61,147 nucleotides of DNA from Candidatus Woesearchaeota archaeon. Lineage in GTDB: Archaea; Nanobdellota; Nanobdellia; Woesearchaeales; ARS49. Below the pieces are notes generated by a model. It saw nothing but the letters and a program-made list of their open reading frames with translations. It did not search any database and was not told the DNA's origin. This document shows positions 1 through 61,147 of this stretch, one piece after another (positions within the stretch are counted from its first letter, which is position 1; every line of letters starts with the position of its first letter). Position numbers and translations under genes: made by a program. The stretch spans positions 1 through 61,147 of the forward strand of contig JAFGHW010000048.1 of the NCBI GenBank assembly GCA_016929895.1. The letters run 5' to 3'.

Positions 1-2
1 TA

Positions 3-791
3 GATATTTTTCATCAATTCGAAACAGATACAACAAAAATAACATTTGGACAATTACAAGATTTAGTTTATAGTCAAGGAACACAAATAGGCAATCCTGG
101 AAATTATTTAGCGCACATTTCTAATACCGCAGGCATATTAAGAAGTTTAGTAATAGTTCTAGACAAAATTCACAAAGGCCAACTAAAATTGCCACATCCA
201 GATATTGCATATGCCATAGGTCTTGTTCATGATTTAAATGCAACTTTTAGTAATTATGCAATTGGTGGACAGCAATCAAAAGAATTTGATGAATTTGTTT
301 TAGCAAAAAAATTAGGATTTAAAAGAATGGCAGATGAAGCAGCAATGCATAGTGATTATTTAGGAGCAATTAATTTGCTGGCTGAGGGAGTTGATTTTCC
401 TAAACAAGAAGCATATATTGGAATGAAACAAATTCTAACGGGAGATGGACCATTAAGTTATCCAAAAATTGAAAGAGAATTTAATAGTTATTTAGAAGGA
501 AAAGACAGATTAAATCTATTATTACTAACTATATCAGATTATACGGAGAAAGGACAGCCACATTTTAATGCAGATAAATTTGATGAAAACTTTGAAGAAA
601 GATCAAAAGATATTATGTGGAGATACCATGGAAAAGCACATTCTCAAGGAAAACTACCATCATTATTAGGACAGGCTTTAGTAAATGGAGGAATGAAAAG
701 AATTGCAATGTATAAAAAAATTGTAAATGTTCTTCTTGAAGCTAATCCAGAAAAAATTGAAAGATTAAAACAAGAAACCAATTTTTTTTAG
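3..791 (+). CDS. HD-domain metal-dependent phosphohydrolase-like protein; 5' end lies outside the window
   Basis: The frame is open from nt 3 to the TAG at 789-791. The track start at 189 is a TTG inside this open frame. A His...His-Asp...Asp pattern (NYLAHISN, GLVHDLN, AMHSDY) is typical of the HD superfamily. Confidence 0.55.
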   Translation, partial: DIFHQFETDTTKITFGQLQDLVYSQGTQIGNPGNYLAHISNTAGILRSLVIVLDKIHKGQLKLPHPDIAYAIGLVHDLNATFSNYAIGGQQSKEFDEFVLAKKLGFKRMADEAAMHSDYLGAINLLAEGVDFPKQEAYIGMKQILTGDGPLSYPKIEREFNSYLEGKDRLNLLLLTISDYTEKGQPHFNADKFDENFEERSKDIMWRYHGKAHSQGKLPSLLGQALVNGGMKRIAMYKKIVNVLLEANPEKIERLKQETNFF

Positions 792-805
792 TTAATTAAT
801 AAAAA

Positions 806-1981
806 ATGATAAACTGCAAAGAATTTTATGACAAATTGAATGAAAAAGGAATAGATTTTTTTGCAGGGGTGCCTGATTCTCTTTTAAAAGATTTTTGTGC
901 TTATATAACTGATAATGCAAAGACAGAAAATCATATAATAACAGCAAATGAAGGCGGAGCAATCGCTCTTGCAACAGGATATTATTTAGCAACAGGAAAA
1001 ATGGTATTAGTTTATATGCAGAATTCAGGACAAGGAAATGCAGTAAATCCATTAATATCTTTAGCAGATTCAGATGTATACAGCATACCTTTATTGATGA
1101 TGGTGGGCTGGAGGGGAGAGCCAGGAAAAAAAGACGAACCACAGCATAAAAAACAAGGAAAAATAACATTAGCTTTGCTAGAAACAATGGGAATAGAATA
1201 TGCGATTCTTCCAGATGACATGGAAGAAGCAGCGAAAATAATAGATTGTGCTGTAACTTACATGGCCGAAAATAATGCGCCGTATGCTCTTATAATTAAA
1301 AAAGGAACATTTGAATCTTATTCTTTGAAAACAGAATTAGAGACTTTCTATGATTTAAACAGAGAACAAGCAATCAAATTAATACTAGATCAATTAAATC
1401 CGAATGATATTGTTATTTCAACAACAGGAAAAACATCAAGAGAACTTTTTGAATACAGAGAAGAATCAAAACAAGGTCATGAAAAAGATTTTTTAACAGT
1501 AGGTTCAATGGGACATGCTTCACAAATTGCTTTAGGAATTGCTTTATCAAAACCTGACAGACAAGTGTATTGTTTTGATGGAGATGGAGCAGTAATAATG
1601 CATACGGGTTCATTGGCGATTATAGGTTCAAAAGCTCCAAAGAACTTTAAGCACGTAGTCTTTAATAATGGAGCGCATGATTCTGTTGGAGGACAGCCAA
1701 CTGTTGGATTTGAAGTAGACTTTCCTGCAATTGCCCAAGCATGCGGGTATCAAAATGTAAAGTCTGCTGAGAAAATAGAAGATATTAAAGAAAAAATTCA
1801 ATTGTTGAAAACATGTGAAGGGCCGGCATTACTTGAAATAAAAATAAACAAAGGCGCAAGAAAAGACTTAGGAAGGCCTACAACAACACCAAAGGACAAT
1901 AAGAAAGCTTTTATGGAGTTTTTAAAGAGGCAGGGTGGGGAAAAATGGAACAGAAGGAATATTTTGGAAATGGCAGAATAA
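806..1981 (+). CDS. ppd: Phosphonopyruvate decarboxylase (thiamine-diphosphate enzyme)
   Basis: 391 aa. It has an N-terminal FFAGVPDSLLKDFCAYI and a TPP motif GDG (nt 1580-1588) ...NN (GDGAVIMHTGS...VFNNGAHDSVGGQ). An Fe-alcohol dehydrogenase follows immediately, as in phosphonate loci. Confidence 0.72.
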   Translation: MINCKEFYDKLNEKGIDFFAGVPDSLLKDFCAYITDNAKTENHIITANEGGAIALATGYYLATGKMVLVYMQNSGQGNAVNPLISLADSDVYSIPLLMMVGWRGEPGKKDEPQHKKQGKITLALLETMGIEYAILPDDMEEAAKIIDCAVTYMAENNAPYALIIKKGTFESYSLKTELETFYDLNREQAIKLILDQLNPNDIVISTTGKTSRELFEYREESKQGHEKDFLTVGSMGHASQIALGIALSKPDRQVYCFDGDGAVIMHTGSLAIIGSKAPKNFKHVVFNNGAHDSVGGQPTVGFEVDFPAIAQACGYQNVKSAEKIEDIKEKIQLLKTCEGPALLEIKINKGARKDLGRPTTTPKDNKKAFMEFLKRQGGEKWNRRNILEMAE

Positions 1982-3087
1982 TACATGTAGAACATGTATT
2001 ACAAGATATTGAAGCTAGAAATATATTTTTAGTAACTGGAAAAAAGTCTTATGAATCCTCAGAAGCAAAATCCAAATTAGATTATCTATTAAGAAGATAT
2101 GATGTTACCAATTTTTCTGATTTTAATGGAAATCCTAATTTAAGAGACATAGAAAAAGGTATTAATTTATTTAACCAAGGGAAATATGATATGGTTATGG
2201 CGGTAGGGGGCGGGCGTGTTATTGATACTGCAAAAGCAATCAATTCTCTTTCGGTTCAATCAAAAAATCCCGAGGAATATATACGCGGAAAAAGAAAAAT
2301 CAAATACAAAGGCAAGCCATTAGTAGCAATACCAACAACAGCAGGCTCTGGAAGCGAAGCAACACATTTTGCGGTAATATACGTTGCTGGAACAAAATAT
2401 TCATTAGCAGATCAATCTATGTTGCCTGATTTTGCTATTATTGATCCTGAATTAACACATAGTTTGCCTAGAAAAATAACTGCAGAATCAGGAATGGATG
2501 CGTTATCACAGGCAATAGAAGCTTATTGGAGCGTAAACTCAACAGAGGAATCACAAAGATATTCGGCGAATACAATATACTTAGTAATGGATAACTTGAT
2601 AGATGCTGTAAATAACCCATCGCCGAAATCTAGAGAAGGTATGGCTTTAGCATCTAATTTAGCAGGAAAAGCAATAAATGAAGCAAAAACAACTGCTCCA
2701 CATGCAATATCTTATCCAATGACTTTTCATTTTAAGGTAGCCCATGGACAAGCAGTTGGACTAACTTTACCCTCTATTTTGTTGTATAATTTTAAAGTAA
2801 CAAATGAAGATTGCATTGATTCTAGAGGCGTAGAATATGTATCTAAAAAAATAGAAGAAATATGTGATTTTCTAGGGGCATCAGGAGAAGCACGCCTTGC
2901 GAAATTTAAATTAACAGAATTAATGCAAAAAATAGGACTTAAAACCCGATTAAGAGATGTGGGGATTTCTACAGAAGAAGATGTAGAAAAAATAGTTGCA
3001 GAAGGATTTAATCTACAGAGAATGAAAAATAACCCACGTTTGATTACTTCAGATGTTTTATGGCACATGTTAATGCAGATTAGATAA
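1945..3087 (+). CDS. Iron-containing alcohol dehydrogenase, phosphonoacetaldehyde-reductase-like (PhpC/FomC type by context)
   Basis: 380 aa. Fe-ADH signatures are GGGRVIDTAKA and PTTAGSGSE, with metal His residues in HAISYPM and HGQAVG. The start overlaps the end of ppd by 37 nt. Confidence 0.7.
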   Translation: MEQKEYFGNGRIIHVEHVLQDIEARNIFLVTGKKSYESSEAKSKLDYLLRRYDVTNFSDFNGNPNLRDIEKGINLFNQGKYDMVMAVGGGRVIDTAKAINSLSVQSKNPEEYIRGKRKIKYKGKPLVAIPTTAGSGSEATHFAVIYVAGTKYSLADQSMLPDFAIIDPELTHSLPRKITAESGMDALSQAIEAYWSVNSTEESQRYSANTIYLVMDNLIDAVNNPSPKSREGMALASNLAGKAINEAKTTAPHAISYPMTFHFKVAHGQAVGLTLPSILLYNFKVTNEDCIDSRGVEYVSKKIEEICDFLGASGEARLAKFKLTELMQKIGLKTRLRDVGISTEEDVEKIVAEGFNLQRMKNNPRLITSDVLWHMLMQIR

Positions 3088-3126
3088 ACGCATGATTTAT
3101 AAACGATTATTAATTTTTACTAATCT

Positions 3127-4605
3127 ATGAGTTACACAAAGAGAGCATTAAGAGGGTCATTGTTTGTATTTATTGCATCAATAATAACCGCTTTTTTAGG
3201 CTATTTTATACGGATAATTCTTGCACGAAATCTAAGTGTAGAAGATTATGGATTGTTTTTTGCAGTGTTTGCCTTTATAAGTTTTTTATTATTTTTTAGA
3301 GACTTAGGGCTAGGAAGCGCCTTAGTAAAACATCTTGCAGAATTCAAAGCGAAGAAAAAATTTAATGCAATAAAAACAGGAATTGTATCAGTATTTTTAT
3401 CCTTATTAATACTATCTGCAATATTTGGAGTTGTGCTTTATCTTTTAGCGCCGTTTCTTGCGCAAAATTATTTTAAAGATGAACGCGCGCTCTATATAAT
3501 ATATTTTTTCATAGCTTATATTCTTTTTAGTGCATTATTCTTGTTTTTAAGAAATATATTCCAAGGTCTGCAAAAAATCAAAACATTTGCATTAATGGAG
3601 CCAATGCGGTTAGGAATTGCTTTGTTGACAATAATCATATTTTTCGCGTTTGAATATTCATTATTCGCGCCTGTTATTGCATATTCTCTATCTTGGCTAG
3701 CGATATTTCTAATATTTCTTCCATTTGCGAGCAGTGCCTTTTCTTTTTTCGGATACCGAATTAAAAATATGAAAAAGGTAACCAAGCAATTATATCTGTT
3801 TGGAATAGCAATAGCTCTTGCGCACATAGGTGCAAAAGTAATCGCAAGAATAGACACGTTAATGTTAACATATTTTACATCGTTGACTGAAGTAGGGATT
3901 TATAATGTAGTCTTGCCAACAGCCCTATTATTTTTATTCTTTAGTGAAGCAATATCCCCTATATTATATCCTCTTGTTTCAGAACTATGGGCGAAAAAAG
4001 ACCAAAAAAAACTTTCAGAAGGGATAAATTTGCTTTATAAGTATTCGTTTGTAATAACAATTCCTGCTTTTTTAACTGTACTAGTTTTTTCTTCATTAAT
4101 TATCAAAATCCTTTTTGGAATAGAATATGTTGCCGGCAGTCTAGCACTTCAAATTTTATTAGTCGGGATATTATTTTTATTAGTTGCTACAATTAATAAT
4201 ACAGTCTTAGCAGCAATAGGAAGACCCGCCGCAGTAACAAAAGCATTTTTAATTGTTGCGGGATTAAATATTTTATTAAATTTATTATTAATTCCAATGC
4301 TGGGAATAAATGGGGCGGCAATAGCAACTGCTATCAGTTATCTTGCACTATTGTTGATATCAACAATTTTTGTTGCGAGATATATTCATTTTAAGTTTCC
4401 TTTATTTGCCTGGGCAAAAACATTTCTAATTGGACTGGTTTTCTTATTTATTGCTTTTGCAATGAAAATAGTATTAGCCACAAATATATGGATAGAGCTA
4501 ATAATAACGGTATTTTTAGCAGGACTTATTTATTTGATTTTAGCATATTTACTTAGATTGATAGATATAAAAGAATTGAAAAAATACTTAAAAAAAGCAA
4601 TTTAA
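3127..4605 (+). CDS. Wzx/MOP-superfamily oligosaccharide flippase
   Basis: 492 aa, hydrophobic throughout with roughly 12-14 helices. It shows the polysaccharide-biosynthesis-protein pattern, including a C-terminal GINGAAIATAISY. Confidence 0.72.
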   Translation: MSYTKRALRGSLFVFIASIITAFLGYFIRIILARNLSVEDYGLFFAVFAFISFLLFFRDLGLGSALVKHLAEFKAKKKFNAIKTGIVSVFLSLLILSAIFGVVLYLLAPFLAQNYFKDERALYIIYFFIAYILFSALFLFLRNIFQGLQKIKTFALMEPMRLGIALLTIIIFFAFEYSLFAPVIAYSLSWLAIFLIFLPFASSAFSFFGYRIKNMKKVTKQLYLFGIAIALAHIGAKVIARIDTLMLTYFTSLTEVGIYNVVLPTALLFLFFSEAISPILYPLVSELWAKKDQKKLSEGINLLYKYSFVITIPAFLTVLVFSSLIIKILFGIEYVAGSLALQILLVGILFLLVATINNTVLAAIGRPAAVTKAFLIVAGLNILLNLLLIPMLGINGAAIATAISYLALLLISTIFVARYIHFKFPLFAWAKTFLIGLVFLFIAFAMKIVLATNIWIELIITVFLAGLIYLILAYLLRLIDIKELKKYLKKAI

Positions 4606-5291
4606 ATTCGAAATCTTAAAAAAAGCAATTGAAAAAAAATCTTAACAACATCAATTGTCTTCATATTAGAATCATTCTGATGCGTCCATTTAATTGCCAC
4701 TTCTTTATAGGATACTTTGTGTTTTTTGATTCTGTGAAAAAGCTCGACATCAAAAATCCAACGCTCTGATTTAAGATTACTAAATAATTTTCTAGCAATA
4801 TCTGTTCTAAAGCCTTTGAATCCACAAAGATAATCTGAAAACGATGTCTGAAATAAAATGCTGACGTAATTATTAAATCCAAAACTCAAAATTCTTCTTG
4901 TAAAGTCCTTTTCTACTTTTGATTCCTTGAGATTTCTACTTCCCACAACAACATCATATTTATTAAATAAAGAAAGCATTTTTGAAATCTCTTTTGGGGC
5001 GGTAGCCCCATCAGCATCTATAAATAAAAGATGGCTACCGGTTGCTGCAGATACACCTGTTCTTACTGCATTTGCCTTGCCTTTATTTGGCGTATACGAA
5101 ATAATTCTTAAATTTTTATACTTCATATCTTTAAGAATATCCAAACTCCTGTCTTTAGAACCGTCATTAACTGCAATAATCTCATATTTCTTAAGATTCT
5201 TTACACAGTATTCATTTAAATCTTTAAAAAAAGAAGACATTCTGCCTTCTTCATTGTATACCGGAATAATAATCGAAATTTTACTAATCAT
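4602..5291 (-). CDS. GT2 polyprenyl/dolichyl-phosphate glycosyltransferase
   Basis: 229 aa. GT-A motifs are IIIPVYNEE, NDGSKDRS and FIDADG (DxD). It overlaps the upstream GT-C gene by 8 nt. Confidence 0.85.
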   Translation of the reverse strand: MISKISIIIPVYNEEGRMSSFFKDLNEYCVKNLKKYEIIAVNDGSKDRSLDILKDMKYKNLRIISYTPNKGKANAVRTGVSAATGSHLLFIDADGATAPKEISKMLSLFNKYDVVVGSRNLKESKVEKDFTRRILSFGFNNYVSILFQTSFSDYLCGFKGFRTDIARKLFSNLKSERWIFDVELFHRIKKHKVSYKEVAIKWTHQNDSNMKTIDVVKIFFQLLFLRFRI

Positions 5292-6936
5292 TTTTAATCC
5301 AATAATATTCTATTTTTCCTCGCTTGATATCGTAAGTCTTCTTTAACAATGGACGCCTGGTTTCAATCTCGCTCATATTAAACTTTCCTCCCTTTTTTAA
5401 GAGCATTTGAATTGGCGCAAATTTGTCTTCTTGTTTGATGAGGCCAATCAAATCTATTTTATAATTACCCGAGATGTATTCAAACATTTCATTATTGTTT
5501 TTAAAGTTATTGAATTGGCTCATATCAATATAAACAAAATCAATATTAAAAACTTTTTCCTTATACTTAAAGTCAGTAAGATTTCCGGCGCCGCCACAGC
5601 TTCTTTTTGCATAGGAACAAACAGCCATTCCCTGAGAATGTGTAAATGCTATAATTCTATCGCCCCATTCTGTTTGCTTTTGGATATATTCGCCGATTAC
5701 ATCTTGTCCATAAAAATTAGTATCCCATACGCGATTATTTGCAGCTTGAACACTGCCTATAGCAAAGAGCAGAATTATCAAGGGAGCGAACTGTAATATT
5801 TTTATTTTGGTAATTCGTTTTAGAAGTAAACCGCAAGTATAGAAAAAATATGCCGCCGAAATACAAACCAATGGCAGAAAAGGCATTTGATAATAACTGT
5901 GGCCGGCAAATTTGCTTGAAATAATCATAACATACGGAACGAATGCCAAAAGGTAGCCAATCATAAATCTTGCAAATTTAGTTTTATACTTTACCGCCGC
6001 AAAAATAATGCCGACAAATGCAAACCAAAAAAACCACCAAGTATAATTATCGGCAATGTACGATTTGATAGCGGGAATTCTTGTAATCCAGTACTCAGAT
6101 CCAAAAACTCTAAATAAATCAACACTGTAATTGCTCTTAGATGCATCCAGCATAGTCACTTCAAATAATAAATTTAAAAAAATACATGGCAAAAAACCCA
6201 AAAAACCATACAATGCGCTGTAAAAGAAGTTTTTTCTTTTTTCTCTAAGCATTGCAAGAATTTTATAATACGGAAAAACAAATACAAAAGGAACAAGAAT
6301 TATAAGGTATGTGGCTTTGAAACAGCCTGCAATACCTACCGCTAGCATAGACCAAAATGCAAATTTTAATTTCAATATTTCAGTCCATTTCAAGTAAAGC
6401 AAACTTCCCAGTAAAATAAAGAACAAAGCAGGAGATTCTGGCTGAATATTTCTTCCAAAATAAATTCCTAAAGGCATAAATGATAAAAAAAATGAACTTA
6501 ATAAAGAAAGATATTCATTATTAGTCAATTGTTTTACAATATAATATAATAAAATTATGGAACCTGTCATAAAACAAATCATTGCAAGACGAGGCAGCCA
6601 TAGATTAATCCCAAAAATTTTCCAAAAAACAAAAATAATATATGAAACCATAGGAACCTGGCTGTATTCCTCGTGATATGGAATAACTCCTTTTTCTCCG
6701 TGAGTTAATTCATCCAGACCATAGAAAGCAAAAGCCCTTTTGTGCAAAAAATTACCTTCTCTATAGAAATTATATGCGGGATCGAGATATTCATTCTCTT
6801 TCATATTATGATAGCCGATAGAAGGAAAATTAATATTGTATACTCTTAAATAAAATCCGAAAAGAAGAAATATTATAAGAAATACATAAGTCAAATTAAT
6901 ACTTTTATCGCTTATTTTGATATACCACATATACAC
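5284..6936 (-). CDS. GT-C fold membrane glycosyltransferase (PMT_2/ArnT-like)
   Basis: 550 aa with many TM helices followed by a C-terminal soluble domain. The first loop is acidic (HNMKENEYLDPAYNFY). It is co-oriented with, and overlaps, the GT2 gene downstream. Confidence 0.6.
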   Translation of the reverse strand: MYMWYIKISDKSINLTYVFLIIFLLFGFYLRVYNINFPSIGYHNMKENEYLDPAYNFYREGNFLHKRAFAFYGLDELTHGEKGVIPYHEEYSQVPMVSYIIFVFWKIFGINLWLPRLAMICFMTGSIILLYYIVKQLTNNEYLSLLSSFFLSFMPLGIYFGRNIQPESPALFFILLGSLLYLKWTEILKLKFAFWSMLAVGIAGCFKATYLIILVPFVFVFPYYKILAMLREKRKNFFYSALYGFLGFLPCIFLNLLFEVTMLDASKSNYSVDLFRVFGSEYWITRIPAIKSYIADNYTWWFFWFAFVGIIFAAVKYKTKFARFMIGYLLAFVPYVMIISSKFAGHSYYQMPFLPLVCISAAYFFYTCGLLLKRITKIKILQFAPLIILLFAIGSVQAANNRVWDTNFYGQDVIGEYIQKQTEWGDRIIAFTHSQGMAVCSYAKRSCGGAGNLTDFKYKEKVFNIDFVYIDMSQFNNFKNNNEMFEYISGNYKIDLIGLIKQEDKFAPIQMLLKKGGKFNMSEIETRRPLLKKTYDIKRGKIEYYWIKND

Positions 6937-7026
6937 TCCCCAAGGCTTTTTGATTCAAATTTGATTTATAAACCTTTTGATTATAAATCCATTAATTTTA
7001 TAAGACGATAAAGACAAGTTATTTAT

Positions 7027-8334
7027 ATGAAAATAACAAAAGAAGTTCATAGAGTTCTCAGATTAATTGCCAGCAAAAAAATAGACTATGTAGTGATACG
7101 CAACTTTGAAAGAATACTTCAAAATAAGCCTTATCAGGAAAAGGATGTAGATATTCTTATCGGGTCAGATAATAAAAGAAAAGTCATACGTTTATTATCA
7201 AATCAAGGATTTACTAAATTATTGTTATGTCCCTCGGCGGGACATTATGGATTTGTTAAGTACACAAATGGAAAATTTTTATCATTTCATCTTCATACCG
7301 GAGGAGTATCCGGCGCAAATATATTTTATCTGGATTCTAACTCAATATTTGAAAGACGAAAACAAGTTAAAGAAATATATGTGCCTTCAAAAGAAGATCA
7401 GATTCTTATACTTTTATTGCATTCATTTCTTGATTCGCATGAAATCAAACAAAAATATCGCGAAAAAATAAATAGTCTGCTTAAAAAACAATTAGACTGG
7501 GATTATTTAAACAAAAAATTAATCGAACAATCTAATTACGCCTTTTCAAATAAAATATTAGGCTACCTTAAAACTAAAAAATATAAAAAACTAGAAAAAT
7601 TGAGATCAAAATTTAGAAAACAGTTCTATTACTATAATTTAAATAGAAGTTTGGGAATATTAAAAACAAAAATACATATGTATTTCTGGGCGGTATATCG
7701 TTTATTTAGAAATGCTCCTTTACTTAGTTTTATAGGCATGGACGGAACAGGCAAAACAACCATGGCAAAACTCTTAAAATATAGGTTAGATAACAGCTTG
7801 ATAACAAATACTTTGATTTATACTGGTCGAGGGAGAAATAATCTTCTTCCAATACAATTTTTTGGCAGAAGATATATACGAATAACGAATAAACCACAAA
7901 AAAACAATAAAAAAATAAATTTTACTAATAAAAATAGTATTTTTACAAAAATAATGCACACTCTTGCTGCGCCAATATTTGCATTTGACTTATTTTTAAG
8001 ATATTGGATAACAATATGGCCCAAAAGAAAAACTACACAAATTGTTATAACAGATAGGTATTCAACAGATATCCTCCTCATGGCTCATGTGCCTATGTTT
8101 TTCAAAAAAATAATGTTCTTATTTTTTCCAAAGCCATCCTTAACTATATACTTGTATAATCATCCAAAAGAGCTTCATAAACGAAAAAAAGAGCATCCAA
8201 TAAATGATTTATACCGGCAGAAAAAATTATTTTTGAATATAAACAAAAAAGTCAAATCAATCAAAATTAAATCGGATAACGTCGATAAAACATTAAATAA
8301 GATATCTAAACTTATGTCAGACATCTTTTTTTAA
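7027..8334 (+). CDS. Fusion protein: nucleotidyltransferase-like N-terminal region plus thymidylate-kinase-like P-loop kinase domain
   Basis: 435 aa. The N-terminal part has DVDILIGSD. The C-terminal part has a Walker A FIGMDGTGKTT and ITDRYSTD (a DRY-type motif). Confidence 0.5.
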   Translation: MKITKEVHRVLRLIASKKIDYVVIRNFERILQNKPYQEKDVDILIGSDNKRKVIRLLSNQGFTKLLLCPSAGHYGFVKYTNGKFLSFHLHTGGVSGANIFYLDSNSIFERRKQVKEIYVPSKEDQILILLLHSFLDSHEIKQKYREKINSLLKKQLDWDYLNKKLIEQSNYAFSNKILGYLKTKKYKKLEKLRSKFRKQFYYYNLNRSLGILKTKIHMYFWAVYRLFRNAPLLSFIGMDGTGKTTMAKLLKYRLDNSLITNTLIYTGRGRNNLLPIQFFGRRYIRITNKPQKNNKKINFTNKNSIFTKIMHTLAAPIFAFDLFLRYWITIWPKRKTTQIVITDRYSTDILLMAHVPMFFKKIMFLFFPKPSLTIYLYNHPKELHKRKKEHPINDLYRQKKLFLNINKKVKSIKIKSDNVDKTLNKISKLMSDIFF

Positions 8335-9501
8335 CAATTTTTTATAAAGTTCTAAATGTTTTTTTGCAATAATTGAAACATCAAATTTTTTAACGGTTTT
8401 ATATGCATTTTTTGTTAATTTTCTCTGAAGTTCAGGATTATTTATCATTTCTAAAATTTTTTCAGCCAAACTTTTAGGATTATTGGGGAGGGCCATAAGC
8501 ACATCTTTATAATCTGTAACCAGTTCGTTTATCTCAGGAATGCTTGTGGTAACAATTGGTGTTTTGCATGCCATTGCTTCTAGTAAGCATAATGGATTTG
8601 CTTCTGTTGCTTGTAAATTCCGATAAGGAAAGATTACTGCATTGGCCATGCTGAGATAATCAGCAACATTAATTTTTTTAACCATCAACTTGATTATTGT
8701 TCTGTTCTTCTTCTTTTTTAGATATTCTGTGTATTCTTTGGGCCAAACAGTCGGATGAATCATTAAAATCGTAATATTTTTATTTTTTGGCAAATAATCA
8801 ATACAATTAAGAATAATATCTGTTCCTTTAGAATGAACTCTATTTCCATAATATAAAATCAATTTATCTTTTTTATTAAATCCATATTTTTTTCTTAAAC
8901 CGGTTTTGTTTTTTTTGCGGAAGTTTTTAATATAAATTGGCGAATTAATGATCGTTATTTTATTTTTTTCACATCCTTTTTTGATAAATTCCTTTTTTAA
9001 TAGTTCTAAAGAGCTAATAACCGCATCGCTAAGATTAAGTAGTTTAAATGAAAAGTTATCAAAAACAGAAGAAGATTTAATTGTGTGCACTTTTTTAGCG
9101 TTTTTAGAAAAACTTTTTGCCAGAATATTATTTAATACGAGTATCGGTGCGGAGCTAAAACTATGAATTATATCAAACTTTAAATTCAGCCTTTTTTGAA
9201 CATATCTTAATCCCGCGGGCGCGGCAAAAAATCGGTTAAAAAACAAGGAGGGGTTTAAAATCCATACATTTGTCTTAAACTGGGGAAATTTATATGGACG
9301 AAAGATAGGAATTCCTTCAACTAATTCAAATCTTTTTTTTGCAGGAAGAATATTCTTATGTTGCGTGTATTTTTCCCGGCCGCTAATCATTACAACAGTA
9401 TTTCCCTGTCTTTTAAACTCTTTAGCTAAATTTAAAAGAGTGGTAAAACCTGCATCCACTGTGCTGGGATGATATTCTTTTGTAAGAAAAGCTATATTCA
9501 T
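8317..9501 (-). CDS. GT4 (GT-B fold) glycosyltransferase
   Basis: 394 aa with a C-terminal E-x7-E-type region, TEANPLCLLEAMACKTPIVTT. Confidence 0.85.
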   Translation of the reverse strand: MNIAFLTKEYHPSTVDAGFTTLLNLAKEFKRQGNTVVMISGREKYTQHKNILPAKKRFELVEGIPIFRPYKFPQFKTNVWILNPSLFFNRFFAAPAGLRYVQKRLNLKFDIIHSFSSAPILVLNNILAKSFSKNAKKVHTIKSSSVFDNFSFKLLNLSDAVISSLELLKKEFIKKGCEKNKITIINSPIYIKNFRKKNKTGLRKKYGFNKKDKLILYYGNRVHSKGTDIILNCIDYLPKNKNITILMIHPTVWPKEYTEYLKKKKNRTIIKLMVKKINVADYLSMANAVIFPYRNLQATEANPLCLLEAMACKTPIVTTSIPEINELVTDYKDVLMALPNNPKSLAEKILEMINNPELQRKLTKNAYKTVKKFDVSIIAKKHLELYKKLLKKDV

Positions 9502-9511
9502 TTTGTATGCC

Positions 9512-11062
9512 TTAAACTGGTAAATAACAATTTTTATTACTTCTTAAACTTATCCATGACTCTATTTTAATGCCGGTTAATATTGCCAGTAGAGCCATTT
9601 TAAGAATAAAACTGTGAGTTTTATTCATGACAAATACCTGATTATAAATATCATTCCAAAAAGCATACTTGCCGTATTTAATTTCATTTAAACCTAGATT
9701 GAACAATAAAGTTTTTATTCCTTTTTTCTTGCAAAACTCTAAAATACTTATGTAATGAAAAAAATCAGAATTGTTTACAACAAATAATATGAAATCAAAA
9801 TCTTGATGTTTATTTTTTATTTTTTTAGCGCATAACACGCGCACTTTATTGTTTTTTGATAATTTATCTTTTAGATATCGGATTAATATCTTGTTTGAAA
9901 AATTGTATATCCCTATTTTGTTATTTTTTAATTTACTCAATTTTGATCTTTTGTATAAATAATCAATACCTGTTATAATATGGCCGCGAGATTCTTTTTC
10001 TACTTTTCTTAAAAAGTTTTTAAATTTTTTATATTGTTTTTTTTCATACAGCGATGGGTGTTTTATATGAATTTCTTTGCCCTTCTTTAATTTATAAAAG
10101 TTAGTTCTTTTTTCTCCGCGAATTAGCTTATAGAATTTGTTTCGTATAGAGGTTTGATTATAATTCTGTAGTAAATATCGGGTATCTGAACGAATTAAGC
10201 GGTTATTCGCCTTTTTAATAATTTTTTGATCATTTTTTTCTATAAGATCTTTGAAAGAAATAGCCCTTTTTGGAATATTTCCTATTTTTATGTTCCTGTT
10301 TATATTTAAATAGTCTAGAACAGTCTCAAAAATATCAATCACGCAAACAGGATTGTTGATTACTTTATGTTTTATATTGGATATTGATTTAGGAAGATGA
10401 ATAACTAAATTTGTTTTTAAAGTATCCTCGTCAACATAAAGAGAATGAACTTTTGGGTGCAGAAGCCAGCCTAAATAATGAAATTTACCGTAATCGATAT
10501 AACCGTGATCTGAAGACAGAATAAAAATAGAATCATCATATAATCTTTTATCTTTTAAGAAATTCACAATATCCGAAACTAATTTATCTCCATTTTCGTA
10601 AAAACCGGCATGGCAAAAGATGAAGTTTGGCTTTTTTTTATCCCAGTTATTGTTAACTAAAAATTTAAATTCTTCGAACATTTCATCATGATTGAACCAT
10701 TTTGTTCTATCTTTAATCTGCCGGGCGTTAATCTCATCTTGAAAATAAAGACGATTTGTATTATAAAACACCTGACTTTGGACATTATACCCTGCTTTTT
10801 TGAATCTTCTGAAATAATTATCTTCTTTGAATCGATGATTACTGAAATCAAAAAAACAAGGAAATAATCCATAAGCAAATCTGCCGGTTATTATCCCTGC
10901 AAAAGACATCAGAGTAGATGATGCTGAAGTTATAACTTCCTTAAAACTTATGTTTTCTTTTCCTAATGTATCAAAAGCCTTTAACCTAGAATGCATATCC
11001 TTGCCTGGCTTTGCTCTGTTGCCGTCCACAAGCACACAAAAAACATTAGGTTGTTTTTTCAT
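9512..11062 (-). CDS. Alkaline-phosphatase-superfamily (sulfatase-like) enzyme, apparently cytoplasmic, with an extra lysine-rich C-terminal half
   Basis: 516 aa. It has an N-terminal VLVDGNRAK (metal Asp), TSASSTLMSFAGIITGR (candidate Ser/Thr nucleophile region) and ILSSDHGY. There is no signal peptide or TM helix, and no C/S-x-P/A-x-R formylglycine motif. Confidence 0.55.
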   Translation of the reverse strand: MKKQPNVFCVLVDGNRAKPGKDMHSRLKAFDTLGKENISFKEVITSASSTLMSFAGIITGRFAYGLFPCFFDFSNHRFKEDNYFRRFKKAGYNVQSQVFYNTNRLYFQDEINARQIKDRTKWFNHDEMFEEFKFLVNNNWDKKKPNFIFCHAGFYENGDKLVSDIVNFLKDKRLYDDSIFILSSDHGYIDYGKFHYLGWLLHPKVHSLYVDEDTLKTNLVIHLPKSISNIKHKVINNPVCVIDIFETVLDYLNINRNIKIGNIPKRAISFKDLIEKNDQKIIKKANNRLIRSDTRYLLQNYNQTSIRNKFYKLIRGEKRTNFYKLKKGKEIHIKHPSLYEKKQYKKFKNFLRKVEKESRGHIITGIDYLYKRSKLSKLKNNKIGIYNFSNKILIRYLKDKLSKNNKVRVLCAKKIKNKHQDFDFILFVVNNSDFFHYISILEFCKKKGIKTLLFNLGLNEIKYGKYAFWNDIYNQVFVMNKTHSFILKMALLAILTGIKIESWISLRSNKNCYLPV

Positions 11063-11184
11063 TTTTGTCTTTGTCTTTTTACATTTTTTAAATTATTTTT
11101 CTGTTTATAAACGTTATGGACGTTTGCTTTTGTTTGCTGTACAAGAATTATTTATTTTTCCTTTAAAGATACTATTGATGTCTA

Positions 11185-11844
11185 TTACGATACATTCTTT
11201 AATAAAATTTCCATTTCTATTAAATCTTTTTTATCTCGCCGAAATATTTTGTTAATGATAATAAGTTTTATTTTTTCCCATAAATTTCTTGCTTTTTTAT
11301 TTTTGTTGATTATATTAAAACCCAGTTTCTGGTATAAACTTATTGCTTTTGTATTGGTATTGTGAACTGCCAAAGTAATCAAGGGCACATTTAATCTCTT
11401 AGCTTCTTCGAAAACTAAACGCATTAATGTTTTGCCTAGACCTCTTCCTTGGGCAGAGCTATGCACGCCGATTCCGAACCATGGCTTTTGAGGATGATTT
11501 AGAGAAAATAGAATAGTCCAACTAACGAAATTGTAAACATTTTTTGGGATATTTCTAAATCTAAGCAAACCTGATATAGGCGGCAATTTTGGTGCCCTGC
11601 TTTGATTAATATTTTGTACAAAAGTGTGTCCAACGATATTTTGGTGTTTATTAACTGCAACTAAACTAATAGTTTTATTCTGAAATGTTTCTTTAATATG
11701 ACTTGCCATTGCCTCAAGTGTAAAAGGCCAAGGCTGGTAAAAAAATCTATCTTTACCAGAGAAAGCTAAATAGAAATTCAGCAATCTTTTTTCATCTCCT
11801 TTCTTTAGTTTACGTATTGATATTTCTTCATCGACTTTGTACAT
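11185..11844 (-). CDS. GNAT-family N-acetyltransferase
   Basis: 219 aa with the acetyl-CoA binding motif AQGRGLGKTLM and a C-terminal AISLYQKLGF. Confidence 0.75.
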   Translation of the reverse strand: MYKVDEEISIRKLKKGDEKRLLNFYLAFSGKDRFFYQPWPFTLEAMASHIKETFQNKTISLVAVNKHQNIVGHTFVQNINQSRAPKLPPISGLLRFRNIPKNVYNFVSWTILFSLNHPQKPWFGIGVHSSAQGRGLGKTLMRLVFEEAKRLNVPLITLAVHNTNTKAISLYQKLGFNIINKNKKARNLWEKIKLIIINKIFRRDKKDLIEMEILLKNVS

Positions 11845-11891
11845 ATGATTTGCCTTTTAACAATTTTATAAACTAAACTTTGCATTTATAT

Positions 11892-12905
11892 TTAAAAATT
11901 TCTTTTTTTATTATCTATCTTAATTATTTTTGAAAATACTTCTTTAAACCTCTTAACACTACTTTCTTTGTTATATTTTAAAGCCACTTTTTTGCATTTT
12001 TCTCCAAGTTTCTTTTTCTTGTTAGGATTCTTTTGTAATTTAATAAGACGATTTGCAATAAGATCAGCATCTAATTCACAAATAAGAGATTTATCTACTT
12101 GTTCAACGATATCTTTGGCGCCGCAATATTTTGAAATGACTGGAGGAATACCAACGTACATAGCTTCAATAATATTCACCCCAAAAGGCTCGAGACGGGC
12201 GGCATTTAGGTACAACCCGCTTTTATTCAAGTAAGGCACAGGATCGCAAAGACCTGGAGTAATCACATTATTTTCTTTTTTAAGAATTCTTGCGTATTCT
12301 CCCCAATCACATACAAATAATTTAGATTTAGGAAATTTTTTATTAAATTTCTTAAAAGAATCAAGCATTATATCTGCGCCTTTTGAATGTCTTGCAGTAG
12401 AGATGGTGCATATGTTTGAACTTTTTAAATTGCCTGTTTTATTTTTGAATTTATTGGTATCAACAAAAGGATGAACAATATAACAAGGGGCCTTTGAGTA
12501 TTTTGAGGCCATTTCTTTCATAATAGAAGAAGTGCAAATAAAATAATCCACTTTTTTGATGTACCATTCATAAATCTTTTTTATTATTCCTTTTTGTTTT
12601 GGATAGTTTAAAAAAAAAGTGTCACTATTTATCAAAATAATCTTTGTGCCTTTTCTTTTGTTTAAAATTGCGGGTAAAATAGTTTTGAATCCTTCAACAA
12701 CATAAATATCTGCTTTTGGCGTATTAATTGATTTAAGTAACGCAAAAAATTGATTAACAACAGAATTTAAATAAATAAAATCCCTAAGCGGCTTTATTTT
12801 ACAGATAAAATTAGGAATATACGCAGTAAAATTATTTGTAACATTCTCTAACCAGGTTTTGTGAATGTCGTGGGGAGAACCTTGGCATATAAAAACAATT
12901 TTCAT
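11892..12905 (-). CDS. GT4 glycosyltransferase
   Basis: 337 aa with the GT-B C-terminal motif RLEPFGVNIIEAMYVGIPPV. Confidence 0.8.
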   Translation of the reverse strand: MKIVFICQGSPHDIHKTWLENVTNNFTAYIPNFICKIKPLRDFIYLNSVVNQFFALLKSINTPKADIYVVEGFKTILPAILNKRKGTKIILINSDTFFLNYPKQKGIIKKIYEWYIKKVDYFICTSSIMKEMASKYSKAPCYIVHPFVDTNKFKNKTGNLKSSNICTISTARHSKGADIMLDSFKKFNKKFPKSKLFVCDWGEYARILKKENNVITPGLCDPVPYLNKSGLYLNAARLEPFGVNIIEAMYVGIPPVISKYCGAKDIVEQVDKSLICELDADLIANRLIKLQKNPNKKKKLGEKCKKVALKYNKESSVKRFKEVFSKIIKIDNKKRNF

Positions 12906-12994
12906 ATTGAAAAAGACATAATTGTGTTTTATAAATGTTATGTACTTAGTATAGATAATTATTTAAATCTATTAAAAATTTTTTAGTTGTTAAA

Positions 12995-13747
12995 ATGAAA
13001 AAACCAACGGTGTTTATATGTTCTTTTGAAAAAGAGAGTTTGACTTATGTTTTTAAAAAAGGCATTGAAGCCATTTACTCTAAAGGATTAGTATACGTTA
13101 TATTTGCTGGATTTAACAGACTTTATAAAAGAACTATGCGCCCTTTTTTATTTTTTAGGGGCAGGAAGTCTTTTATTTTTGATGAAAAACGACTCAAATA
13201 TTTTTGTTCAGGCGATGCTGCTTTTAGTGAGCGCGTTATAGAAATACCTCTTATTACTCATTTCTTGAGGATAAACAAAAAAAAGATAGTTCTGGAAATA
13301 GGCAATGTTTTAAATTCCTATAAGAATTATACTTCCTACGTTGTTGATAAATACGAGAAAGCGAAAAGAGTGATAAATGAAGATATAATAGATTATAACC
13401 CTAAAATAAAATGTGATGTTGCTGTAAGTATTTCAACACTAGAACATGTAGGGTGGGATGAACGCCCCAAAAATTCTAAAAATTTTTTAAAAGCTATTAA
13501 AAATATAAGAAAGAACTGCTTAAAAAAAGGCGGACAATTAATTTTTACTGTTCCTTTGGGTTATAATACGTACATGGACTATATTTTAAAGCATAATAAA
13601 ATAAGGTTGCATAAAAAATACTTTTTTAAAAGAATCTCTTTAAATAACCAATGGATTTTAACATCTGAAAAAGAAGCATTTTCTAAAAAATATAATTTTC
13701 CGTATGAATGTGCTAATGCAATAATGCTTGGAATATTGCAAAAATAG
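12995..13747 (+). CDS. Class-I methyltransferase-fold protein with degenerate SAM motif I
   Basis: 250 aa. VLEIGNVLNSY replaces the usual GxGxG. Downstream are DVAVSISTLEHVGW and GGQLIFTVP, as in the Methyltransf_11/23 fold. Confidence 0.4.
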   Translation: MKKPTVFICSFEKESLTYVFKKGIEAIYSKGLVYVIFAGFNRLYKRTMRPFLFFRGRKSFIFDEKRLKYFCSGDAAFSERVIEIPLITHFLRINKKKIVLEIGNVLNSYKNYTSYVVDKYEKAKRVINEDIIDYNPKIKCDVAVSISTLEHVGWDERPKNSKNFLKAIKNIRKNCLKKGGQLIFTVPLGYNTYMDYILKHNKIRLHKKYFFKRISLNNQWILTSEKEAFSKKYNFPYECANAIMLGILQK

Positions 13748-13821
13748 ATATTTTTGATAAAATAAGCAATAAGAATTTATAGTCCAAAAGATTTAAATAG
13801 GCCAAATTAACCTTTTGTTTG

Positions 13822-15267
13822 ATGAAATTTAAAAGAATTCTGTTAATAGTACCTCCTTTTCCAGGTGTTAATCAAGGAAAAAATGTGCTCTTATTGGGGG
13901 TTGGGTATATTTCTCAATATTTGTTAGATAATGGTATACAAAATACGGTTTTTGATATGCGTCTTGGATATTCTGTAAAAGATCTTAAAAAAATAATTTT
14001 AGAATATCGACCGGACTTAATAGGCATGCAGATAATGACATATCGGCATGACATTGCATATGATATCATAAATGAGATTGTAGGCGGAAATTATAAGATT
14101 GTTCTTGGAGGGCACCACGTCTCTACTATTGATGCAGAGATACTCCGACAAACAAAAGCAGATTTTGCTATACGAATGGAAGGAGAAGATGCAATGCTAG
14201 AATTATGCCAAGGAAAACCTTATGAAACAATAAAAAATCTGATTTACCGTAAAGATGGCAAAATAATACAAAATTCTTTGCGTCCGTTTATAGAAGATCT
14301 TGATAGACTAACTTTTCCAAGATACGAACGCTTTGAATTATCAAAATACGATGAGCAATTACCAATTACAACTTCAAGAGGATGCCCGTTTCAATGTATT
14401 TACTGTCCTTGCGCAGCTACTATTGGTCGGCTATTCCGCGTTAGAAGCCCAGAAGATGTAATTAAAGAACTTAATTATTGGTATCATAAAGGTCATAAAA
14501 GATTTGCTTTTGTAGATGATAATTTCACACTCTTCCCGGAAAGAGTTCATAAATTATGCAGGTTAATAGAAAAAAATTGTTTGAAAGATTTAGATATTTA
14601 TTGTCAGGGAATACGCGCAGATAAAGTAAATCTAGAGCTTCTTAAAACTATGAGAAAAGCTGGATTTAGCCAATTAGGAATTGGCGTTGAAGTTGGCAAT
14701 GATAAAATGTTAAAAATAATTAAAAAGGGAGAAAAAAGAGAACACATAGAACAAGCTGCACAATGGGCTATTGAAGTAGGGTTTGATGTTCAATTTTATT
14801 GTATGATTGGTCTTCCGTACGAAACTGTTCAAGATGTGGAGGAGACTTTTCAACTTGCTTTAAAATTCCCAATAGCCGATGTTCATTTTCATAATGTTAT
14901 CCCTTTTCCAAAAACAGAACTTTATGAATGGGTTAAAAAAAATAATTACTCAATCGGCGATCTTGATAAATCTCTTATTGATAGAGAGCATTTTTCAAGA
15001 CAACCTTTTTTTGAAACACCAGAACTTCCTGCAAAAGAAAGAATACGCCTTCTTAAAAAAGCGCAAAAAATCGAGAAAATAGTTTTAAAACATTATTTTA
15101 CTCGTAAAATGACGCCTTCTTTTGGAAGATTTTCTGGCCTTCTAGCATTTTTTTTCTTTTTTGGTCCGATACATAAATTAGTAACTATAACTTTCCAAAC
15201 TAAAATGGGAAAATTTTTTATTAGAACTTTTTTAGATAAATACCATATAGACGTTCATTATTATTGA
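13822..15267 (+). CDS. B12-binding-domain radical SAM enzyme (class B)
   Basis: The N-terminal part looks like a cobalamin-binding domain (ILLIVPPFPG...LGVGYISQYL). CPFQCIYC lies at nt 14383-14406. The ATG at 13822 is preferred over the track TTG at 13819. Confidence 0.85.
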   Translation: MKFKRILLIVPPFPGVNQGKNVLLLGVGYISQYLLDNGIQNTVFDMRLGYSVKDLKKIILEYRPDLIGMQIMTYRHDIAYDIINEIVGGNYKIVLGGHHVSTIDAEILRQTKADFAIRMEGEDAMLELCQGKPYETIKNLIYRKDGKIIQNSLRPFIEDLDRLTFPRYERFELSKYDEQLPITTSRGCPFQCIYCPCAATIGRLFRVRSPEDVIKELNYWYHKGHKRFAFVDDNFTLFPERVHKLCRLIEKNCLKDLDIYCQGIRADKVNLELLKTMRKAGFSQLGIGVEVGNDKMLKIIKKGEKREHIEQAAQWAIEVGFDVQFYCMIGLPYETVQDVEETFQLALKFPIADVHFHNVIPFPKTELYEWVKKNNYSIGDLDKSLIDREHFSRQPFFETPELPAKERIRLLKKAQKIEKIVLKHYFTRKMTPSFGRFSGLLAFFFFFGPIHKLVTITFQTKMGKFFIRTFLDKYHIDVHYY

Positions 15268-15303
15268 GTTAGTTTACACAAATTACGTCGCGGGGTTATA
15301 TTA

Positions 15304-16422
15304 ATGAGAATAAAATGTTTTACACCATCTAATTTTGTAACAGGAGGAGTTGCACAGTGCAGTCATTCTATAAAATTATCTCTCGATAAAAGAGGCAAGA
15401 AAATCAGAATAGAACCAAATGACCAATTTGACACAAGCAATCCTTTTTATTTTATAAAAAAAGCTCTGCGGAGCAGTAATTGCGACGTTCTTTTAGTTCA
15501 GTATAACGCCGATCTTTTTGGAAACCTATTTGGAGTCAATGGGGTTTATGCTTTTATCTTTTATTTTTTAGTAAAACTAGCTAATGTAAAAATAGCGACA
15601 ACGATTCATGATATCCCGGCATTAAATAAATATACTAAATTTCAACAAAAAGTATTAAGACTATTATTTTTTCCGGTTTTATTTTATAGCGATAAAATAA
15701 CAGTGCATACAAATGAAGCAAGGTCTCTTATTCTTGAATATGGTTGTAAAAAAGATAAATTAGTAAAAGTTGAACATGGCATAAATGTTGCTGGCATAAA
15801 AATACAAAATAAAAATGTCGCAAAAAAGAAAATTAGAAAAAAAAATAAAAAAATAATATTCGCGTGGGGATTTATACGACCCTCTAAGGGTTATGAAAAA
15901 GTTATTGCGGTTATGCCAAAATTGTCTAAAGAAATCGTATTTATTATTGCGGGGCCTGTATACAACAGAAATAAAAAAAATCGCGCATCTGTTGATTTAA
16001 AATATTGCAATTATTTAAAAGCGTTAACAAGACGATTAAAACTAAATAAACGCATTTTTATTGAAGATAGACGGCTAACAGATAAAGAAATCGAGCTGTA
16101 TATGAGTGCTGCAGATATTTCTATATTACCTTATAAGTTTATTACCCAATCAGGAGTTTTATCTAGGTCTTTTGCGTATAAAAGGATAATCCTTGCATCA
16201 AATGTGCCTCCATTTCCATCAATAAAAAAAGATTATGGAAGCATAGAAACGTATAAATTAAACGATGAAGAAGATTTGATAAACAAAATAAAATTATTGT
16301 TATACAACAAAAGAAGAATTAAGAATCTTAATAAAAAAGTAGAACAAATCCGTAAAATAAGAGATTGGGATAATATAAGTATCCAATTGTGGGATTTATT
16401 TGAAAACATTTATAAATTATAA
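15304..16422 (+). CDS. GT4-like glycosyltransferase, paralog A
   Basis: 372 aa with a GT-B C-terminal half (MSAADISILPYKFITQSGVLSRSFAYKRIILAS). It is a clear paralog of 18750-19880. Confidence 0.75.
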   Translation: MRIKCFTPSNFVTGGVAQCSHSIKLSLDKRGKKIRIEPNDQFDTSNPFYFIKKALRSSNCDVLLVQYNADLFGNLFGVNGVYAFIFYFLVKLANVKIATTIHDIPALNKYTKFQQKVLRLLFFPVLFYSDKITVHTNEARSLILEYGCKKDKLVKVEHGINVAGIKIQNKNVAKKKIRKKNKKIIFAWGFIRPSKGYEKVIAVMPKLSKEIVFIIAGPVYNRNKKNRASVDLKYCNYLKALTRRLKLNKRIFIEDRRLTDKEIELYMSAADISILPYKFITQSGVLSRSFAYKRIILASNVPPFPSIKKDYGSIETYKLNDEEDLINKIKLLLYNKRRIKNLNKKVEQIRKIRDWDNISIQLWDLFENIYKL

Positions 16423-16446
16423 ACCACCCTCTTGGTGATGTAAAAA

Positions 16447-17499
16447 ATGAAAATAGCTTTAATAACAGGAATAACTGGTCAAGATGGAGTATATTTAGCA
16501 GACTTTTTATTGAAAAAAGGATACGACGTATATGGAGGATTCCGCCGATTAAGTACGCCCAATTTTTGGAGATTAAAAGATATGGAAGTATTCGATAAAA
16601 TTAAATTAGTTCCATTGGATCTTTCAGATCAAAGTTCTATGATGAACTTTTTAGAAAAGATAAAGCCTGATGAAATTTATAATCTGGCTGCGCAAAGTTT
16701 TGTGGGAGTCTCTTTTGAACAGCCAATTCATTCTGGCGATATAACCGGGTTAGGAGTAACAAGATTAATAGATACGATTAGAACATTAAGCCCTAAATCA
16801 AAATTTTACCAAGCATCTTCCAGTGAAATGTATGGAGATGTAGGCGATGCTGTGCCGCAAGATGAAACTACTGTATTTAAACCAAGAAGCCCTTATGCTG
16901 CCGCAAAAACTTATGCTCATTATATTGTTCAAAATTATAGAAGCGCCTATAACCTTTATGCATGTTCAGGAATATTGTTTAACCATGAATCACCGTATAG
17001 AGGAATAGAATTTGTAACAAGAAAAATTACCAATGCTGTTGCAAGAATTAAACTGGGATTGCAAAAAGAATTAACTTTAGGCAATATAGATGCTCAAAGA
17101 GATTGGGGCTTTGCGGGAGATTATGTTCAAGCAATGTGGATGATGCTTCAGCAGGACAAGCCCGATGATTATGTGATCGCAACTAATGAAGCATATACAG
17201 TCAGAGATTTTGCTAAAAAATCATTTGAGATTGCAGGATTAAATTATGAAGACTATACAAAAACTGATACGAAATTTATGAGACCATCTGATGTTCATCT
17301 ATTAAAAGGAAATCCTCAAAAAGCAAAAGATAAAATGGGCTGGGAACCAAAAGTTAATTTTAATGAATTAATAAAAATGATGGTAGAGCGAGATATCCAA
17401 AGATGGCGAAGATATCTGAAAGGAGAAGTTTTTCCATGGGACGCCATAAATGCAGAAGGCTGGGAAGTAACTTCTTTACCATCCTATAGGTTTACATAA
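16447..17499 (+). CDS. gmd: GDP-mannose 4,6-dehydratase
   Basis: 350 aa. Motifs are MKIALITGITGQDGVYLADFLLKKGY, SSSEMYG, YAAAK (YxxxK) and ILFNHESPYRG, all characteristic of Gmd. Confidence 0.93.
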   Translation: MKIALITGITGQDGVYLADFLLKKGYDVYGGFRRLSTPNFWRLKDMEVFDKIKLVPLDLSDQSSMMNFLEKIKPDEIYNLAAQSFVGVSFEQPIHSGDITGLGVTRLIDTIRTLSPKSKFYQASSSEMYGDVGDAVPQDETTVFKPRSPYAAAKTYAHYIVQNYRSAYNLYACSGILFNHESPYRGIEFVTRKITNAVARIKLGLQKELTLGNIDAQRDWGFAGDYVQAMWMMLQQDKPDDYVIATNEAYTVRDFAKKSFEIAGLNYEDYTKTDTKFMRPSDVHLLKGNPQKAKDKMGWEPKVNFNELIKMMVERDIQRWRRYLKGEVFPWDAINAEGWEVTSLPSYRFT

Positions 17500-17500
17500 T

Positions 17501-18661
17501 ATGGAAAAAGAAAATATTAAAACAATACCCGTATGTACAATTACGCTCCGTGGCAATGAAAGAAAATATGTGGAGAATTGTCTTTATACCGGTTGGATAT
17601 CTTCCAAAGGAAAATATGTCGAACTATTTGAAAAGAAGTTTGCAGATTTTTGTAATGTGAAATTTGCTGTTTCTTGTGTTAATGGAACTGCTGCACTGCA
17701 TTTAGCGTTAGAATCTCTAGGTATTACTCAAGGAGATGAAGTTATTATTCCAGATTTCACATTTGTTGCCACCGCAAATGCTGTACGCTATTCCCGGGCG
17801 AAACCTATTTTAGTTGATTCCGAATTAGATACTTGGAATATTGATGTTGACAGAATCGAAGAAAAAATAACTCCAAAAACAAAAGCAATAATTCCCGTGC
17901 ATATATATGGACATCCTGTAAATATGGATCAGATTAAAAAAATTGCAAAAAAATATAGTTTATATGTTATTGAAGATGCTGCGCAAGCACACGGAGCAGA
18001 ATATAAAGGGAAAAAGGCGGGTAGTTTAGGCGATGTTGGATGCTTTAGTTTCTTTGCGAATAAAATAATAACCACTGGTGAAGGAGGTATGCTTGTAACA
18101 GACAATGAAAAAGTAGCTAATAGAGCAAAATCGCTTCGAAATCACGCGTCTGACACTAAATTGTTTAACGTCAATAGGTATTTTCATGAAGCGCTAGGAT
18201 ATAATTATAGGATGAGTAATATACATGCGGCTGTTGGTCTAGCACAAATGGAATATGCCCAAGATTTAGTCGACGCGAGAATTGAAAATGCAAAGAAATA
18301 TCATTCATTATTAAAGGATATTCCAGGACTAACTCTTCCTCTTTGCAAATCATGGGCAAAAAATGTTTATTGGATGTATAGCATATTGGTCAAACCTGAA
18401 TTTGGTATAACAAAAAATGAATTGATGGCGGCGCTGTATAATCAAGAGATAGGGACAAGATCTTTTTTTTATCCTATAAGCAGGCAACCTGCTTATTCAA
18501 AAGACAAATATATTTTGGGTAATTTTAATACTCAAGAATTAAAAATATCCAATTTGCTTTATGAACAAGGATTAACCCTTCCTTCAAGCAGCTCATTAAC
18601 AATTGAAGAAATAAAAAGAGTTGCAGAAACTATTAGAAGTTTGTCATTGCAAAAATCTTAA
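17501..18661 (+). CDS. DegT/DnrJ/EryC1-family PLP aminotransferase; GDP-perosamine-synthase-like by context
   Basis: 386 aa. The PLP lysine is retained (FSFFANKIITTGEGG), so a ColD-type dehydratase is unlikely. The ATG lies 2 nt after the gmd stop. Confidence 0.8.
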   Translation: MEKENIKTIPVCTITLRGNERKYVENCLYTGWISSKGKYVELFEKKFADFCNVKFAVSCVNGTAALHLALESLGITQGDEVIIPDFTFVATANAVRYSRAKPILVDSELDTWNIDVDRIEEKITPKTKAIIPVHIYGHPVNMDQIKKIAKKYSLYVIEDAAQAHGAEYKGKKAGSLGDVGCFSFFANKIITTGEGGMLVTDNEKVANRAKSLRNHASDTKLFNVNRYFHEALGYNYRMSNIHAAVGLAQMEYAQDLVDARIENAKKYHSLLKDIPGLTLPLCKSWAKNVYWMYSILVKPEFGITKNELMAALYNQEIGTRSFFYPISRQPAYSKDKYILGNFNTQELKISNLLYEQGLTLPSSSSLTIEEIKRVAETIRSLSLQKS

Positions 18662-18749
18662 TCAATGTATCCAGTTAAATATTTCTTTATAAACATTGTG
18701 GATAACTAATGTATAATCTTTTTAAAAAAAAGAAAGCAATTTAAATGAT

Positions 18750-19880
18750 ATGAACGCTAAATTTTTTGCGCCCTTAGGACCGGGAGGCGGGGGAAGCACA
18801 GAATACAGTTTAGCTATTCAAAGAAGTCTTGTAAAAGCAAACAAAAAAATAGAACTGCTTAATAATCCTAATCATATCACAAAAAATCCTCTTTATTTCA
18901 TAAATAAGGCAAGGAAGTGCCGAAATTGTGATGTTTTATTAACTCACTTTAATACCAATCTTTTTGGCAGATTATTTGGGATAAATGGTGTCTATTCTTT
19001 ATTGTATTACTTCCTAGTTTCATTAAAAGGGCCTAAAATAGTAACAATAATACACGACATTCCCAAACTAAGAAAATATTCTTTGTTTAGTCAATTATGC
19101 CTAAAAATTTTATATTTTCCCATATTTTTCTTTGGAACACAAGTAATAGTGCATAATCCTATCGCCAAAATGGATATTTTAAAATACGGATGCCCAAAAA
19201 ACAAGATAAAAATAATCGAGCATGGGATTGATATAGATACTATAAAAATACAAAACAACAAAATAGCTAAAAAGAAAATCGGTTTTCCTAATAAAAAAAT
19301 ACTTCTTTCATGGGGATATATTCGACCGTCTAAAAATAATGAAGAAATAATAAAAATAATGCCACAACTACCAAAAAATGTTATATTTATAGTTGTTGGG
19401 CCGGGCTGGCATGACGACAAAAAGAATTCATCGCCTGAAGACAAAAAATATTTTGAATACTTGTGTAGATTAACAAAACAGAACAAATTAAGTGACAGAG
19501 TATTTTTGTACCCTAAAAAATTAAGCGCCGAAGAAATAAGCAATTATATGAGCGCGGCAGACATATCGGTACTTCCGTACAAATTTTCAACACAATCAGG
19601 AGTCTTATCTAAATCATGGGCGTATAAAAGAATAGTGCTTGCATCTGATGTTTCTCCATTTTCTTATCTAAAGAAAAAATATAATGCTTTGGAAACATTT
19701 CAATTAGGCAATGAACAAGATCTGGTTAATACAATAAAATCTCTTTTATCGGATTCTAAAAAAATATCAATTTTACACAAAAATATTAGTGCTGTGCGCA
19801 AAAAAAGAGACTGGAATGTGATTTCTTGGGAGTTTTGGGATCTATTGGAAAAAGTTTATAAAGAAAAACAAAAGAAATAA
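18750..19880 (+). CDS. GT4-like glycosyltransferase, paralog B
   Basis: 376 aa. Long stretches are conserved with 15304-16422, for example NPLYFINKARKCRNCDVLL and MSAADISVLPYKFSTQSGVLSKSWAYKRIVLAS. Confidence 0.75.
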   Translation: MNAKFFAPLGPGGGGSTEYSLAIQRSLVKANKKIELLNNPNHITKNPLYFINKARKCRNCDVLLTHFNTNLFGRLFGINGVYSLLYYFLVSLKGPKIVTIIHDIPKLRKYSLFSQLCLKILYFPIFFFGTQVIVHNPIAKMDILKYGCPKNKIKIIEHGIDIDTIKIQNNKIAKKKIGFPNKKILLSWGYIRPSKNNEEIIKIMPQLPKNVIFIVVGPGWHDDKKNSSPEDKKYFEYLCRLTKQNKLSDRVFLYPKKLSAEEISNYMSAADISVLPYKFSTQSGVLSKSWAYKRIVLASDVSPFSYLKKKYNALETFQLGNEQDLVNTIKSLLSDSKKISILHKNISAVRKKRDWNVISWEFWDLLEKVYKEKQKK

Positions 19881-19905
19881 AAATATAATATGTAACAGAT
19901 GCTTT

Positions 19906-21117
19906 ATGGAAAAAAAAATAAGTGTAGTACATCCATTTTTTACACAATATGGCGGCGCAGAAAAAGTAGTTCTTGATATGGCAAAACATTTTGTTGATAA
20001 ATACGGCGAATGTAATCTATACACTTCTGTTTTTGATAAATCGTTTGAAAAAACAGTCAGAGGAGTGAAAGATCTCAATATTATCGCATTGAAGAGAAAG
20101 GTTGTTGGAAAAGCAATATTCGGAGATAAGTTTAATCCTTTTTTGCTTGTCGATATGTTGAGATTATCGAGAAAGATCAAAAAGTCCGATTTTATAATAA
20201 CAACTAACTGGCCTTCTAACATCCCTGTTTATTTATCTAAAAGATTTTTTAATAATAAAACTACGCCATCATTTTTTTTCTGTTTCGAGCCTGATCACGG
20301 TCTGCATCATAAAGAAATGATGACATCGCAATATGTGAGCAACGATTATATTAAACTTAAATTGATATCAATAATCTTTTTTCCATTTCGGTTATTAGAT
20401 AAATTTATTGTTAACCAGGAAAAGATTATTCTCACCTTAAGCGAGTATGTAAAACAAAAAATAAAAGTAGTATTTGGAAATGCCTCGCATAACAAAACAT
20501 TTCCGATACTGCATGATTATATAGATACAAAAAGGATAATAATTAAAAAGCCCAAAAGAAATTTAATAACTTTTTTCTCTCTCTGCAGGCTTGAGAAATC
20601 AAAAAATGTTAATATGATAATAACTGCATTTAAAATGCTTCAGAACAAAAATAAGAATACAAAACTTCTTATCGGGGGAACAGGACCTGAAGAAACCAGG
20701 CTAAAAAAACTAGCAGAGAGCACGAAAACAATAAAGTTCCTAGGATTTGTTAAAGATAAAGAACTTTCCAATTATTACGTTAATGCGGATATTTTTGTTT
20801 TTGCAGGAACAAGAGAATCGGCAGGGCCTCTTACGCTTATCCAGGCCATGGCATACGGAAAGGCCTGTATTGCTCCGGACGATGGTGGGTCTATTGAGAT
20901 TATCGAAAATGGAAAAGACGGAATATTTTTCAAAGCGCATTCTACAAATAGCCTATATAAGAAAATGAAACATTTGTCAGAAAACAAGAACAAAAGAAAA
21001 GTACTTGGAATAAATGCAAGGAAAAAAGCATTAGCTTCTTATTCAGCAAAGCATTTCTTTTCTGTAGTAGATACTGTAATAGAACATCCGGAGAAATTTC
21101 TTTTTCGAATTGCCTAA
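19906..21117 (+). CDS. GT4 glycosyltransferase
   Basis: 403 aa with GTRESAGPLTLIQAMAYGKACIAPDDGGSIEII (E-x7-E region). Confidence 0.85.
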   Translation: MEKKISVVHPFFTQYGGAEKVVLDMAKHFVDKYGECNLYTSVFDKSFEKTVRGVKDLNIIALKRKVVGKAIFGDKFNPFLLVDMLRLSRKIKKSDFIITTNWPSNIPVYLSKRFFNNKTTPSFFFCFEPDHGLHHKEMMTSQYVSNDYIKLKLISIIFFPFRLLDKFIVNQEKIILTLSEYVKQKIKVVFGNASHNKTFPILHDYIDTKRIIIKKPKRNLITFFSLCRLEKSKNVNMIITAFKMLQNKNKNTKLLIGGTGPEETRLKKLAESTKTIKFLGFVKDKELSNYYVNADIFVFAGTRESAGPLTLIQAMAYGKACIAPDDGGSIEIIENGKDGIFFKAHSTNSLYKKMKHLSENKNKRKVLGINARKKALASYSAKHFFSVVDTVIEHPEKFLFRIA

Positions 21118-21141
21118 TGCTTTTTATAGTGTTTTTGCTAT

Positions 21142-22509
21142 ATGTTTTTAAAATTCGAAAAATTTATAAATAACCTTGAAGTGTTTTATTTACCCGAGGA
21201 AGGAGACTATAAGCACAATGTAGGTATTAGAATGGATAAACAGCCAAAAATTGCGTTGATACAGCCTGATAGCCCTTTTTTAACATGCCCTCTTGCTTTT
21301 CCAAATCTTGGTTTAATTTATATTTCATCGTATCTTAGAAAGAATGGCATGTCCAATGTAGAATTTTATGATTTAACAGGGGGCGGAAAACTTCCAGACA
21401 ACCTCCGGGCAGATATTTTTGGTTTTTCTTCTCAAATAACCCAATTTGAAAACGTTGTTGAAATAAGCAAACAACTTAGGAAGAATAATCCGAATTCGCT
21501 TTTTGTCATAGGGGGGCCATTCTCAAGCCACAGCCCTAAAATTTGTTTGAATGCGGGTTTTGATATAGCTGTGATAGGAGAAGGCGAGATTGCTTTTTTA
21601 CAAATCATAAAGGAGTTCCCAAACGCAAGAAAAGGAGAGCATATTTCAAAAACATTTGTAGACCCAAATGGTTTATTTCCTGATTGGGATGCAATAAATC
21701 CATTAAGATATAAATACCAATTAGAAGGAAAACGATGCGTAAACATAATGACAAAAAGAGGAAATTGCCCGTATCACTGCACTTTCTGCGCAAAATCTGA
21801 GGCAGGAAAAAGCCCATTGAGATTCAGAAGTGTTAATGATGTACTGGATGAAGTAAAATACCTAAAAAACAAATATGGATTTGGTTCTATTGCAATTTAC
21901 GATGATGATGTTCTTATAGACAAAAAAAGAGATATGGAAATATTCGGGGGATTAAAGCAGCTAGGAATGCCTTACAGATGTATGACCCGAGCGAATCTAG
22001 CGACAAGAGACGATTTAAAATATCTTAAAGAAACAGGATGTGCTGAAATTTGTGTTGGGATTGAAACAGCAGATCCTTTCATACACGAAAAAGTAATAAG
22101 AAAAGGCACAACAATAGAGCAAAGTACAGAGTTTATCAGAAACTGCAAGGAGTTAGGGCTTAGGGTTAAAGCCTTTCTTATGATAGGATTACCGAGCGAA
22201 AGCAGAGAAACAGTTGAAAAAACAAAACAATGGCTAAAATCTGTAAAACCAGATAACTTTGACATATCTGTATTTACACCATATCCTGGTTCTGATATTT
22301 ATGAGCACAAAGACAACTACGAGATTGATTGGGACGAAAATTATTTAAAGACAATCTGGTTTTCAGGAGAAGCACAATACGGTCGCTGTGCTGTAAGAAC
22401 ACCTTATCTTTCTTCAGATGAAATTCTGAAATTAAAGAACGAGATAGAACAGGAGTTTGGTAGAAAAGAAGGAGGCGCCACTGATTATTGGGGGCCCTTA
22501 AAAGAATAA
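21142..22509 (+). CDS. B12-binding-domain radical SAM enzyme (class B)
   Basis: The B12-like domain reads KIALIQPDSP...LGLIYISSYL. CPYHCTFC lies at nt 21766-21789. The true start may be the internal ATG near 21232 (MDKQPKIALIQ). Confidence 0.85.
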   Translation: MFLKFEKFINNLEVFYLPEEGDYKHNVGIRMDKQPKIALIQPDSPFLTCPLAFPNLGLIYISSYLRKNGMSNVEFYDLTGGGKLPDNLRADIFGFSSQITQFENVVEISKQLRKNNPNSLFVIGGPFSSHSPKICLNAGFDIAVIGEGEIAFLQIIKEFPNARKGEHISKTFVDPNGLFPDWDAINPLRYKYQLEGKRCVNIMTKRGNCPYHCTFCAKSEAGKSPLRFRSVNDVLDEVKYLKNKYGFGSIAIYDDDVLIDKKRDMEIFGGLKQLGMPYRCMTRANLATRDDLKYLKETGCAEICVGIETADPFIHEKVIRKGTTIEQSTEFIRNCKELGLRVKAFLMIGLPSESRETVEKTKQWLKSVKPDNFDISVFTPYPGSDIYEHKDNYEIDWDENYLKTIWFSGEAQYGRCAVRTPYLSSDEILKLKNEIEQEFGRKEGGATDYWGPLKE

Positions 22510-22511
22510 AA

Positions 22512-23663
22512 ATGGAAAAAGCACGTTACTCTTTGAATGAACCTTACTTAAAAGGAAAAGAAAAAGAATATGTTCTTGATGTTCTTGATTCTGGCTGGTT
22601 ATCTGTGAAAGGAAAACATACTAAAATTTTTGAAGAAAAATTTGCGCAGATGGTTGGTTTAAAATATGCTTTGGCTCTCCAAAGCGGAACTGCTGCTTTG
22701 CATACCACTCTTTTATCTTTAGGAATCGGCAAAAATGATAAAGTTGTTGTTCCAAACTTTACCTGCGCGGGGTGTGTAACTTCAGTAATACAGTGCGGCG
22801 CTACTCCGGTAATATTAGATGTAGAAAATGAATCCTTTGGTTTAAATATTAATAATGTAAACGAATTTCTAAAAAAAGAGAAGCCGAAAGCAATTATGTT
22901 AGTACATATATATGGCTTCCCCGCGAGAGATACTAAAGAAATAGCAGAACTTTGCAAGAAGGAAAACATCTTTTTGATTGAAGATTGTTGTGAGGCACAT
23001 GGCGCAGAGCTAGGCGATCAGAGAGTAGGAAAATTTGGAGACATTGCAGTATTTTCTGTAAGAAGCGAGAAGATGATTGGGGTTGGAGAGGGAGGGCTGA
23101 TTTTGACAGATAATAAAGAGTTGATTGACAAAGCTTTTTATTGGGCAACTAGGGCATCGCCTCATAGAGGAAATGAACACCCTTATTGGAAAATGTATTC
23201 TTATTCAGGTATAGGAATGAATTATTTAATGCCCCACTTATTAGGAGCAGTTGGAAGAGCGCAAATAGAAAACTTTGATGAGATTTTGTTACGTAAAAGG
23301 ATGGTTGGAGAAAAATATCAATCTGTTTTCAAAAACATTGATGGACAAAGGGTGCAGAAAAAGATTGATGGTAGCAATCCTTCTTATTGGTTAAACATGG
23401 TGCTTCTAGAAGATAAATCAAAAGACGAAGTTAGAAAAATAGGAGAAAAATTGATAGAGAAAGGTTTGGTAATTCGTCCACCTTTCTGGCCGTTAGGAAA
23501 CCAAGATGTATTTAAGAAATTTGCTTTTGGAAGCCAAAAAGTAGGAAATTTATTGTTTGAAAAAGGGATAATCCTTCCGTCTTCAGTGTTCCTTGCGGAT
23601 GATGGATGCAAAGGCGTTGAAGAGATTGCAGAAATATTATTTGATGTTCTAAAAATGTTTTAA
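22512..23663 (+). CDS. DegT-family PLP sugar aminotransferase
   Basis: The ATG at 22512 lies 2 nt after the radical SAM gene stop; the track start at 22488 overlaps that gene. The PLP lysine sits in FSVRSEKMIGVGEGG. Confidence 0.85.
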   Translation: MEKARYSLNEPYLKGKEKEYVLDVLDSGWLSVKGKHTKIFEEKFAQMVGLKYALALQSGTAALHTTLLSLGIGKNDKVVVPNFTCAGCVTSVIQCGATPVILDVENESFGLNINNVNEFLKKEKPKAIMLVHIYGFPARDTKEIAELCKKENIFLIEDCCEAHGAELGDQRVGKFGDIAVFSVRSEKMIGVGEGGLILTDNKELIDKAFYWATRASPHRGNEHPYWKMYSYSGIGMNYLMPHLLGAVGRAQIENFDEILLRKRMVGEKYQSVFKNIDGQRVQKKIDGSNPSYWLNMVLLEDKSKDEVRKIGEKLIEKGLVIRPPFWPLGNQDVFKKFAFGSQKVGNLLFEKGIILPSSVFLADDGCKGVEEIAEILFDVLKMF

Positions 23664-23759
23664 TGAATATTCAATTTAGGAAGCATTACATTGTTAATAA
23701 AGTATATCTATTCATTTAAACTATCTAATAGTCTTCTTTTTAAGATTTTTAGATTAATA

Positions 23760-24386
23760 TTATTTTTTTAGGCAAGTTCTAATATCATTAATACTTTCTA
23801 TGATTAAATCTGGTTTGTAATTTTCTAAAAATTTTCTGGCGCGTAAGCCTGTTAAAACTGCTATTGTTTGTATTCCAAGATTTTTTCCAACACTAATCTC
23901 TTCTTCTGTGTCTCCTACAATTACTGATTGATCTTTAGCGAATAAACTACTTTTTAAAATCAGATCTTTCTTAGAAACAGTCCCAGAAACAAGAATTTCA
24001 TCAAAAATATTTAAAATCTTCATTTTTCTTAGCTGCGTGAACAGATTATTTTTATTTTTTCTTTTGGTTAGAAGAATTACTTTATTATTTTCTTTTAATT
24101 TTTTAATACTTTCAATAGAATTAGCAATTAATCTATCAAATTCCAGAAATTTTTCATCTTCGATCATGTCTTTTCTTTTTTCCATATATCCCTGTATAAA
24201 GTTTTCATTATTAAATGTTTTTTTTATAATCTCCTCCTCTGGAATTTTTATTTTTTTAAGATTCCAATATTCTATTTTTGATAATATTCTTTTTTCTTTC
24301 ATTAAATCTCTGTAAATAGAATATAGCTTATCTGAGTTATCGATGATAACTCCATCAAAATCGCAAAAAATAACCTTATTTTTCAT
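23760..24386 (-). CDS. HAD-superfamily phosphatase/hydrolase
   Basis: 208 aa with HAD motif I FCDFDGVII, motif II LLTKR and motif IV VGDTEEE. Confidence 0.75.
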   Translation of the reverse strand: MKNKVIFCDFDGVIIDNSDKLYSIYRDLMKEKRILSKIEYWNLKKIKIPEEEIIKKTFNNENFIQGYMEKRKDMIEDEKFLEFDRLIANSIESIKKLKENNKVILLTKRKNKNNLFTQLRKMKILNIFDEILVSGTVSKKDLILKSSLFAKDQSVIVGDTEEEISVGKNLGIQTIAVLTGLRARKFLENYKPDLIIESINDIRTCLKK

Positions 24387-26370
24387 TCTTAAACCACTCT
24401 ATTTCTCTTCTCAAACCTTCGTCAATGTCTATTTTAGGAGTGTATTCAAGTTCTTTTGCTCGTGATATGTCAAACACAAAGTCAACATTTGGTTTTTGTC
24501 TTTTTTCAAACTCTATATCTACATTTACTCCGGCTAATTCAATAACTTTTTTTGCAATTTCTTTGATAGAGTAAATGTTCCCTGTGGCAATATTATAAAC
24601 TCCACCCCCTTTTTCTATCGCGGCGATAATAAAATTAACAACATCATCAATATAAATAAAATCTCGTTTGTCTGAACCATTCCCGTATATTACCAAATTT
24701 TGTTTATTTACCGCTTTCTTTATAAAATTAAGAATTGCGCGATTTAAGACTTCTCCGGGGCCATACACGTTTGTTAATCTTAGTATAACTAATTGTATAT
24801 CGTTCTCTTTTGTGTATTCTTTTAGAAAATTTTCTGCAATAACCTTACTTTTGCCATAATTGGATAATGGATTCTGCGGATGAGTTTCAAAGATTATCCC
24901 TTGCCGCGGAATTCCATAAGTTTCGCAGGTACTAATGAAAACAAATCGGCATCCCTTCTTCAAGAGTTTTACCAGATTCATTGTTCCGCTAACATTAACT
25001 TTTTTTGCTGATTCTTCATTGTCTTCATCTTTTGACTTTGGAACATATGCCGCTAAATGCAAAATAATATCGATCTTTTCAAAATCTGATTGAAATTTCA
25101 ATAAATTCTCTCTATTAGTTAAATCGCATTCTATAAGTTTGATATTATTATCCTTTATCAAAGATCGTAATTCCTTGCTAACACATCTTTCCAGGATGCA
25201 AATGTTTTCATACTTTTTAATAACGCTCTTTAATAAATTAATTCCTATATGGCCTCCAGCCCCGGTAATTAAAATATGTTTAGAAAAAACATCCTCCTTC
25301 TTTTTAATAGATTCTTTTATTTTTTTCAGCTTTTCCTCGTGCATATTTAAATGATTTATGTCAGTTAAAACAGGTATAAAGTCAATTCCTCTTATCCATA
25401 CAAGTCCGTCTTGCAAAGGATTTATCCTTTTAGTTATGCTGGGCAAAGATTCATTGAAAGCCAGTTTAATAAAAATATACGGCATGTTCAATCCGGCTTT
25501 AGTAAAAAATTCATGCGTTGTAAAAAATCTGCCTATATTTATCTCGGTGGGATTTGGAATGCCATTCTTGTCGTAAGTAAAATCCACTGAAAAAATACCA
25601 TTTGGCCTTCGGTCAATTGCAAATATTGTTTTTTGAGCGAGTTCATCCAAAACAGAATCAGAAAAAGTCATTCCCCCCCCAGTTGCTCCCGAAATTCCTG
25701 AGGGCGCTAATTTTGCAAGTTCCCAGTATAATCTTTTTCTTCCTTGAGCAACAATAAGTTCTCCATTTTTCCATATTGACTGCCATGTTACTGAATCAGG
25801 AGTTAGACATTCTGCGGCAGAATATTTTTTCCACCCTTTTTTAAAATCAACCCAGGACTTTGCTGTTTCGAAATCACCAACAGCAATAGATCCTCTGCCT
25901 CCTGCGCCAGTAATATCTCTAATCCATATTTTTTTGCCAAATATCTCAAATGCTTTCTTTAAATCTTCTTCATTGTTAAGCATCATTGTTTTAGGCTGTT
26001 TTATTCCAGCTTTTTTCCATTTCTCGAACGATTTAAACTTATCAAGGCATATTTCAACAGTTTTTTTGTCTGGCAAAAATGTTTTTATGTTAAGTTGGTC
26101 TCTATTTTTTGAGATATATTCCATTTCGGCATCATTTTGAACATGAAGAAATTCTAGACCATGTTTTTTAATAATATAATTAAGAATGTGTATGTAATCT
26201 TTTGCAGAAGCGGGCGGAACGAGATATTTCTCATTGGTCTCGGCTCTGCATAGATAATGCTTGTCGCAATCGGTGCCAACTACAAAAAACTCATCGTTAG
26301 AAGCTTTAAGCGATCTTACAAAATTTGTTGCAGGACTTCCACCAGCCCCCGTGATAAGCAACTTTTTCAT
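24376..26370 (-). CDS. Fusion protein: ATP-grasp ligase domain (N-terminal) plus NAD-dependent epimerase/dehydratase SDR domain (C-terminal)
   Basis: 664 aa. The N-terminal half has MKKLLITGAGGSPATNF and ITGAGGRGS, an ATP-grasp pattern. The C-terminal half has ILITGAGGHIGINL and YGKSK (catalytic YxxxK). Confidence 0.72.
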   Translation of the reverse strand: MKKLLITGAGGSPATNFVRSLKASNDEFFVVGTDCDKHYLCRAETNEKYLVPPASAKDYIHILNYIIKKHGLEFLHVQNDAEMEYISKNRDQLNIKTFLPDKKTVEICLDKFKSFEKWKKAGIKQPKTMMLNNEEDLKKAFEIFGKKIWIRDITGAGGRGSIAVGDFETAKSWVDFKKGWKKYSAAECLTPDSVTWQSIWKNGELIVAQGRKRLYWELAKLAPSGISGATGGGMTFSDSVLDELAQKTIFAIDRRPNGIFSVDFTYDKNGIPNPTEINIGRFFTTHEFFTKAGLNMPYIFIKLAFNESLPSITKRINPLQDGLVWIRGIDFIPVLTDINHLNMHEEKLKKIKESIKKKEDVFSKHILITGAGGHIGINLLKSVIKKYENICILERCVSKELRSLIKDNNIKLIECDLTNRENLLKFQSDFEKIDIILHLAAYVPKSKDEDNEESAKKVNVSGTMNLVKLLKKGCRFVFISTCETYGIPRQGIIFETHPQNPLSNYGKSKVIAENFLKEYTKENDIQLVILRLTNVYGPGEVLNRAILNFIKKAVNKQNLVIYGNGSDKRDFIYIDDVVNFIIAAIEKGGGVYNIATGNIYSIKEIAKKVIELAGVNVDIEFEKRQKPNVDFVFDISRAKELEYTPKIDIDEGLRREIEWFKNEK

Positions 26371-26457
26371 TGATGTCTCCTAGTGTTTCAAAATATATAG
26401 CAAAATATATAAATGTTGCGTATTTGCTCTTAGAGACAGTGGGAGGTTATTTAAATA

Positions 26458-27216
26458 ATGTTCAAAAAAAGTATTAGTGTAGTTATTCCTGCGTATAATG
26501 AAGAAGAACTGATAGAAAAAACAACTTTAGATCTTAAGAAATACTTGTCTTCTTTGAAATTAAAAAACCTAATAAGCTCTTATGAAATAATTATTTCTGT
26601 AAACGGATCCAAGGATAGAACAGAAGAATTTTCAAGAAATCTTTCTAAAAAGTATAATAACATAAAGTGCATTGTGACACGAAAAAAAGGAATGGGCCTT
26701 GCTTTAAGAAACGGCATTAAAGCATCTTCGAAAGACTTGATAACTTTCATTGCTGCAGATGGCGAAGCTTTAACTGATTTTATTGAAAGAGCGATTCTCA
26801 CTTTAAATCATTATGACTTTATCAGCGGTTCAAGATATCTTGTTAAAAATCAAGTAAAGGGCTCAAGCTTTTTAAGACTATTCTTAAGTATGGGGTTTGC
26901 TTTTTTTATAAAAATCTTTTTTTCAACGAGATTTAGCGAAGTTGGAACAGTAAAATTATTCGAACGAAAATGGGCCCAAAGAATAATTGATAAATGTAAA
27001 AGAAATGACGCAAGTTGGCAAGTGGAAATATTGTATTATGCATTAACAAGCGGTTTGAAAATAAAAGAAATACCAGTTTATATCAAGATAAAAAAAGAAG
27101 GAAGAAAATCAAAAGTTAAAATCTTAAGAGAAATTTATTATTTCTTGATGACCACATTAAAATTTAGTCTTGCTTTAAGACTTAACCAATTTAAAAAATT
27201 ATTAAGAAAGTTTTAG
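26458..27216 (+). CDS. GT2 glycosyltransferase
   Basis: 252 aa with VVIPAYNEE, VNGSKDRT and IAADGE. A GGGAGGT Shine-Dalgarno-like sequence lies about 10 nt upstream. Confidence 0.85.
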   Translation: MFKKSISVVIPAYNEEELIEKTTLDLKKYLSSLKLKNLISSYEIIISVNGSKDRTEEFSRNLSKKYNNIKCIVTRKKGMGLALRNGIKASSKDLITFIAADGEALTDFIERAILTLNHYDFISGSRYLVKNQVKGSSFLRLFLSMGFAFFIKIFFSTRFSEVGTVKLFERKWAQRIIDKCKRNDASWQVEILYYALTSGLKIKEIPVYIKIKKEGRKSKVKILREIYYFLMTTLKFSLALRLNQFKKLLRKF

Positions 27217-28202
27217 ATATTGATTGTTCTATTTTTTTCCCCAGAATCTAAAATTGCTAAGGCAATCCGAAGAACTTTTCTTGCCTGTTCTGGTTTTATT
27301 AATACTTCTTCTTTTCCTAGAACGCTGTTAACAAAATTTTGAATCTCTAATCTTAATGGCTCGTCTTTTATTACTGGAAAACTTGTTACTTTTCCAACAG
27401 ACACATAACCACCCTGAAAAATATTTTCTTTTTCTTCTGAAAAATCTGCATTTTCATAAAAATCGATTCTTTGCTGATCATAAGAACATTTAAGCATCCC
27501 TTTTGTTCCGTAAATTTCTATTTCTCTCAATCTTTTTGGCGATATCCAACTTATTTCACAAGATCCTTTTACTTTGTTTTCAATGTCAAGCAGTATTTTT
27601 GCGTAAATCTCTTGTTTTTCTTCAACAATTAACTTAGAATAAACCTCTTTTATATCGCCAATAAGATATTCTATAACATCAATATCATGAACTGCTAAGT
27701 CTATAAGAACTCCTCCGGGAGAACCATATAATCTCTTTGGAAAAGGTCCAATTCTAGAAGTTTTAACAAGATAAGGTTTTCCTATTTGATTATTTTTTAT
27801 CAATTCTTTTAATTTGGTAACTGTAGGATTAAACCTTTCAACATGACCAACAGTTAATATTTTGTTTTTCTGTTTTGCCAAATTAACCATTTCATCTGCA
27901 TCTTCGATTGTTTCTGTTATTGGTTTTTCAACCATAACATGCGTATTATGTTCAAGACATTTTAAAACAACATCTTTATGATATTTTGTAGGAACCGCCG
28001 CGATAACTGCATCTGGTTTTTCTTTTTCAAGCATTTCGATATGATTACTATAACCTTTTACATTATATTTTTCTTTTGCAAAATTTAATTTCTCAGGATT
28101 TGATTCAGATATAACTATTTCTGTAATTCCAGGCATTGTAGAAGAGATTCTCAAATGATGCGAACCCATTGCTCCTATTCCTATTATTCCTAGTTTTATC
28201 AT
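27213..28202 (-). CDS. Gfo/Idh/MocA-family NAD-dependent sugar oxidoreductase (WbpB-like)
   Basis: 329 aa with a Rossmann motif LGIIGIGAMGSHH and the EKP motif (MVEKPI). Confidence 0.82.
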   Translation of the reverse strand: MIKLGIIGIGAMGSHHLRISSTMPGITEIVISESNPEKLNFAKEKYNVKGYSNHIEMLEKEKPDAVIAAVPTKYHKDVVLKCLEHNTHVMVEKPITETIEDADEMVNLAKQKNKILTVGHVERFNPTVTKLKELIKNNQIGKPYLVKTSRIGPFPKRLYGSPGGVLIDLAVHDIDVIEYLIGDIKEVYSKLIVEEKQEIYAKILLDIENKVKGSCEISWISPKRLREIEIYGTKGMLKCSYDQQRIDFYENADFSEEKENIFQGGYVSVGKVTSFPVIKDEPLRLEIQNFVNSVLGKEEVLIKPEQARKVLRIALAILDSGEKNRTINI

Positions 28203-28648
28203 TTTTCTAATTTTTTTATCTCAACATTTCTATTTTCATCTACATAAACTTTAGCCACCACTTTAGCTGGAATCCCCATTGCAACTGAAGAATCAGGAAT
28301 ATCTTTGGTAACAACAGAACCAGACCCGATTATGCATTGTTTTCCTATTTTCACACCCATCATTATAGTCGAGTTTGCTCCTATAAACGTATTATCGCCT
28401 ATCTTTACAGGTTTGCTCTCGATAATAACCCTATTTATTGTTCCATCTTCATTGAATTTCTTATTTGCCACACATCTTTTAGCTGAACTATGAGTGTATA
28501 TATGCACTCCAGCGCTGATATCACAATTAATACCTATCTCAAGTTCACCACTGCCGTCTATGACAGTAAAAGGACCAATCCAAGTTCCTTTACCAATTTT
28601 AGGGTTTCCGACGATTACCGCATGTTCATTATAATTATTTTTTTCCAT
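28199..28648 (-). CDS. Hexapeptide-repeat (left-handed beta-helix) sugar N-acetyltransferase (WbpD-like)
   Basis: 149 aa with the hexapeptide run IGDNTFIGANSTIMMGVKIGKQCIIGSGSVV. It shares a 4-nt overlap with the downstream gene. Confidence 0.82.
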   Translation of the reverse strand: MEKNNYNEHAVIVGNPKIGKGTWIGPFTVIDGSGELEIGINCDISAGVHIYTHSSAKRCVANKKFNEDGTINRVIIESKPVKIGDNTFIGANSTIMMGVKIGKQCIIGSGSVVTKDIPDSSVAMGIPAKVVAKVYVDENRNVEIKKLEK

Positions 28649-29587
28649 TTAATATCTTTCGGGATTTTCAGCAATTTCTTTTGCGAATTCTGCTAAGCCG
28701 TCTTTGGCATCAACCGTAACCTTGAATCCAAGCATTTTTTGAATCTTGGTTATGTCTGCTCTTCTTTCATTTACTATCACTTTTCTTCCATCAAATTCAG
28801 GCACAACCTGTGCATCTAAGCTGTTAATCAATATATACGCCAAATCTTTTATTGTAGTAGAAACTCCAGTTCCTACATTGAATATCTCATTTTCAACGTT
28901 ATTTTTCATTGCGAGAATATTTGCCTGTACAATATCCTTAACATTTACAAAATCCATTGATTGCTTTCCTTCTCCGGCGATAATTGGACGTTCTTTGTTA
29001 ATAATTCTTTTAATAAACACACTGATAACAGAAGTATAATATGCGTCAGGTTTTTGACCACTTCCGTACACGTTAAAATATCTAAGAATATTGTATTTTA
29101 GTCCAGAACGGGCATAAAACTTTAACAATTGCTCGCTTGCTAATTTTGCTAAGCAATAAGGCGTGACTGGATTTAATTCAGCATCTTCTTTCATCGGAAG
29201 CACTTTTGGGTCTCCATACACAGAAGCAGAAGACGAAAAAATAATTCTTTTGATATTATGTTCAAGAGCAGATTTAAACACATTATTTGACCCAAGTAAA
29301 TTAATTTCAATAGATTCTTTAGGAAATTTGATACTATAATTGATACAAACCGCAACAAGATGGAATACATACTTGACGCCTTCCATTGCTTTATCAACAT
29401 CGCCCTTGTTTCTTACATCTCCCTTAAAAAATTCGACTTTATCAGAATCAATTAAATCTTTTAATGACTCTGTGCCAGAACGGTTTAAATTGTCTAAAAC
29501 CCGAACATCATGCCCTTCCTTAACCAGTTCTCTAACTAAATTACTCCCTATAAATCCTGTTCCTCCTGTCACTAATATTTTGCTCAT
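28649..29587 (-). CDS. NAD-dependent nucleotide-sugar epimerase/dehydratase (extended SDR)
   Basis: 312 aa with VTGGTGFIGSNL, SSASVYG and YCLAK (YxxxK). Confidence 0.85.
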   Translation of the reverse strand: MSKILVTGGTGFIGSNLVRELVKEGHDVRVLDNLNRSGTESLKDLIDSDKVEFFKGDVRNKGDVDKAMEGVKYVFHLVAVCINYSIKFPKESIEINLLGSNNVFKSALEHNIKRIIFSSSASVYGDPKVLPMKEDAELNPVTPYCLAKLASEQLLKFYARSGLKYNILRYFNVYGSGQKPDAYYTSVISVFIKRIINKERPIIAGEGKQSMDFVNVKDIVQANILAMKNNVENEIFNVGTGVSTTIKDLAYILINSLDAQVVPEFDGRKVIVNERRADITKIQKMLGFKVTVDAKDGLAEFAKEIAENPERY

Positions 29588-30708
29588 TTTAATATCTCCT
29601 TTAATTCTGAAACAATATAATCTATTTCTTCAAAAGTCAATTCGTTGTACATTGGCAAAGCAAGGCTTTGCTCAAAAACTATTTTCGTAACCGGAAAATC
29701 TTGTTCATTACATTCTGCCACATTGCTATAAACCGGTTGCATATGCAAAGCATAAGTCCCTATTTGGGTTTGAATGCCTTTTTCTTTAAGTCGGGTAATC
29801 AAATCATTCCTGTTTATATTTTTATCTAACAAGATAGTGTATGCTTGATAAACATGCCTATTGTATTCCTCTGCAACAGGGCACTGTACTTGTTTGATAT
29901 CTTTTAGTTTTTCATTGTAATATTCCGCCAATTGTCTTCTTTTTTCAATAAACTTTTCAGATCTTTTCAGCTGAATCAAGGTAATTGCTGCGGCAATATC
30001 GCTAAGTTTGTAGTTATAACCCAATTTAGTGAAAGTAGGGATATGAAAATCTTTTTCTCTGGAAAACGCAGAAGTCATACCAAAACAAGACAAACTCCTG
30101 ATAGTGTCTGCTATTTCTTGATTGTTAGTTGTAATTATTCCTCCTTCTCCAGAAGTAATATTTTTTCTTGCATGAAAAGAAAAACAGCCAACATCACCCA
30201 TGCTGCCAGCAAATCTTCTTTTATACTTATTTCCAACGGCGCAGGCTGCGTCTTCGATTACAAATAGACTATGTTTTTTTGCAATTTTTATAATAGAATC
30301 CATATCCGCACACAATCCAAACATATGCACAGGAATTATTGCCTTGGTATTCTTGGTTATCTTTTTTTCAATCAGTTTGGTATTAATGTTGAACGTCGTA
30401 GGATCAATGTCAATGAAAACCGGTTTAGCATTGACATATAAAACTGCATGGGCTGTTGCAGGGAAAGTAAAATCGGGAACAATAACTTCATCTCCTCTGC
30501 CAATACCCAAAGCAAGCAACGCTAAATGAAGAGCAGCAGTACAATTGCTAATGCAAATAGCATGTTTTACACCGATATATTTAGCAAATTCTTCTTCCAG
30601 TTCTTTATTTTTAGGCCCTTGTCCGGCCACCCATCCTGTTTCAAGAACCTTTTTTATTTCCTCAGTTTCTTCTTTGTCAAAAAATGGCTTGCTAAGCGGT
30701 ATATTCAT
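29584..30708 (-). CDS. DegT-family PLP sugar aminotransferase (WbpE-like)
   Basis: 374 aa. The PLP lysine sits in FSFHARKNITSGEGG. It shares a 4-nt overlap with the SDR gene. Confidence 0.88.
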   Translation of the reverse strand: MNIPLSKPFFDKEETEEIKKVLETGWVAGQGPKNKELEEEFAKYIGVKHAICISNCTAALHLALLALGIGRGDEVIVPDFTFPATAHAVLYVNAKPVFIDIDPTTFNINTKLIEKKITKNTKAIIPVHMFGLCADMDSIIKIAKKHSLFVIEDAACAVGNKYKRRFAGSMGDVGCFSFHARKNITSGEGGIITTNNQEIADTIRSLSCFGMTSAFSREKDFHIPTFTKLGYNYKLSDIAAAITLIQLKRSEKFIEKRRQLAEYYNEKLKDIKQVQCPVAEEYNRHVYQAYTILLDKNINRNDLITRLKEKGIQTQIGTYALHMQPVYSNVAECNEQDFPVTKIVFEQSLALPMYNELTFEEIDYIVSELKEILK

Positions 30709-30725
30709 ATTGCAACCACCAGATT

Positions 30726-30752
30726 TTTATAAATCTGAAGTGATTTATAAAT
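30726..30752. promoter_or_regulatory. Two copies of TTTATAAAT (archaeal TATA-box-like) in a divergent intergenic region
   Basis: TTTATAAAT occurs at 30726-30734 and again at 30744-30752, between the divergently transcribed 29584-30708 (-) and 30860-31717 (+). The first copy lies about 18-26 nt from the minus-strand ATG. This is weak evidence in an AT-rich genome. Confidence 0.3.
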
Positions 30753-30859
30753 TTTGCCTATTAATGCTTCATTAGTCTTTTTCTTATTTTTCGGAAAATC
30801 TGCGAAAGATTTTTAAATCAAATAGTGTATGTTGATTCCATAATTGGGTGGAGGGGTTT

Positions 30860-31717
30860 ATGAATTTTTGCCCTTTATGTAACATAAGAAAAATACAAGT
30901 AAAATATACTCTAAAGTTAGACAGATCATTAAAAGATACTTCTTATTTTAAAATCATACAATGTAAAGTCTGCAAACTTGTATTCAGTAGCCTTTTGGAT
31001 TATCCGGAACAAATTGATTCTGGGTATGAGGAAGAATATTTCTCAAAATATGATACATCATTTGAAGACAATCAAAAGACTAGAACTTTTAAAAAAGCCT
31101 TGAAATTATTGAATAAAGCCAAGCCTAAAAAAGGAAAAATACTTGACTTTGGCTGTGCCGAAGGAAACTTTTTAGTTCTTGCTAAACAAACAGGCTGGAA
31201 TGTTTGTGGAATAGATTTATCTAAATTTGCAGCAAAAATAGCTCGAAAAAGAGGTCTGAACGTATTCAATAAAACAATAAATGACGCAAAATTCCAAAAA
31301 GAATCATTTGATGTGATTACTTTATGGGATGTAATAGAACATTTAAGCAATTTAAATGATACTTTCAAAGAATTCAAAAGAGTATTAAAAAAAGATGGTT
31401 TATTAGTTATACGAACACCGAATGAAAAAAGCATTTTTCATCTAATTGCGCATTTATCATATATTTTGAGTTTTAAAAAAATTAAATTTCTCTTAAACAC
31501 AATTTATCATTCAGATCATCTTTATTATTTTTCAAAACAAACATTAACAAAAATATTGGAAAAAAATGGATTTAAAATCAGAAAAATAATTATGAATGAT
31601 CAAACAACTATGTTTTATAAAAATCCAGTTTTGAAATGTTTAGTTTGGAAAATCCGATTTTTTGGTGTACTTTTGAATAAACAACATGCAATGCTCGCTA
31701 TTGCAATCAAAAAATAA
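30860..31717 (+). CDS. Class-I SAM-dependent methyltransferase with N-terminal zinc ribbon
   Basis: It has CPLC...CKVC and SAM motif I ILDFGCAEGNF. A GGTGGAGGGG sequence at 30847-30856 sits just upstream of the ATG at 30860; the track start at 30848 is a GTG. Confidence 0.8.
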   Translation: MNFCPLCNIRKIQVKYTLKLDRSLKDTSYFKIIQCKVCKLVFSSLLDYPEQIDSGYEEEYFSKYDTSFEDNQKTRTFKKALKLLNKAKPKKGKILDFGCAEGNFLVLAKQTGWNVCGIDLSKFAAKIARKRGLNVFNKTINDAKFQKESFDVITLWDVIEHLSNLNDTFKEFKRVLKKDGLLVIRTPNEKSIFHLIAHLSYILSFKKIKFLLNTIYHSDHLYYFSKQTLTKILEKNGFKIRKIIMNDQTTMFYKNPVLKCLVWKIRFFGVLLNKQHAMLAIAIKK

Positions 31718-31846
31718 TAACATTTATAAAGCATATAGCTCTTTGAAATTATTGCAGAATAAGTTTATTGAAAAAAAAGAAAGTTTTTTATTATTCAGTT
31801 TATTTAACTTAAAAGTGTATACGAATTATAGGAGGGGCGAATTATA

Positions 31847-33295
31847 ATGAGCGATGTGGTCTTAGTATATCCGATACCTACTAATGAACAAACTGAAACA
31901 ATGGGGCCTCCTTTGTCAATTTTGTATTTAGGTTCTTTTCTTGAAGATAAAGGATTTATTGTAGATTATTATGATGAACGAATATCACCAGTAGGTGTTT
32001 TAAAAGATTATTTGCGCGAAAAACCGCTTTTAATTGCAGTTTCTTCTATGACAGGATACCAACTTTTGGGAGCGCGAAGATCTTTGCAATTAGCAAAAGA
32101 AATAGCACCCGAAACTAAAACTATCTTAGGCGGAGTTCATGCTTCTTTAGTAGCTGAGCAATGTTTAAAAGAATCGTATGTTGACTTTGTATGTATCGGT
32201 GAAGGAGAGCTTACATTATTGGAACTTACTAAAATGCTAAAAGAAGGAAAACACGTTATGCATTCTATTTCAGGCTTAGGTTGGAAAGATCAAAATAATC
32301 GAGTTTTTATAAATAAAAAGAGAGATTTTATGGATTTAGATCAATCTGTGGCGCCGATAACAAAAAAATCTGCACCGTTATATGAGCATTATCCTTGGAA
32401 AAAAGTTCAAATATCCCGTGGATGCCCGCATCGGTGTGTATTTTGTTATAATACATATTTTAATGAGAGAAGATATCGCATCAAGTCAATTGATAAAATT
32501 GAAGAAGAATTAAAAGTATTAAAAGATTTTTTCCCTTCTATGAAACAAGTAACTCTTTTGAGCGATAATATTGGAAGAAACAAGACAAGAGTAAAAGCCA
32601 TTTCAGAACTCATGAAATCTTATAATTTTAAATGGCATACTGGTATTCGTTCTGAATATATTGACCAGGAAATGATAGATATTTTAGAATCTTCCTGCGA
32701 TTCTCTTTTTTTAGGAGTAGAAAGTGCTTCTCCTAGAATTATTAAATTTATTAATAAAGATAATACATCTGAAGATGCTTTGAATGCGGCAAAAATTATT
32801 TCTAAATCTTCGATAAAGCCGTATTATTCTTTTATGACTGGTTTTCCTGATGAAACAAAAGAAGAAATTCTTGCTTCGATGGATTTAGCCGATAAAATCC
32901 AAAAGATTGATCCGAAATCAATAATAACACCATTTTTTATATTCACTGCTTTTCCAGGAACAGAACTTTATAAATTTGCTTTAACATATGAAGGATATAC
33001 TAGTCCTAATAGTTTTGATGAATGGTCAAGTTTCAGTTTAAATCAAGTTAGTATGCCTTGGATGGATAAGAAGACAAGTAATTTAGCTTTGAATCTCTAT
33101 TATATCTCCATGCTTCTTTATCTAGAAGAAAAAGATTATTCAAGAACAAAATTTGAGAAGGCCTTTTTTAACTTTTTAAAATCCCGCGCAAGACAAAAAT
33201 GGCAAAATAGAGACTTCAATTTTGATATAGAAAGAGAGTTATTTACTAAATATAACGAAGATGTAAAAGTAAAACAACTTTCAAAAAAACTATAA
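31847..33295 (+). CDS. B12-binding-domain radical SAM enzyme (class B)
   Basis: 482 aa. The B12-like domain reads VVLVYPIP...LSILYLGSFL. CPHRCVFC lies at nt 32423-32446. A GGAGGGG sequence lies at 31831-31837. Confidence 0.85.
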   Translation: MSDVVLVYPIPTNEQTETMGPPLSILYLGSFLEDKGFIVDYYDERISPVGVLKDYLREKPLLIAVSSMTGYQLLGARRSLQLAKEIAPETKTILGGVHASLVAEQCLKESYVDFVCIGEGELTLLELTKMLKEGKHVMHSISGLGWKDQNNRVFINKKRDFMDLDQSVAPITKKSAPLYEHYPWKKVQISRGCPHRCVFCYNTYFNERRYRIKSIDKIEEELKVLKDFFPSMKQVTLLSDNIGRNKTRVKAISELMKSYNFKWHTGIRSEYIDQEMIDILESSCDSLFLGVESASPRIIKFINKDNTSEDALNAAKIISKSSIKPYYSFMTGFPDETKEEILASMDLADKIQKIDPKSIITPFFIFTAFPGTELYKFALTYEGYTSPNSFDEWSSFSLNQVSMPWMDKKTSNLALNLYYISMLLYLEEKDYSRTKFEKAFFNFLKSRARQKWQNRDFNFDIERELFTKYNEDVKVKQLSKKL

Positions 33296-33296
33296 A

Positions 33297-34754
33297 ATGA
33301 ATAAATCACAGTTTTTTTGGAGGTCTAATTTGAAAAAAAGAAAAGTTTTATTATTCAACCCCCCCGGCGCAAAAAGATATAATAGAGATACTTTCTGTAG
33401 CGGCACAACCAAGGGAAAATATTCGTGGCCACCACAAGATCTTCTGTGTTTGAGCGGAATCTTGTATGGGAAACACGATATTATAGTATTAGACGCCACA
33501 GTAGATATGATGGCAAAGGACGTATGTCTAAATAAAATAAAAGAGATGGATATCGACACTTTAATTTTTCTTACAGGAGTAGCATCATGGAAGGAAGATT
33601 CCGAATTTGTTAAAAAGATAAAAGAAATAAAAAAAGATTTAGATGTTATTGGAATAGGAGGATTTTTCTTGGCTATGGGCACAAAAATAATGAATGAAAA
33701 TCAATTTTTAAATGCCATATTGATGGATTTTACTTCTAATAATATTTTAACATATTTAGAAGGACCGACAGGAAAAATAGATAATATAATTTATAGAAGA
33801 AATAATGAGATAACAAATGGAGGAATCGTCCCCCCGAGTGGTATAACGTTCGCCTATCCCATCCCAAGACATGAAATGTTTCCAATAACAAGATATAAAC
33901 TACCCATAATTAAAAAACATCCATTTACAAACATTCTTTTTTCCTTAGGATGTGTTAATAAATGTAAATTTTGTCCTTATGGCGAAGGAAGCAAGATTCC
34001 TTATACTTTCAGAGACGTGGAAAATACTATAGAAGAAATGAAGTACATAAAATCATTAGGAATAAATGAAATAAGATTTATGGATTACAGTATTTCAATA
34101 AATAAACCGAATCTTAAAAAATTATGCGAAAGAATGATAGAAGAAAAATTCAACTTCACATGGCACGCCCTATCAAAAGTAACTGAGGTTGATGAAGAAT
34201 CACTTTCATTAATGAAAAAATCGGGATGCAAAACATTATTATTTGGTGTTGAAAATGGAGATCAAAGAATACTTGATATGTACGCAAAAGGAATAACTCT
34301 TGAAAGAATAAAATATATATTTGGAGTATGCAAAAAGCTAAAAATAGATACTCTGGCACATTTTATCATTGCTTTGCCTGGAGAGGATGAAGCTTCTGTC
34401 AATAAAACAATTGATTTCAGCATTGAATTAGATCCTGATTATGCTAATTTTTCAGTAGCGGCCCCTTATGTAGGAACTGCAATGCGTAAGGAAGCGATTG
34501 AAAAAGGATGGATTGACAAAAGATTTGAGAATGATATATTCTCTGATGCAGCACAATATCCCATAATGGAAACCGAAAAACTTACAAAAGAGCAGGTTTG
34601 GAAGTTGAAAAATAAAGCAGTAAGAAAATTCTTCTTTAGACCATCATATATATTAAAACGATTTATAAGAATAAGATCTTTAGACGATTTTATAGTACAG
34701 GCAAAAGTAGGTATATCGCTTATTCAAAATATGAAAAAAGCCGTATTTAAGTAA
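33297..34754 (+). CDS. B12-binding-domain radical SAM enzyme (class B), second of a tandem pair
   Basis: 485 aa with KVLLFNPPG...PPQDLLCLSGIL. CVNKCKFC lies at nt 33951-33974. The ATG lies 1 nt after the preceding stop. Confidence 0.8.
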   Translation: MNKSQFFWRSNLKKRKVLLFNPPGAKRYNRDTFCSGTTKGKYSWPPQDLLCLSGILYGKHDIIVLDATVDMMAKDVCLNKIKEMDIDTLIFLTGVASWKEDSEFVKKIKEIKKDLDVIGIGGFFLAMGTKIMNENQFLNAILMDFTSNNILTYLEGPTGKIDNIIYRRNNEITNGGIVPPSGITFAYPIPRHEMFPITRYKLPIIKKHPFTNILFSLGCVNKCKFCPYGEGSKIPYTFRDVENTIEEMKYIKSLGINEIRFMDYSISINKPNLKKLCERMIEEKFNFTWHALSKVTEVDEESLSLMKKSGCKTLLFGVENGDQRILDMYAKGITLERIKYIFGVCKKLKIDTLAHFIIALPGEDEASVNKTIDFSIELDPDYANFSVAAPYVGTAMRKEAIEKGWIDKRFENDIFSDAAQYPIMETEKLTKEQVWKLKNKAVRKFFFRPSYILKRFIRIRSLDDFIVQAKVGISLIQNMKKAVFK

Positions 34755-35129
34755 TTAAGGTTTTCTTAAAGTTCTGAAATAAAAGATTATTACTCCGATT
34801 ATTATAAGTATGGCAGATACATAAAGATAATATTCCTTAATTTTCACTTTAATAGTCATATTAATAAAATAAAGAAGGAAAGACTGTAAACCATACCCTG
34901 AACCTGTTCCTATAATAAGTCTTTCTATCTGTCCTATCTTGCCATAGAATAACAAACAAATAGAATATCCTGGTATTATGAAAAGATAGAAATGTGCAAT
35001 AGCCATTTTTAATACTAAAAATATATTCTCTTTATAATAATGGATTTGAAAAAATAAATAAAATAAGATAAAGGCAATAATTATTACTTTTAATTCATTT
35101 AATATTGCTTTTTTGACATCAGATTTCAT
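34755..35129 (-). CDS. Small integral membrane protein (about 4 TM helices), function unknown
   Basis: 124 aa, hydrophobic. Its start overlaps the stop of the upstream 596-aa membrane protein by 4 nt. Confidence 0.5.
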   Translation of the reverse strand: MKSDVKKAILNELKVIIIAFILFYLFFQIHYYKENIFLVLKMAIAHFYLFIIPGYSICLLFYGKIGQIERLIIGTGSGYGLQSFLLYFINMTIKVKIKEYYLYVSAILIIIGVIIFYFRTLRKP

Positions 35130-36916
35130 GATAATGCCTCATCTTCAAAGCAGTCTCCACCAAGATTATTATTTTTTAATATAACAACAAGATTATTCTG
35201 GAATACAGGAACAAAATTATTTTCGTTAATCAATTTTTCCAACAATTTTAAAGTATATTTTTGTATTGGGGGACTTCTGCTTACTTTGTCGGTGTACAGA
35301 TATTCGTAATTGCATAATGAGTGCATCATACTAACAAATTTACGTTCTTTTTCGACATATGTGCCGTTTTCCTTAAAAAAGGTTTCTGCAAGTATAAACC
35401 CTCTTACCTGCATTGTTGAAGTTAAAACACCTTCAGAAGCTTTTTTAACATAATAATCAATATAAGTTCTGAATTGATTTTTTAGCATCATATAAAACAC
35501 AGTTTCCTGGTTATATCTATCTCCATAAAGAACTAGTATTTTCTCGTCATCATCAACATTATCTCTTACCCATTTAAATGCCTCCCAGGTATAAGGATCT
35601 GCAAAAGCATAACCTCCAAGCGGCGTCGGAGCATGATACATATAAGTTGGGATAAGAGTAGCTAAAAATAATACGGAAAAAATGAACACAGGCGCAAGTT
35701 TTATTTTTATAATTTTTTTAAGAAATAAATAGATGATAAATAATGTTAAACCAGTTATAGGCATAAGAAGAATAGGGAAAAGATGTCCTATTTGTGTTGT
35801 TTTATTTCCTAAAACACTGAAAAGACCATTAAATGCAAACATAAAACTCACAGATATTATTATATCTATTGTTCTTATTTTCTTAAATATTAAAAAACCA
35901 AGACCAATAATAATACCTATAATGAGTAAATACTTAAAAAATCCAAACTGCCATAAATAAACATGGTGTGGAAGCCAAGGAGGCATGTATTGAATTAAAA
36001 TACTATTTACTTGTGCGTATCCATGTGCCGCACTTTTAATATATAAAAACATGAAAAGAATCGGAATATAATGAAACATCATTAGTAACATTATTGGGAT
36101 TGATAAAATATAATTTCTAAGAGCAATTAATGTTACATTTTCTTTTAATAAGGTGATTATACCTTTTGGATTTTTTATAATTTTTTGCAGTATTTTCTCT
36201 TTTAGAAACCTCACTAAGAAATAAAGAGCAACACCAGTATTAAACATTAGTGTTTCTCTTGCGTGTGCTAAAAAACCGGCGCCATTCATAATACCTAAAA
36301 AAATAAACATGTATCTTTTATTTAAATGAAGAATACAAAATAAACCAACCACAGCAAAAAGCATTGTTGCAGGCGAAAGGCACATCCCCCAAGTGATTGT
36401 ATACTGAAAAGGCCACTTAAACACAAGTAAACTTAAAGGCAGAGAAAGTATAGCCAATCTTAAATCAATCTTTTTCAAAAAATAGAATACCATCAAAGTT
36501 GATAAAACGATAAATAAAAGAGTTGAATGCATTATAAATTCATGAGTTTCAAGGCCGGTGAACAGAGAAAGTTGTCCTGCGATAATACCACTAATCATAG
36601 AAAAAGTAGTAATAACGCCCGGTGTTCCCTGTGATAAATAAAAAGGCAGATGTGAAATATCGCTTTCAAGTTTAGCCATTTCAGCATAAACAGAACAGGT
36701 AAACATATCACCCGCGTTATAATTGAATGGTGCATCATGTTCAAGTAAACCTGCGTTAAAAAAAGACATAAATTTCAACATAATTATCAGAAAAATTATC
36801 AGAAAGATAAATTCGATTTTTATTTTCTTAACATACTTAAAAAGTGATGCTAACTTATTGCAGTGAATAAGGTTATCTGTATATGCCGAATTATCTTTCT
36901 TATTGTCTCCATCCAT
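35126..36916 (-). CDS. Polytopic membrane protein with C-terminal soluble domain; candidate GT-C-like transferase or polymerase
   Basis: 596 aa with about 12 or more hydrophobic helices. The first loop is acidic (LLEHDAPFNYNAGD). A non-membrane tail of about 170 aa follows. I recognise no diagnostic family motif. Confidence 0.45.
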   Translation of the reverse strand: MDGDNKKDNSAYTDNLIHCNKLASLFKYVKKIKIEFIFLIIFLIIMLKFMSFFNAGLLEHDAPFNYNAGDMFTCSVYAEMAKLESDISHLPFYLSQGTPGVITTFSMISGIIAGQLSLFTGLETHEFIMHSTLLFIVLSTLMVFYFLKKIDLRLAILSLPLSLLVFKWPFQYTITWGMCLSPATMLFAVVGLFCILHLNKRYMFIFLGIMNGAGFLAHARETLMFNTGVALYFLVRFLKEKILQKIIKNPKGIITLLKENVTLIALRNYILSIPIMLLMMFHYIPILFMFLYIKSAAHGYAQVNSILIQYMPPWLPHHVYLWQFGFFKYLLIIGIIIGLGFLIFKKIRTIDIIISVSFMFAFNGLFSVLGNKTTQIGHLFPILLMPITGLTLFIIYLFLKKIIKIKLAPVFIFSVLFLATLIPTYMYHAPTPLGGYAFADPYTWEAFKWVRDNVDDDEKILVLYGDRYNQETVFYMMLKNQFRTYIDYYVKKASEGVLTSTMQVRGFILAETFFKENGTYVEKERKFVSMMHSLCNYEYLYTDKVSRSPPIQKYTLKLLEKLINENNFVPVFQNNLVVILKNNNLGGDCFEDEALS

Positions 36917-37023
36917 CTATATTATAATTAAAAGTGAATTTAAAAAACTTGCTATTTCTTGAATAGTCTTGGCTAACTTCAAATCCGCAACCTTTTTATA
37001 TTACGCAATAATAAGAAAAATTA

Positions 37024-38022
37024 ATGAAAATAACCATACGTTCAAAATTTTTGAACATAATAAGAGATTGGATATCTTCGCGATTAGCTAAGAACATAAT
37101 CACTAAAAAAATATTTTATTCAAAACCAATTACTAATAAGAAATGGGATCTTTTTTCTATAGAATTAACTAATCATTGTCCAATGAAGTGTGATGTTTGC
37201 CCAAGAACCAACAATATGACTCGGCCTTTAGGGTTCATGGATTTTTCATTGTTTAAAAAAATAATAGACCAAGCAAGCGAGAAAATAAATTCTGTGTGGC
37301 TTCATCAATTTGGAGACAGTTTAGTACATCCCGAATTTAAAGAATTTATTATTTATGCTCAAAACAAAGGAATCAAAACAAAATTATCTACAAATGCAAT
37401 ACTCTTAAATGAAGTTACATCTAAAAAATTGATAGAATCCGGCTTAGACAGACTGATTATTTCTTTGGATTCTACTGATGAAGAAAGTCAGACCAAAACT
37501 AGAGGAGTTCCTGGGATTTACAAAAAATCTGTTGAAAACGTTAAAAAGTTCTTAGAAGTAAGAAAATGCGCAGGGTCTAAAAAACCCAACACTATTTTAC
37601 AGATGATTGAATATGAATATACAAAAAATTTAGTTCCAATTTTTATAAATCAATGGAAAAATAATAGCGATCTGGATGAAATCTCGATTGGTACTTTTGT
37701 AAATTGGAACGGAGGAGTCGATAGAATCAATAACTACACAAAAAAATTAAGTTTATTACTGAGATTTGTTAAAAAATTCAATAAAAAGAAATCCCGATAT
37801 AATTGTTGTCATTTCCCATGGAGATCTTTATCTATTCTTTGGGATGGCACTGTTGTTCCTTGCTGTTTTGATTATGATGGTTTATATGTTTTAGGAAATG
37901 TTAAAGATCAGTCTCTTGATGAAATATGGAATGGAGAGAAAATGCAGGCTTTAAGAAATGAATTTATTCATAATAAAGTAACAAATAAATTATGCTCCAC
38001 TTGCCGCGGTAGATTTATATAA
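37024..38022 (+). CDS. Radical SAM enzyme with C-terminal SPASM-like Cys-rich domain
   Basis: 332 aa. CPMKCDVC lies at nt 37177-37200. The C-terminal cysteines are CCHFPW...VPCCFDYDG...CSTCRG. Confidence 0.8.
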   Translation: MKITIRSKFLNIIRDWISSRLAKNIITKKIFYSKPITNKKWDLFSIELTNHCPMKCDVCPRTNNMTRPLGFMDFSLFKKIIDQASEKINSVWLHQFGDSLVHPEFKEFIIYAQNKGIKTKLSTNAILLNEVTSKKLIESGLDRLIISLDSTDEESQTKTRGVPGIYKKSVENVKKFLEVRKCAGSKKPNTILQMIEYEYTKNLVPIFINQWKNNSDLDEISIGTFVNWNGGVDRINNYTKKLSLLLRFVKKFNKKKSRYNCCHFPWRSLSILWDGTVVPCCFDYDGLYVLGNVKDQSLDEIWNGEKMQALRNEFIHNKVTNKLCSTCRGRFI

Positions 38023-38372
38023 TTGTATTTAATCAGTATTACGTTTAAAAAAGATATAATGCTTTTTATAAATAATCCACACAGTTTTTGGTATCTTTGT
38101 TAAATTCTGGAATAAGTTAGGTATTATTAACTAACTGAGACTATGCTAATTTGAATGTAGAATCAAAAAAAGTGCTGTGCACTTAATAACATTTTTCCAA
38201 GAAATAAGATAGATAATTTGGGAAAACCAAAATTTCGCAAATCCTTCTGATTCTGTTTATTTGGTTGTTTAAATAATTTTTAACGCTTTAAAAATAATTA
38301 TCATTCTACATTAAAGAATTTATGGTTTGTTGTAGAAATCTTGCAGAAACATTTTTAAATTGAATCATATGA

Positions 38373-39326
38373 ATGTCTCTTATGAACTTAAACAAATTAA
38401 GATATGTCGTTTTATTCATAGGATTGGCTATAATAGGATATATTCTTTGGCAGATAGATTATGGCATGATACGCCAAATCAAAATAGATTGGTCATTTTT
38501 CAAATTTTTACTTCTTTTTTTAATTATTCTGATGATTTTTATTGTTCGAACCTGGCGATGGCAGTTATTTTTAAAAAGCATTAATGTTTGTTTAAAATTT
38601 ATTCCAACTTTGTTATTAGTTGCTCCATCTATGGCCTTTGCGCTTTTTTCTCCAGCGCAATCGGGGGACTTGATTAAAATAGAATTTTTAAAAAAGAAAT
38701 TTGGAGTGCCCAGAAAAGAATCTTTTTCTACAGTAGCAATGGAAAAAATTCTTGATTTGGGTTTTCTTTTTACTTTTTTTGTAATAGGTATTAGTCATAT
38801 ATCTATAGCATTTTTGAAAATTGATATAATGTATATTCTTGCGTTTATTATTATTTCAATTCTGTTAGGAATATCTTTAATTTGGTTGTTGAGAAATAGA
38901 AGTAACTTAATTCGGATTACACTAATGAATTTTAAATTAATTTTCAAAAGCCCAGTCAATTTTTTGTTGGGGATATTTATGACCATTTTATACTGGGGGT
39001 TTTTGGCATGGGCCTGGCTTTTGGTTGCAAAAATTCTAAATATTCCTTTAACCTTTGTTTTTACGATTGAAATTTTATCTATTCTTTCAGTTATAGGCTT
39101 AATCACGCTAATTCCGGGCGGACTTGGAGTTGTTGAGATAAGTGCAATTATTATCTTGTCAAATATATTAAATATAAATTCTAACATTGCGGCGGTATAT
39201 TCTATTTTTATGAGATTGTATACGGTTTTTATTGCGATTATTGGCTATTTACCTTTTTTATTAGATATCCAAAAAGTATTTAAATCAGATAAAATAATTA
39301 AATACTCGAAAGGGAGAACAATATAG
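38373..39326 (+). CDS. UPF0104 / lysylphosphatidylglycerol-synthase-TM-like (flippase-like) membrane protein
   Basis: 317 aa with about 8 TM helices and the family-typical motif LIPGGLGVVEISA. Confidence 0.6.
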   Translation: MSLMNLNKLRYVVLFIGLAIIGYILWQIDYGMIRQIKIDWSFFKFLLLFLIILMIFIVRTWRWQLFLKSINVCLKFIPTLLLVAPSMAFALFSPAQSGDLIKIEFLKKKFGVPRKESFSTVAMEKILDLGFLFTFFVIGISHISIAFLKIDIMYILAFIIISILLGISLIWLLRNRSNLIRITLMNFKLIFKSPVNFLLGIFMTILYWGFLAWAWLLVAKILNIPLTFVFTIEILSILSVIGLITLIPGGLGVVEISAIIILSNILNINSNIAAVYSIFMRLYTVFIAIIGYLPFLLDIQKVFKSDKIIKYSKGRTI

Positions 39327-39353
39327 GATATAGCATATGGATAGGTGAATCTA

Positions 39354-40016
39354 ATGGAACAAATACCTGAATTTTTAAAACCAGAATATTATTTTTCAAA
39401 TTTAGACAAGTACAAAGAAATATTTGAAGGAGTTAATTTTGTTTGGGAAGCAATACCAAAAATTTCTGAGTTTGTCAGGAAGAAAACAGAAGAAGCAGGA
39501 GAAAAAATTATAATTGGCGAAGGAACAAAAATATCTGACGGGGCTGTAATCGAAGGACCCTGCTTAATTGGCAGAAATTGTCAAATACGGCCAGGAGCAT
39601 ATATTCGCGAAAATGTTGTAATCTATGATGGTTGTATAATCCGGGGAGAAATAAAGAATTCATTAATGATGGAAAACAGTGCAGCAGCACATTGGCCGTA
39701 TATCGGTGACAGCATAATAGGCGAAAATGCAAATTTAGGAGCACGAACAACATTATCCAATCTAAAAGTAAATCCAAGCAATGTTAAAATTAAAATTGGA
39801 GATATAATCCATGATACAAAACTGTCTAAATTTGGAGCAGTATTAGGAGATAGAGTCAGTACAGGATGCCATTGTGAAACAAATCCAGGAACATTAATAG
39901 GACCAGGGGTAATGATTTATCCCAGCGCAACAATTGGTCCTGGTTTTTTCAAAAAGAATCATATTATTAAATACAAGCCAGGAATTGAAGTTGTTGAAAT
40001 AGTTGAAAGGAAATGA
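39354..40016 (+). CDS. Left-handed beta-helix (hexapeptide) acyl/acetyltransferase, GlmU-C-terminal-like
   Basis: Hexapeptide runs are IGEGTKISDGAVIEGPCLIGRNCQIRPGAYI and IGENANLGARTT. An AGGTGA sequence at 39343-39348 precedes the ATG at 39354; the track start at 39345 is a GTG. Confidence 0.7.
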   Translation: MEQIPEFLKPEYYFSNLDKYKEIFEGVNFVWEAIPKISEFVRKKTEEAGEKIIIGEGTKISDGAVIEGPCLIGRNCQIRPGAYIRENVVIYDGCIIRGEIKNSLMMENSAAAHWPYIGDSIIGENANLGARTTLSNLKVNPSNVKIKIGDIIHDTKLSKFGAVLGDRVSTGCHCETNPGTLIGPGVMIYPSATIGPGFFKKNHIIKYKPGIEVVEIVERK

Positions 40017-41083
40017 TACCAATAGCCAAACCAGACATGACTGATGTTGAAGTTCAAGCAGTTGCAGAAGTTCTAAAATCAGGAATGCTTGTTCAAGGCA
40101 AAAAAGTAAAAGAACTCGAAGAGGCATTTGCAAAATTTATTGGAACAAAATACTCTATAGCAACAAGCTCTGGAACAACTGCTTTGCATGTTGCATTGAT
40201 TGCTCATGGAATTGGACCGGGAGATGAGGTGCTTACTTCTCCGTTTACTTTTATTTCAACTGCTAATTCAATTTTATTCTGTGGAGCAAAACCAGTATTT
40301 GTAGATATTGACCCAGACACTTTTAACATTGATGCTTCAAAAATACAAGAAAAAATAAATTCAAAAACAAAAGCAATAATACCTGTTCATTTATTTGGGC
40401 AAAGCTGTGACATGGATAAAATCACAGAAATCGCTGAAAAATATCGTCTAGTTGTTATCGAAGATGCGTGCCAGTCACACGGAGCAGAATACAAAGGAAA
40501 AAAAACAGGCAGTTTTGGAACAGGATGCTTCTCGTTCTATCCAACAAAAAACATGACTGCGGGCGAAGGAGGAATAATTACAACAAACGATGAAGAAATT
40601 TATAACAAAGCTTGTTTATTACGCGACCATGGAATGCCAGAGAGATACAACCACACGATCTTAGGATATAATTACAGAATGACTGATATACACGCAGCAA
40701 TAGGAATAAAACAACTTGAAAAATTAGAAGAATACAATAAAAAAAGAATAGAAAATGCACAATTTTTAACTGAAAATATCAATATTCCAGGCATAATCAC
40801 GCCAAAAATCCAACACAAACATGTTTTTAACCAATACACAATAAAAATAACACCAGAGTGCAAATTCAGCCGCAAAGAATTAATGCAAAAACTAAAAAAT
40901 GCAGGAATTGGGCATTTTATTTATTATCCCTGTGTGATTTATTATCAGGAACCATACGCCGATTATGCAAAAGACTGTCCAATAGCAGAAAAAATCAGCA
41001 AACAGGTATTAAGCATTCCAGTACATCCAAAACTAAGCAACGAAGACCTGCAAAAATTAAAAGAATTTTTTCAATCAATATGA
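40013..41083 (+). CDS. DegT-family PLP sugar aminotransferase
   Basis: 356 aa. The PLP lysine sits in FSFYPTKNMTAGEGG. An ATGA start/stop overlap links it to the LbH gene. Confidence 0.88.
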   Translation: MIPIAKPDMTDVEVQAVAEVLKSGMLVQGKKVKELEEAFAKFIGTKYSIATSSGTTALHVALIAHGIGPGDEVLTSPFTFISTANSILFCGAKPVFVDIDPDTFNIDASKIQEKINSKTKAIIPVHLFGQSCDMDKITEIAEKYRLVVIEDACQSHGAEYKGKKTGSFGTGCFSFYPTKNMTAGEGGIITTNDEEIYNKACLLRDHGMPERYNHTILGYNYRMTDIHAAIGIKQLEKLEEYNKKRIENAQFLTENINIPGIITPKIQHKHVFNQYTIKITPECKFSRKELMQKLKNAGIGHFIYYPCVIYYQEPYADYAKDCPIAEKISKQVLSIPVHPKLSNEDLQKLKEFFQSI

Positions 41084-42075
41084 ACCAGAACTTCTTCAAC
41101 ACTTAATCTCTTAAAATAATCTCTATTTTTAGGATTTTTCCCGTAAATCTCAACATCTGGCTCGTAAATATCTTCATCTTTCCATAAAGCAACAGAACCC
41201 TTGGTTAAAGGAGCTTTTCTAGCAGGATTTGTAGGACCAAACAACGAAATAACCTTTGCTCCAGAAGCAGAAGCAATATGCATAGGCCCAGAATCACTAC
41301 AAATGACCAATTTGCAACGGCGCATTAATTCACACGATTGAGAAATATTTGTTTTTCCCGCAAAATTAAATATTTTTTTTCTTTTGCACTTGAGCAAAAT
41401 ATGTTTATTTAATTCAAAATCACTTTTTCCGCCTAATAAAAGGATTGAATATTTTTTAGGAATTTTATTAATTAATTCAATGAATTTTTCTTTAGGCCAT
41501 CTTCTTGAACCAACAACAGCGCCTCCAGGATTTTTAGCGCCTCCAGGAACAATCCCAATAAAATTCTTTATGCCTTTTGTTAATTTATCAACCAGTTCAA
41601 TATCCTCTTTAGACACAAACAAATCAATTTTTTTACTTTTTTCTTTAGCACCAACAACTCTTGCCAAATCAAGATAATAATCAATTTCATGCTTTAAAGA
41701 ACCATATTTTACATTAATCGTATTTGCAAAACCCTCTTTTCCACGATTAAACCCTATCCTAGTCTTAATACCTGTTGCAAAACCAAATAATCCTGCCAAA
41801 TAAGCCTTATCCAATATGAACAAAACATCATATTTCTGTTTTTTAATATTTTTTAATAATCTTAATTTACTAAAAATTTTTTTTGAATGAAAAATAGAAT
41901 CATCATATGCAAAAACTCTATTTAAATTATGATTATTTGCTACTGCTTTGGCCGACCATTTTCCAGTATGAAAATCAATAATTGCATTAGGAAATCTTTT
42001 TCTCAAAGCACGCAAAAAAGGAGTGGCCATAAGAATATCGCCTATTGCGCCAGATTTTAAAACTGCGATTTTCAT
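41071..42075 (-). CDS. GT9-family glycosyltransferase (heptosyltransferase-like)
   Basis: 334 aa with MKIAVLKSGAIGDILMATPFLRALRKRFP and a C-terminal CSDSGPMHIASASG, typical of ADP-heptose:acceptor heptosyltransferases. Confidence 0.82.
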   Translation of the reverse strand: MKIAVLKSGAIGDILMATPFLRALRKRFPNAIIDFHTGKWSAKAVANNHNLNRVFAYDDSIFHSKKIFSKLRLLKNIKKQKYDVLFILDKAYLAGLFGFATGIKTRIGFNRGKEGFANTINVKYGSLKHEIDYYLDLARVVGAKEKSKKIDLFVSKEDIELVDKLTKGIKNFIGIVPGGAKNPGGAVVGSRRWPKEKFIELINKIPKKYSILLLGGKSDFELNKHILLKCKRKKIFNFAGKTNISQSCELMRRCKLVICSDSGPMHIASASGAKVISLFGPTNPARKAPLTKGSVALWKDEDIYEPDVEIYGKNPKNRDYFKRLSVEEVLVHID

Positions 42076-42171
42076 TATTTTAATAACAAAAATATGATTT
42101 AAAAATGTTGTGGACTAGAAAATGCATGTTCATAAAATTTATAAACCTATTTTTAGCATGAACTTGTCAAA

Positions 42172-43527
42172 ATGAGATTGATTGACAAACTAAATCTTCT
42201 CCAAAACAAGAAGATTTTAGTGCTAGGAGACTTGATGCTTGATGAGTATGAATACGGCGAAGTTTCCAGAATATCGCAAGAAGCTCCTGTTCAGGTAGTA
42301 AAGTTTGAATATTCAAAAAAAGTTATTGGAGGGGCGGGAAATACCGCCAATAACCTTGTTTCATTAGGGGCAGAAGTTTTTCTTGCAGGGATTGTTGGAT
42401 CTGATCGGAAACACAAAGAACTTCTTGAATGTCTTAAACAAGCCAATATTAATTCAGAAGGAGTTATTACTGATAATACAAAGCCGACCATTGTGAAAAA
42501 AAGAATAGTTTCTGGAAAAAATCAATTAATACGAATCGATTATGAAGATAATAAACCCATCGATCATGAAGCACAAGAGAAAATTAAGCAATTCATACAG
42601 AAAAAAATAGATTTAGTAGATGTTATAGTAATCAGCGATTATGACAAAGGATTAATTAATGTTGACTTAATGAAATTTTTAATCAACTTATCTAATGAAA
42701 AAAAAATTCCGACTGTTTTAGACGGCAAATCACAAAATTTAGAATGTTTTAAGGATGTAACTTTAATAACACCCAATATACAGGAAGCCAGGCAAATGTC
42801 AGGCATTTATGACAACGTGGAAGAGATGGGCAAAGTTTTGGTTTCCAGGTTAAACACGAATCTTTTTTTAACTCGCGGAGCGGATGGGATATCTGTTTTT
42901 GAGAAAAATGGAAAAATAACTCATGTCCCAACTAAAAAAGTCCCAGTTTACGATGTTACAGGCGCAGGAGACACGGTTGTTGCAATATCCGCGCTTGGAC
43001 TGGCCAGCGGAATGAATTTTAAAGAAATCGCAGAAATAGCAAATATTGCAGGAAGAATAGTTGTTCAAAAACCGGGAACAGCTACTGTAACATTAGAAGA
43101 AATACGAAAAACAATGGATTCTATTTCTATACGAGAATCGCATGAAAAATACAAAAAAAAATGGGGCTATGAAGAATGGATAGTTAATTTAGATTCAGCA
43201 GGTTATTGCGGCAAAAAATTAATTTTAAATAAAGGTTATCAATGTTCTATACACTATCACAAAGAAAAAGATGAAGTTTTTTATATAAACAAAGGATTTG
43301 TATTGATGACTATCGATGGAAAACAAGAACTAATGAAACCAGAATCAAGAATACGAATCGAACCAGGAACAAGACACAGATTTATTGGGTTAACAGATGC
43401 AGAAATAATAGAGATTAGTTCATTTCATAAAGAAGAAGATAGTTATAGAGATGAGCCAAGCGGAAGGGTAAATGAGGAGAAGTTTAAAAATTATATTAAA
43501 AAATATTCAGATGAAATAAATGAATAA
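42172..43527 (+). CDS. D-glycero-beta-D-manno-heptose-7-phosphate kinase (RfaE domain I, PfkB family) fused to a C-terminal phosphomannose-isomerase-type cupin
   Basis: 451 aa. Kinase motifs are GGAGNTANN and DVTGAGDT. The cupin occupies residues about 329-432. Confidence 0.8.
   Translation: MRLIDKLNLLQNKKILVLGDLMLDEYEYGEVSRISQEAPVQVVKFEYSKKVIGGAGNTANNLVSLGAEVFLAGIVGSDRKHKELLECLKQANINSEGVITDNTKPTIVKKRIVSGKNQLIRIDYEDNKPIDHEAQEKIKQFIQKKIDLVDVIVISDYDKGLINVDLMKFLINLSNEKKIPTVLDGKSQNLECFKDVTLITPNIQEARQMSGIYDNVEEMGKVLVSRLNTNLFLTRGADGISVFEKNGKITHVPTKKVPVYDVTGAGDTVVAISALGLASGMNFKEIAEIANIAGRIVVQKPGTATVTLEEIRKTMDSISIRESHEKYKKKWGYEEWIVNLDSAGYCGKKLILNKGYQCSIHYHKEKDEVFYINKGFVLMTIDGKQELMKPESRIRIEPGTRHRFIGLTDAEIIEISSFHKEEDSYRDEPSGRVNEEKFKNYIKKYSDEINE
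43156..43467 (+). other. Cupin domain (type II phosphomannose isomerase C-terminal-like) inside the heptose kinase ORF
   Basis: The domain reads KKWGYEEWIV...KKLILNKGYQCSIHYHKEKDEVFYINKGFVLMTIDG...IRIEPGTRHRFIG...IIEISS...EEDSYRDEPSGR. It parallels the WG...K.i.v.PG..lS.Q.H.hR.EhW.vv.G.a...HR..N...iEvq.G..l.EdDI.R..D.YGR pattern of GMP/PMI C-terminal domains. Confidence 0.7.
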
Positions 43528-44107
43528 AGCAATATTCTTAGATAGAGATGGGACGATTAATGTAGATGATAAAGAAATATTTTTGCCTCGTTTGAATAAA
43601 AAAGTAAAAGGATATATTCATAAAATAGAAGATTGGGAATTTATACCCAAAGCATTGGAAGCCTTAATAAAGCTGTCTGAGTCTGAATATAAATTGATAA
43701 TAATAACAAATCAATCAGGGATTGGAAGAGGTTATTATACAGAAGAAGATTTAAAAAAGCTACATTTGCATGTCCTTTCTTATAATCATGTAAGAATAGA
43801 TGGAGTATATTTCTGCCCACATCATCCTGAGAAAGCAAGGGGGGTCTATAAAAAATTTTGCGACTGCCGAAAACCTGGAATAGGTTTGATTAAAAAAGCG
43901 GCCCAAGAACATAATATTGATTTAACCAAAAGTTATATGATTGGCGACAAAACAACAGATATTGAATGCGGCCGAAGAGCGGGATGCAAAACAATACTTG
44001 TAGAAACAGGAAATGCTGGAACAGACGGAACATATAACGCAGCTCCTGATTTTACTGCAACAAATTTGCATATGGCTGCAGAAATGATACTTAAGCAAAA
44101 TGAATAA
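43520..44107 (+). CDS. gmhB: D-glycero-D-manno-heptose 1,7-bisphosphate phosphatase
   Basis: 195 aa with HAD motif I FLDRDGTIN, ITNQSGI, the Zn-site-like CPHHP...CDCRKP, and GDKTTD. Confidence 0.85.
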   Translation: MNKAIFLDRDGTINVDDKEIFLPRLNKKVKGYIHKIEDWEFIPKALEALIKLSESEYKLIIITNQSGIGRGYYTEEDLKKLHLHVLSYNHVRIDGVYFCPHHPEKARGVYKKFCDCRKPGIGLIKKAAQEHNIDLTKSYMIGDKTTDIECGRRAGCKTILVETGNAGTDGTYNAAPDFTATNLHMAAEMILKQNE

Positions 44108-44585
44108 AATAAAAACAAAACAGGAAATAGCTGTGATTTGCGAAGAACTAAGAAGCCAAGGCAAGAAAATAGTAACGACCAATGGCAGTTTTGATATTCT
44201 CCATTACGGGCATGTATTCGCTTTTAACAAAGCAAAAGAACAAGGAGACATATTAATTGTCGGTCTTAACAGCGATATTTCCATTAAGAAATATAAAGGC
44301 AATGACAGACCGATAATACCACAAGAATACAGAGCAAAGTTATTAGCTGCTTTGGAATGCGTGGATTATGTTGTGCTTTTTGATGAAACAATACCTAATG
44401 ATTTTTTGGAAAAAGTAAAACCAGATGTTCATGTAAACGAAGCAAACTACGGAGAAAATTGCATAGAGGCGCCTGTTATTAAAAAACATGGCGGAAAACT
44501 TTATTTATTTAAAAGAGAAATTGAAGGAGTATCTACAACAGGAATTATCCATAAAATATTGAATGTCTATGGTAAAAAAGATTAA
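44100..44585 (+). CDS. D-glycero-beta-D-manno-heptose-1-phosphate adenylyltransferase (RfaE domain II / HldC-like)
   Basis: 161 aa with a cytidylyltransferase fold and TNGSFDILHYGH (HxGH). It overlaps gmhB by 8 nt. Confidence 0.83.
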   Translation: MNKIKTKQEIAVICEELRSQGKKIVTTNGSFDILHYGHVFAFNKAKEQGDILIVGLNSDISIKKYKGNDRPIIPQEYRAKLLAALECVDYVVLFDETIPNDFLEKVKPDVHVNEANYGENCIEAPVIKKHGGKLYLFKREIEGVSTTGIIHKILNVYGKKD

Positions 44586-45721
44586 ATTAATTTTTCTGCC
44601 TCTTTATATACTTCGCCGACAGAAATTAAATTAATGCAATTCTTATTATTTTTGCATTTAGAAGGCAATTGTCCCTTATGAACATTAATGCAAGGCCGGC
44701 ATCTTAAAGGTTTTTCTAAGGAAACATTCTTTTTTCCAAAGGGAGCAAATCTAACAGATAAATTAGGGCCAAAAAGGCCGATTGTTTTTGTCCCCTGTGC
44801 TGCGGCAACATGCATGGGGCCAGTATCATTGCTGATAAATAACTTACATTTTTTAACAAGATAAAATAATGCGGTTTTGGATGTTTTGCCGGCAAGATTT
44901 ATCGACGATGAATTCATTATTGAACGAATTTTCTCTATTCTTTTGTGCTCATTAGGAGATCCGACAAAAATAATTTTTGCATTCTTTTTTTTAGCTAATT
45001 TATCTGCAAGCTTGGCAAAATTCTCAGCAGACCAGGACCTGTGCTTGGCAGACTCAGCAGTCCCCGCACACAAACCGATAATCTTATCCTTTTTTTTGAT
45101 TTTTGCCTTTTCAAGAATTGAATTTACTTTAGTTTTATCATTACTTGAATAAGAAAGTTTTACAAGACTTTTGGGGGCATGATAAATTCCTAATTGCTTT
45201 GCCATATCCATGTACGTCAAAACTTCATGCTGTTTATCATTAAAATCAACAGGATGCGTATACAACCAATAACGAACAGTATGAGAAAAACCAATTCTTT
45301 TCTTAGCGCAAAACCAAGAAAGAAGTCCGCTCAATTTAAGATAAGGTTCGCAATCGATTGACAAATCGAATTTACTGAACATTTTTAAAAATTTTAAAGC
45401 ATTTCTTGGCTCGATTAAGATTATTCTGTTAATAAACGGAAGATTTTGAAATACATGAGCATTTTTATCCCTGGCTAAAATAGTAATATTAGAATCAGGA
45501 TATTTGTGTTTAATACTTTTAATCATAGGCAATGTAAGAACTGATTCTCCAAGAGCCCATAATTTTATTACAGCAATATTATTTAACTTTTTTATTTTCT
45601 TATTTTTAGAAGGCAAAATTCTATTATTTATTCCTAACACAAAACAAAGAAAAGAACCTATACATTTATCAATCAGCCATTCTATTTTTGCCATTGCCTT
45701 TTTTGAAACCTCTAATTGCAA
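44582..45721 (-). CDS. GT9-family glycosyltransferase (heptosyltransferase-like), second copy
   Basis: 379 aa with IKLWALGESVLTLPMIKSIKHKYP and ISNDTGPMHVAAAQG. Confidence 0.8.
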   Translation of the reverse strand: MQLEVSKKAMAKIEWLIDKCIGSFLCFVLGINNRILPSKNKKIKKLNNIAVIKLWALGESVLTLPMIKSIKHKYPDSNITILARDKNAHVFQNLPFINRIILIEPRNALKFLKMFSKFDLSIDCEPYLKLSGLLSWFCAKKRIGFSHTVRYWLYTHPVDFNDKQHEVLTYMDMAKQLGIYHAPKSLVKLSYSSNDKTKVNSILEKAKIKKKDKIIGLCAGTAESAKHRSWSAENFAKLADKLAKKKNAKIIFVGSPNEHKRIEKIRSIMNSSSINLAGKTSKTALFYLVKKCKLFISNDTGPMHVAAAQGTKTIGLFGPNLSVRFAPFGKKNVSLEKPLRCRPCINVHKGQLPSKCKNNKNCINLISVGEVYKEAEKLI

Positions 45722-46028
45722 GTTCGCGCGTTAATGTGCTAATATTCTGCTCCAAGCTTTCAAATTTAACATAAATTCTAAAAATCATATAAAACAAAAG
45801 AATAATACTTAAATATGCAACAAAATCTGTGCCTCGTTTTATCCCAACTAAGTCTGCAAAGTATGAAACTCCGTGAGGAGCGAAAGCAAAGACAACTGCG
45901 AGAGTCCAGAGAATAGTCCAAAATAACAGTCCTTGCCTGCTTATTTTTTTATCTTTAAATCTTAAAAAAGCCCTGCTTATAGCAAATAAAGCCACAAGTA
46001 CAATACATAATTTTATTATCCAATACAT
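45669..46028 (-). CDS. DUF2304-like small membrane protein (GT2 partner)
   Basis: 119 aa with about 3-4 TM helices. It sits immediately downstream of a GT2 gene, which is the usual genomic context for this family. Confidence 0.6.
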   Translation of the reverse strand: MYWIIKLCIVLVALFAISRAFLRFKDKKISRQGLLFWTILWTLAVVFAFAPHGVSYFADLVGIKRGTDFVAYLSIILLFYMIFRIYVKFESLEQNISTLTRELAIRGFKKGNGKNRMAD

Positions 46029-46031
46029 TTT

Positions 46032-46712
46032 TTACCTCGCAATTTTTTTTAAAATCATTCCTGCAATGACTTTAACCGCGCCCAAATAGGATCCATGCCC
46101 TTTTTTTAATGTTTCTTTATCATATTTAATAGTAACAGGCACTTCTTTAAATCTTATTTTTTTCTTGTGAATTTCTTCAATTATCTCTGATGCATGAGCC
46201 ATTCTATCGCATGTGATAGATATTTTCTTTGCTGCTGTCTTGGACATGGCACGCAATCCGTTATGAGCATCACTCATTTTTATTCTGTAAAACAAAAACA
46301 TAACCAAAACCGAACCCTTTAAAAGAATCTTTCTGAAAAAAGGAACCTTGCTCTTTTCAATGAACCTTGAACCAATAGTTATATCAGCTTCGCCTTTAAG
46401 TATTGGTTCAAGAATAGATTTTAAGTCTTCTACTCTATGCTGACCATCAGAATCAAATGTAACAATTACGTTGGCATCATTTTGCAAAGCAAAATCAATT
46501 CCGGTTTTTAACGAAGCTCCCTGGCCTCGGTTAATAGCATGCTGTAATAAATAAACTGGGAATTCGGAGGCTATGGCGTATGTATTATCTCCGCTATGAT
46601 CATCTATAACAACAATTTTATCATAATTCGCTTTTAATAAATTAGAAATAACTCCAGAAATAGCTTTTTCTTCGTTAAAAGCAGGGATAACAATAAAGAT
46701 TTTATCAGTCAT
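46032..46712 (-). CDS. GT2 polyprenyl/dolichyl-phosphate glycosyltransferase
   Basis: 226 aa with IVIPAFNEE, IDDHSGDNT and FDSDGQH. Confidence 0.85.
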   Translation of the reverse strand: MTDKIFIVIPAFNEEKAISGVISNLLKANYDKIVVIDDHSGDNTYAIASEFPVYLLQHAINRGQGASLKTGIDFALQNDANVIVTFDSDGQHRVEDLKSILEPILKGEADITIGSRFIEKSKVPFFRKILLKGSVLVMFLFYRIKMSDAHNGLRAMSKTAAKKISITCDRMAHASEIIEEIHKKKIRFKEVPVTIKYDKETLKKGHGSYLGAVKVIAGMILKKIAR

Positions 46713-46754
46713 ATTTTTTTTTTAGAAAAATTTGTTTATAAGCTTTTTGGACTA

Positions 46755-49700
46755 TCAATCTATCTCGATAATTTTTATCTTAAAATTTAACGTCTGATTT
46801 CCAAGAGGATGTTTTTTAGCATTAATACCATAAGCATCTTCAGGGGCGATTTTTGTAGTCTTGACAGAACCTTTTTGCATACCTTTAACCCCTTCATCAA
46901 AACCCTTAATCATTTTTCCTTCGCCCACTTTGAATTGCAAGGGAGTATTTTCATATTCATCAAAATCTGCGTTTTTGGAAATATTTTTAGAGTTCCAATC
47001 ATTTATACTCGAATCAAAAACAGTTCCATTTTCAAGCCAACCAATATATTCAACAACAACAATATCGCCTTTGGAAACAATTGTCTTTTCAATCAAATCA
47101 GGATGAATATTGGGCTTATGGCCCTCCCAATCTGCTTTCCAAACATAAATCATTCCGCCAGTGACCTGCCTTTGTTCATCAAAAAGATCAAAATGTTTAA
47201 GTCCATGACCTTTTAAGAAAAATAATCTTGTAAACATGCTCATAGCAAGCTCTTTTGAAACAAGAATACTACTGTATCCGCTTCCTTCAGGAATCAAAAC
47301 AGCAGAAATTTCAACTTCAGTATTATCGAATTCTTTTTCAATTACTTTTTTAGATTCTTTATCAATATAAACCAAAGATTTTGGAACTCCTGCTCTATTT
47401 TGGATATTAATTAATGCGGTATATTCTGAATTATTCTTCTTAACAATCAAGCCATTACTGCATTTAATTATATTGTTGCTTTCTGCGCACCCACTAATAC
47501 TTGAAGCAAAACCAGGCCATGGAGAAATCCATGCATTTGCTTCTTTCTCATCTGTAATAGCTTGGGCTTCAAAATAAATATTCTCTGCTTGTTCTTCACT
47601 AAAATTATATTTTTCAACCATTGTTTGAACCGCTTCTGTCCTATCAAGACGCCTTAAATTAACCCAAACATCTGCACGTTTAAAATCCCATCCACCAAAA
47701 TGCGCCCAAACTCCTGCCTTATTAATCATATCCGCGGAAGTAATAAAATAATTTTCAGGAGGAGAACAATGAGTATATTGAAGAATTTCTTCCGGATCAT
47801 CAAAATATTCTGTTAAAATATCTTTTGCCTCTTCTTTCCCAACAGTGATTATTGTATAAATTAAATCAACACTTTTGGCAGTATCTTGAAGTTTTTCATT
47901 AATCAATTCAAATGCATTATTTGAACCGCAATCAAGCATGCGCAGAATACCAACAGCAACATCTTCATTATCTGTTAGAAGCGCCTTACCAATCCAATGA
48001 GCATGAGGATAATTCTGTGTTGCTCCGTCAAAAGTAACTGCCCTATCCGCAATATACTTAAAATGATGACCAAAATCCCACCAAGAATTAATAATTGCAT
48101 TAGGCGCAGATTCTTCTTTAATCTTAGTCAATGAATTCCACCAAGCATCATTAATTATAGGAAAATTATTGTTAATAGATGCATAACTGCTTTTAGTAGG
48201 CGAAATAAGCAAGATTCCAAATATTGTGATAATTACAATGCCAGAAACCCATTTTGGAATCTTTAACTCTTTTTTCATCCATTTAGAAACCCAAATATGA
48301 ATCATGCCTGCGGCAACACCAAAAGCAATTGAAAAAGCAGGCACTAAAAGTAAAACAAATCGAACACCTTTTGTTGAAGCGTATATCGTGCTCGCAAACC
48401 AAACAATCAATAAAACTGCATATTTAATATCCCTCCTTTTTCCTGAAGAATCTTTAATGGTTAGAGTTAATAGAATCCCAATTGAACTAATTAAAAAAAG
48501 AAATTTTCCTCCAATGCCATCAATAATCGAAGATATAGATGCGGGATTAAGTTCTGCAACAGTAGTGTAAACATTAGGCCATAAGTTAGCATGTGACGCT
48601 GCTTTGATTACTGTGAATGTAAACGGGGCAAGAATAATATTGGTAAATGAATCCACGCTTGAAAAGATACTTATAAATATTCCTGAGAAAATAAAAAAAG
48701 TGCATGCTATTAAAAAAATATTTTTTAATTCTCTACTTTCTTTAAGAAAACTTGGCTTTTTTATGATTTCTGTATAATTAAAAATGATTAAATAAGCCAA
48801 ATTTATAAATAACGTAATCAATAAGAAGTAGAAAACATACCACCAGCCCCCGGCCCATGCTTTTGAAAAAATTGCAAGAGAAAATGCAGTAAGAGCAGAG
48901 AATAAAAGTTTCTTTTTATAACTTTTGGCAATAATGCTTTCTATAAACAACCAAACTATCAGAATAGGAAAAAATATATTATACGCATCTGTATCTGCGT
49001 GCCCCCAAGGAGTTCTTCCAAGGGCGCCAACATTTAAAACCATCATAGACGCGGCAAAAAAACCTCCAACATTCCCTGCTAACCTTTTTCCAATAAAGAA
49101 AATTGGAAACAAAGACAGAAAAATCATTATAATGGGAAAATATGTTGCAGACTGCATCAATGGAATATTTGAATTAAAAAAACTCATTATTTTATACAAA
49201 AAAACAAGAAAAAAATGATGAAAATTAATACTTACTCGTCTTCCAAGCGGAGCAAGTGAATGATCATCCCATGTTGTGCCATCTTTGATAGTATCCGCAA
49301 AACTTCCAGTTTCAATTTTATTTCTCGCGAATCTCAAATAAGTATAAGGATCAATATCTGGCATGTATACATATGATTTACCATTACTTTCATATTGGAA
49401 TCTTGAACGAAATTGTTTGGCCATTTCTTTTATTTGCGCATCAACAGTTTCTTTTTGTTCAGAAAGAATTTTATTAAGCTCTTTATCAACTAACTTATTT
49501 TTATTTTCTTCAGGAAGATTTGGGTATTGCCTGTTGATTTGCTCACTAATCTGGTTCTTGTAAAAATTATGAACCGAATCTGCGGCCCAATTATCAATCT
49601 GAGGCAAATTCTGTGACTGCATTCTCATCCAAAGACCGCCCCAGGGGAAAAAGCCTGCGTTAGGCATGAACTGTAAAATAATCAAAAGTACCAGAATAAA

Positions 49701-49880
49701 AATTATTTGATGTTTTTTTACTAAATGGAATATTTTTGTAATGTCAATTGTTTGAAAAGAATCTTTATCTTGTCCTTCATCAACTCTGTTTTCAGGATGT
49801 TTAATATTTTTTTTTATTTTTCTAAAGAAATCTCCTATTTTCTTGAAATCTATACTTATTTCTTCATTACTTTCTTCCAT
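46755..49880 (-). CDS. aglB: Archaeal oligosaccharyltransferase AglB (STT3 family) with C-terminal FKBP-type peptidyl-prolyl isomerase domain
   Basis: 1041 aa, multi-pass in the N-terminal two thirds. The first-loop acidic motif is MPDIDPYTYLR. The WWDFG catalytic motif is encoded at nt 48069-48083. The last ~105 aa form an FKBP domain. Confidence 0.9.
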   Translation of the reverse strand: MEESNEEISIDFKKIGDFFRKIKKNIKHPENRVDEGQDKDSFQTIDITKIFHLVKKHQIIFILVLLIILQFMPNAGFFPWGGLWMRMQSQNLPQIDNWAADSVHNFYKNQISEQINRQYPNLPEENKNKLVDKELNKILSEQKETVDAQIKEMAKQFRSRFQYESNGKSYVYMPDIDPYTYLRFARNKIETGSFADTIKDGTTWDDHSLAPLGRRVSINFHHFFLVFLYKIMSFFNSNIPLMQSATYFPIIMIFLSLFPIFFIGKRLAGNVGGFFAASMMVLNVGALGRTPWGHADTDAYNIFFPILIVWLFIESIIAKSYKKKLLFSALTAFSLAIFSKAWAGGWWYVFYFLLITLFINLAYLIIFNYTEIIKKPSFLKESRELKNIFLIACTFFIFSGIFISIFSSVDSFTNIILAPFTFTVIKAASHANLWPNVYTTVAELNPASISSIIDGIGGKFLFLISSIGILLTLTIKDSSGKRRDIKYAVLLIVWFASTIYASTKGVRFVLLLVPAFSIAFGVAAGMIHIWVSKWMKKELKIPKWVSGIVIITIFGILLISPTKSSYASINNNFPIINDAWWNSLTKIKEESAPNAIINSWWDFGHHFKYIADRAVTFDGATQNYPHAHWIGKALLTDNEDVAVGILRMLDCGSNNAFELINEKLQDTAKSVDLIYTIITVGKEEAKDILTEYFDDPEEILQYTHCSPPENYFITSADMINKAGVWAHFGGWDFKRADVWVNLRRLDRTEAVQTMVEKYNFSEEQAENIYFEAQAITDEKEANAWISPWPGFASSISGCAESNNIIKCSNGLIVKKNNSEYTALINIQNRAGVPKSLVYIDKESKKVIEKEFDNTEVEISAVLIPEGSGYSSILVSKELAMSMFTRLFFLKGHGLKHFDLFDEQRQVTGGMIYVWKADWEGHKPNIHPDLIEKTIVSKGDIVVVEYIGWLENGTVFDSSINDWNSKNISKNADFDEYENTPLQFKVGEGKMIKGFDEGVKGMQKGSVKTTKIAPEDAYGINAKKHPLGNQTLNFKIKIIEID
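46758..47090 (-). other. FKBP-type PPIase domain at the C-terminus of AglB
   Basis: The domain reads GDIVVVEYIGWLENGTVFDSS...PLQFKVGEGKMIKGFDEGVKGMQKGSVKTTKIAPEDAYG...LNFKIKIIEI. It matches the FKBP consensus GD.V.V.Y.G.L.dG..FDSS...P..F.lG.g.vI.G..eg..GM..G....l.IP...aYG. Confidence 0.85.
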
Positions 49881-49999
49881 GCAAATATTTCCCCCCTTGA
49901 AAAGAAATCACTAATTAACTTAAAAATCTTTCTTTTTTTTCATAAATGATGCTTAAATCATAACTTTTTTAAACCTAATTTAGAAAGTATTACAACGAC

Positions 50000-50710
50000 A
50001 TGATGCTATCAGTTGTAATCGCGATTTATAACGAAGAAAAGAATGTTAAGGAATTAACACTGCGATTAATAAAAACACTTAATTCTTTAAAAATTCCTTT
50101 TGAAATAATATATATTGTTGAAGGGGAGGATCAAAGCATAAATATTTTAAAACAACTACAGAAAAAAGAAAAACGCTTGCGATTATTTTATTCTAAAAAA
50201 CCCTCTGGACTTGGCCGCGCTTTTAAAACAGGTTTTTGTAATATCCGCAGGGATTCTACACATATCCTTACATTAGATGCTGACCTTAATCATCAACCAG
50301 AAGAAATTCCTTATTTTTTTAAGCTTATGAAAAAACAAAATGCAGATATGGTTATTGGGTCTAGATTTGTTTCTGGCGGGTCAATAGATATTTTTCCATG
50401 GCATAAACGAATAGTAAGTAGATTTACAAATGTTCTCGTTGAAATTGTTACAGGAATAAAAGCTAAGGATAAAACATCTAATTACCGACTTTACACCCGG
50501 CAAGCCCTAAACTGCGTTGTTAACAAAATGAAATTTCCTGGCTTTGAAACCGTAGTGGAAATGCTTTTAATCACCGCAAAAAATAAATTTAGAATCGCTG
50601 AAACACCCATACAATTCAAATGGAGAGTCCATGGAGAATCCAAATTAAACATGTTCAAAACTGCGATAGGTTATTTTAAACTATTCCTTAGAATTTCATC
50701 TTACAAATGA
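50000..50710 (+). CDS. GT2 dolichyl-phosphate hexose synthase-like glycosyltransferase
   Basis: 236 aa with VVIAIYNEE, VEGEDQS and LDADLNHQP, a dolichol-phosphate-mannose-synthase-like pattern. An ATGA overlap links it to the next gene. Confidence 0.85.
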   Translation: MMLSVVIAIYNEEKNVKELTLRLIKTLNSLKIPFEIIYIVEGEDQSINILKQLQKKEKRLRLFYSKKPSGLGRAFKTGFCNIRRDSTHILTLDADLNHQPEEIPYFFKLMKKQNADMVIGSRFVSGGSIDIFPWHKRIVSRFTNVLVEIVTGIKAKDKTSNYRLYTRQALNCVVNKMKFPGFETVVEMLLITAKNKFRIAETPIQFKWRVHGESKLNMFKTAIGYFKLFLRISSYK

Positions 50711-52467
50711 CAGAGAAAATTATGAGTTCTATGCGCAAACGGAATAATGCAATTATTTTATTAGTTGTACTAATATTGGTATCATTGATATTAAGGGTTC
50801 CTAATTTGGGTTTTCCTTTTTTTGGGGATGAAGCTTGGCACGACTTTGTTAAATTTCATAAAGGAAATCTTTTTTCTTTAAAATATACCTCTATAGACGG
50901 GGAGGATACTATTCCAATTGATCCTCCGTTAACAGGATGGTTTTATTTATTATACAGCTTGATTTTTGGATTCTCAACGATTATATTACGCTCTACAAGT
51001 CTTTTATTCGCCTTGATTAATATATTTTTGGTATATACTATTGCAAAAAAAGTGTTTGACCGAAAAACTGCCTTGTTTTCAACTTTTTTATTGGCAATAA
51101 GCTACTGGCACTGCATTGAATCATATATTTTAGACAGAGATGGAAATTTTTTAATCTTTTTTTATTTAGTAATACTTCTTCTTTATCTTTATTACCGCGA
51201 AACAAAAAACAAGAGATATTTGTGGCTTGGCGCCCTGATATCTATACCATACATGTTTATAAAAATTTCAGGAGTCTTAATCACCGCCATACTGTTTATT
51301 TCAATTTTATACGACAATAAAATATTCCAATTTCTATTTAAAAATGTAAGAAATCTTTTGAATATTGAAATATACCGCAAATCTAATTTTAAAATAGCTT
51401 TTTTTGAAATATCCCCTTTTATACTGGCGAATATATTATCTTACCTTATATTTATTGGAGGAACCTTTCTTCTCAGTCCGGAATACTTTTCTGCACTACT
51501 AACACAAGAAGCAATACCTATTGAATTTTTTACAGCGTCATGGATTAAATCTATTGCGCGAGAAATAATCTATCTTTTCTTATACGGCTCTCCGCTTTTA
51601 ATTGGGCTTTCTATATTATCAATAATACATTTTCACAAAAAGAAAGTTTTATTCCTCTTCTGGCTTTTTGTTCCGATTTTAGCATATTCAAAAATACCAT
51701 ACGCGGGCGCTCTTGAAAGATACTTGTCAGTAATATTGCCGCCGCTCTGCATTCTTGGCGGCGCTTTTTTAGCAAAACTAAATTTACGCAAAAAGCAATA
51801 TTGGCTACTTGGCGGGGTATTATTCTTTTCTTTTCTTTTACTTAATATATTCAGTCTTTTTAAAGCAGAATATCTCCAGCATAATATAAACGAATACTTT
51901 TTAAGAGCAGCAACACTTAAATGGCATTTTCTTTTCCCGTTTTATGGTGCGGGAGGGCCTGCATTTTTAGTGCCTTTTTGGGTGGTAGCTATTTCTGTTC
52001 TATTAAGCATGTTGTTTTTGGTCTTTGCAATATTTTTCCTGAAACATAAAAAGATTTTTTTTATTTTTCTAACACTTTTTTTGGCAGTCAGTCTTTCATT
52101 TAATCTTTATATTCTTCAAGAATTCAATTTTTCAATCCATTCGCCCAATATCCGAGCAGGTTTTAATGATTTGCTTCAAGAATTAAACACAGAATCCACA
52201 GATAAAATTTACACAAACATTGGTTCTATACGAGTTTATACTGATAGAGATATTCAATTTATTAGATTATGGTGCCCTAAAGATGATTACTCCTGTTGGT
52301 CTGAATTAGATTCTAAAATAAAAACAACAGGCGGAGCAGCGTATATTCTTGATTTTCCAAGAACTTTTGAAAGTTCTATGCGCAGTACAATAATTGAAAA
52401 AAACTGCCAACTAAGAAAAGAGATTTCAGATAAGCAGGCAAGAATAGGAATGATATATGATTGCTAG
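50707..52467 (+). CDS. GT-C fold membrane glycosyltransferase (PMT_2/ArnT-like)
   Basis: 586 aa. The first loop reads FFGDEAWHDF, followed by IDPPLTGWFY and then many TM helices and a C-terminal soluble domain. Confidence 0.75.
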   Translation: MTEKIMSSMRKRNNAIILLVVLILVSLILRVPNLGFPFFGDEAWHDFVKFHKGNLFSLKYTSIDGEDTIPIDPPLTGWFYLLYSLIFGFSTIILRSTSLLFALINIFLVYTIAKKVFDRKTALFSTFLLAISYWHCIESYILDRDGNFLIFFYLVILLLYLYYRETKNKRYLWLGALISIPYMFIKISGVLITAILFISILYDNKIFQFLFKNVRNLLNIEIYRKSNFKIAFFEISPFILANILSYLIFIGGTFLLSPEYFSALLTQEAIPIEFFTASWIKSIAREIIYLFLYGSPLLIGLSILSIIHFHKKKVLFLFWLFVPILAYSKIPYAGALERYLSVILPPLCILGGAFLAKLNLRKKQYWLLGGVLFFSFLLLNIFSLFKAEYLQHNINEYFLRAATLKWHFLFPFYGAGGPAFLVPFWVVAISVLLSMLFLVFAIFFLKHKKIFFIFLTLFLAVSLSFNLYILQEFNFSIHSPNIRAGFNDLLQELNTESTDKIYTNIGSIRVYTDRDIQFIRLWCPKDDYSCWSELDSKIKTTGGAAYILDFPRTFESSMRSTIIEKNCQLRKEISDKQARIGMIYDC

Positions 52468-53531
52468 AATAAAAATTTGATTAATTTTGGTTCAGCAAGA
52501 ACAAGCTTGAAAAGTAATTTCGAAGGAAACTCGCGGCAATTATTTGCAAAAAGCTTTTTAATCTTTTTTTGCTTGATTTGATTAATAAGCATGATATATT
52601 CTTTATCTTCAAAGTTATTCAACTTTTTTCTGATCAAATTATGCACTAATAATTGATAATGCGGCTTTTTAATCTGTTTTGCGTAATCTTTATTATTTAC
52701 GATACAATCAGACAAAATCCCTGAAGATTCTAACCCGCTTAATAAGCCGCCGCCTGTAGTTGCTTTTGTTAATGCCGCAGCATCGCCTATTAAAAAAACA
52801 TTGCCTTTTTTAACTCTTTGTTTACTATTATAGATTGGAATTAAACCTCCCTGGTACTCAATTGGCTGAAATTTTAATGCTCTTAGAAAATATTGAAAAT
52901 AATTATTAGTAGATCTTTTTGTTGCTAAACCAACCCTTGCAGTAGTTCTAGATTCGGGAACAACCCAGGCAAAAAAATTCGGCGCAACCTTATTGCCAAA
53001 AAAAGTTGTAAAAGTATTCTTATTAAAATTTCCCCTTACAATTGCCTGCATTCCAACCAAGAATTCTCTATTATTATATAATCCTGCAGATTTTGCAACT
53101 TTAGAAGTTGGGCCATCTGCTCCAACAAAATAATCTGCTTTATTGCTGATTAAACCATTTTTTGTTTTGATTATTGCCTTATTATTTTGGAACCCTTTGA
53201 ATCTATGATTAAAATGAATATTCGCTCCTGCATCTACTGCTTTATTTAATAGATAGTTATCAAATCTTGTCCTGTCCAGCAAATATTCTTCTAAAGGAAT
53301 TTCTGCAAAAGAATTGTCAGGAGCAACAACCTGAACTTTATTGAAATGGTTAACTACAAATTCTTTGCTTTTAGGAACATATTTGAATAATCGCTTGGTT
53401 ACAATTCCAGTGCACTGGATAGGCAAACCTGCTTTAGGATGCTCTTCAAAAATATTAACCTCAAAGCCTTTTTTGGCCAGCAAATATGCACAATAACTGC
53501 CTATCGGGCCGGCGCCTATAATGGAAATCAT
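52464..53531 (-). CDS. Geranylgeranyl-reductase-family FAD-dependent oxidoreductase
   Basis: 355 aa with MISIIGAGPIGSYCAYLLAKKGFEV (dinucleotide fold) and IGDAAALTKATTGGG. Confidence 0.78.
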   Translation of the reverse strand: MISIIGAGPIGSYCAYLLAKKGFEVNIFEEHPKAGLPIQCTGIVTKRLFKYVPKSKEFVVNHFNKVQVVAPDNSFAEIPLEEYLLDRTRFDNYLLNKAVDAGANIHFNHRFKGFQNNKAIIKTKNGLISNKADYFVGADGPTSKVAKSAGLYNNREFLVGMQAIVRGNFNKNTFTTFFGNKVAPNFFAWVVPESRTTARVGLATKRSTNNYFQYFLRALKFQPIEYQGGLIPIYNSKQRVKKGNVFLIGDAAALTKATTGGGLLSGLESSGILSDCIVNNKDYAKQIKKPHYQLLVHNLIRKKLNNFEDKEYIMLINQIKQKKIKKLFANNCREFPSKLLFKLVLAEPKLIKFLF

Positions 53532-53667
53532 TAATTTTGTAGAGAACGTGCTCTATATAATAATCTTATTATTCACTACTCCACAATACTCCAAATCCGC
53601 AAGCTTTAAATATCCCGGAAGTTTTTAAGCAGATATTCATATTGGCTAAATAATTGGGGGGAATAAA

Positions 53668-54795
53668 ATGAGTAAATATTCAAGAATACTTGTTGCAGGA
53701 ACGGCTTTATTAGCTCTTTATTCAATTATGGGCGGATGCCGTTCTTCACAAAAATATACTGTTCCTGGAATGAATAAAAATTCTTTTGCAGGCTATTCTC
53801 TTAAAAAATCACCTTCTGGCCAGCTTATAATATCACAAGCAGATGATTCTGAGCCTTTATTTTCAGAACCTGCAGAGGATTCATATCAAGGTTCTTACCA
53901 AGACAAAAATGTAAATGTGATTGTTAAACCAAGAACAAAAAGAAAAGTATTAACAGACATTGCAGCAAAAATTGAAGCAGGAAAAGAATACCAGGAAGCA
54001 AGAGCAGGCACAAAAGCAATAATCAGACCAGATGAATCTTGGAGAATAATCCCTGAAATAACAGGAGCAATAGCAACAAAGCCTTATTCTGATGGACGCT
54101 CTGCGCAATTAGACCAATTAGTTGCTGGTATAAGAGCTGGGGCATATCAGCCAATGCGAATAGGAGACTTTATTGATGGATTTGCAAAAGACCTACAATT
54201 ATATTTAGAAGGCGGTGCTCATATAATGGGCGGAAAATACAACGGAAGACTTGATGAAGAACATTATGCCGCCCTAGCAAGAATAGGAATAGGCTTATTC
54301 TCACAAGAAGCAGGAACATATCTAAAAGCAATGTTAGCAGCAGGACCAGGAAGATTTTCAATAGACTTAACTGATGAAGACAGAGAGAGATTAGGATTAG
54401 ATTCAAATACAATAAGTGATTCGTTAGTAAGAGCAATTATTGATGTTCAAGCAAGACAAGATATTTGGAAAGGGATATATGCCAAAGGAAGATTTAATGT
54501 TTCTGTACAGAATAGAGAGAATTGGGATAATTACAGAGCAATTGCTTCTGAATTAGGAATAGGACTTAGAGGAGAATTCCCTGGAGTTTTTGAAAGATGG
54601 TATATGGAAGCATTGGCAACATATAGAGATGAATTAGACCAATATTTCAATAATACATCTGCAAACCGGAACATATTTGGCGGAAGAATTGGAGCAGGAG
54701 CACAGATTGGAAGAAACAGCGTAGTAGAATTAGCATTAGAATACGACGAAGAACTTTTATTAAGCTTAATATTGCAATGGCTAGTTAGGCTTTGA
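53668..54795 (+). CDS. Secreted or lipid-anchored protein of unknown function (lipobox-like signal)
   Basis: 375 aa. The N-terminal hydrophobic segment ends in LYSIMGGC. The composition is rich in Gly/Ala/Arg, unlike the Lys/Ile/Asn-rich glycan-locus proteins. Confidence 0.5.
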   Translation: MSKYSRILVAGTALLALYSIMGGCRSSQKYTVPGMNKNSFAGYSLKKSPSGQLIISQADDSEPLFSEPAEDSYQGSYQDKNVNVIVKPRTKRKVLTDIAAKIEAGKEYQEARAGTKAIIRPDESWRIIPEITGAIATKPYSDGRSAQLDQLVAGIRAGAYQPMRIGDFIDGFAKDLQLYLEGGAHIMGGKYNGRLDEEHYAALARIGIGLFSQEAGTYLKAMLAAGPGRFSIDLTDEDRERLGLDSNTISDSLVRAIIDVQARQDIWKGIYAKGRFNVSVQNRENWDNYRAIASELGIGLRGEFPGVFERWYMEALATYRDELDQYFNNTSANRNIFGGRIGAGAQIGRNSVVELALEYDEELLLSLILQWLVRL

Positions 54796-54804
54796 GGTTA
54801 AAAA

Positions 54805-56379
54805 ATGGCAGAAGAAAATGGCAATCAAGATAAGGATCCTAAAAGACCGTCGTTAGGCGAGATGTTTAAAAAAATGGATGAGAAAGGAAAGAAAGGTGCA
54901 AAACCAATAGAAGAAGATCAACCAGGCGAAACAGTTACAGATGTGCCTGATATTAGTGGAGGTATAACTGATGATAGTTTTTCAGAAAGAAGAACAAGAG
55001 AAGCTGAGAATACTCCAGAAAGTGGCGATTCAGGATTGTTATACGATAATCTCGATAATCTAAATCTTGACGAAGAACCAAATCCTGCAGAACCATTACC
55101 GCAAGAAATTGTTCCTGAACAACCTTCTGAAGCAGGTATGCAACCGCCATCACAAGAGGGTTTTCCTGAAGATTTTTATGAAGACGATACGCCACCACAA
55201 GCATCATCACAAATACCAAGATCTGCATTTGGAAGTGCAATAAGACATCCTGCAGTGACTATGTTGGGCGCGGGAGTGATAGCATTTTTACTACTTCAAG
55301 CATCAAATTTTATGGCAAATTGGTATACCTCATCTAAGAAAAAAGATAAAACAGAAGCATCTATCCCGGCTGAAGATTCAGATTTAGAAGGCATTTCAGC
55401 AGAACTAAAAAAGCTGGGAGCAAAATTTGATATTAACGAATCAAACAATCGCAGGAAATACATTAGCATGATTGAATCTAATAAAAAATTAGAAGCAAAA
55501 GTATCTGACTTGGAACAATTAAAAACAAATCCAGAAACAGCACCAATGAAAGAAATGGAAGATTATCAAAAAGAAATTATGATAAGTAATAAGCGCATGA
55601 TGGATGCATATCGCAAAGAACTGCAAAACCGTGTTAATGCTGCATTAAAATCAATAAAGAATACAGGAGGCTCTGTGCAAGTAAGACCAATAGAAACAAC
55701 AGAACCTATAAAACCAGTAGAGCCTAAAGAAAAACCAAACGATAAACCAGAATATGATCCAATTACGCAATACAATGATTTAATGGAAATGACAACCAAA
55801 GATGAGATTATAACATCATATGAATTAGCACAAGCAACTAGCAATTGCAGACACATATTAGGTTTATTGCAAAAAAATCACCCTGTTTACGGCAAATTTG
55901 CAAGAAACAGCGAAACAATCAGAACATTAGAGCAAACTGCTAACAAATATTTAAACTTTGCAAATCAAGTACTCTTGGAAAATGAAACAGTCCAGCATAA
56001 TGAGAAATACAAAAAAGTAGAATTAAGAATAAATATAGATGCTTTGAAAAATGGCGCTGAAAAAAGCAAAAGCACAGGATGGATGGATTTAGAAATATCT
56101 TTATCTGATTTTTTTAAAATAGATAGTAATGTATATTTAGCATTGATAGTTAATTATGGAAATCCTGTTTCAGTCCTAAAACAAGGCAAAGCAGCAGAAG
56201 AATTTGTCTATAAATTACTAGAAAATGCAAAGATTTTTGATTCTGGCAAAGCATTCACAGCAGATGCAATTAAAAATGCAAAAGTAAAAGGATTAGCATT
56301 AAGATTAACCTCGCCTGATGGCGCAGAACTAACTGCAAAAAATTTACAAGATTATTTAAAACAAGATAGGGGGGATTAA
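54805..56379 (+). CDS. Single-pass membrane protein with ~150-aa acidic/proline-rich N-terminal region and helical C-terminal domain; function unknown
   Basis: 524 aa with one hydrophobic helix (AVTMLGAGVIAFLLLQASNF). The start lies 9 nt after the preceding stop. AGGT lies 8 nt upstream (within TGAGGTTAAAAA, which abuts the ATG). Confidence 0.5.
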   Translation: MAEENGNQDKDPKRPSLGEMFKKMDEKGKKGAKPIEEDQPGETVTDVPDISGGITDDSFSERRTREAENTPESGDSGLLYDNLDNLNLDEEPNPAEPLPQEIVPEQPSEAGMQPPSQEGFPEDFYEDDTPPQASSQIPRSAFGSAIRHPAVTMLGAGVIAFLLLQASNFMANWYTSSKKKDKTEASIPAEDSDLEGISAELKKLGAKFDINESNNRRKYISMIESNKKLEAKVSDLEQLKTNPETAPMKEMEDYQKEIMISNKRMMDAYRKELQNRVNAALKSIKNTGGSVQVRPIETTEPIKPVEPKEKPNDKPEYDPITQYNDLMEMTTKDEIITSYELAQATSNCRHILGLLQKNHPVYGKFARNSETIRTLEQTANKYLNFANQVLLENETVQHNEKYKKVELRINIDALKNGAEKSKSTGWMDLEISLSDFFKIDSNVYLALIVNYGNPVSVLKQGKAAEEFVYKLLENAKIFDSGKAFTADAIKNAKVKGLALRLTSPDGAELTAKNLQDYLKQDRGD

Positions 56380-57057
56380 ATGTTAAAAAAACCAAAACTA
56401 ACCATTTTATCCATACTAATAATCGCCATGCTTGCGGCAGTACCATTAATTTCTGCTTTTGATGACGCTTTTGATGAATTTTTTACAGAAGACTCTTTTT
56501 TTACAGAAGACGGGGATTTTATATTTGAAGACGATCCTGATTTTTTTGTGTATTACCCAGAAGATGAAAGCCTTCTTTATGACGAACCATACGATGATTT
56601 ATTTATCGGCGACCCATTTGAAGACCCAATGATATTTGATGATTCATTTGATGTTCCTGGAGATGACATGCCTGAAATGGCGCCTCAAGATATACCTCTA
56701 GCACACCAACCAGAAGAACAACCTCCAGTAATAATTCGTGAAAAAGGACTAAGCATACAAATCACAGGAACAAGAATGCCTGATGAAATCAATGCAGGAG
56801 ACCAGCTATTATTAAGAATATACCTAAAAAATAATGGCAAAGAAAATCTAGACAACCTAAAAATCACTTTAGTAAACCAAGAATTGGCATTAAGACGCAG
56901 TGTTGGGCCTATGGATTTGAAAAAAGGAGACAAAGAAACCGAAATATTGCTATTAGACTTCCCATATGACACAGAATCAGGCTATTATTACCTAAGAATA
57001 AATGTTCATGCAAATGGAATAGACAGAGTTATATACCGTGATATATATGTTAGATAA
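56380..57057 (+). CDS. Secreted protein: signal peptide, Asp/Glu/Phe-rich tract, CARDB/S-layer-like beta domain
   Basis: 225 aa with the signal LTILSILIIAMLAAVPLISA. The tract reads FDDAFDEFFTEDSFFTEDGDFIFEDDPDFF.... The C-terminal domain reads LLLRIYLKNNGKENLDNLKITLVNQ. The ATG directly abuts the preceding TAA. Confidence 0.55.
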   Translation: MLKKPKLTILSILIIAMLAAVPLISAFDDAFDEFFTEDSFFTEDGDFIFEDDPDFFVYYPEDESLLYDEPYDDLFIGDPFEDPMIFDDSFDVPGDDMPEMAPQDIPLAHQPEEQPPVIIREKGLSIQITGTRMPDEINAGDQLLLRIYLKNNGKENLDNLKITLVNQELALRRSVGPMDLKKGDKETEILLLDFPYDTESGYYYLRINVHANGIDRVIYRDIYVR

Positions 57058-57186
57058 TAGCCGGAATAGTTACTTTATGATAGTCATATGAAATATATAG
57101 AAACTACTCAAGAATGATAAATCATAGAAAACTTTAAATACTCAAGCTTCATAAACCATATAAAATATGTGATTGGGGGTTGGAAA

Positions 57187-58428
57187 ATGAATATAACAAA
57201 GTTAATACCAATAATGGTTCTATTCTTAGTATTAGCAGTAGCAAGCGTAAGCGCACTGCCAATAACTATTGAAAAAGTAAAAATAGACGACACCATACTA
57301 GAGCCAAACGAATCAAACAAATTAAGCATAGAAAGAGGAGACGAACTACCAGTAGACGTATATTTTACTGTATCTGAAGACGTAGAAAATCTAGAAGTAC
57401 TAGCATTTATCTCAGGATACGAATACAACTACCTAGACCCTGTATCAGACTCTATAGGACCATTTGATGCAGAAGCAGATGTAAAATATCACAAAAAATT
57501 AAAACTAAACCTAAATGATGATTTTGACGAAGACAGCTACAAACTAAGAATAGTAGTATCAGACAGATACGGCGAAGAAGTAATCCAATCCTTTAACCTA
57601 AAAGTAGATGTACCAAGACACGAACTAAAAATCCAAGACGTAATCTTCAACCCTGAACTAAACATAAAAGCAGGAAGCGCGCTATTGGCGCAGGTAAGAC
57701 TAGAAAACAAAGGGGAAAAACAAGAAGACGACATAAAAGTAAAAGTATCAATACCAGAACTAGGGGTATCAGGAGCAGACTATGTAGATGAAATTGAAGA
57801 TACAGATGACAGCGAAGAATCAGAAGAAATCTACCTAAGAATACCAATGTGCGCAAAACCAGGAATATATGAAGTTAAAGTTTCAGCAGAATACGCAAAC
57901 GGACGAAGACAAATATCAACAATAAAATCAATAAATATCGAAGCAAATGACATGTGCGAAGAAACACCAAAAGTAAAAACAACAATAACTTTAGGAAAAC
58001 AACTAGAGAATGTATTGGCTGGAGAAACTGCAACCTATCCAATAACAATAACTAATAACTTAAAACAAAGCAAAAGCTACACAGTTAGCCTTGATGCAGG
58101 AGACTGGGCAGAAAGTGTTAAACTAACACCAGCAAGCACAATACTTGTTGACGGAGAAAGCTCAGAGACAATCTATGTTCATGCAACAACAGACTCAAAA
58201 ACAACAGGAGCAAAAGTATTAACTGCAACAATCAGCTCAGCAGGAAATACATTAAAACAACTAATATTAACTACAAATATTACAGCAAAACCATCAAATT
58301 GGCTAAAGCTAGCATTTGAAGCAATAGTGATTATTCTAGCAATCTTAGTAATACTAGTTGCAATAATCGTTGGATACTTAAAGTTAAAAGAAGACAACGA
58401 CGACACACAATCTGAAACCTACTATTAA
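57187..58428 (+). CDS. S-layer-like / CARDB-domain surface protein with C-terminal TM anchor
   Basis: The ATG at 57187 gives MNITKLIPIMVLFLVLAVASVSA (signal peptide). Repeated beta domains include VRLENKGEKQEDDIKVKVSIPELG and PITITNNLKQSKSYTVSL. The C-terminal helix is AIVIILAILVILVAIIVGYL. Confidence 0.6.
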   Translation: MNITKLIPIMVLFLVLAVASVSALPITIEKVKIDDTILEPNESNKLSIERGDELPVDVYFTVSEDVENLEVLAFISGYEYNYLDPVSDSIGPFDAEADVKYHKKLKLNLNDDFDEDSYKLRIVVSDRYGEEVIQSFNLKVDVPRHELKIQDVIFNPELNIKAGSALLAQVRLENKGEKQEDDIKVKVSIPELGVSGADYVDEIEDTDDSEESEEIYLRIPMCAKPGIYEVKVSAEYANGRRQISTIKSINIEANDMCEETPKVKTTITLGKQLENVLAGETATYPITITNNLKQSKSYTVSLDAGDWAESVKLTPASTILVDGESSETIYVHATTDSKTTGAKVLTATISSAGNTLKQLILTTNITAKPSNWLKLAFEAIVIILAILVILVAIIVGYLKLKEDNDDTQSETYY

Positions 58429-58472
58429 ACAATGGTTTCATTATTTTTTTCTTATTCAAAAAGGCAGGGAGC

Positions 58473-61031
58473 ATGAAAAAACTAATAATAACAACATTAG
58501 TGGTGATTCTGCTTCTTTTACCTGTAACTCTTGCCCAAGAAGATTTTACTGCGCAAGCAAAATCATTATATTCCCTTGAAAAATGCGTTAGTGAGAAAAA
58601 TATAATCACATTAACAAATACAGGAACACAAACAAACAATTATTTAATCGCAGGTGCGGGAAAAACCAAAGACTGGGTTCAATATCCCGGAATGTTCTCT
58701 ATCGAGCCAGGAAAAACAGTAAATGTAGAAACAATAATAGCAATTCCATGCGTTATTCCTGCAGGAAATTATCAACTAATACACTTAGTTTCAACAACTA
58801 CTGGCTTGGAAAAAGAAATAATCCAAGACTTGGTAGTTGAAGACACACAAAATATCATAGTAACAGTTGATTCAACAGAAAAAACAATAAAACCATGCAC
58901 CGAAGCGGCATATTCACTTAAAATAACAAATCCTTCAAGCTTTCAAGAAAAATATAAACTTTCTATAGACAACCCGGACGCAGAATTATCCACAGAAGAA
59001 ATAACAATAAATCCAAACGAAACAAAACAAATAACACTTACATTTGAACCAACAGATTGCTTTCAAACAGGCGAAAAAACACTGTTGTTTTCTGCTGAAA
59101 CCGAAAAAACAAAATTAATAGCAGAATTAGACCTTTTTGTTGAAATCCAAAATTATGGACTGCCAGAAATAGCATCAGGAGTCAACAAAATCAGAACATA
59201 TTATAATGAAAATATAGTTGATTTAGAAATTTTAAACAAGGGAGAGGAAGATACAAGTTATATTGTAAGCGTAACCGGAGCAGACTGGATAACAGTATCA
59301 CCAAGAATATTATCAGTAGAGCGCGGTAAAACAGAAGAAATAACCCTGAATTTGGCGCCAACTTCAGAAATAAAAAAAGGGAAATATCCAATTAAAATAA
59401 GCGCAGAACTAGAAGAAACGGGCGCAAAATATGAAAAAGAAATAATAGTAAAGCTAACCACTCATGGAGTTATTGACAATCTTTTTGACAAATACCTGCC
59501 ATTAACAGTTCTAATTATAATCGCATTGATAGTATTTGGAATAATCTCAGTTTATGCAATACAACACATGTCCACAGAAGAATACCAAAAACAAAAATTA
59601 AAAAGGCTAAAAGAAAAAGAAAAATTAAAGAAACAGCGCGAAAGAGAAAAAGCAAGAAAGAAAAAAGAAAAAGAACGACTAAAAAAAGAACGCGCTAATG
59701 AAAAGAAAAGAATAAAAGAAGAACGCCAAAAACAAAAAGAGAAAAAAATGCGGGAAAAAGAACGCAAAAAAGAAGCAAAACTAAGACTAAAAGCGCAAAA
59801 AGAAAAAGACCTGGAACGAAAAAGAAAAGAAAAAGAAAAAGAAGAAAAGAAAAGAGCACAAACATATCAAAAAGAACTAAGAAAAGAATATCATATAATC
59901 GCCAGAAAAGACATAATCGCGGGGAAACAAGAAAGAAAAATATTCTCTAAACTACTATTTGTATTGATACTACTTGTTCTTTTGGTAATAGCAATTGTTT
60001 TTATCAAACCAATCATAAACAACGTAAAATACGTTCTTCTAGGAATAATACTGCTGATATTATTATTTATTCTCGGAAAAATAAGACGAAAAAGAATAGT
60101 TAAAACAAAATGGAAAGGAATATCCTTAGCAAAAGAGAAAAAGATATTTGACATAAACTGGAAAAAAGGACTGCAACAAATCAAAATTAAACTAGAAACC
60201 CCAATTAAAAATTTTGCTGCCAAAGTAAAAAAAGGCCGCGGAAGAAACGAACGATACATATGCATAGACGAGCATATATACCAATATTTCAGAACAGAAA
60301 CAAACACAGACCAAGAAAATATTTCTGAAACAGAAATAACCTTCAAAGTCCCGCAAAAATGGCTCAAAAATAAAAAAATAGATGAAGAAGAAGTAGCACT
60401 TTATTACTTAGATAACGGAGAATGGAAAGAAATAGAAACAGAAAAAACAGGCTGGGACGAAAAATACGTATTTTTCAAAGCATATGCTGAGAAACTAGGC
60501 CAATTTGCAATAATCGGAACAGAAACAGCAGAAGAAATCAAAGAAGAAAAACCAAAAAAAAGCAAAGGCATACTAGCATTGATAGGCATTATAGTTATTG
60601 CTTTATTGATATTCTTATTATTAAAACCTGCTTCTATAGAACCAACAGCAGGAATTCCAACCCAAACATGGCTGCAAGGAGAACAACAAAGCCTTGATTT
60701 AAACGATTATTTTAAAGACCCTGACGGAGATTTATTAGAATTTAGTGCACTTAATGAAGTAGAAAATATAGACATATGGTTTAAAGATGGAATAGCATAT
60801 CTGACTCCTGACGCAGACTTTACAGGTGAAAGAACAATTATATTCGCAGCAGACGACAACAAAGGAGGATATGCAGAAAGCAATCCTGTAAAATTAATTG
60901 TTAAGAACAAGGTAATGAACAGCACATCTAAAATTATTAAATACGGATTAGGAATAATAATACTATTAGCCATAATAACAGTTATAATTAAATTCATTTT
61001 GATGATTAGAGAGAATTTAAGGGATGATTAA
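58473..61031 (+). CDS. Large mosaic surface/membrane protein: signal peptide, three CARDB-like domains, five hydrophobic helices, Lys/Glu/Arg-rich tract, PGF-pre-PGF-like domain, cadherin/Ig-like domain
   Basis: 852 aa. Predicted TM helices are encoded near nt 59497-59562, 59950-60005, 60033-60077, 60565-60625 and 60940-61000. The charged tract is encoded at about 59575-59890. Confidence 0.6.
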   Translation: MKKLIITTLVVILLLLPVTLAQEDFTAQAKSLYSLEKCVSEKNIITLTNTGTQTNNYLIAGAGKTKDWVQYPGMFSIEPGKTVNVETIIAIPCVIPAGNYQLIHLVSTTTGLEKEIIQDLVVEDTQNIIVTVDSTEKTIKPCTEAAYSLKITNPSSFQEKYKLSIDNPDAELSTEEITINPNETKQITLTFEPTDCFQTGEKTLLFSAETEKTKLIAELDLFVEIQNYGLPEIASGVNKIRTYYNENIVDLEILNKGEEDTSYIVSVTGADWITVSPRILSVERGKTEEITLNLAPTSEIKKGKYPIKISAELEETGAKYEKEIIVKLTTHGVIDNLFDKYLPLTVLIIIALIVFGIISVYAIQHMSTEEYQKQKLKRLKEKEKLKKQREREKARKKKEKERLKKERANEKKRIKEERQKQKEKKMREKERKKEAKLRLKAQKEKDLERKRKEKEKEEKKRAQTYQKELRKEYHIIARKDIIAGKQERKIFSKLLFVLILLVLLVIAIVFIKPIINNVKYVLLGIILLILLFILGKIRRKRIVKTKWKGISLAKEKKIFDINWKKGLQQIKIKLETPIKNFAAKVKKGRGRNERYICIDEHIYQYFRTETNTDQENISETEITFKVPQKWLKNKKIDEEEVALYYLDNGEWKEIETEKTGWDEKYVFFKAYAEKLGQFAIIGTETAEEIKEEKPKKSKGILALIGIIVIALLIFLLLKPASIEPTAGIPTQTWLQGEQQSLDLNDYFKDPDGDLLEFSALNEVENIDIWFKDGIAYLTPDADFTGERTIIFAADDNKGGYAESNPVKLIVKNKVMNSTSKIIKYGLGIIILLAIITVIIKFILMIRENLRDD
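59575..59890 (+). repeat. A-dominated, overwhelmingly purine low-complexity tract (coding for a Lys/Glu/Arg-rich segment)
   Basis: About 300 nt of aaag/gaaa/agaa-type sequence with few pyrimidines on the + strand. It translates to EEYQKQKLKRLKEKEKLKKQREREKARKKKEKERLKKERANEKKRIKEERQKQKEKKMREKERKKEAKLRLKAQKEKDLERKRKEKEKEEKKRAQ. Confidence 0.8.
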
Positions 61032-61065
61032 AGGGAGAATTTTTCTTATTCTTTGGAAAAAATAG

Positions 61066-61147
61066 TGGGGGCGCAGGGATTTGAACCCCGATCCACCGGT
61101 ATCTTCTGAACTCCACAACTGGAGCCGGTAATAATAGCCGGGTTATA
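61066..61147 (-). tRNA. tRNA-Trp (anticodon CCA) with an 18-nt insert after position 37; 5' acceptor strand cut off by the window edge
   Basis: Read on the minus strand, the D arm is AUAA/CCCGGCUA/UUAU and the anticodon stem is ACCGG/CCGGU. The loop is CU-CCA-G, then the insert UUGUGGAGUUCAGAAGAU (nt 61101-61118), then A. The T arm is CGGGG-UUCAAAU-CCCUG. The acceptor 3' strand is CGCCCCC, with discriminator A at 61066 and no encoded CCA. Confidence 0.68.

What the first reader, a model, noticed from the sequence alone, without database searches (positions are those of the whole stretch)
46755..49880. AglB oligosaccharyltransferase fused to a C-terminal FKBP peptidyl-prolyl isomerase
Seen: one uninterrupted 1041-aa ORF carries the STT3/AglB hallmarks, namely the multi-pass N-terminal region, the acidic first loop and WWDFG at nt 48069-48083. 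It ends in a full FKBP domain (nt 46758-47090) matching the FKBP consensus.

Established: the C-terminal globular domain of AglB/STT3 lies on the extracytoplasmic face, and most archaeal FKBPs are cytoplasmic.

Inference: the PPIase would be displayed outside the membrane, physically tethered to the N-glycosylation active site. That could couple proline isomerisation or chaperoning of emerging S-layer and surface proteins to sequon glycosylation. It would loosely parallel the OST-associated folding factors of eukaryotes.
Basis: partly seen in the sequence, partly recalled or inferred. Interest (0 to 1): 0.8.

Follow-up and report, generated by a model that had tools for sequence, protein, structure and literature searches.

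The report
Archaeal glycosylation enzyme with built-in foldase
A DPANN (Woesearchaeota-type) archaeon encodes its N-glycosylation enzyme AglB as one protein with a prolyl-isomerase (FKBP) domain on the outer face of the membrane; this fusion is real, conserved in dozens of species and sometimes replaced by a different prolyl isomerase, which suggests that protein folding and glycosylation are physically coupled at the cell surface.

Summary
Window 46755-49880 (-) is one uninterrupted 1041-aa ORF. It has an STT3/AglB membrane domain, the AglB core with WWDFG and DMINK, a 13-residue linker and a complete C-terminal FKBP domain.

It is not an assembly artefact. More than 100 protein clusters (39-67% identity) from NCBI, JGI, ENA and Logan share the architecture, as do 40 of the best 80 species-representative genomes, all Woesearchaeota/Nanoarchaeota MAGs.

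The FKBP part is as conserved as the catalytic parts and co-diverges with them. Its active-site residues are kept in at least 90% of members. No hydrophobic segment follows the last TM helix, so the FKBP lies on the same extracytoplasmic side as the WWD catalytic domain.

In some relatives (P0072, L048, fragments P0148-P0151) a parvulin-type PPIase sits at the same position. This argues for selection on PPIase function itself.

Function remains inferred: a tethered foldase/holdase acting on exported AglB substrates. I found no description in the searched literature. The nearest analogies are FKBP11 at the human OST-A translocon, the Ost3/6 thioredoxin subunits, and bacterial PrsA/PpiD. I rate it a new variant of known kinds, of moderately high interest.

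The parts
46755..49880 (-). Whole AglB-FKBP gene (1041 codons plus stop at 46755-46757)
   Evidence: ORF; Pfam; translation check
49710..49880 (-). N-terminal cytoplasmic tail (res 1-57) with the acidic/amphipathic motif EEISIDFKKI; low AF2 confidence
   Evidence: family consensus
48159..49709 (-). Multi-pass membrane domain (res 58-574): TM1, the long external loop EL1 (about res 76-219), further TM helices, last TM about res 543-570
   Evidence: Pfam STT3 res 171-552; hydropathy; AF2 helices; Foldseek to PglB/STT3/AglB
49350..49358 (-). D175-I-D177, the acidic catalytic motif of external loop 1
   Evidence: D175 is nearly invariant (at least 90%); I176 and D177 are invariant in 107 sequences
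48987..49001 (-). HADTD (res 294-298), the second acidic motif; D296 and D298 invariant
48552..48566 (-). TTVAE (res 439-443), the TIXE-type motif of external loop 5; E443 invariant
47121..48158 (-). C-terminal globular (extracytoplasmic) AglB domain, res 575-920
   Evidence: PF21436; AF2; Foldseek 3aag/3vu1
48069..48083 (-). WWDFG (res 600-604), the WWDYG-type catalytic motif
47718..47732 (-). DMINK (res 717-721), the DK motif of the Ser/Thr-binding pocket; D717 and K721 invariant
47082..47120 (-). Linker HKPNIHPDLIEKT (res 921-933); the most variable segment of the family (24.9% mean pairwise identity); not hydrophobic
46758..47081 (-). FKBP-type PPIase domain (res 934-1041), at the extreme C-terminus
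   Evidence: Pfam E 4.6e-20; PDB sequence hits 1ix5, FKBP25, FKBP12; active-site mapping; Foldseek FKBP13/FKBP12 TM 0.75-0.82
46947..47006 (-). 'Bulge' insertion INDWNSKNISKNADFDEYEN (res 959-978), shared with archaeal FKBP17 (1ix5); contains an N-I-S sequon kept in 76/107 members
46032..46712 (-). Downstream co-oriented GT2 gene (PpgS/AglJ-like polyprenyl-phosphate glycosyltransferase), 42 nt after the AglB stop; probable operon partner
   Evidence: a homolog lies immediately downstream on the same strand in 33/80 related loci
45669..46028 (-). DUF2304 small membrane protein, next gene in the same direction

Best explanation
The gene encodes a catalytically competent archaeal oligosaccharyltransferase (AglB, STT3 family) from a Woesearchaeota-type DPANN archaeon. 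Its extracytoplasmic C-terminal globular domain continues, through a roughly 13-residue linker, into a canonical FKBP-type peptidyl-prolyl isomerase domain.

Shown here: the architecture, its conservation, the intact catalytic residues of both modules, the lack of any further membrane span, and the exchange for parvulin in relatives.

Inferred: the FKBP is displayed outside the membrane next to the glycosylation site. There it would act as a tethered foldase/holdase. It would bind exported, still unfolded polypeptides (S-layer, pilin-like and other surface proteins) and catalyse or delay proline-limited folding steps. Sequons would then stay accessible to AglB, and the substrates would fold correctly after glycan transfer.

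In effect this would be a one-polypeptide version of 'OST plus folding factor'.
For: - Single ORF with STT3, core and FKBP domains.
- All OST motifs are invariant or nearly invariant: D175xD177 (D175 at least 90%, D177 invariant), D296xD298, E443, WWD600-602, D717..K721.
- High-confidence AF2 model (pLDDT 92.6, pTM 0.85), with the linker also above 90.
- The model matches PglB, STT3A/B and AfAglB, and separately FKBP12/13.
- FKBP pocket residues are conserved in 97-105 of 107 sequences (I56 position 87/107).
- The FKBP is as conserved as the catalytic domains (47.5% versus 43.7% and 49.7% mean pairwise identity), the linker is at 24.9%, and FKBP divergence tracks AglB divergence (Spearman 0.59; 0.70 between the two AglB parts).
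- No TM-grade hydrophobic segment after res 575.
- 40/80 species representatives carry the fusion, with a 3-29 aa linker and the FKBP at or within 6 residues of the C-terminal end. About 55 clusters at 50% identity carry it.
- A parvulin PPIase occupies the same position in P0072, L048 and fragments P0148-P0151. Its nearest free relatives are bacterial extracytoplasmic foldases (PrsA/SurA/PpiC type).
- A free relative of this FKBP subtype has a lipoprotein-type export signal (P0324), and others are exported tandem-FKBP proteins.
- FKBP-less relatives end in N-x-S/T-rich tails, as expected for an outside-facing terminus.
- The gene sits in a glycan-biosynthesis cluster.
Against: - No biochemical data exist, and all carriers are uncultured MAGs.
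- About half of the close relatives lack any PPIase and have no FKBP gene within 6 kb, so the module is dispensable for AglB function.
- A few members have degenerate FKBP domains that have lost pocket residues (P0093, P0105, P0056). This suggests a non-catalytic role, at least in those lineages.
- Human FKBP11 at OST-A acts as an adaptor with its pocket buried (PMC12804085).
- The model's coordinates and PAE were not available, so the distance and orientation of the FKBP pocket relative to the OST active site are unknown.
- Topology was inferred from homology and hydropathy, not from a dedicated predictor.
Confidence: 0.6

Rival explanations
1. General surface foldase that merely uses AglB as its membrane anchor. 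In this view the PPIase serves all exported proteins, in the manner of PrsA or PpiD, with no specific link to sequon glycosylation. The fusion would simply economise on a signal peptide or anchor in a reduced genome.
For: The nearest free relatives of the swapped-in parvulin are PrsA/SurA-type general foldases. A free lipoprotein FKBP of the same subtype exists (P0324). The module is dispensable in about half of the relatives.
Against: Two unrelated PPIase folds were both recruited to the same point on the same protein. The short linker is modelled with high confidence. The FKBP co-diverges with AglB. These points suggest a specific partnership rather than an arbitrary anchor, but they do not exclude this reading.
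Confidence: 0.25
2. Non-catalytic structural or adaptor domain. The FKBP fold would stabilise the AglB globular domain, mediate oligomerisation, or dock another surface or translocon component, as FKBP11 does at the human OST-A translocon. Isomerase activity would be irrelevant.
For: FKBP11's pocket is buried and it acts as an adaptor (PMC12804085). Degenerate FKBP domains are retained in some lineages (P0093 Pfam E 0.0028; P0105 no Pfam hit). The linker is modelled confidently, which suggests a fixed docking.
Against: Pocket residues are conserved in 97-105 of 107 members, which a pure scaffold would not require. Replacement by a parvulin, a different fold with the same enzymatic activity, is hard to explain if only shape matters.
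Confidence: 0.12
3. Artefact: two adjacent genes (aglB and an FKBP gene) joined by an assembly or sequencing error, or the FKBP is actually cytoplasmic.
For: None found. The window protein itself is known from one contig only.
Against: The same in-frame fusion occurs in more than 100 clusters from independent projects, in 40 species representatives, and in about 55 clusters at 50% identity. No separate FKBP gene lies next to the unfused relatives. No hydrophobic span separates the domains.
Confidence: 0.02

Closest known systems
AglB / PglB / STT3 oligosaccharyltransferases (e.g. Archaeoglobus fulgidus AglB-L 3waj/7e9s, Campylobacter lari PglB 5ogl/6gxc)
   Same: Same membrane-domain fold and C-terminal globular domain (Foldseek E 1e-12 to 1e-22). 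Same catalytic motifs: DxD, TIXE-like, WWDxG and DK. Single-subunit enzyme within a glycan gene cluster.
   Different: Carries an additional C-terminal FKBP PPIase domain, a long helical EL1 (about 145 residues) and an N-terminal cytoplasmic tail with repeated acidic/amphipathic motifs. None of the solved OSTs retrieved here has a PPIase domain on the catalytic chain.
Human FKBP11 at the Sec61/OST-A secretory translocon (PDB 9n9j; Nature 2025, PMC12804085)
   Same: An FKBP-fold domain positioned on the lumenal (topologically extracytoplasmic) side next to an STT3-family OST.
   Different: FKBP11 is a separate single-pass membrane protein recruited via the ribosome. Its pocket is buried by CCDC134 and it is proposed to be an adaptor, not an isomerase. 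Here the FKBP is covalently fused, has no TM helix of its own, and its pocket residues are conserved. Nothing indicates common descent of the association.
Eukaryotic OST oxidoreductase subunits Ost3/Ost6 (TUSC3/MagT1)
   Same: From my own knowledge, not tested here: a folding-modulating domain (thioredoxin) attached to the OST. It delays substrate folding so that more sequons are glycosylated. This is the functional logic proposed for the fusion.
   Different: Different fold and chemistry (disulfide rather than prolyl), separate subunits, and eukaryote-specific.
Bacterial membrane-tethered extracytoplasmic PPIase foldases (PrsA lipoprotein, PpiD at SecYEG; periplasmic SurA, FkpA)
   Same: A PPIase domain held at the outer face of the cytoplasmic membrane to assist exported proteins. 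The parvulin domains that replace the FKBP in P0072 and L048 are most similar to PrsA/SurA/PpiC-type proteins.
   Different: Those are stand-alone chaperones anchored by a lipid or a single TM helix. None is fused to a glycosyltransferase.
Archaeal short-type FKBP17/18 (Methanothermococcus thermolithotrophicus FKBP17, PDB 1ix5)
   Same: Best PDB sequence match (E 1.6e-13, res 935-1019). Shares the 'bulge' insertion and the L and F replacements at the FKBP12 F46 and W59 positions.
   Different: MtFKBP17 is cytoplasmic and carries the insert-in-flap (IF) chaperone domain. The window domain lacks the IF insert and is predicted to be extracytoplasmic.

Membership tests
STT3/AglB/PglB oligosaccharyltransferase (GT-C, CAZy GT66) | Multi-pass N-terminal membrane domain matching the STT3 profile | tested here: met
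   PF02516 E 3e-35, res 171-552; Foldseek to PglB 6gxc/5ogl E about 1e-22, TM (target) 0.67
STT3/AglB/PglB oligosaccharyltransferase (GT-C, CAZy GT66) | Acidic DxD motif in external loop 1 and a second acidic pair for metal and acceptor binding | tested here: met
   D175 nearly invariant (at least 90%); D177, D296 and D298 invariant in 107 sequences. Assignment to the loops is by position and homology.
STT3/AglB/PglB oligosaccharyltransferase (GT-C, CAZy GT66) | TIXE/SVSE-type motif in external loop 5 | tested here: met
   T439-T-V-A-E443; E443 invariant
STT3/AglB/PglB oligosaccharyltransferase (GT-C, CAZy GT66) | WWDYG motif plus DK (or MI) motif in the C-terminal globular domain | tested here: met
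   WWDFG res 600-604 and DMINK res 717-721; W600, W601, D602, G604, D717 and K721 invariant; PF21436 hit
STT3/AglB/PglB oligosaccharyltransferase (GT-C, CAZy GT66) | Transfer of lipid-linked glycan to Asn of N-x-S/T | not testable with these tools
   Requires an enzyme assay. Context supports it: the adjacent PpgS/AglJ-like GT2 and other glycosyltransferase genes.
Archaeosortase-A-associated AglB (TIGR04154) | Score above the NCBIfam cut-off (450 bits) | tested here: not met
   49.8 bits versus a cut-off of 450. It is an AglB but not of this subfamily.
FKBP-type peptidyl-prolyl isomerase (PF00254) | Profile match above the gathering score, and the FKBP fold | tested here: met
   72.2 bits versus a cut-off of 21.1; Foldseek FKBP13 4nnr/2pbc TM 0.80-0.82, FKBP12 0.75
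FKBP-type peptidyl-prolyl isomerase (PF00254) | Hydrophobic/aromatic pocket residues (FKBP12 Y26, F36, D37, I56, W59, Y82, F99) | tested here: met
   Y945, F955, D956, I991, F994, Y1017, F1033. Each is kept in 97-105 of 107 family members, except I991 at 87/107. W59 to F and F46 to L, as in archaeal FKBP17.
FKBP-type peptidyl-prolyl isomerase (PF00254) | Measured cis-trans isomerase activity / FK506 binding | not testable with these tools
   Needs a protease-coupled or refolding assay on the isolated domain.
SlyD / archaeal FKBP17-type chaperone FKBPs | Insert-in-flap (IF) chaperone domain | tested here: not met
   The alignment with FKBP12 and FKBP17 shows no insertion between the AYG motif and the last strand. 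The 1ix5 match stops at res 1019.
FKBP11-type translocon-associated FKBP | Separate polypeptide with its own signal peptide, C-terminal TM helix and basic ribosome-binding tail | tested here: not met
   The FKBP is the extreme C-terminus (ends ...IIEID), with no hydrophobic or basic tail. Features of FKBP11 are taken from PMC12804085.
Extracytoplasmic membrane-tethered PPIase foldases (PrsA/PpiD-like, functional class) | PPIase domain located outside the cytoplasmic membrane and tethered to it | tested here: inconclusive
   Supported by homology-based topology and the absence of any TM segment after res 575. No dedicated topology predictor or experiment was available.

The most novel reading that the evidence does not exclude
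Woesearchaeota-type archaea have evolved a self-contained 'glycosylate-and-fold' machine, in which the PPIase module is a dedicated substrate-handling subunit of the OST. It would capture exported polypeptides and control proline-limited folding so that sequons are presented to the active site. The recruitment of two unrelated PPIase folds (FKBP and parvulin) to the same position would show that isomerase/holdase activity itself is what is selected. This would be the first prokaryotic OST with a built-in folding factor. It would also be a simple, single-chain model for how eukaryotic OST accessory factors (Ost3/6, FKBP11) couple folding to glycosylation.
Probability: 0.4. Interest if true: 0.8.

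Novelty: new variant of a known kind. Interest (0 to 1): 0.64.

Why it matters
How N-glycosylation competes with protein folding is a central question for OST biology. In eukaryotes the answer involves multi-subunit complexes that are hard to dissect. In prokaryotes, glycosylation is thought to be largely restricted to flexible regions of proteins that are already folding.

A natural, conserved, single-polypeptide OST-PPIase offers a minimal system for testing whether a tethered foldase raises sequon occupancy or broadens substrate range. Two features make the test cleaner: natural variants carry a parvulin instead of the FKBP, and close relatives carry neither.

It would also be one of the first indications of a dedicated extracellular prolyl isomerase in Archaea. 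The archaeal PPIase survey I checked (PMC8530231) does not mention any membrane-linked or STT3-linked form.

There is a practical side too. Such fusions could improve engineered glycoprotein production in bacteria.

Tried and rejected
- **FKBP-only homolog search.** It returned only 27 short proteins or fragments and none of the full-length fusions. The word-indexed tool seems to favour proteins of similar length, so it gave no information on spread.
- **Search with the AglB tail plus parvulin of P0072.** It had the same limitation. It did reveal four fragments (P0148-P0151) that cover the junction, and it showed that the free relatives are PrsA/SurA-type.
- **Model geometry.** I wanted the distance between the FKBP pocket and the OST active site. 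The structure tool returns no coordinates or PAE, so this was not possible.
- **TM helix count.** I could not count the TM helices unambiguously from DSSP and hydropathy: about 12-13 helices, with two very long ones. The topology argument therefore rests on homology plus the absence of hydrophobic segments after res 575.
- **NJ tree of the AglB part.** It is star-like at depth. It shows patchy FKBP presence (about 10 parsimony changes) but cannot separate one ancient gain with losses from several gains. It also cannot say whether the two parvulin fusions share one origin.
- **Gene-fission counterpart.** I looked for a separate FKBP gene next to the unfused aglB genes and found none within 6 kb.
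- **Conserved N-Q-T at res 1028-1030.** I considered it as evidence of self-glycosylation and rejected it, because N-x-T at this position is a general FKBP motif (own knowledge). The N-I-S/T in the bulge (76/107) is only suggestive.
- **Literature searches.** None found a description of the fusion. Subscription-only papers on AglB phylogeny could not be searched.
Full report
**1. Observation**

One search lists one uninterrupted ORF on the minus strand, 46755..49880 (1041 aa, ATG start).

- Pfam finds STT3 (PF02516, res 171-552, E 3e-35), the STT3/PglB/AglB core domain (PF21436, res 597-733) and FKBP_C (PF00254, res 934-1037, E 4.6e-20).
- NCBIfam gives only weak subfamily hits. The archaeosortase-associated AglB model TIGR04154 scores 49.8 bits against a cut-off of 450. 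The protein is therefore an AglB outside the curated subfamilies.
- The window holds no second AglB or FKBP gene.

**2. The fusion is real and is a family trait**

- The homolog search returned 593 relatives. The best 120 are 39-67% identical and mostly 1000-1140 aa. Nearly all carry both PF02516 and PF00254. They come from NCBI, JGI, ENA and Logan assemblies.
- Where these are named, they are Candidatus Woesearchaeota, DPANN or Nanoarchaeia. A few records carry evidently wrong labels (Firmicutes, Dojkabacteria).
- A scan of GTDB species representatives found at least 584 relatives. The best 80 loci are Woesearchaeota/Nanoarchaeota MAGs.
- I built HMMs from the alignment and searched all ORFs of those loci. 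40 of the 80 have the FKBP in the same ORF. The linker is usually 9-12 residues (range 3-29), and the FKBP is always at or within 6 residues of the C-terminal end.
- Of the remaining 40, one locus (L048) has a parvulin domain instead, and 39 have no PPIase. The 39 either end right after the AglB domain or carry short acidic tails rich in N-x-S/T. No separate FKBP gene lies within 6 kb of them.
- An exhaustive HMMER search of 1.84 billion cluster representatives, using res 880-1041 (AglB tail plus FKBP), found 42 hits at E<=1e-30. About 55 representatives align across the whole query at the extreme C-terminus of 1000-1220 aa proteins.
- An assembly or frameshift artefact is therefore excluded for the family. 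Read-level checking of this particular contig was not possible.

**3. Both modules look functional**

I aligned the window protein with 106 relatives (A1). The OST catalytic residues are invariant or nearly so:

| Motif | Residues |
|---|---|
| EL1 acidic motif (MPDIDPY) | D175 (nearly invariant), D177 |
| Second acidic motif (HADTD) | D296, D298 |
| TIXE-type motif (TTVAE) | T439, T440, A442, E443 |
| WWDYG-type motif (WWDFG) | W600, W601, D602, G604 |
| DK motif (DMINK) | D717, K721 |

Mapping FKBP12's pocket onto the domain gives the following, with counts out of 107 family members:

| FKBP12 residue | Window residue | Kept in family |
|---|---|---|
| Y26 | Y945 | 105 |
| F36 | F955 | 97 |
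| D37 | D956 | 105 |
| I56 | I991 | 87 |
| W59 | F994 | 97 |
| Y82 | Y1017 | 103 |
| F99 | F1033 | 105 |

- F46 is replaced by L. The best PDB sequence match is the archaeal FKBP17 1ix5 (E 1.6e-13), which shows the same L and F replacements and the same 'bulge' insertion.
- The insert-in-flap chaperone domain of FKBP17/SlyD is absent.
- Mean pairwise identities by region are 43.7% for the membrane domain, 49.7% for the globular domain, 47.5% for the FKBP and only 24.9% for the linker.
- Pairwise FKBP divergence correlates with AglB divergence (Spearman 0.59, against 0.70 between the two AglB parts). The FKBP has thus been inherited together with AglB under purifying selection.
- A few members (P0093, P0105, P0056) retain a degenerate FKBP that has lost pocket residues.

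**4. Structure and topology**

- AF2 with alignment A1 gives pLDDT 92.6 and pTM 0.85. Only the first 45 or so residues are of low confidence, and the linker scores above 90.
- Foldseek against the PDB matches PglB (6gxc and 5ogl, E about 1e-22), human and yeast STT3 and A. fulgidus AglB over the first 900 or so residues. The C-terminal domain matches FKBP13 and FKBP12 (TM 0.75-0.82).
- Hydropathy shows the last TM-grade segment at res 539-566. The 19-residue Kyte-Doolittle maximum is 1.21 after res 575 and 0.88 after res 880, and the model shows beta structure there.
- The WWD/DK domain must sit on the same side as the EL1 and EL5 acidic residues to form the active site. In all solved OSTs that side is extracytoplasmic or lumenal (established knowledge). 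The FKBP is therefore outside.
- This is an inference from homology. No dedicated topology predictor or model coordinates were available.
- Three findings are consistent with it. FKBP-less relatives have sequon-rich tails. A free relative of this FKBP subtype has a lipoprotein-type signal (P0324: MIKKILLVALCVLIVGCSS...). Other close relatives are exported tandem-FKBP proteins.

**5. Parvulin replacement: the most informative new result**

- P0072 (1108 aa) and locus L048 carry a PPIC/parvulin-type domain exactly where the FKBP sits. In P0072 this is PF00639/PF13616, E 1e-27 to 1e-30, res 999-1104.
- Four further fragments (P0148-P0151) span the AglB tail plus parvulin.
- The closest free parvulins are bacterial PrsA/SurA/PpiC-type extracytoplasmic foldases.
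- Two unrelated folds with the same enzymatic activity, attached at the same point of the same enzyme, argue that prolyl isomerase/chaperone function is what is selected, rather than a particular shape.
- On a rough NJ tree the FKBP state is patchy, with about 10 parsimony changes. The window protein lies in a uniformly FKBP-positive clade. The tree is too poorly resolved at depth to count gains against losses.

**6. Context**

- The gene is followed after 42 nt by a co-oriented GT2, the best NCBIfam matches being PpgS and AglJ-like polyprenyl-phosphate glycosyltransferases. This arrangement is found in 33 of 80 related loci.
- After that come a DUF2304 gene and a GT9 heptosyltransferase gene.
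- Nearby are a split ADP-heptose pathway (HldE kinase domain, GmhB, HldE adenylyltransferase domain), a second GT9, a DegT aminotransferase, another GT2 and a PMT_2 GT-C enzyme.
- This is a surface-glycan biosynthesis island in a genome of about 31% GC.

**7. Mechanism (inferred)**

- AglB glycosylates exported proteins on the outer face of the membrane. It needs the sequon in an extended, unfolded conformation.
- A tethered FKBP would bind unfolded segments and catalyse or gate proline-limited folding steps. That would keep substrates competent for glycosylation and help them fold afterwards.
- The logic parallels the Ost3/Ost6 thioredoxin subunits of eukaryotic OST (own knowledge), and PrsA and PpiD in bacterial secretion.
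- Foldseek's fourth hit (9n9j) led to a 2025 Nature paper (PMC12804085). It shows human FKBP11 positioned beside OST-A at the Sec61 translocon. There, however, FKBP11 acts as an adaptor whose pocket is buried by CCDC134. This is both the nearest precedent and the basis of the main rival reading, a non-catalytic scaffold.
- The dispensability of the module in about half of the relatives, and the degenerate copies, weigh against an essential catalytic role.

**8. Novelty**

- Full-text searches combining AglB or STT3 with FKBP, PPIase, parvulin, DPANN or Woesearchaeota found no description of the fusion.
- A 2024 review of archaeal N-glycosylation and a 2021 survey of archaeal PPIases do not mention it.
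[quoted passage not shown] The architecture is therefore visible to domain databases but apparently undiscussed. Subscription-only literature could not be searched.
- I classify it as a new variant of known kinds, with moderately high interest.

Noticed in passing
P0072 (res 999-1104); L048 6001-9228 (tail after AglB); fragments P0148-P0151: Relatives of the window protein carry a parvulin (PPIC-type) PPIase at the same C-terminal position as the FKBP. This is a swap between two unrelated isomerase folds. The nearest free parvulins are bacterial PrsA/SurA-type foldases.
   Followed up: yes
window 41071-45721: A split ADP-heptose pathway lies directly beside the aglB operon: an HldE kinase domain fused to a cupin (42172-43527), GmhB phosphatase (43520-44107) and an HldE adenylyltransferase domain (44100-44585). 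It is flanked by two GT9 'LPS heptosyltransferase'-like genes (41071-42075 and 44582-45721). This suggests heptose in an archaeal surface glycan or N-glycan.
   Followed up: partly
window 49710-49880 (res 1-57) and N-termini of P0002-P0120: The cytoplasmic N-terminal tail of this AglB family carries 1-4 copies of an acidic-then-amphipathic motif (for example EEISIDFKKI, followed by F..KK). 68 of 120 family members match a strict pattern. Its function is unknown; it may be a membrane-binding or partner-binding helix.
   Followed up: partly
L030, L032, L039, L053, L062, L067, L070 etc. (C-terminal tails of FKBP-less AglB): Relatives without a PPIase often end in 30-100 residue acidic, low-complexity tails packed with N-x-S/T sequons. 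This is consistent with an outside-facing, possibly self-glycosylated C-terminus.
   Followed up: partly
P0093, P0105, P0056 (C-terminal about 110 residues): These members have degenerate FKBP domains. The start of the domain (NFIGWLDNGTIFDSSI) is kept, but the GxGxxIxGF and AYG pocket segments are lost (Pfam E 0.0028 or no hit). They may be non-catalytic remnants.
   Followed up: partly
P0324, P0364, P0294, P0301, P0273: The closest free-standing relatives of this FKBP subtype include a 150-aa protein with a lipoprotein-type signal (LIVGC) and the same bulge insertion, and exported proteins with 3-6 tandem FKBP domains.
   Followed up: partly
window 50000-52467: A divergently transcribed GT2 (50000-50710) overlaps by 4 nt a 586-aa PMT_2-type GT-C glycosyltransferase (50707-52467). 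The PMT_2 protein has no homolog (E<1e-10) in any of the 80 related loci, unlike the GT2 (62/80).
   Followed up: partly
L005, L010, L016, L024, L041 and others; P0015, P0022: Many public records that carry this Woesearchaeota-type gene are labelled 'uncultured Methanosarcinales', 'Firmicutes bacterium', 'Candidatus Dojkabacteria' or 'Aminicenantes'. These are probably placeholder taxonomy or binning errors.
   Followed up: no
window 35126-36916 (-), 53668-54795 (+), 54805-56379 (+), 58473-61031 (+): Three large ORFs have no Pfam match at E<=1e-5. An 852-aa ORF has only Ig-like/FixG_C-type hits and may be a surface protein, and thus a candidate AglB substrate. None was examined further.
   Followed up: no
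window 37024-39326: A radical-SAM/SPASM protein (37024-38022) and an LPG_synthase_TM-family membrane protein (38373-39326) sit within the glycan island. Their roles are unclear.
   Followed up: no

Follow-up and report, generated by a model that had tools for sequence, protein, structure and literature searches.

A five-helix envelope protein family of Woesearchaeota with a PGF-pre-PGF domain of predicted GAIN/ZU5-like fold and predicted cytoplasmic location

The 852-aa gene, its neighbours and its family

The window, i.e. the whole stretch of DNA that was analysed (61,147 nucleotides, contig JAFGHW010000048.1 of a Candidatus Woesearchaeota archaeon), ends with a same-strand cassette that adjoins N-glycosylation genes and whose last gene encodes an 852-aa protein. 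Translation, hydropathy and HMM matches confirmed this open reading frame and the domain order given for it in a preliminary description. The analysis is computational throughout; the integrity and conservation of the gene, the identities of its domains, the similarity of folds and the signatures in charge and TM parity were computed directly, and transmembrane (TM) helices were called from Kyte-Doolittle windows combined with the positive-inside rule. The following features were assigned:

56380..57057, + strand: 225-aa secreted acidic protein with a C-terminal Ig-like domain, in the same-strand cassette (synteny)
57169..58428, + strand: 419-aa type-I membrane protein, candidate partner, with signal peptide, Ig-like domains, a TM helix and a short tail ending in YY (synteny)
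58473..61031, + strand: ORF of the family protein, 852 aa, single open frame
58473..58535, + strand: signal peptide, residues 1–21 (MKKLIITTLVVILLLLPVTLA) (hydropathy)
58545..59456, + strand: three Ig-like β-sandwich ectodomains, residues 25–123, 129–225 and 231–328 (AF2, Pfam)
59496..59561, + strand: TM1, residues 342–363, predicted to run from outside to inside (hydropathy)
59571..59933, + strand: basic K/E/R-rich helix tract, residues 367–487, predicted cytoplasmic (composition, AF2)
59940..60080, + strand: TM hairpin, with TM2 (490–511), loop KPIINNVK (512–519) and TM3 (520–536) (hydropathy)
60096..60524, + strand: PGF-pre-PGF (TIGR04213) domain with a GAIN-B/ZU5/FIIND-like predicted fold, residues 542–684, basic, predicted cytoplasmic (HMM, AF2)
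60567..60623, + strand: TM4, residues 699–717, predicted to run from inside to outside (hydropathy, flank charge)
60651..60905, + strand: cadherin-like/Big_9 ectodomain, residues 727–811 (Pfam, AF2, invariant columns)
60942..61031, + strand: TM5 (824–845), short predicted cytoplasmic tail RENLRDD and stop (hydropathy)

The 419-aa gene lies directly upstream of the orthologue in all 10 relatives' loci (10/10), and the tail of its product is conserved in 11/12. The C-terminal domain of the 225-aa protein was found upstream in 7/10 relatives' loci; this protein also shows a weak match to the S-layer-type model PACE-CTERM-PROT (23.5 bits, far below the 110-bit cut-off). BLASTP comparison of the 852-aa and 419-aa proteins revealed no significant similarity (best E 0.087), and complex prediction for the N-terminal ectodomain (residues 22–335) with the ectodomain of the 419-aa protein (residues 30–378) returned scores of 0.00 and 0.00, and thus no verdict.

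Database searches identified 18 full-length orthologues (784–880 aa, 30–72% identity to the 852-aa protein), which together with the query form the close set of 19 used in the statistics below, and about 40 more distant relatives that also keep the domain order (whole family set, 59 sequences). The signal peptide and five TM helices are predicted by hydropathy in 19/19 close orthologues. At E≤1e-20, 21 of the 24 remaining genomes in this taxonomic family gave a match (19/22 without the two unpublished genomes G003 and G012), which indicates that the protein family is present in most sampled genomes of one family of Woesearchaeota. Several orthologues are named by their sources 'PGF-pre-PGF domain-containing protein [Candidatus Woesearchaeota archaeon]', and a domain-profile search of large protein databases retrieved, among longer proteins, the same family and three relatives only. 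No description of the family was found among the papers listed on PGF-pre-PGF, on ZU5 together with autoproteolysis in archaea, on PGF-CTERM in DPANN archaea, or on surface and cadherin proteins of Woesearchaeota; the mentions of PGF-pre-PGF that were found there are passing ones. Some short sequences match only the C-terminal half: P0034, P0067 and P0139 are fragments truncated at contig edges, without a start Met. The short matches also include P0045, P0092, P0115 and P0119.

The DNA of the K/E/R tract is purine-rich and of low complexity, and the gene ends only 116 bases from the end of the contig, so the suspicion of a chimera joined within this tract, raised in the preliminary description, deserves consideration. 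Contigs assembled independently from the sole run that contains the sequence (X1, probably the source sample) cover both halves of the gene, and break at 59811–59861, inside the tract, where a repeat is skipped and which no single contig spans; both sides have a similar depth (22.9 vs 26.1). No RNA run is listed as containing the gene. Against a chimera, the 18 orthologues, which stem from other sources (jgi, ena, ncbi, lgn), show the same order across the tract, and relatives' genomes carry this order as single open frames. A joining artefact is therefore hardly credible, being excluded by the orthologues and not by the reads. The 852-aa ORF is one genuine conserved gene, neither a chimera nor a recent fusion.

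Domain composition and predicted folds

The N-terminal part had been described as three CARDB-like domains. This assignment has to be revised: AF2 predicts three Ig-like β-sandwiches (pLDDT >90), the best Pfam family of this part is FixG_C (47.5 bits on the third domain), the Ig models ASH, HYDIN and Cep192 give sub-threshold matches, and CARDB (PF07705) does not appear in the Pfam list of the protein, which gives 25 of the 27 families at E≤1. A hydrophobic N-terminal segment precedes these domains in 19/19 close orthologues; four of their Cys residues (C38, C93, C142, C196) are near-invariant, and the region is acidic (mean net charge –17 over the 19 orthologues). The C-terminal ectodomain is the best-conserved part of the protein and is modelled with pLDDT of 91–94. 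It had been described as cadherin/Ig-like and followed by a final TM helix, which is TM5; the matches to Big_9 (PF17963) and Cadherin_5 (PF17892) fall just under the cut-offs in the 852-aa protein (22.1 bits vs 23.6 and 20.3 bits vs 26.5, respectively) and exceed them in the orthologue P0006 (31.6 and 28.1 bits). It carries a DPDGD-type motif (60717–60731), in which D749 and D751 are invariant and P750 and D753 are conserved in at least 90%; D749, D751 and D795 are invariant across all 59 sequences. This domain recurs as a repeat in giant surface proteins.

TM1 and the next 70 residues are modelled as one continuous helix (369–439 within the tract, pLDDT 56–73). The charged tract reported earlier is present, but it is neither about 105 aa long nor composed of Lys, Glu and Arg only: it comprises 121 aa with 66% E/K/R (K+R 55 vs D+E 27, net charge about +28), and has few hydrophobic residues and no heptad pattern of hydrophobicity. 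The distance between TM1 and TM2 varies from 89 to 144 aa across the 19 orthologues. The hairpin that follows has an 8-residue loop and three residues invariant across the 19 orthologues (N517, G524, L528); relatives possess one or two hairpins of this type, and in P0018 and P0019 the loop is reduced to 0–1 residues, with the two helices almost continuous. TM4 has KPKKSKG on its N-terminal side and GIPxQxW (727–733), an invariant juxtamembrane motif, on its C-terminal side.

The resemblance of the domain between TM3 and TM4 to the PGF-pre-PGF module was borne out by TIGR04213, which matches residues 568–682 of the full-length protein with 60.3 bits and the cut-out domain with 64.2 bits (cut-off 28), as well as 15/15 family domains tested. 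The name of this module refers to the substrates of the PGF-CTERM/archaeosortase A system, i.e. surface proteins of archaea. What follows the domain is, as already noted in the preliminary description, not a PGF-CTERM but an ordinary TM helix. The helix has 135 residues after it. PGF-CTERM (TIGR04126), archaeosortase A (TIGR04125) and the exosortase family (PF09721) found no match in the 92%-complete genome.

The AF2 model of the domain (pLDDT 87.8, pTM 0.81) was compared with solved structures by VIA-align, which placed the GAIN domain of BAI3 first (4dlo_B, Z 10.0, rmsd 3.3 over 132 residues), followed by CD97 (Z 9.9 and 9.8), ankyrin ZU5 (9.1 and 8.5), CARD8 (8.8), CELSR1 (8.6), NLRP1 FIIND (7.0) and the cytoplasmic domain of UNC5b (6.7), with the first unrelated row at 6.3. 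The same GAIN/ZU5/FIIND set occupies the top ranks of Foldseek (4dlo_A, TMq 0.60). The PGF-pre-PGF domain thus has, by its predicted structure (Z about 10), the GAIN-B/ZU5/FIIND fold. The link is one of structural prediction only, since the Pfam models of ZU5 (PF00791), GPS, GAIN and FIIND do not match the isolated domain at E≤0.01 (the only match is ComC_SSD, 18.8 bits), and searches of the sequences of solved structures with the domain, the family profile and the profile of classical paralogues returned nothing meaningful. In the ESM Atlas the leads for the domain are unnamed archaeal clusters (0.90–0.94), a PGF-CTERM cluster (0.85) and a ZU5 cluster (0.84).

FIIND and GAIN domains are autoproteolytic, while the ZU5 domain of ankyrins is a non-cleaving form. 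In the 852-aa protein the last strand, QFAIIG, comes directly after the junction L675-G676 (60495–60500); this strand (xFAI) resembles the tethered strand of GAIN. The junction reads 'KL-G' here vs 'PG[F/L]-S' in classical paralogues, and its +1 residue is Gly in 55/59 family members vs Ser in 16/19 paralogues. The HX(S/T) motif of GAIN and MAIN domains is absent from both groups (K-L-G(676) in the 852-aa protein and G-F-S, also without His at –2, in classical paralogues). Because the Ser of the conserved 'F-S' junction is lost, we infer that the family domain is most likely a non-cleaving docking domain. An inside location need not entail the loss of Ser, as the related between-TM variants P0172 and P0174 keep the F-S junction.

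Predicted membrane topology and alternative readings

A single topology is predicted jointly by hydropathy, the positive-inside rule and the parity of the TM count: three Ig-like domains outside, TM1, the K/E/R helix inside, the hairpin, the PGF-pre-PGF domain inside, TM4, the cadherin-like domain outside, and TM5. It had been remarked that a naive helix count would put the PGF-pre-PGF-like domain in the cytoplasm, and every computed sequence signal agrees with this count. Three TM helices precede the domain in 46/59 family members, five in 12/59 and two in 1/59, the last being scored so because the second helix of its hairpin is weakly hydrophobic. All 59 members have one TM helix between the PGF-pre-PGF and cadherin-like domains and one after the latter, and the sole member with two PGF-pre-PGF copies has two TM helices between them. 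The number of TM helices between the two ectodomains stays even in natural variants (2, 4 or 6): it is two in L024, which lacks the cytoplasmic modules and has a very basic 30-aa loop (11 K/R) in their place, likewise two in L028, and six in L027. The mean net charge along the 19 orthologues alternates accordingly (–17, +21, about 0, +11, –4, then a basic tail), and the mean number of K/R per 12-aa flank rises across TM3 (from 1.0 to 5.0) and falls across TM4 (from 3.2 to 0.8). N-glycosylation sequons do not tell the three globular regions apart, their density being 0.43–0.57 per 100 aa in each (one, NIS at N616, lies within the PGF-pre-PGF domain), and the full-length AF2 model is uninformative on the relative placement of domains because of its pTM of 0.38.

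The cytoplasmic placement runs against the norm for this domain, which is extracellular in the 19 classical paralogues collected from ORFs of related genomes; these comprise a signal peptide, a large ectodomain, the PGF-pre-PGF domain and a single TM helix, with no other hydrophobic segment before the domain in 17/19. One has therefore to consider that the domain is outside in the present family as well, either because the hairpin crosses the membrane only once (the cadherin-like domain would then be inside) or because TM3 and TM4 do not both span. Such an arrangement would agree with the position of the domain directly before the membrane anchor in 19/19 paralogous contexts, with the resemblance of 'domain, linker, TM4' to the classical module, and with the nearly continuous hairpin helices of P0018 and P0019. 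We nevertheless regard it as rather unlikely: the cadherin-like domain is a typical repeat of giant surface proteins, and in L024 it is outside, with the orientation fixed by the basic loop and tail; additional hydrophobic helices always come in pairs; the family domain is strongly basic (mean net charge +13.3, n=59, vs –3.1 in the 19 paralogues); and the K/R flanks of TM3 and TM4 point in the opposite direction, those of the helix after the domain averaging 4.7 before and 1.6 after in the family vs 1.7 and 4.0 in the paralogues. A hairpin that is not inserted, the first of the explanations offered in the preliminary description, would not help, since TM1 alone already sends what follows to the inside and the parity is unchanged. 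The sequence signals thus do not place all globular domains outside.

The other two explanations offered were a fusion of type-I surface proteins and the production of separate polypeptides by internal starts or proteolysis. Orthologues are consistently fused, in 59/59 members, but a search for relatives with the segments as separate genes was successful in two related genomes: in L032 the C-terminal half stands alone, its first 86 residues being without a signal peptide and followed by a hairpin and the domain, and in L029 the gene for the C-terminal half encodes a TM helix, two hairpins, the domain and three basic inside loops, with genes for N-terminal ectodomains upstream. The modules are therefore separable, and the idea of fusion survives at best as an old evolutionary event, not a recent one. 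The same two genomes, the resemblance of the N-terminal third, with its signal peptide, Ig-like domains and TM1, to a whole type-I surface protein, and the autoproteolysis described for the fold family of the domain in a recent preprint (10.64898/2026.05.12.724683) would fit a polyprotein-like precursor, or internal starts, from which the N-terminal type-I protein and the C-terminal module end as separate polypeptides. This is distinctly improbable in view of the invariably fused form, the lack of a conserved internal Met (only M366 recurs, in 7/19) and the Gly at the position of the nucleophilic Ser in 55/59 members; moreover, the topological problem would be the same even in a cleaved protein.

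Proposed role and comparison with known systems

As judged from domain types and gene neighbourhood alone, we consider it reasonably probable that the 852-aa protein is a polytopic envelope protein, serving as a transmembrane adhesion or envelope scaffold with a non-cleaving cytoplasmic GAIN/ZU5-like docking domain. After cleavage of the signal peptide, the protein would span the membrane five times, exposing outwards two adhesion-type modules, namely the Ig-like domains, three in number and of disulfide type, and a putatively Ca-binding domain of cadherin-like type, and inwards the strongly basic helix of about 120 aa and a basic β-sandwich that starts right after TM3. The PGF-pre-PGF domain, which usually sits outside and just ahead of a C-terminal anchor, would here have been recruited to the inner membrane face and used for docking, as ankyrin and UNC5 use their ZU5 domains. 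The scaffold or adhesin could thus couple ligands of its ectodomains to a cytoplasmic partner, and its probable functional companion is the 419-aa Ig-like type-I protein encoded beside it. The family is carried by tiny Woesearchaeota-type archaea, which belong to the DPANN. Among DPANN archaea, whose cells live attached to others, there is to our knowledge almost no information on proteins linking the surface with the interior.

Or perhaps the domain could act as a mirror image of the GAIN module? About 15 residues connect its QFAIIG strand with TM4, and TM4 leads on to GIPxQxW and the putatively Ca-binding cadherin-like domain outside, so a pull from outside, e.g. at contact with a host cell, might strain or extract this last strand. 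Either a mechanical signal would then pass to the inside, or a cytoplasmic partner, e.g. the conserved YY tail of the 419-aa protein, would be set free. We hold this to be a very long shot; if true, it would be a prokaryotic outside-in mechanotransducer that uses the fold of adhesion GPCRs on the other side of the membrane. Under the preferred scaffold reading, the archaeal PGF-pre-PGF domain, with its predicted GAIN/ZU5 fold, is apparently workable on either side of the membrane. This has a parallel in eukaryotes, where such folds occur on both sides of membranes, GAIN outside the cell and ZU5/FIIND in the cytoplasm. The two forms of the domain (outside, slightly acidic, 'F-S' vs inside, basic, 'L-G') constitute a natural pair that makes both autoproteolysis and topology testable.

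The known systems closest to the family include the TIGR04213 proteins: apart from the scores of 60–64 bits, the family domain shares with classical paralogues the core motifs VYQY, FKVxKxW and FAI, and hhalign relates the two with a probability of 99.8% (E 7e-30). The differences are that neither PGF-CTERM nor archaeosortase was detected in the genome, that the family domain lies between TM helices, predicted inside, and that it is basic with a 'KL-G' junction, while the classical one is slightly acidic with 'PG[F/L]-S'.

The GAIN-B domains of adhesion GPCRs share with the family domain the predicted fold (Z 10.0 for BAI3, 9.8–9.9 for CD97, 8.6 for CELSR1), a membrane-proximal β-sandwich with a TM helix directly after it, and the company of Ig-like and cadherin-like adhesion domains. 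Extracellular microbial GAIN-like forms have been described as 'MAIN' domains, in a set of 15,000 (Brogan & Rudner, bioRxiv 2026, preprint 10.64898/2026.05.12.724683), whose main text does not contain 'PGF', 'TIGR04213' or 'ZU5'. GAIN and MAIN domains are extracellular and cleave at HX(S/T), while the family domain has L-G without His, is predicted to be cytoplasmic, and lacks a sequence match to the GPS and GAIN models.

The K/E/R tract has the composition, the lack of heptads and the long straight AF2 helix of ER/K single α-helices, which we take to be a suitable comparison; it differs in being strongly basic instead of charge-balanced, and in having both ends tethered to the same membrane. 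With the ZU5 domains of ankyrins and UNC5 and the FIIND of NLRP1/CARD8, the family domain shares the predicted fold (Z 6.7–9.1), and in the predicted topology it would, like that of UNC5, lie on the cytoplasmic side of a transmembrane adhesion-type protein. It differs from them in the lack of a PF00791 match and of a following UPA or death domain, and in being clamped between two TM helices.

Architecture and conservation of the 852-aa protein

The ORF at 58473..61031 (+) encodes an 852-aa protein which the preliminary description regarded as a mosaic, and that observation is confirmed. The order of parts proposed there was correct, as judged by Kyte-Doolittle hydropathy (signal peptide and TMs), NCBIfam and Pfam:

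N-terminus: signal peptide
Second and third N-terminal domains: ASH/HYDIN/Cep192 Ig models (Pfam, sub-threshold)
Third N-terminal domain: FixG_C, Ig-like (Pfam, 47.5 bits)
Residues 342-363: TM1
Residues 367-487: charged tract
Residues 490-511: TM2
Residues 520-536: TM3, forming a hairpin with TM2
Residues 568-682: TIGR04213 PGF_pre_PGF (NCBIfam, 60.3 bits vs cut-off 28)
Residues 699-717: TM4
Residues 736-803: Big_9 and Cadherin_5 (Pfam, near-threshold)
Residues 824-845: TM5

The CARDB label given to the N-terminal domains, however, has to be replaced by the FixG_C/Ig assignment, CARDB being absent from the Pfam families listed for the protein. Nor is the charged tract composed of Lys, Glu and Arg only: E/K/R account for 66% of its residues (K+R 55 vs D+E 27), and it exhibits no heptad hydrophobic pattern. 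TM4 follows the PGF-pre-PGF domain as an ordinary helix rather than a PGF-CTERM, just as had been described, and neither archaeosortase nor PGF-CTERM was found in the genome (873 kb, 92% complete), in which the TIGR04213 match is the only one.

A search of 5.8 billion proteins identified 18 full-length orthologues (784-880 aa, 30-72% identity), several of which carry the source name 'PGF-pre-PGF domain-containing protein [Candidatus Woesearchaeota archaeon]'. Query coverage is 94-100% in 17 of the 18; the exception is P0015, whose best local alignment covers 42%, yet which has equal length and the same TM pattern. The signal peptide and five TMs are common to all 19 close sequences. When 40 related genomes were searched in six frames, 21 of the other 24 belonging to the same taxonomic family gave matches at E<=1e-20 (19/22 when the unpublished genomes G003 and G012 are left out), for the most part within a single open frame of some 750-1070 aa; the three genomes with no match at this threshold are 90%, 65% and 76% complete. 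The 19 close sequences, supplemented with 40 representatives (clustered at 50%) of the hits among 1.84 billion proteins searched, make up a family of 59 members, in which I728, F747, D749 and D751 are invariant and at least 90% of sequences retain P729, Q731, P750 and D753. The best conserved parts of the whole protein are GIPxQxW right after TM4 (60651-60671) and the cadherin-like DPDGD (60717-60731).

An assembly artefact had been considered for the low-complexity stretch at 59500-60100. In X1, the sole sequencing run with the window's DNA and probably its source, independent contigs break at 59811-59861, in the purine-rich K/E/R tract (depth 22.9 vs 26.1 on either side), and neither confirm nor contradict the join; a chimera is excluded by the orthologues, which come from other sources. 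Integrity and conservation of the gene, as well as the identity of the domain, are established computationally. The window is one entire contig of this genome, with only 116 bases left beyond the gene, and an independent X1 contig extends 2078 bases past the window end, which is therefore an assembly limit.

Membrane topology

Helix counting places the PGF-pre-PGF-like domain in the cytoplasm, and the paradox noted in the preliminary description is real: three independent sequence signals, i.e. charge, parity and natural variants, agree on the predicted topology. Averaged over the 19 orthologues, net charge is -17 in the N-terminal ectodomain, +21 in the K/E/R tract, about 0 in the hairpin loop, +11 in the PGF-pre-PGF region and -4 in the cadherin-like region, and the C-terminal tail is basic. 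K/R counts in the 12-residue flanks rise from 1.0 to 5.0 across TM3 and fall from 3.2 to 0.8 across TM4. Such a distribution corresponds to an out/in/out/in/out/in pattern. The N-ectodomain and the PGF-pre-PGF domain are separated by three TMs in 46/59 family members, five in 12/59 and two in one (P0052, which does possess the second helix of the hairpin, but in a weakly hydrophobic form); exactly one TM lies between the latter domain and the cadherin-like domain in 59/59, with one more after it. The extra helices are therefore always paired. In P0132, the only protein of the family in which the domain occurs twice, the copies are separated by two TMs, hence a 'hairpin plus domain' unit can duplicate. 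A second TM hairpin is seen in P0132, P0112, P0164 and other 7-TM members.

Loci of related genomes provide the natural variants:

L024 (575 aa): signal peptide, three Ig-like domains, TM, loop, TM, cadherin-like domain, TM, basic tail
L028: two TMs between ectodomains
L027: six TMs between ectodomains
L030: PGF-pre-PGF domain between two single TMs, ectodomains on both flanks
L029: one gene with TM, two hairpins, domain, TM, cadherin-like domain, TM
L032: C-terminal half alone, first 86 residues without a signal peptide

The loop of L024, between the two TMs that separate the ectodomains, has 30 residues (11 K/R), and this protein lacks the cytoplasmic modules altogether. The proposed search for relatives with separate segments was successful: L032, and L029 with its N-ectodomain in separate upstream genes, split the N-ectodomain from the C-terminal half. 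Each variant fits one model, in which the Ig-like and cadherin-like domains would be outside and the stretch from TM1 to TM4, except for the hairpin loop, inside.

The six-frame search also revealed other open frames of related genomes that match the PGF-pre-PGF part alone, and 19 of these were taken as classical paralogues. In all 19 the domain lies near the C-terminus and is followed by exactly one TM; it is preceded only by an N-terminal signal-type segment in 12, by extra hydrophobic segments in 2, and by no TM in 5 with the N-terminus cut by a contig or locus edge. This arrangement is the classical extracellular one. Paralogue and family domains are clearly homologous according to hhalign (probability 99.8%, E 7e-30, 149 columns). 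Their computed signatures differ sharply: net charge -3.1 vs +13.3, K+R 11% vs 19%, and K/R flanks of the next TM 1.7/4.0 vs 4.7/1.6 (19 paralogues vs 59 family members). The best resolution of the paradox is to accept the predicted cytoplasmic placement rather than to explain it away.

Predicted fold of the PGF-pre-PGF domain and the junction before its last strand

The AlphaFold analysis suggested earlier was informative in part: the full-length AF2 model (59-row alignment) has a mean pLDDT of 80, with five globular units at 87-96, but the relative placement of domains is uninformative because pTM is only 0.38. Modelled by itself from a 15-row alignment, the domain (residues 538-698) reached pLDDT 87.8 and pTM 0.81. 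Its comparison with 48,161 PDB representatives by VIA-align placed at the top GAIN subdomain B (BAI3, with Z 10.0 and an rmsd of 3.3 for 132 residues; CD97, 9.9 and 9.8; CELSR1, 8.6; other adhesion GPCRs, 6.4-7.8), ZU5 (ankyrin, 9.1, 8.8 and 8.5; UNC5b cytoplasmic domain, 6.7), FIIND (CARD8, 8.8; NLRP1, 7.0) and three axonemal chains (7.6-8.5), the first clearly unrelated structure scoring 6.3. Independently, Foldseek ranked NLRP1 FIIND, CD97, BAI3 GAIN (TMq 0.60) and ankyrin ZU5 at the top. This computed similarity is one of fold: Pfam models and sequence searches of solved structures revealed no sequence-level link to GAIN, ZU5 or FIIND.

FIIND domains are self-cleaving, the cut falling in the turn that precedes the final strand. 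The same has been described for GAIN domains (motif HX(S/T)) and for the microbial GAIN-type MAIN domains; in the bacterial MAIN domain the motif is HFS, with cleavage between F and S (10.64898/2026.05.12.724683). In the classical paralogues (L034-L052, genomes G006-G039) the turn reads 'PG[F/L]-S-x-FAI', with Ser at +1 in 16/19, F or L at -1 in 19/19 and, at -2, Gly instead of His in 13/19. This turn corresponds to the site of GAIN/MAIN cleavage, and the paralogues could represent a candidate branch of autoproteolytic MAIN domains that is archaeal and His-less. In the family, +1 is Gly in 55/59, and the turn of the window protein, K-L-G676-Q-F-A-I, leaves its domain without a nucleophile; it is most likely non-cleaving. 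The between-TM variants P0172 and P0174 retain F-S.

Gene neighborhood and comparison with known systems

The 852-aa gene is the last of five same-strand cassette genes (375, 524, 225, 419 and 852 aa). The cassette adjoins AglB(STT3)-FKBP, GT2/GT9 glycosyltransferases and a PMT_2-type transferase. Features of this part of the window:

42172-43527 (+): PfkB-type sugar kinase-cupin fusion, beside HAD phosphatase, cytidylyltransferase-like and GT9 genes
46755-49880 (-): AglB/STT3 oligosaccharyltransferase with C-terminal FKBP fusion (STT3 122.9 bits, FKBP_C 72.2 bits)
53668-56379 (+): 375-aa protein (N-terminal hydrophobic segment ending GGC, lipobox-like) and 524-aa protein (acidic N-terminus, one central TM, K/E-rich region), neither with a Pfam or NCBIfam family match
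57169-58428: 419-aa type-I protein, '-YY' C-terminus after a 12-17 residue cytoplasmic tail in 11/12 family members

In all ten loci examined from relatives, the 852-aa orthologue has the 419-aa gene as its immediate upstream neighbor; the C-terminal domain of the 225-aa protein is present in 7 of the ten, and in 4 the sequence retrieved includes AglB. Downstream genes converge toward the 852-aa gene. In the 419-aa family (window and orthologues in L014-L024), residues Y418 and Y419 hardly vary; the YY tail could be a docking motif, for which the 852-aa protein, through its basic GAIN/ZU5-like domain, is a candidate receptor. The latter protein may be a five-pass envelope protein that displays two adhesion-type modules outside. 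On the inside it would carry a long, basic helix as well as a GAIN/ZU5-like domain, apposed to the membrane and non-cleaving, with the domain serving as a docking site. Binding at the surface, or contacts within a lattice, would thereby be coupled to a partner in the cytoplasm.

Literature searches brought up no published description of this Woesearchaeota family. Microbial GAIN domains are reported to be extracellular, 'virtually all' MAIN proteins running from a signal peptide through adhesion or enzyme domains and the MAIN domain to an anchor; the main text of the preprint mentions neither PGF-pre-PGF, TIGR04213 nor ZU5, and TIGR04213 proteins may be within its data set (10.64898/2026.05.12.724683). 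By sequence, the window domain is a member of TIGR04213, but it misses the contextual features of that family, i.e. the PGF-CTERM/archaeosortase partner, the outside location and the PGF-S junction. Its predicted fold is that of GAIN-B/MAIN, whereas the catalytic motif is absent and the predicted location is not outside. In its predicted use it most resembles cytoplasmic ZU5 domains, without matching ZU5 in Pfam.
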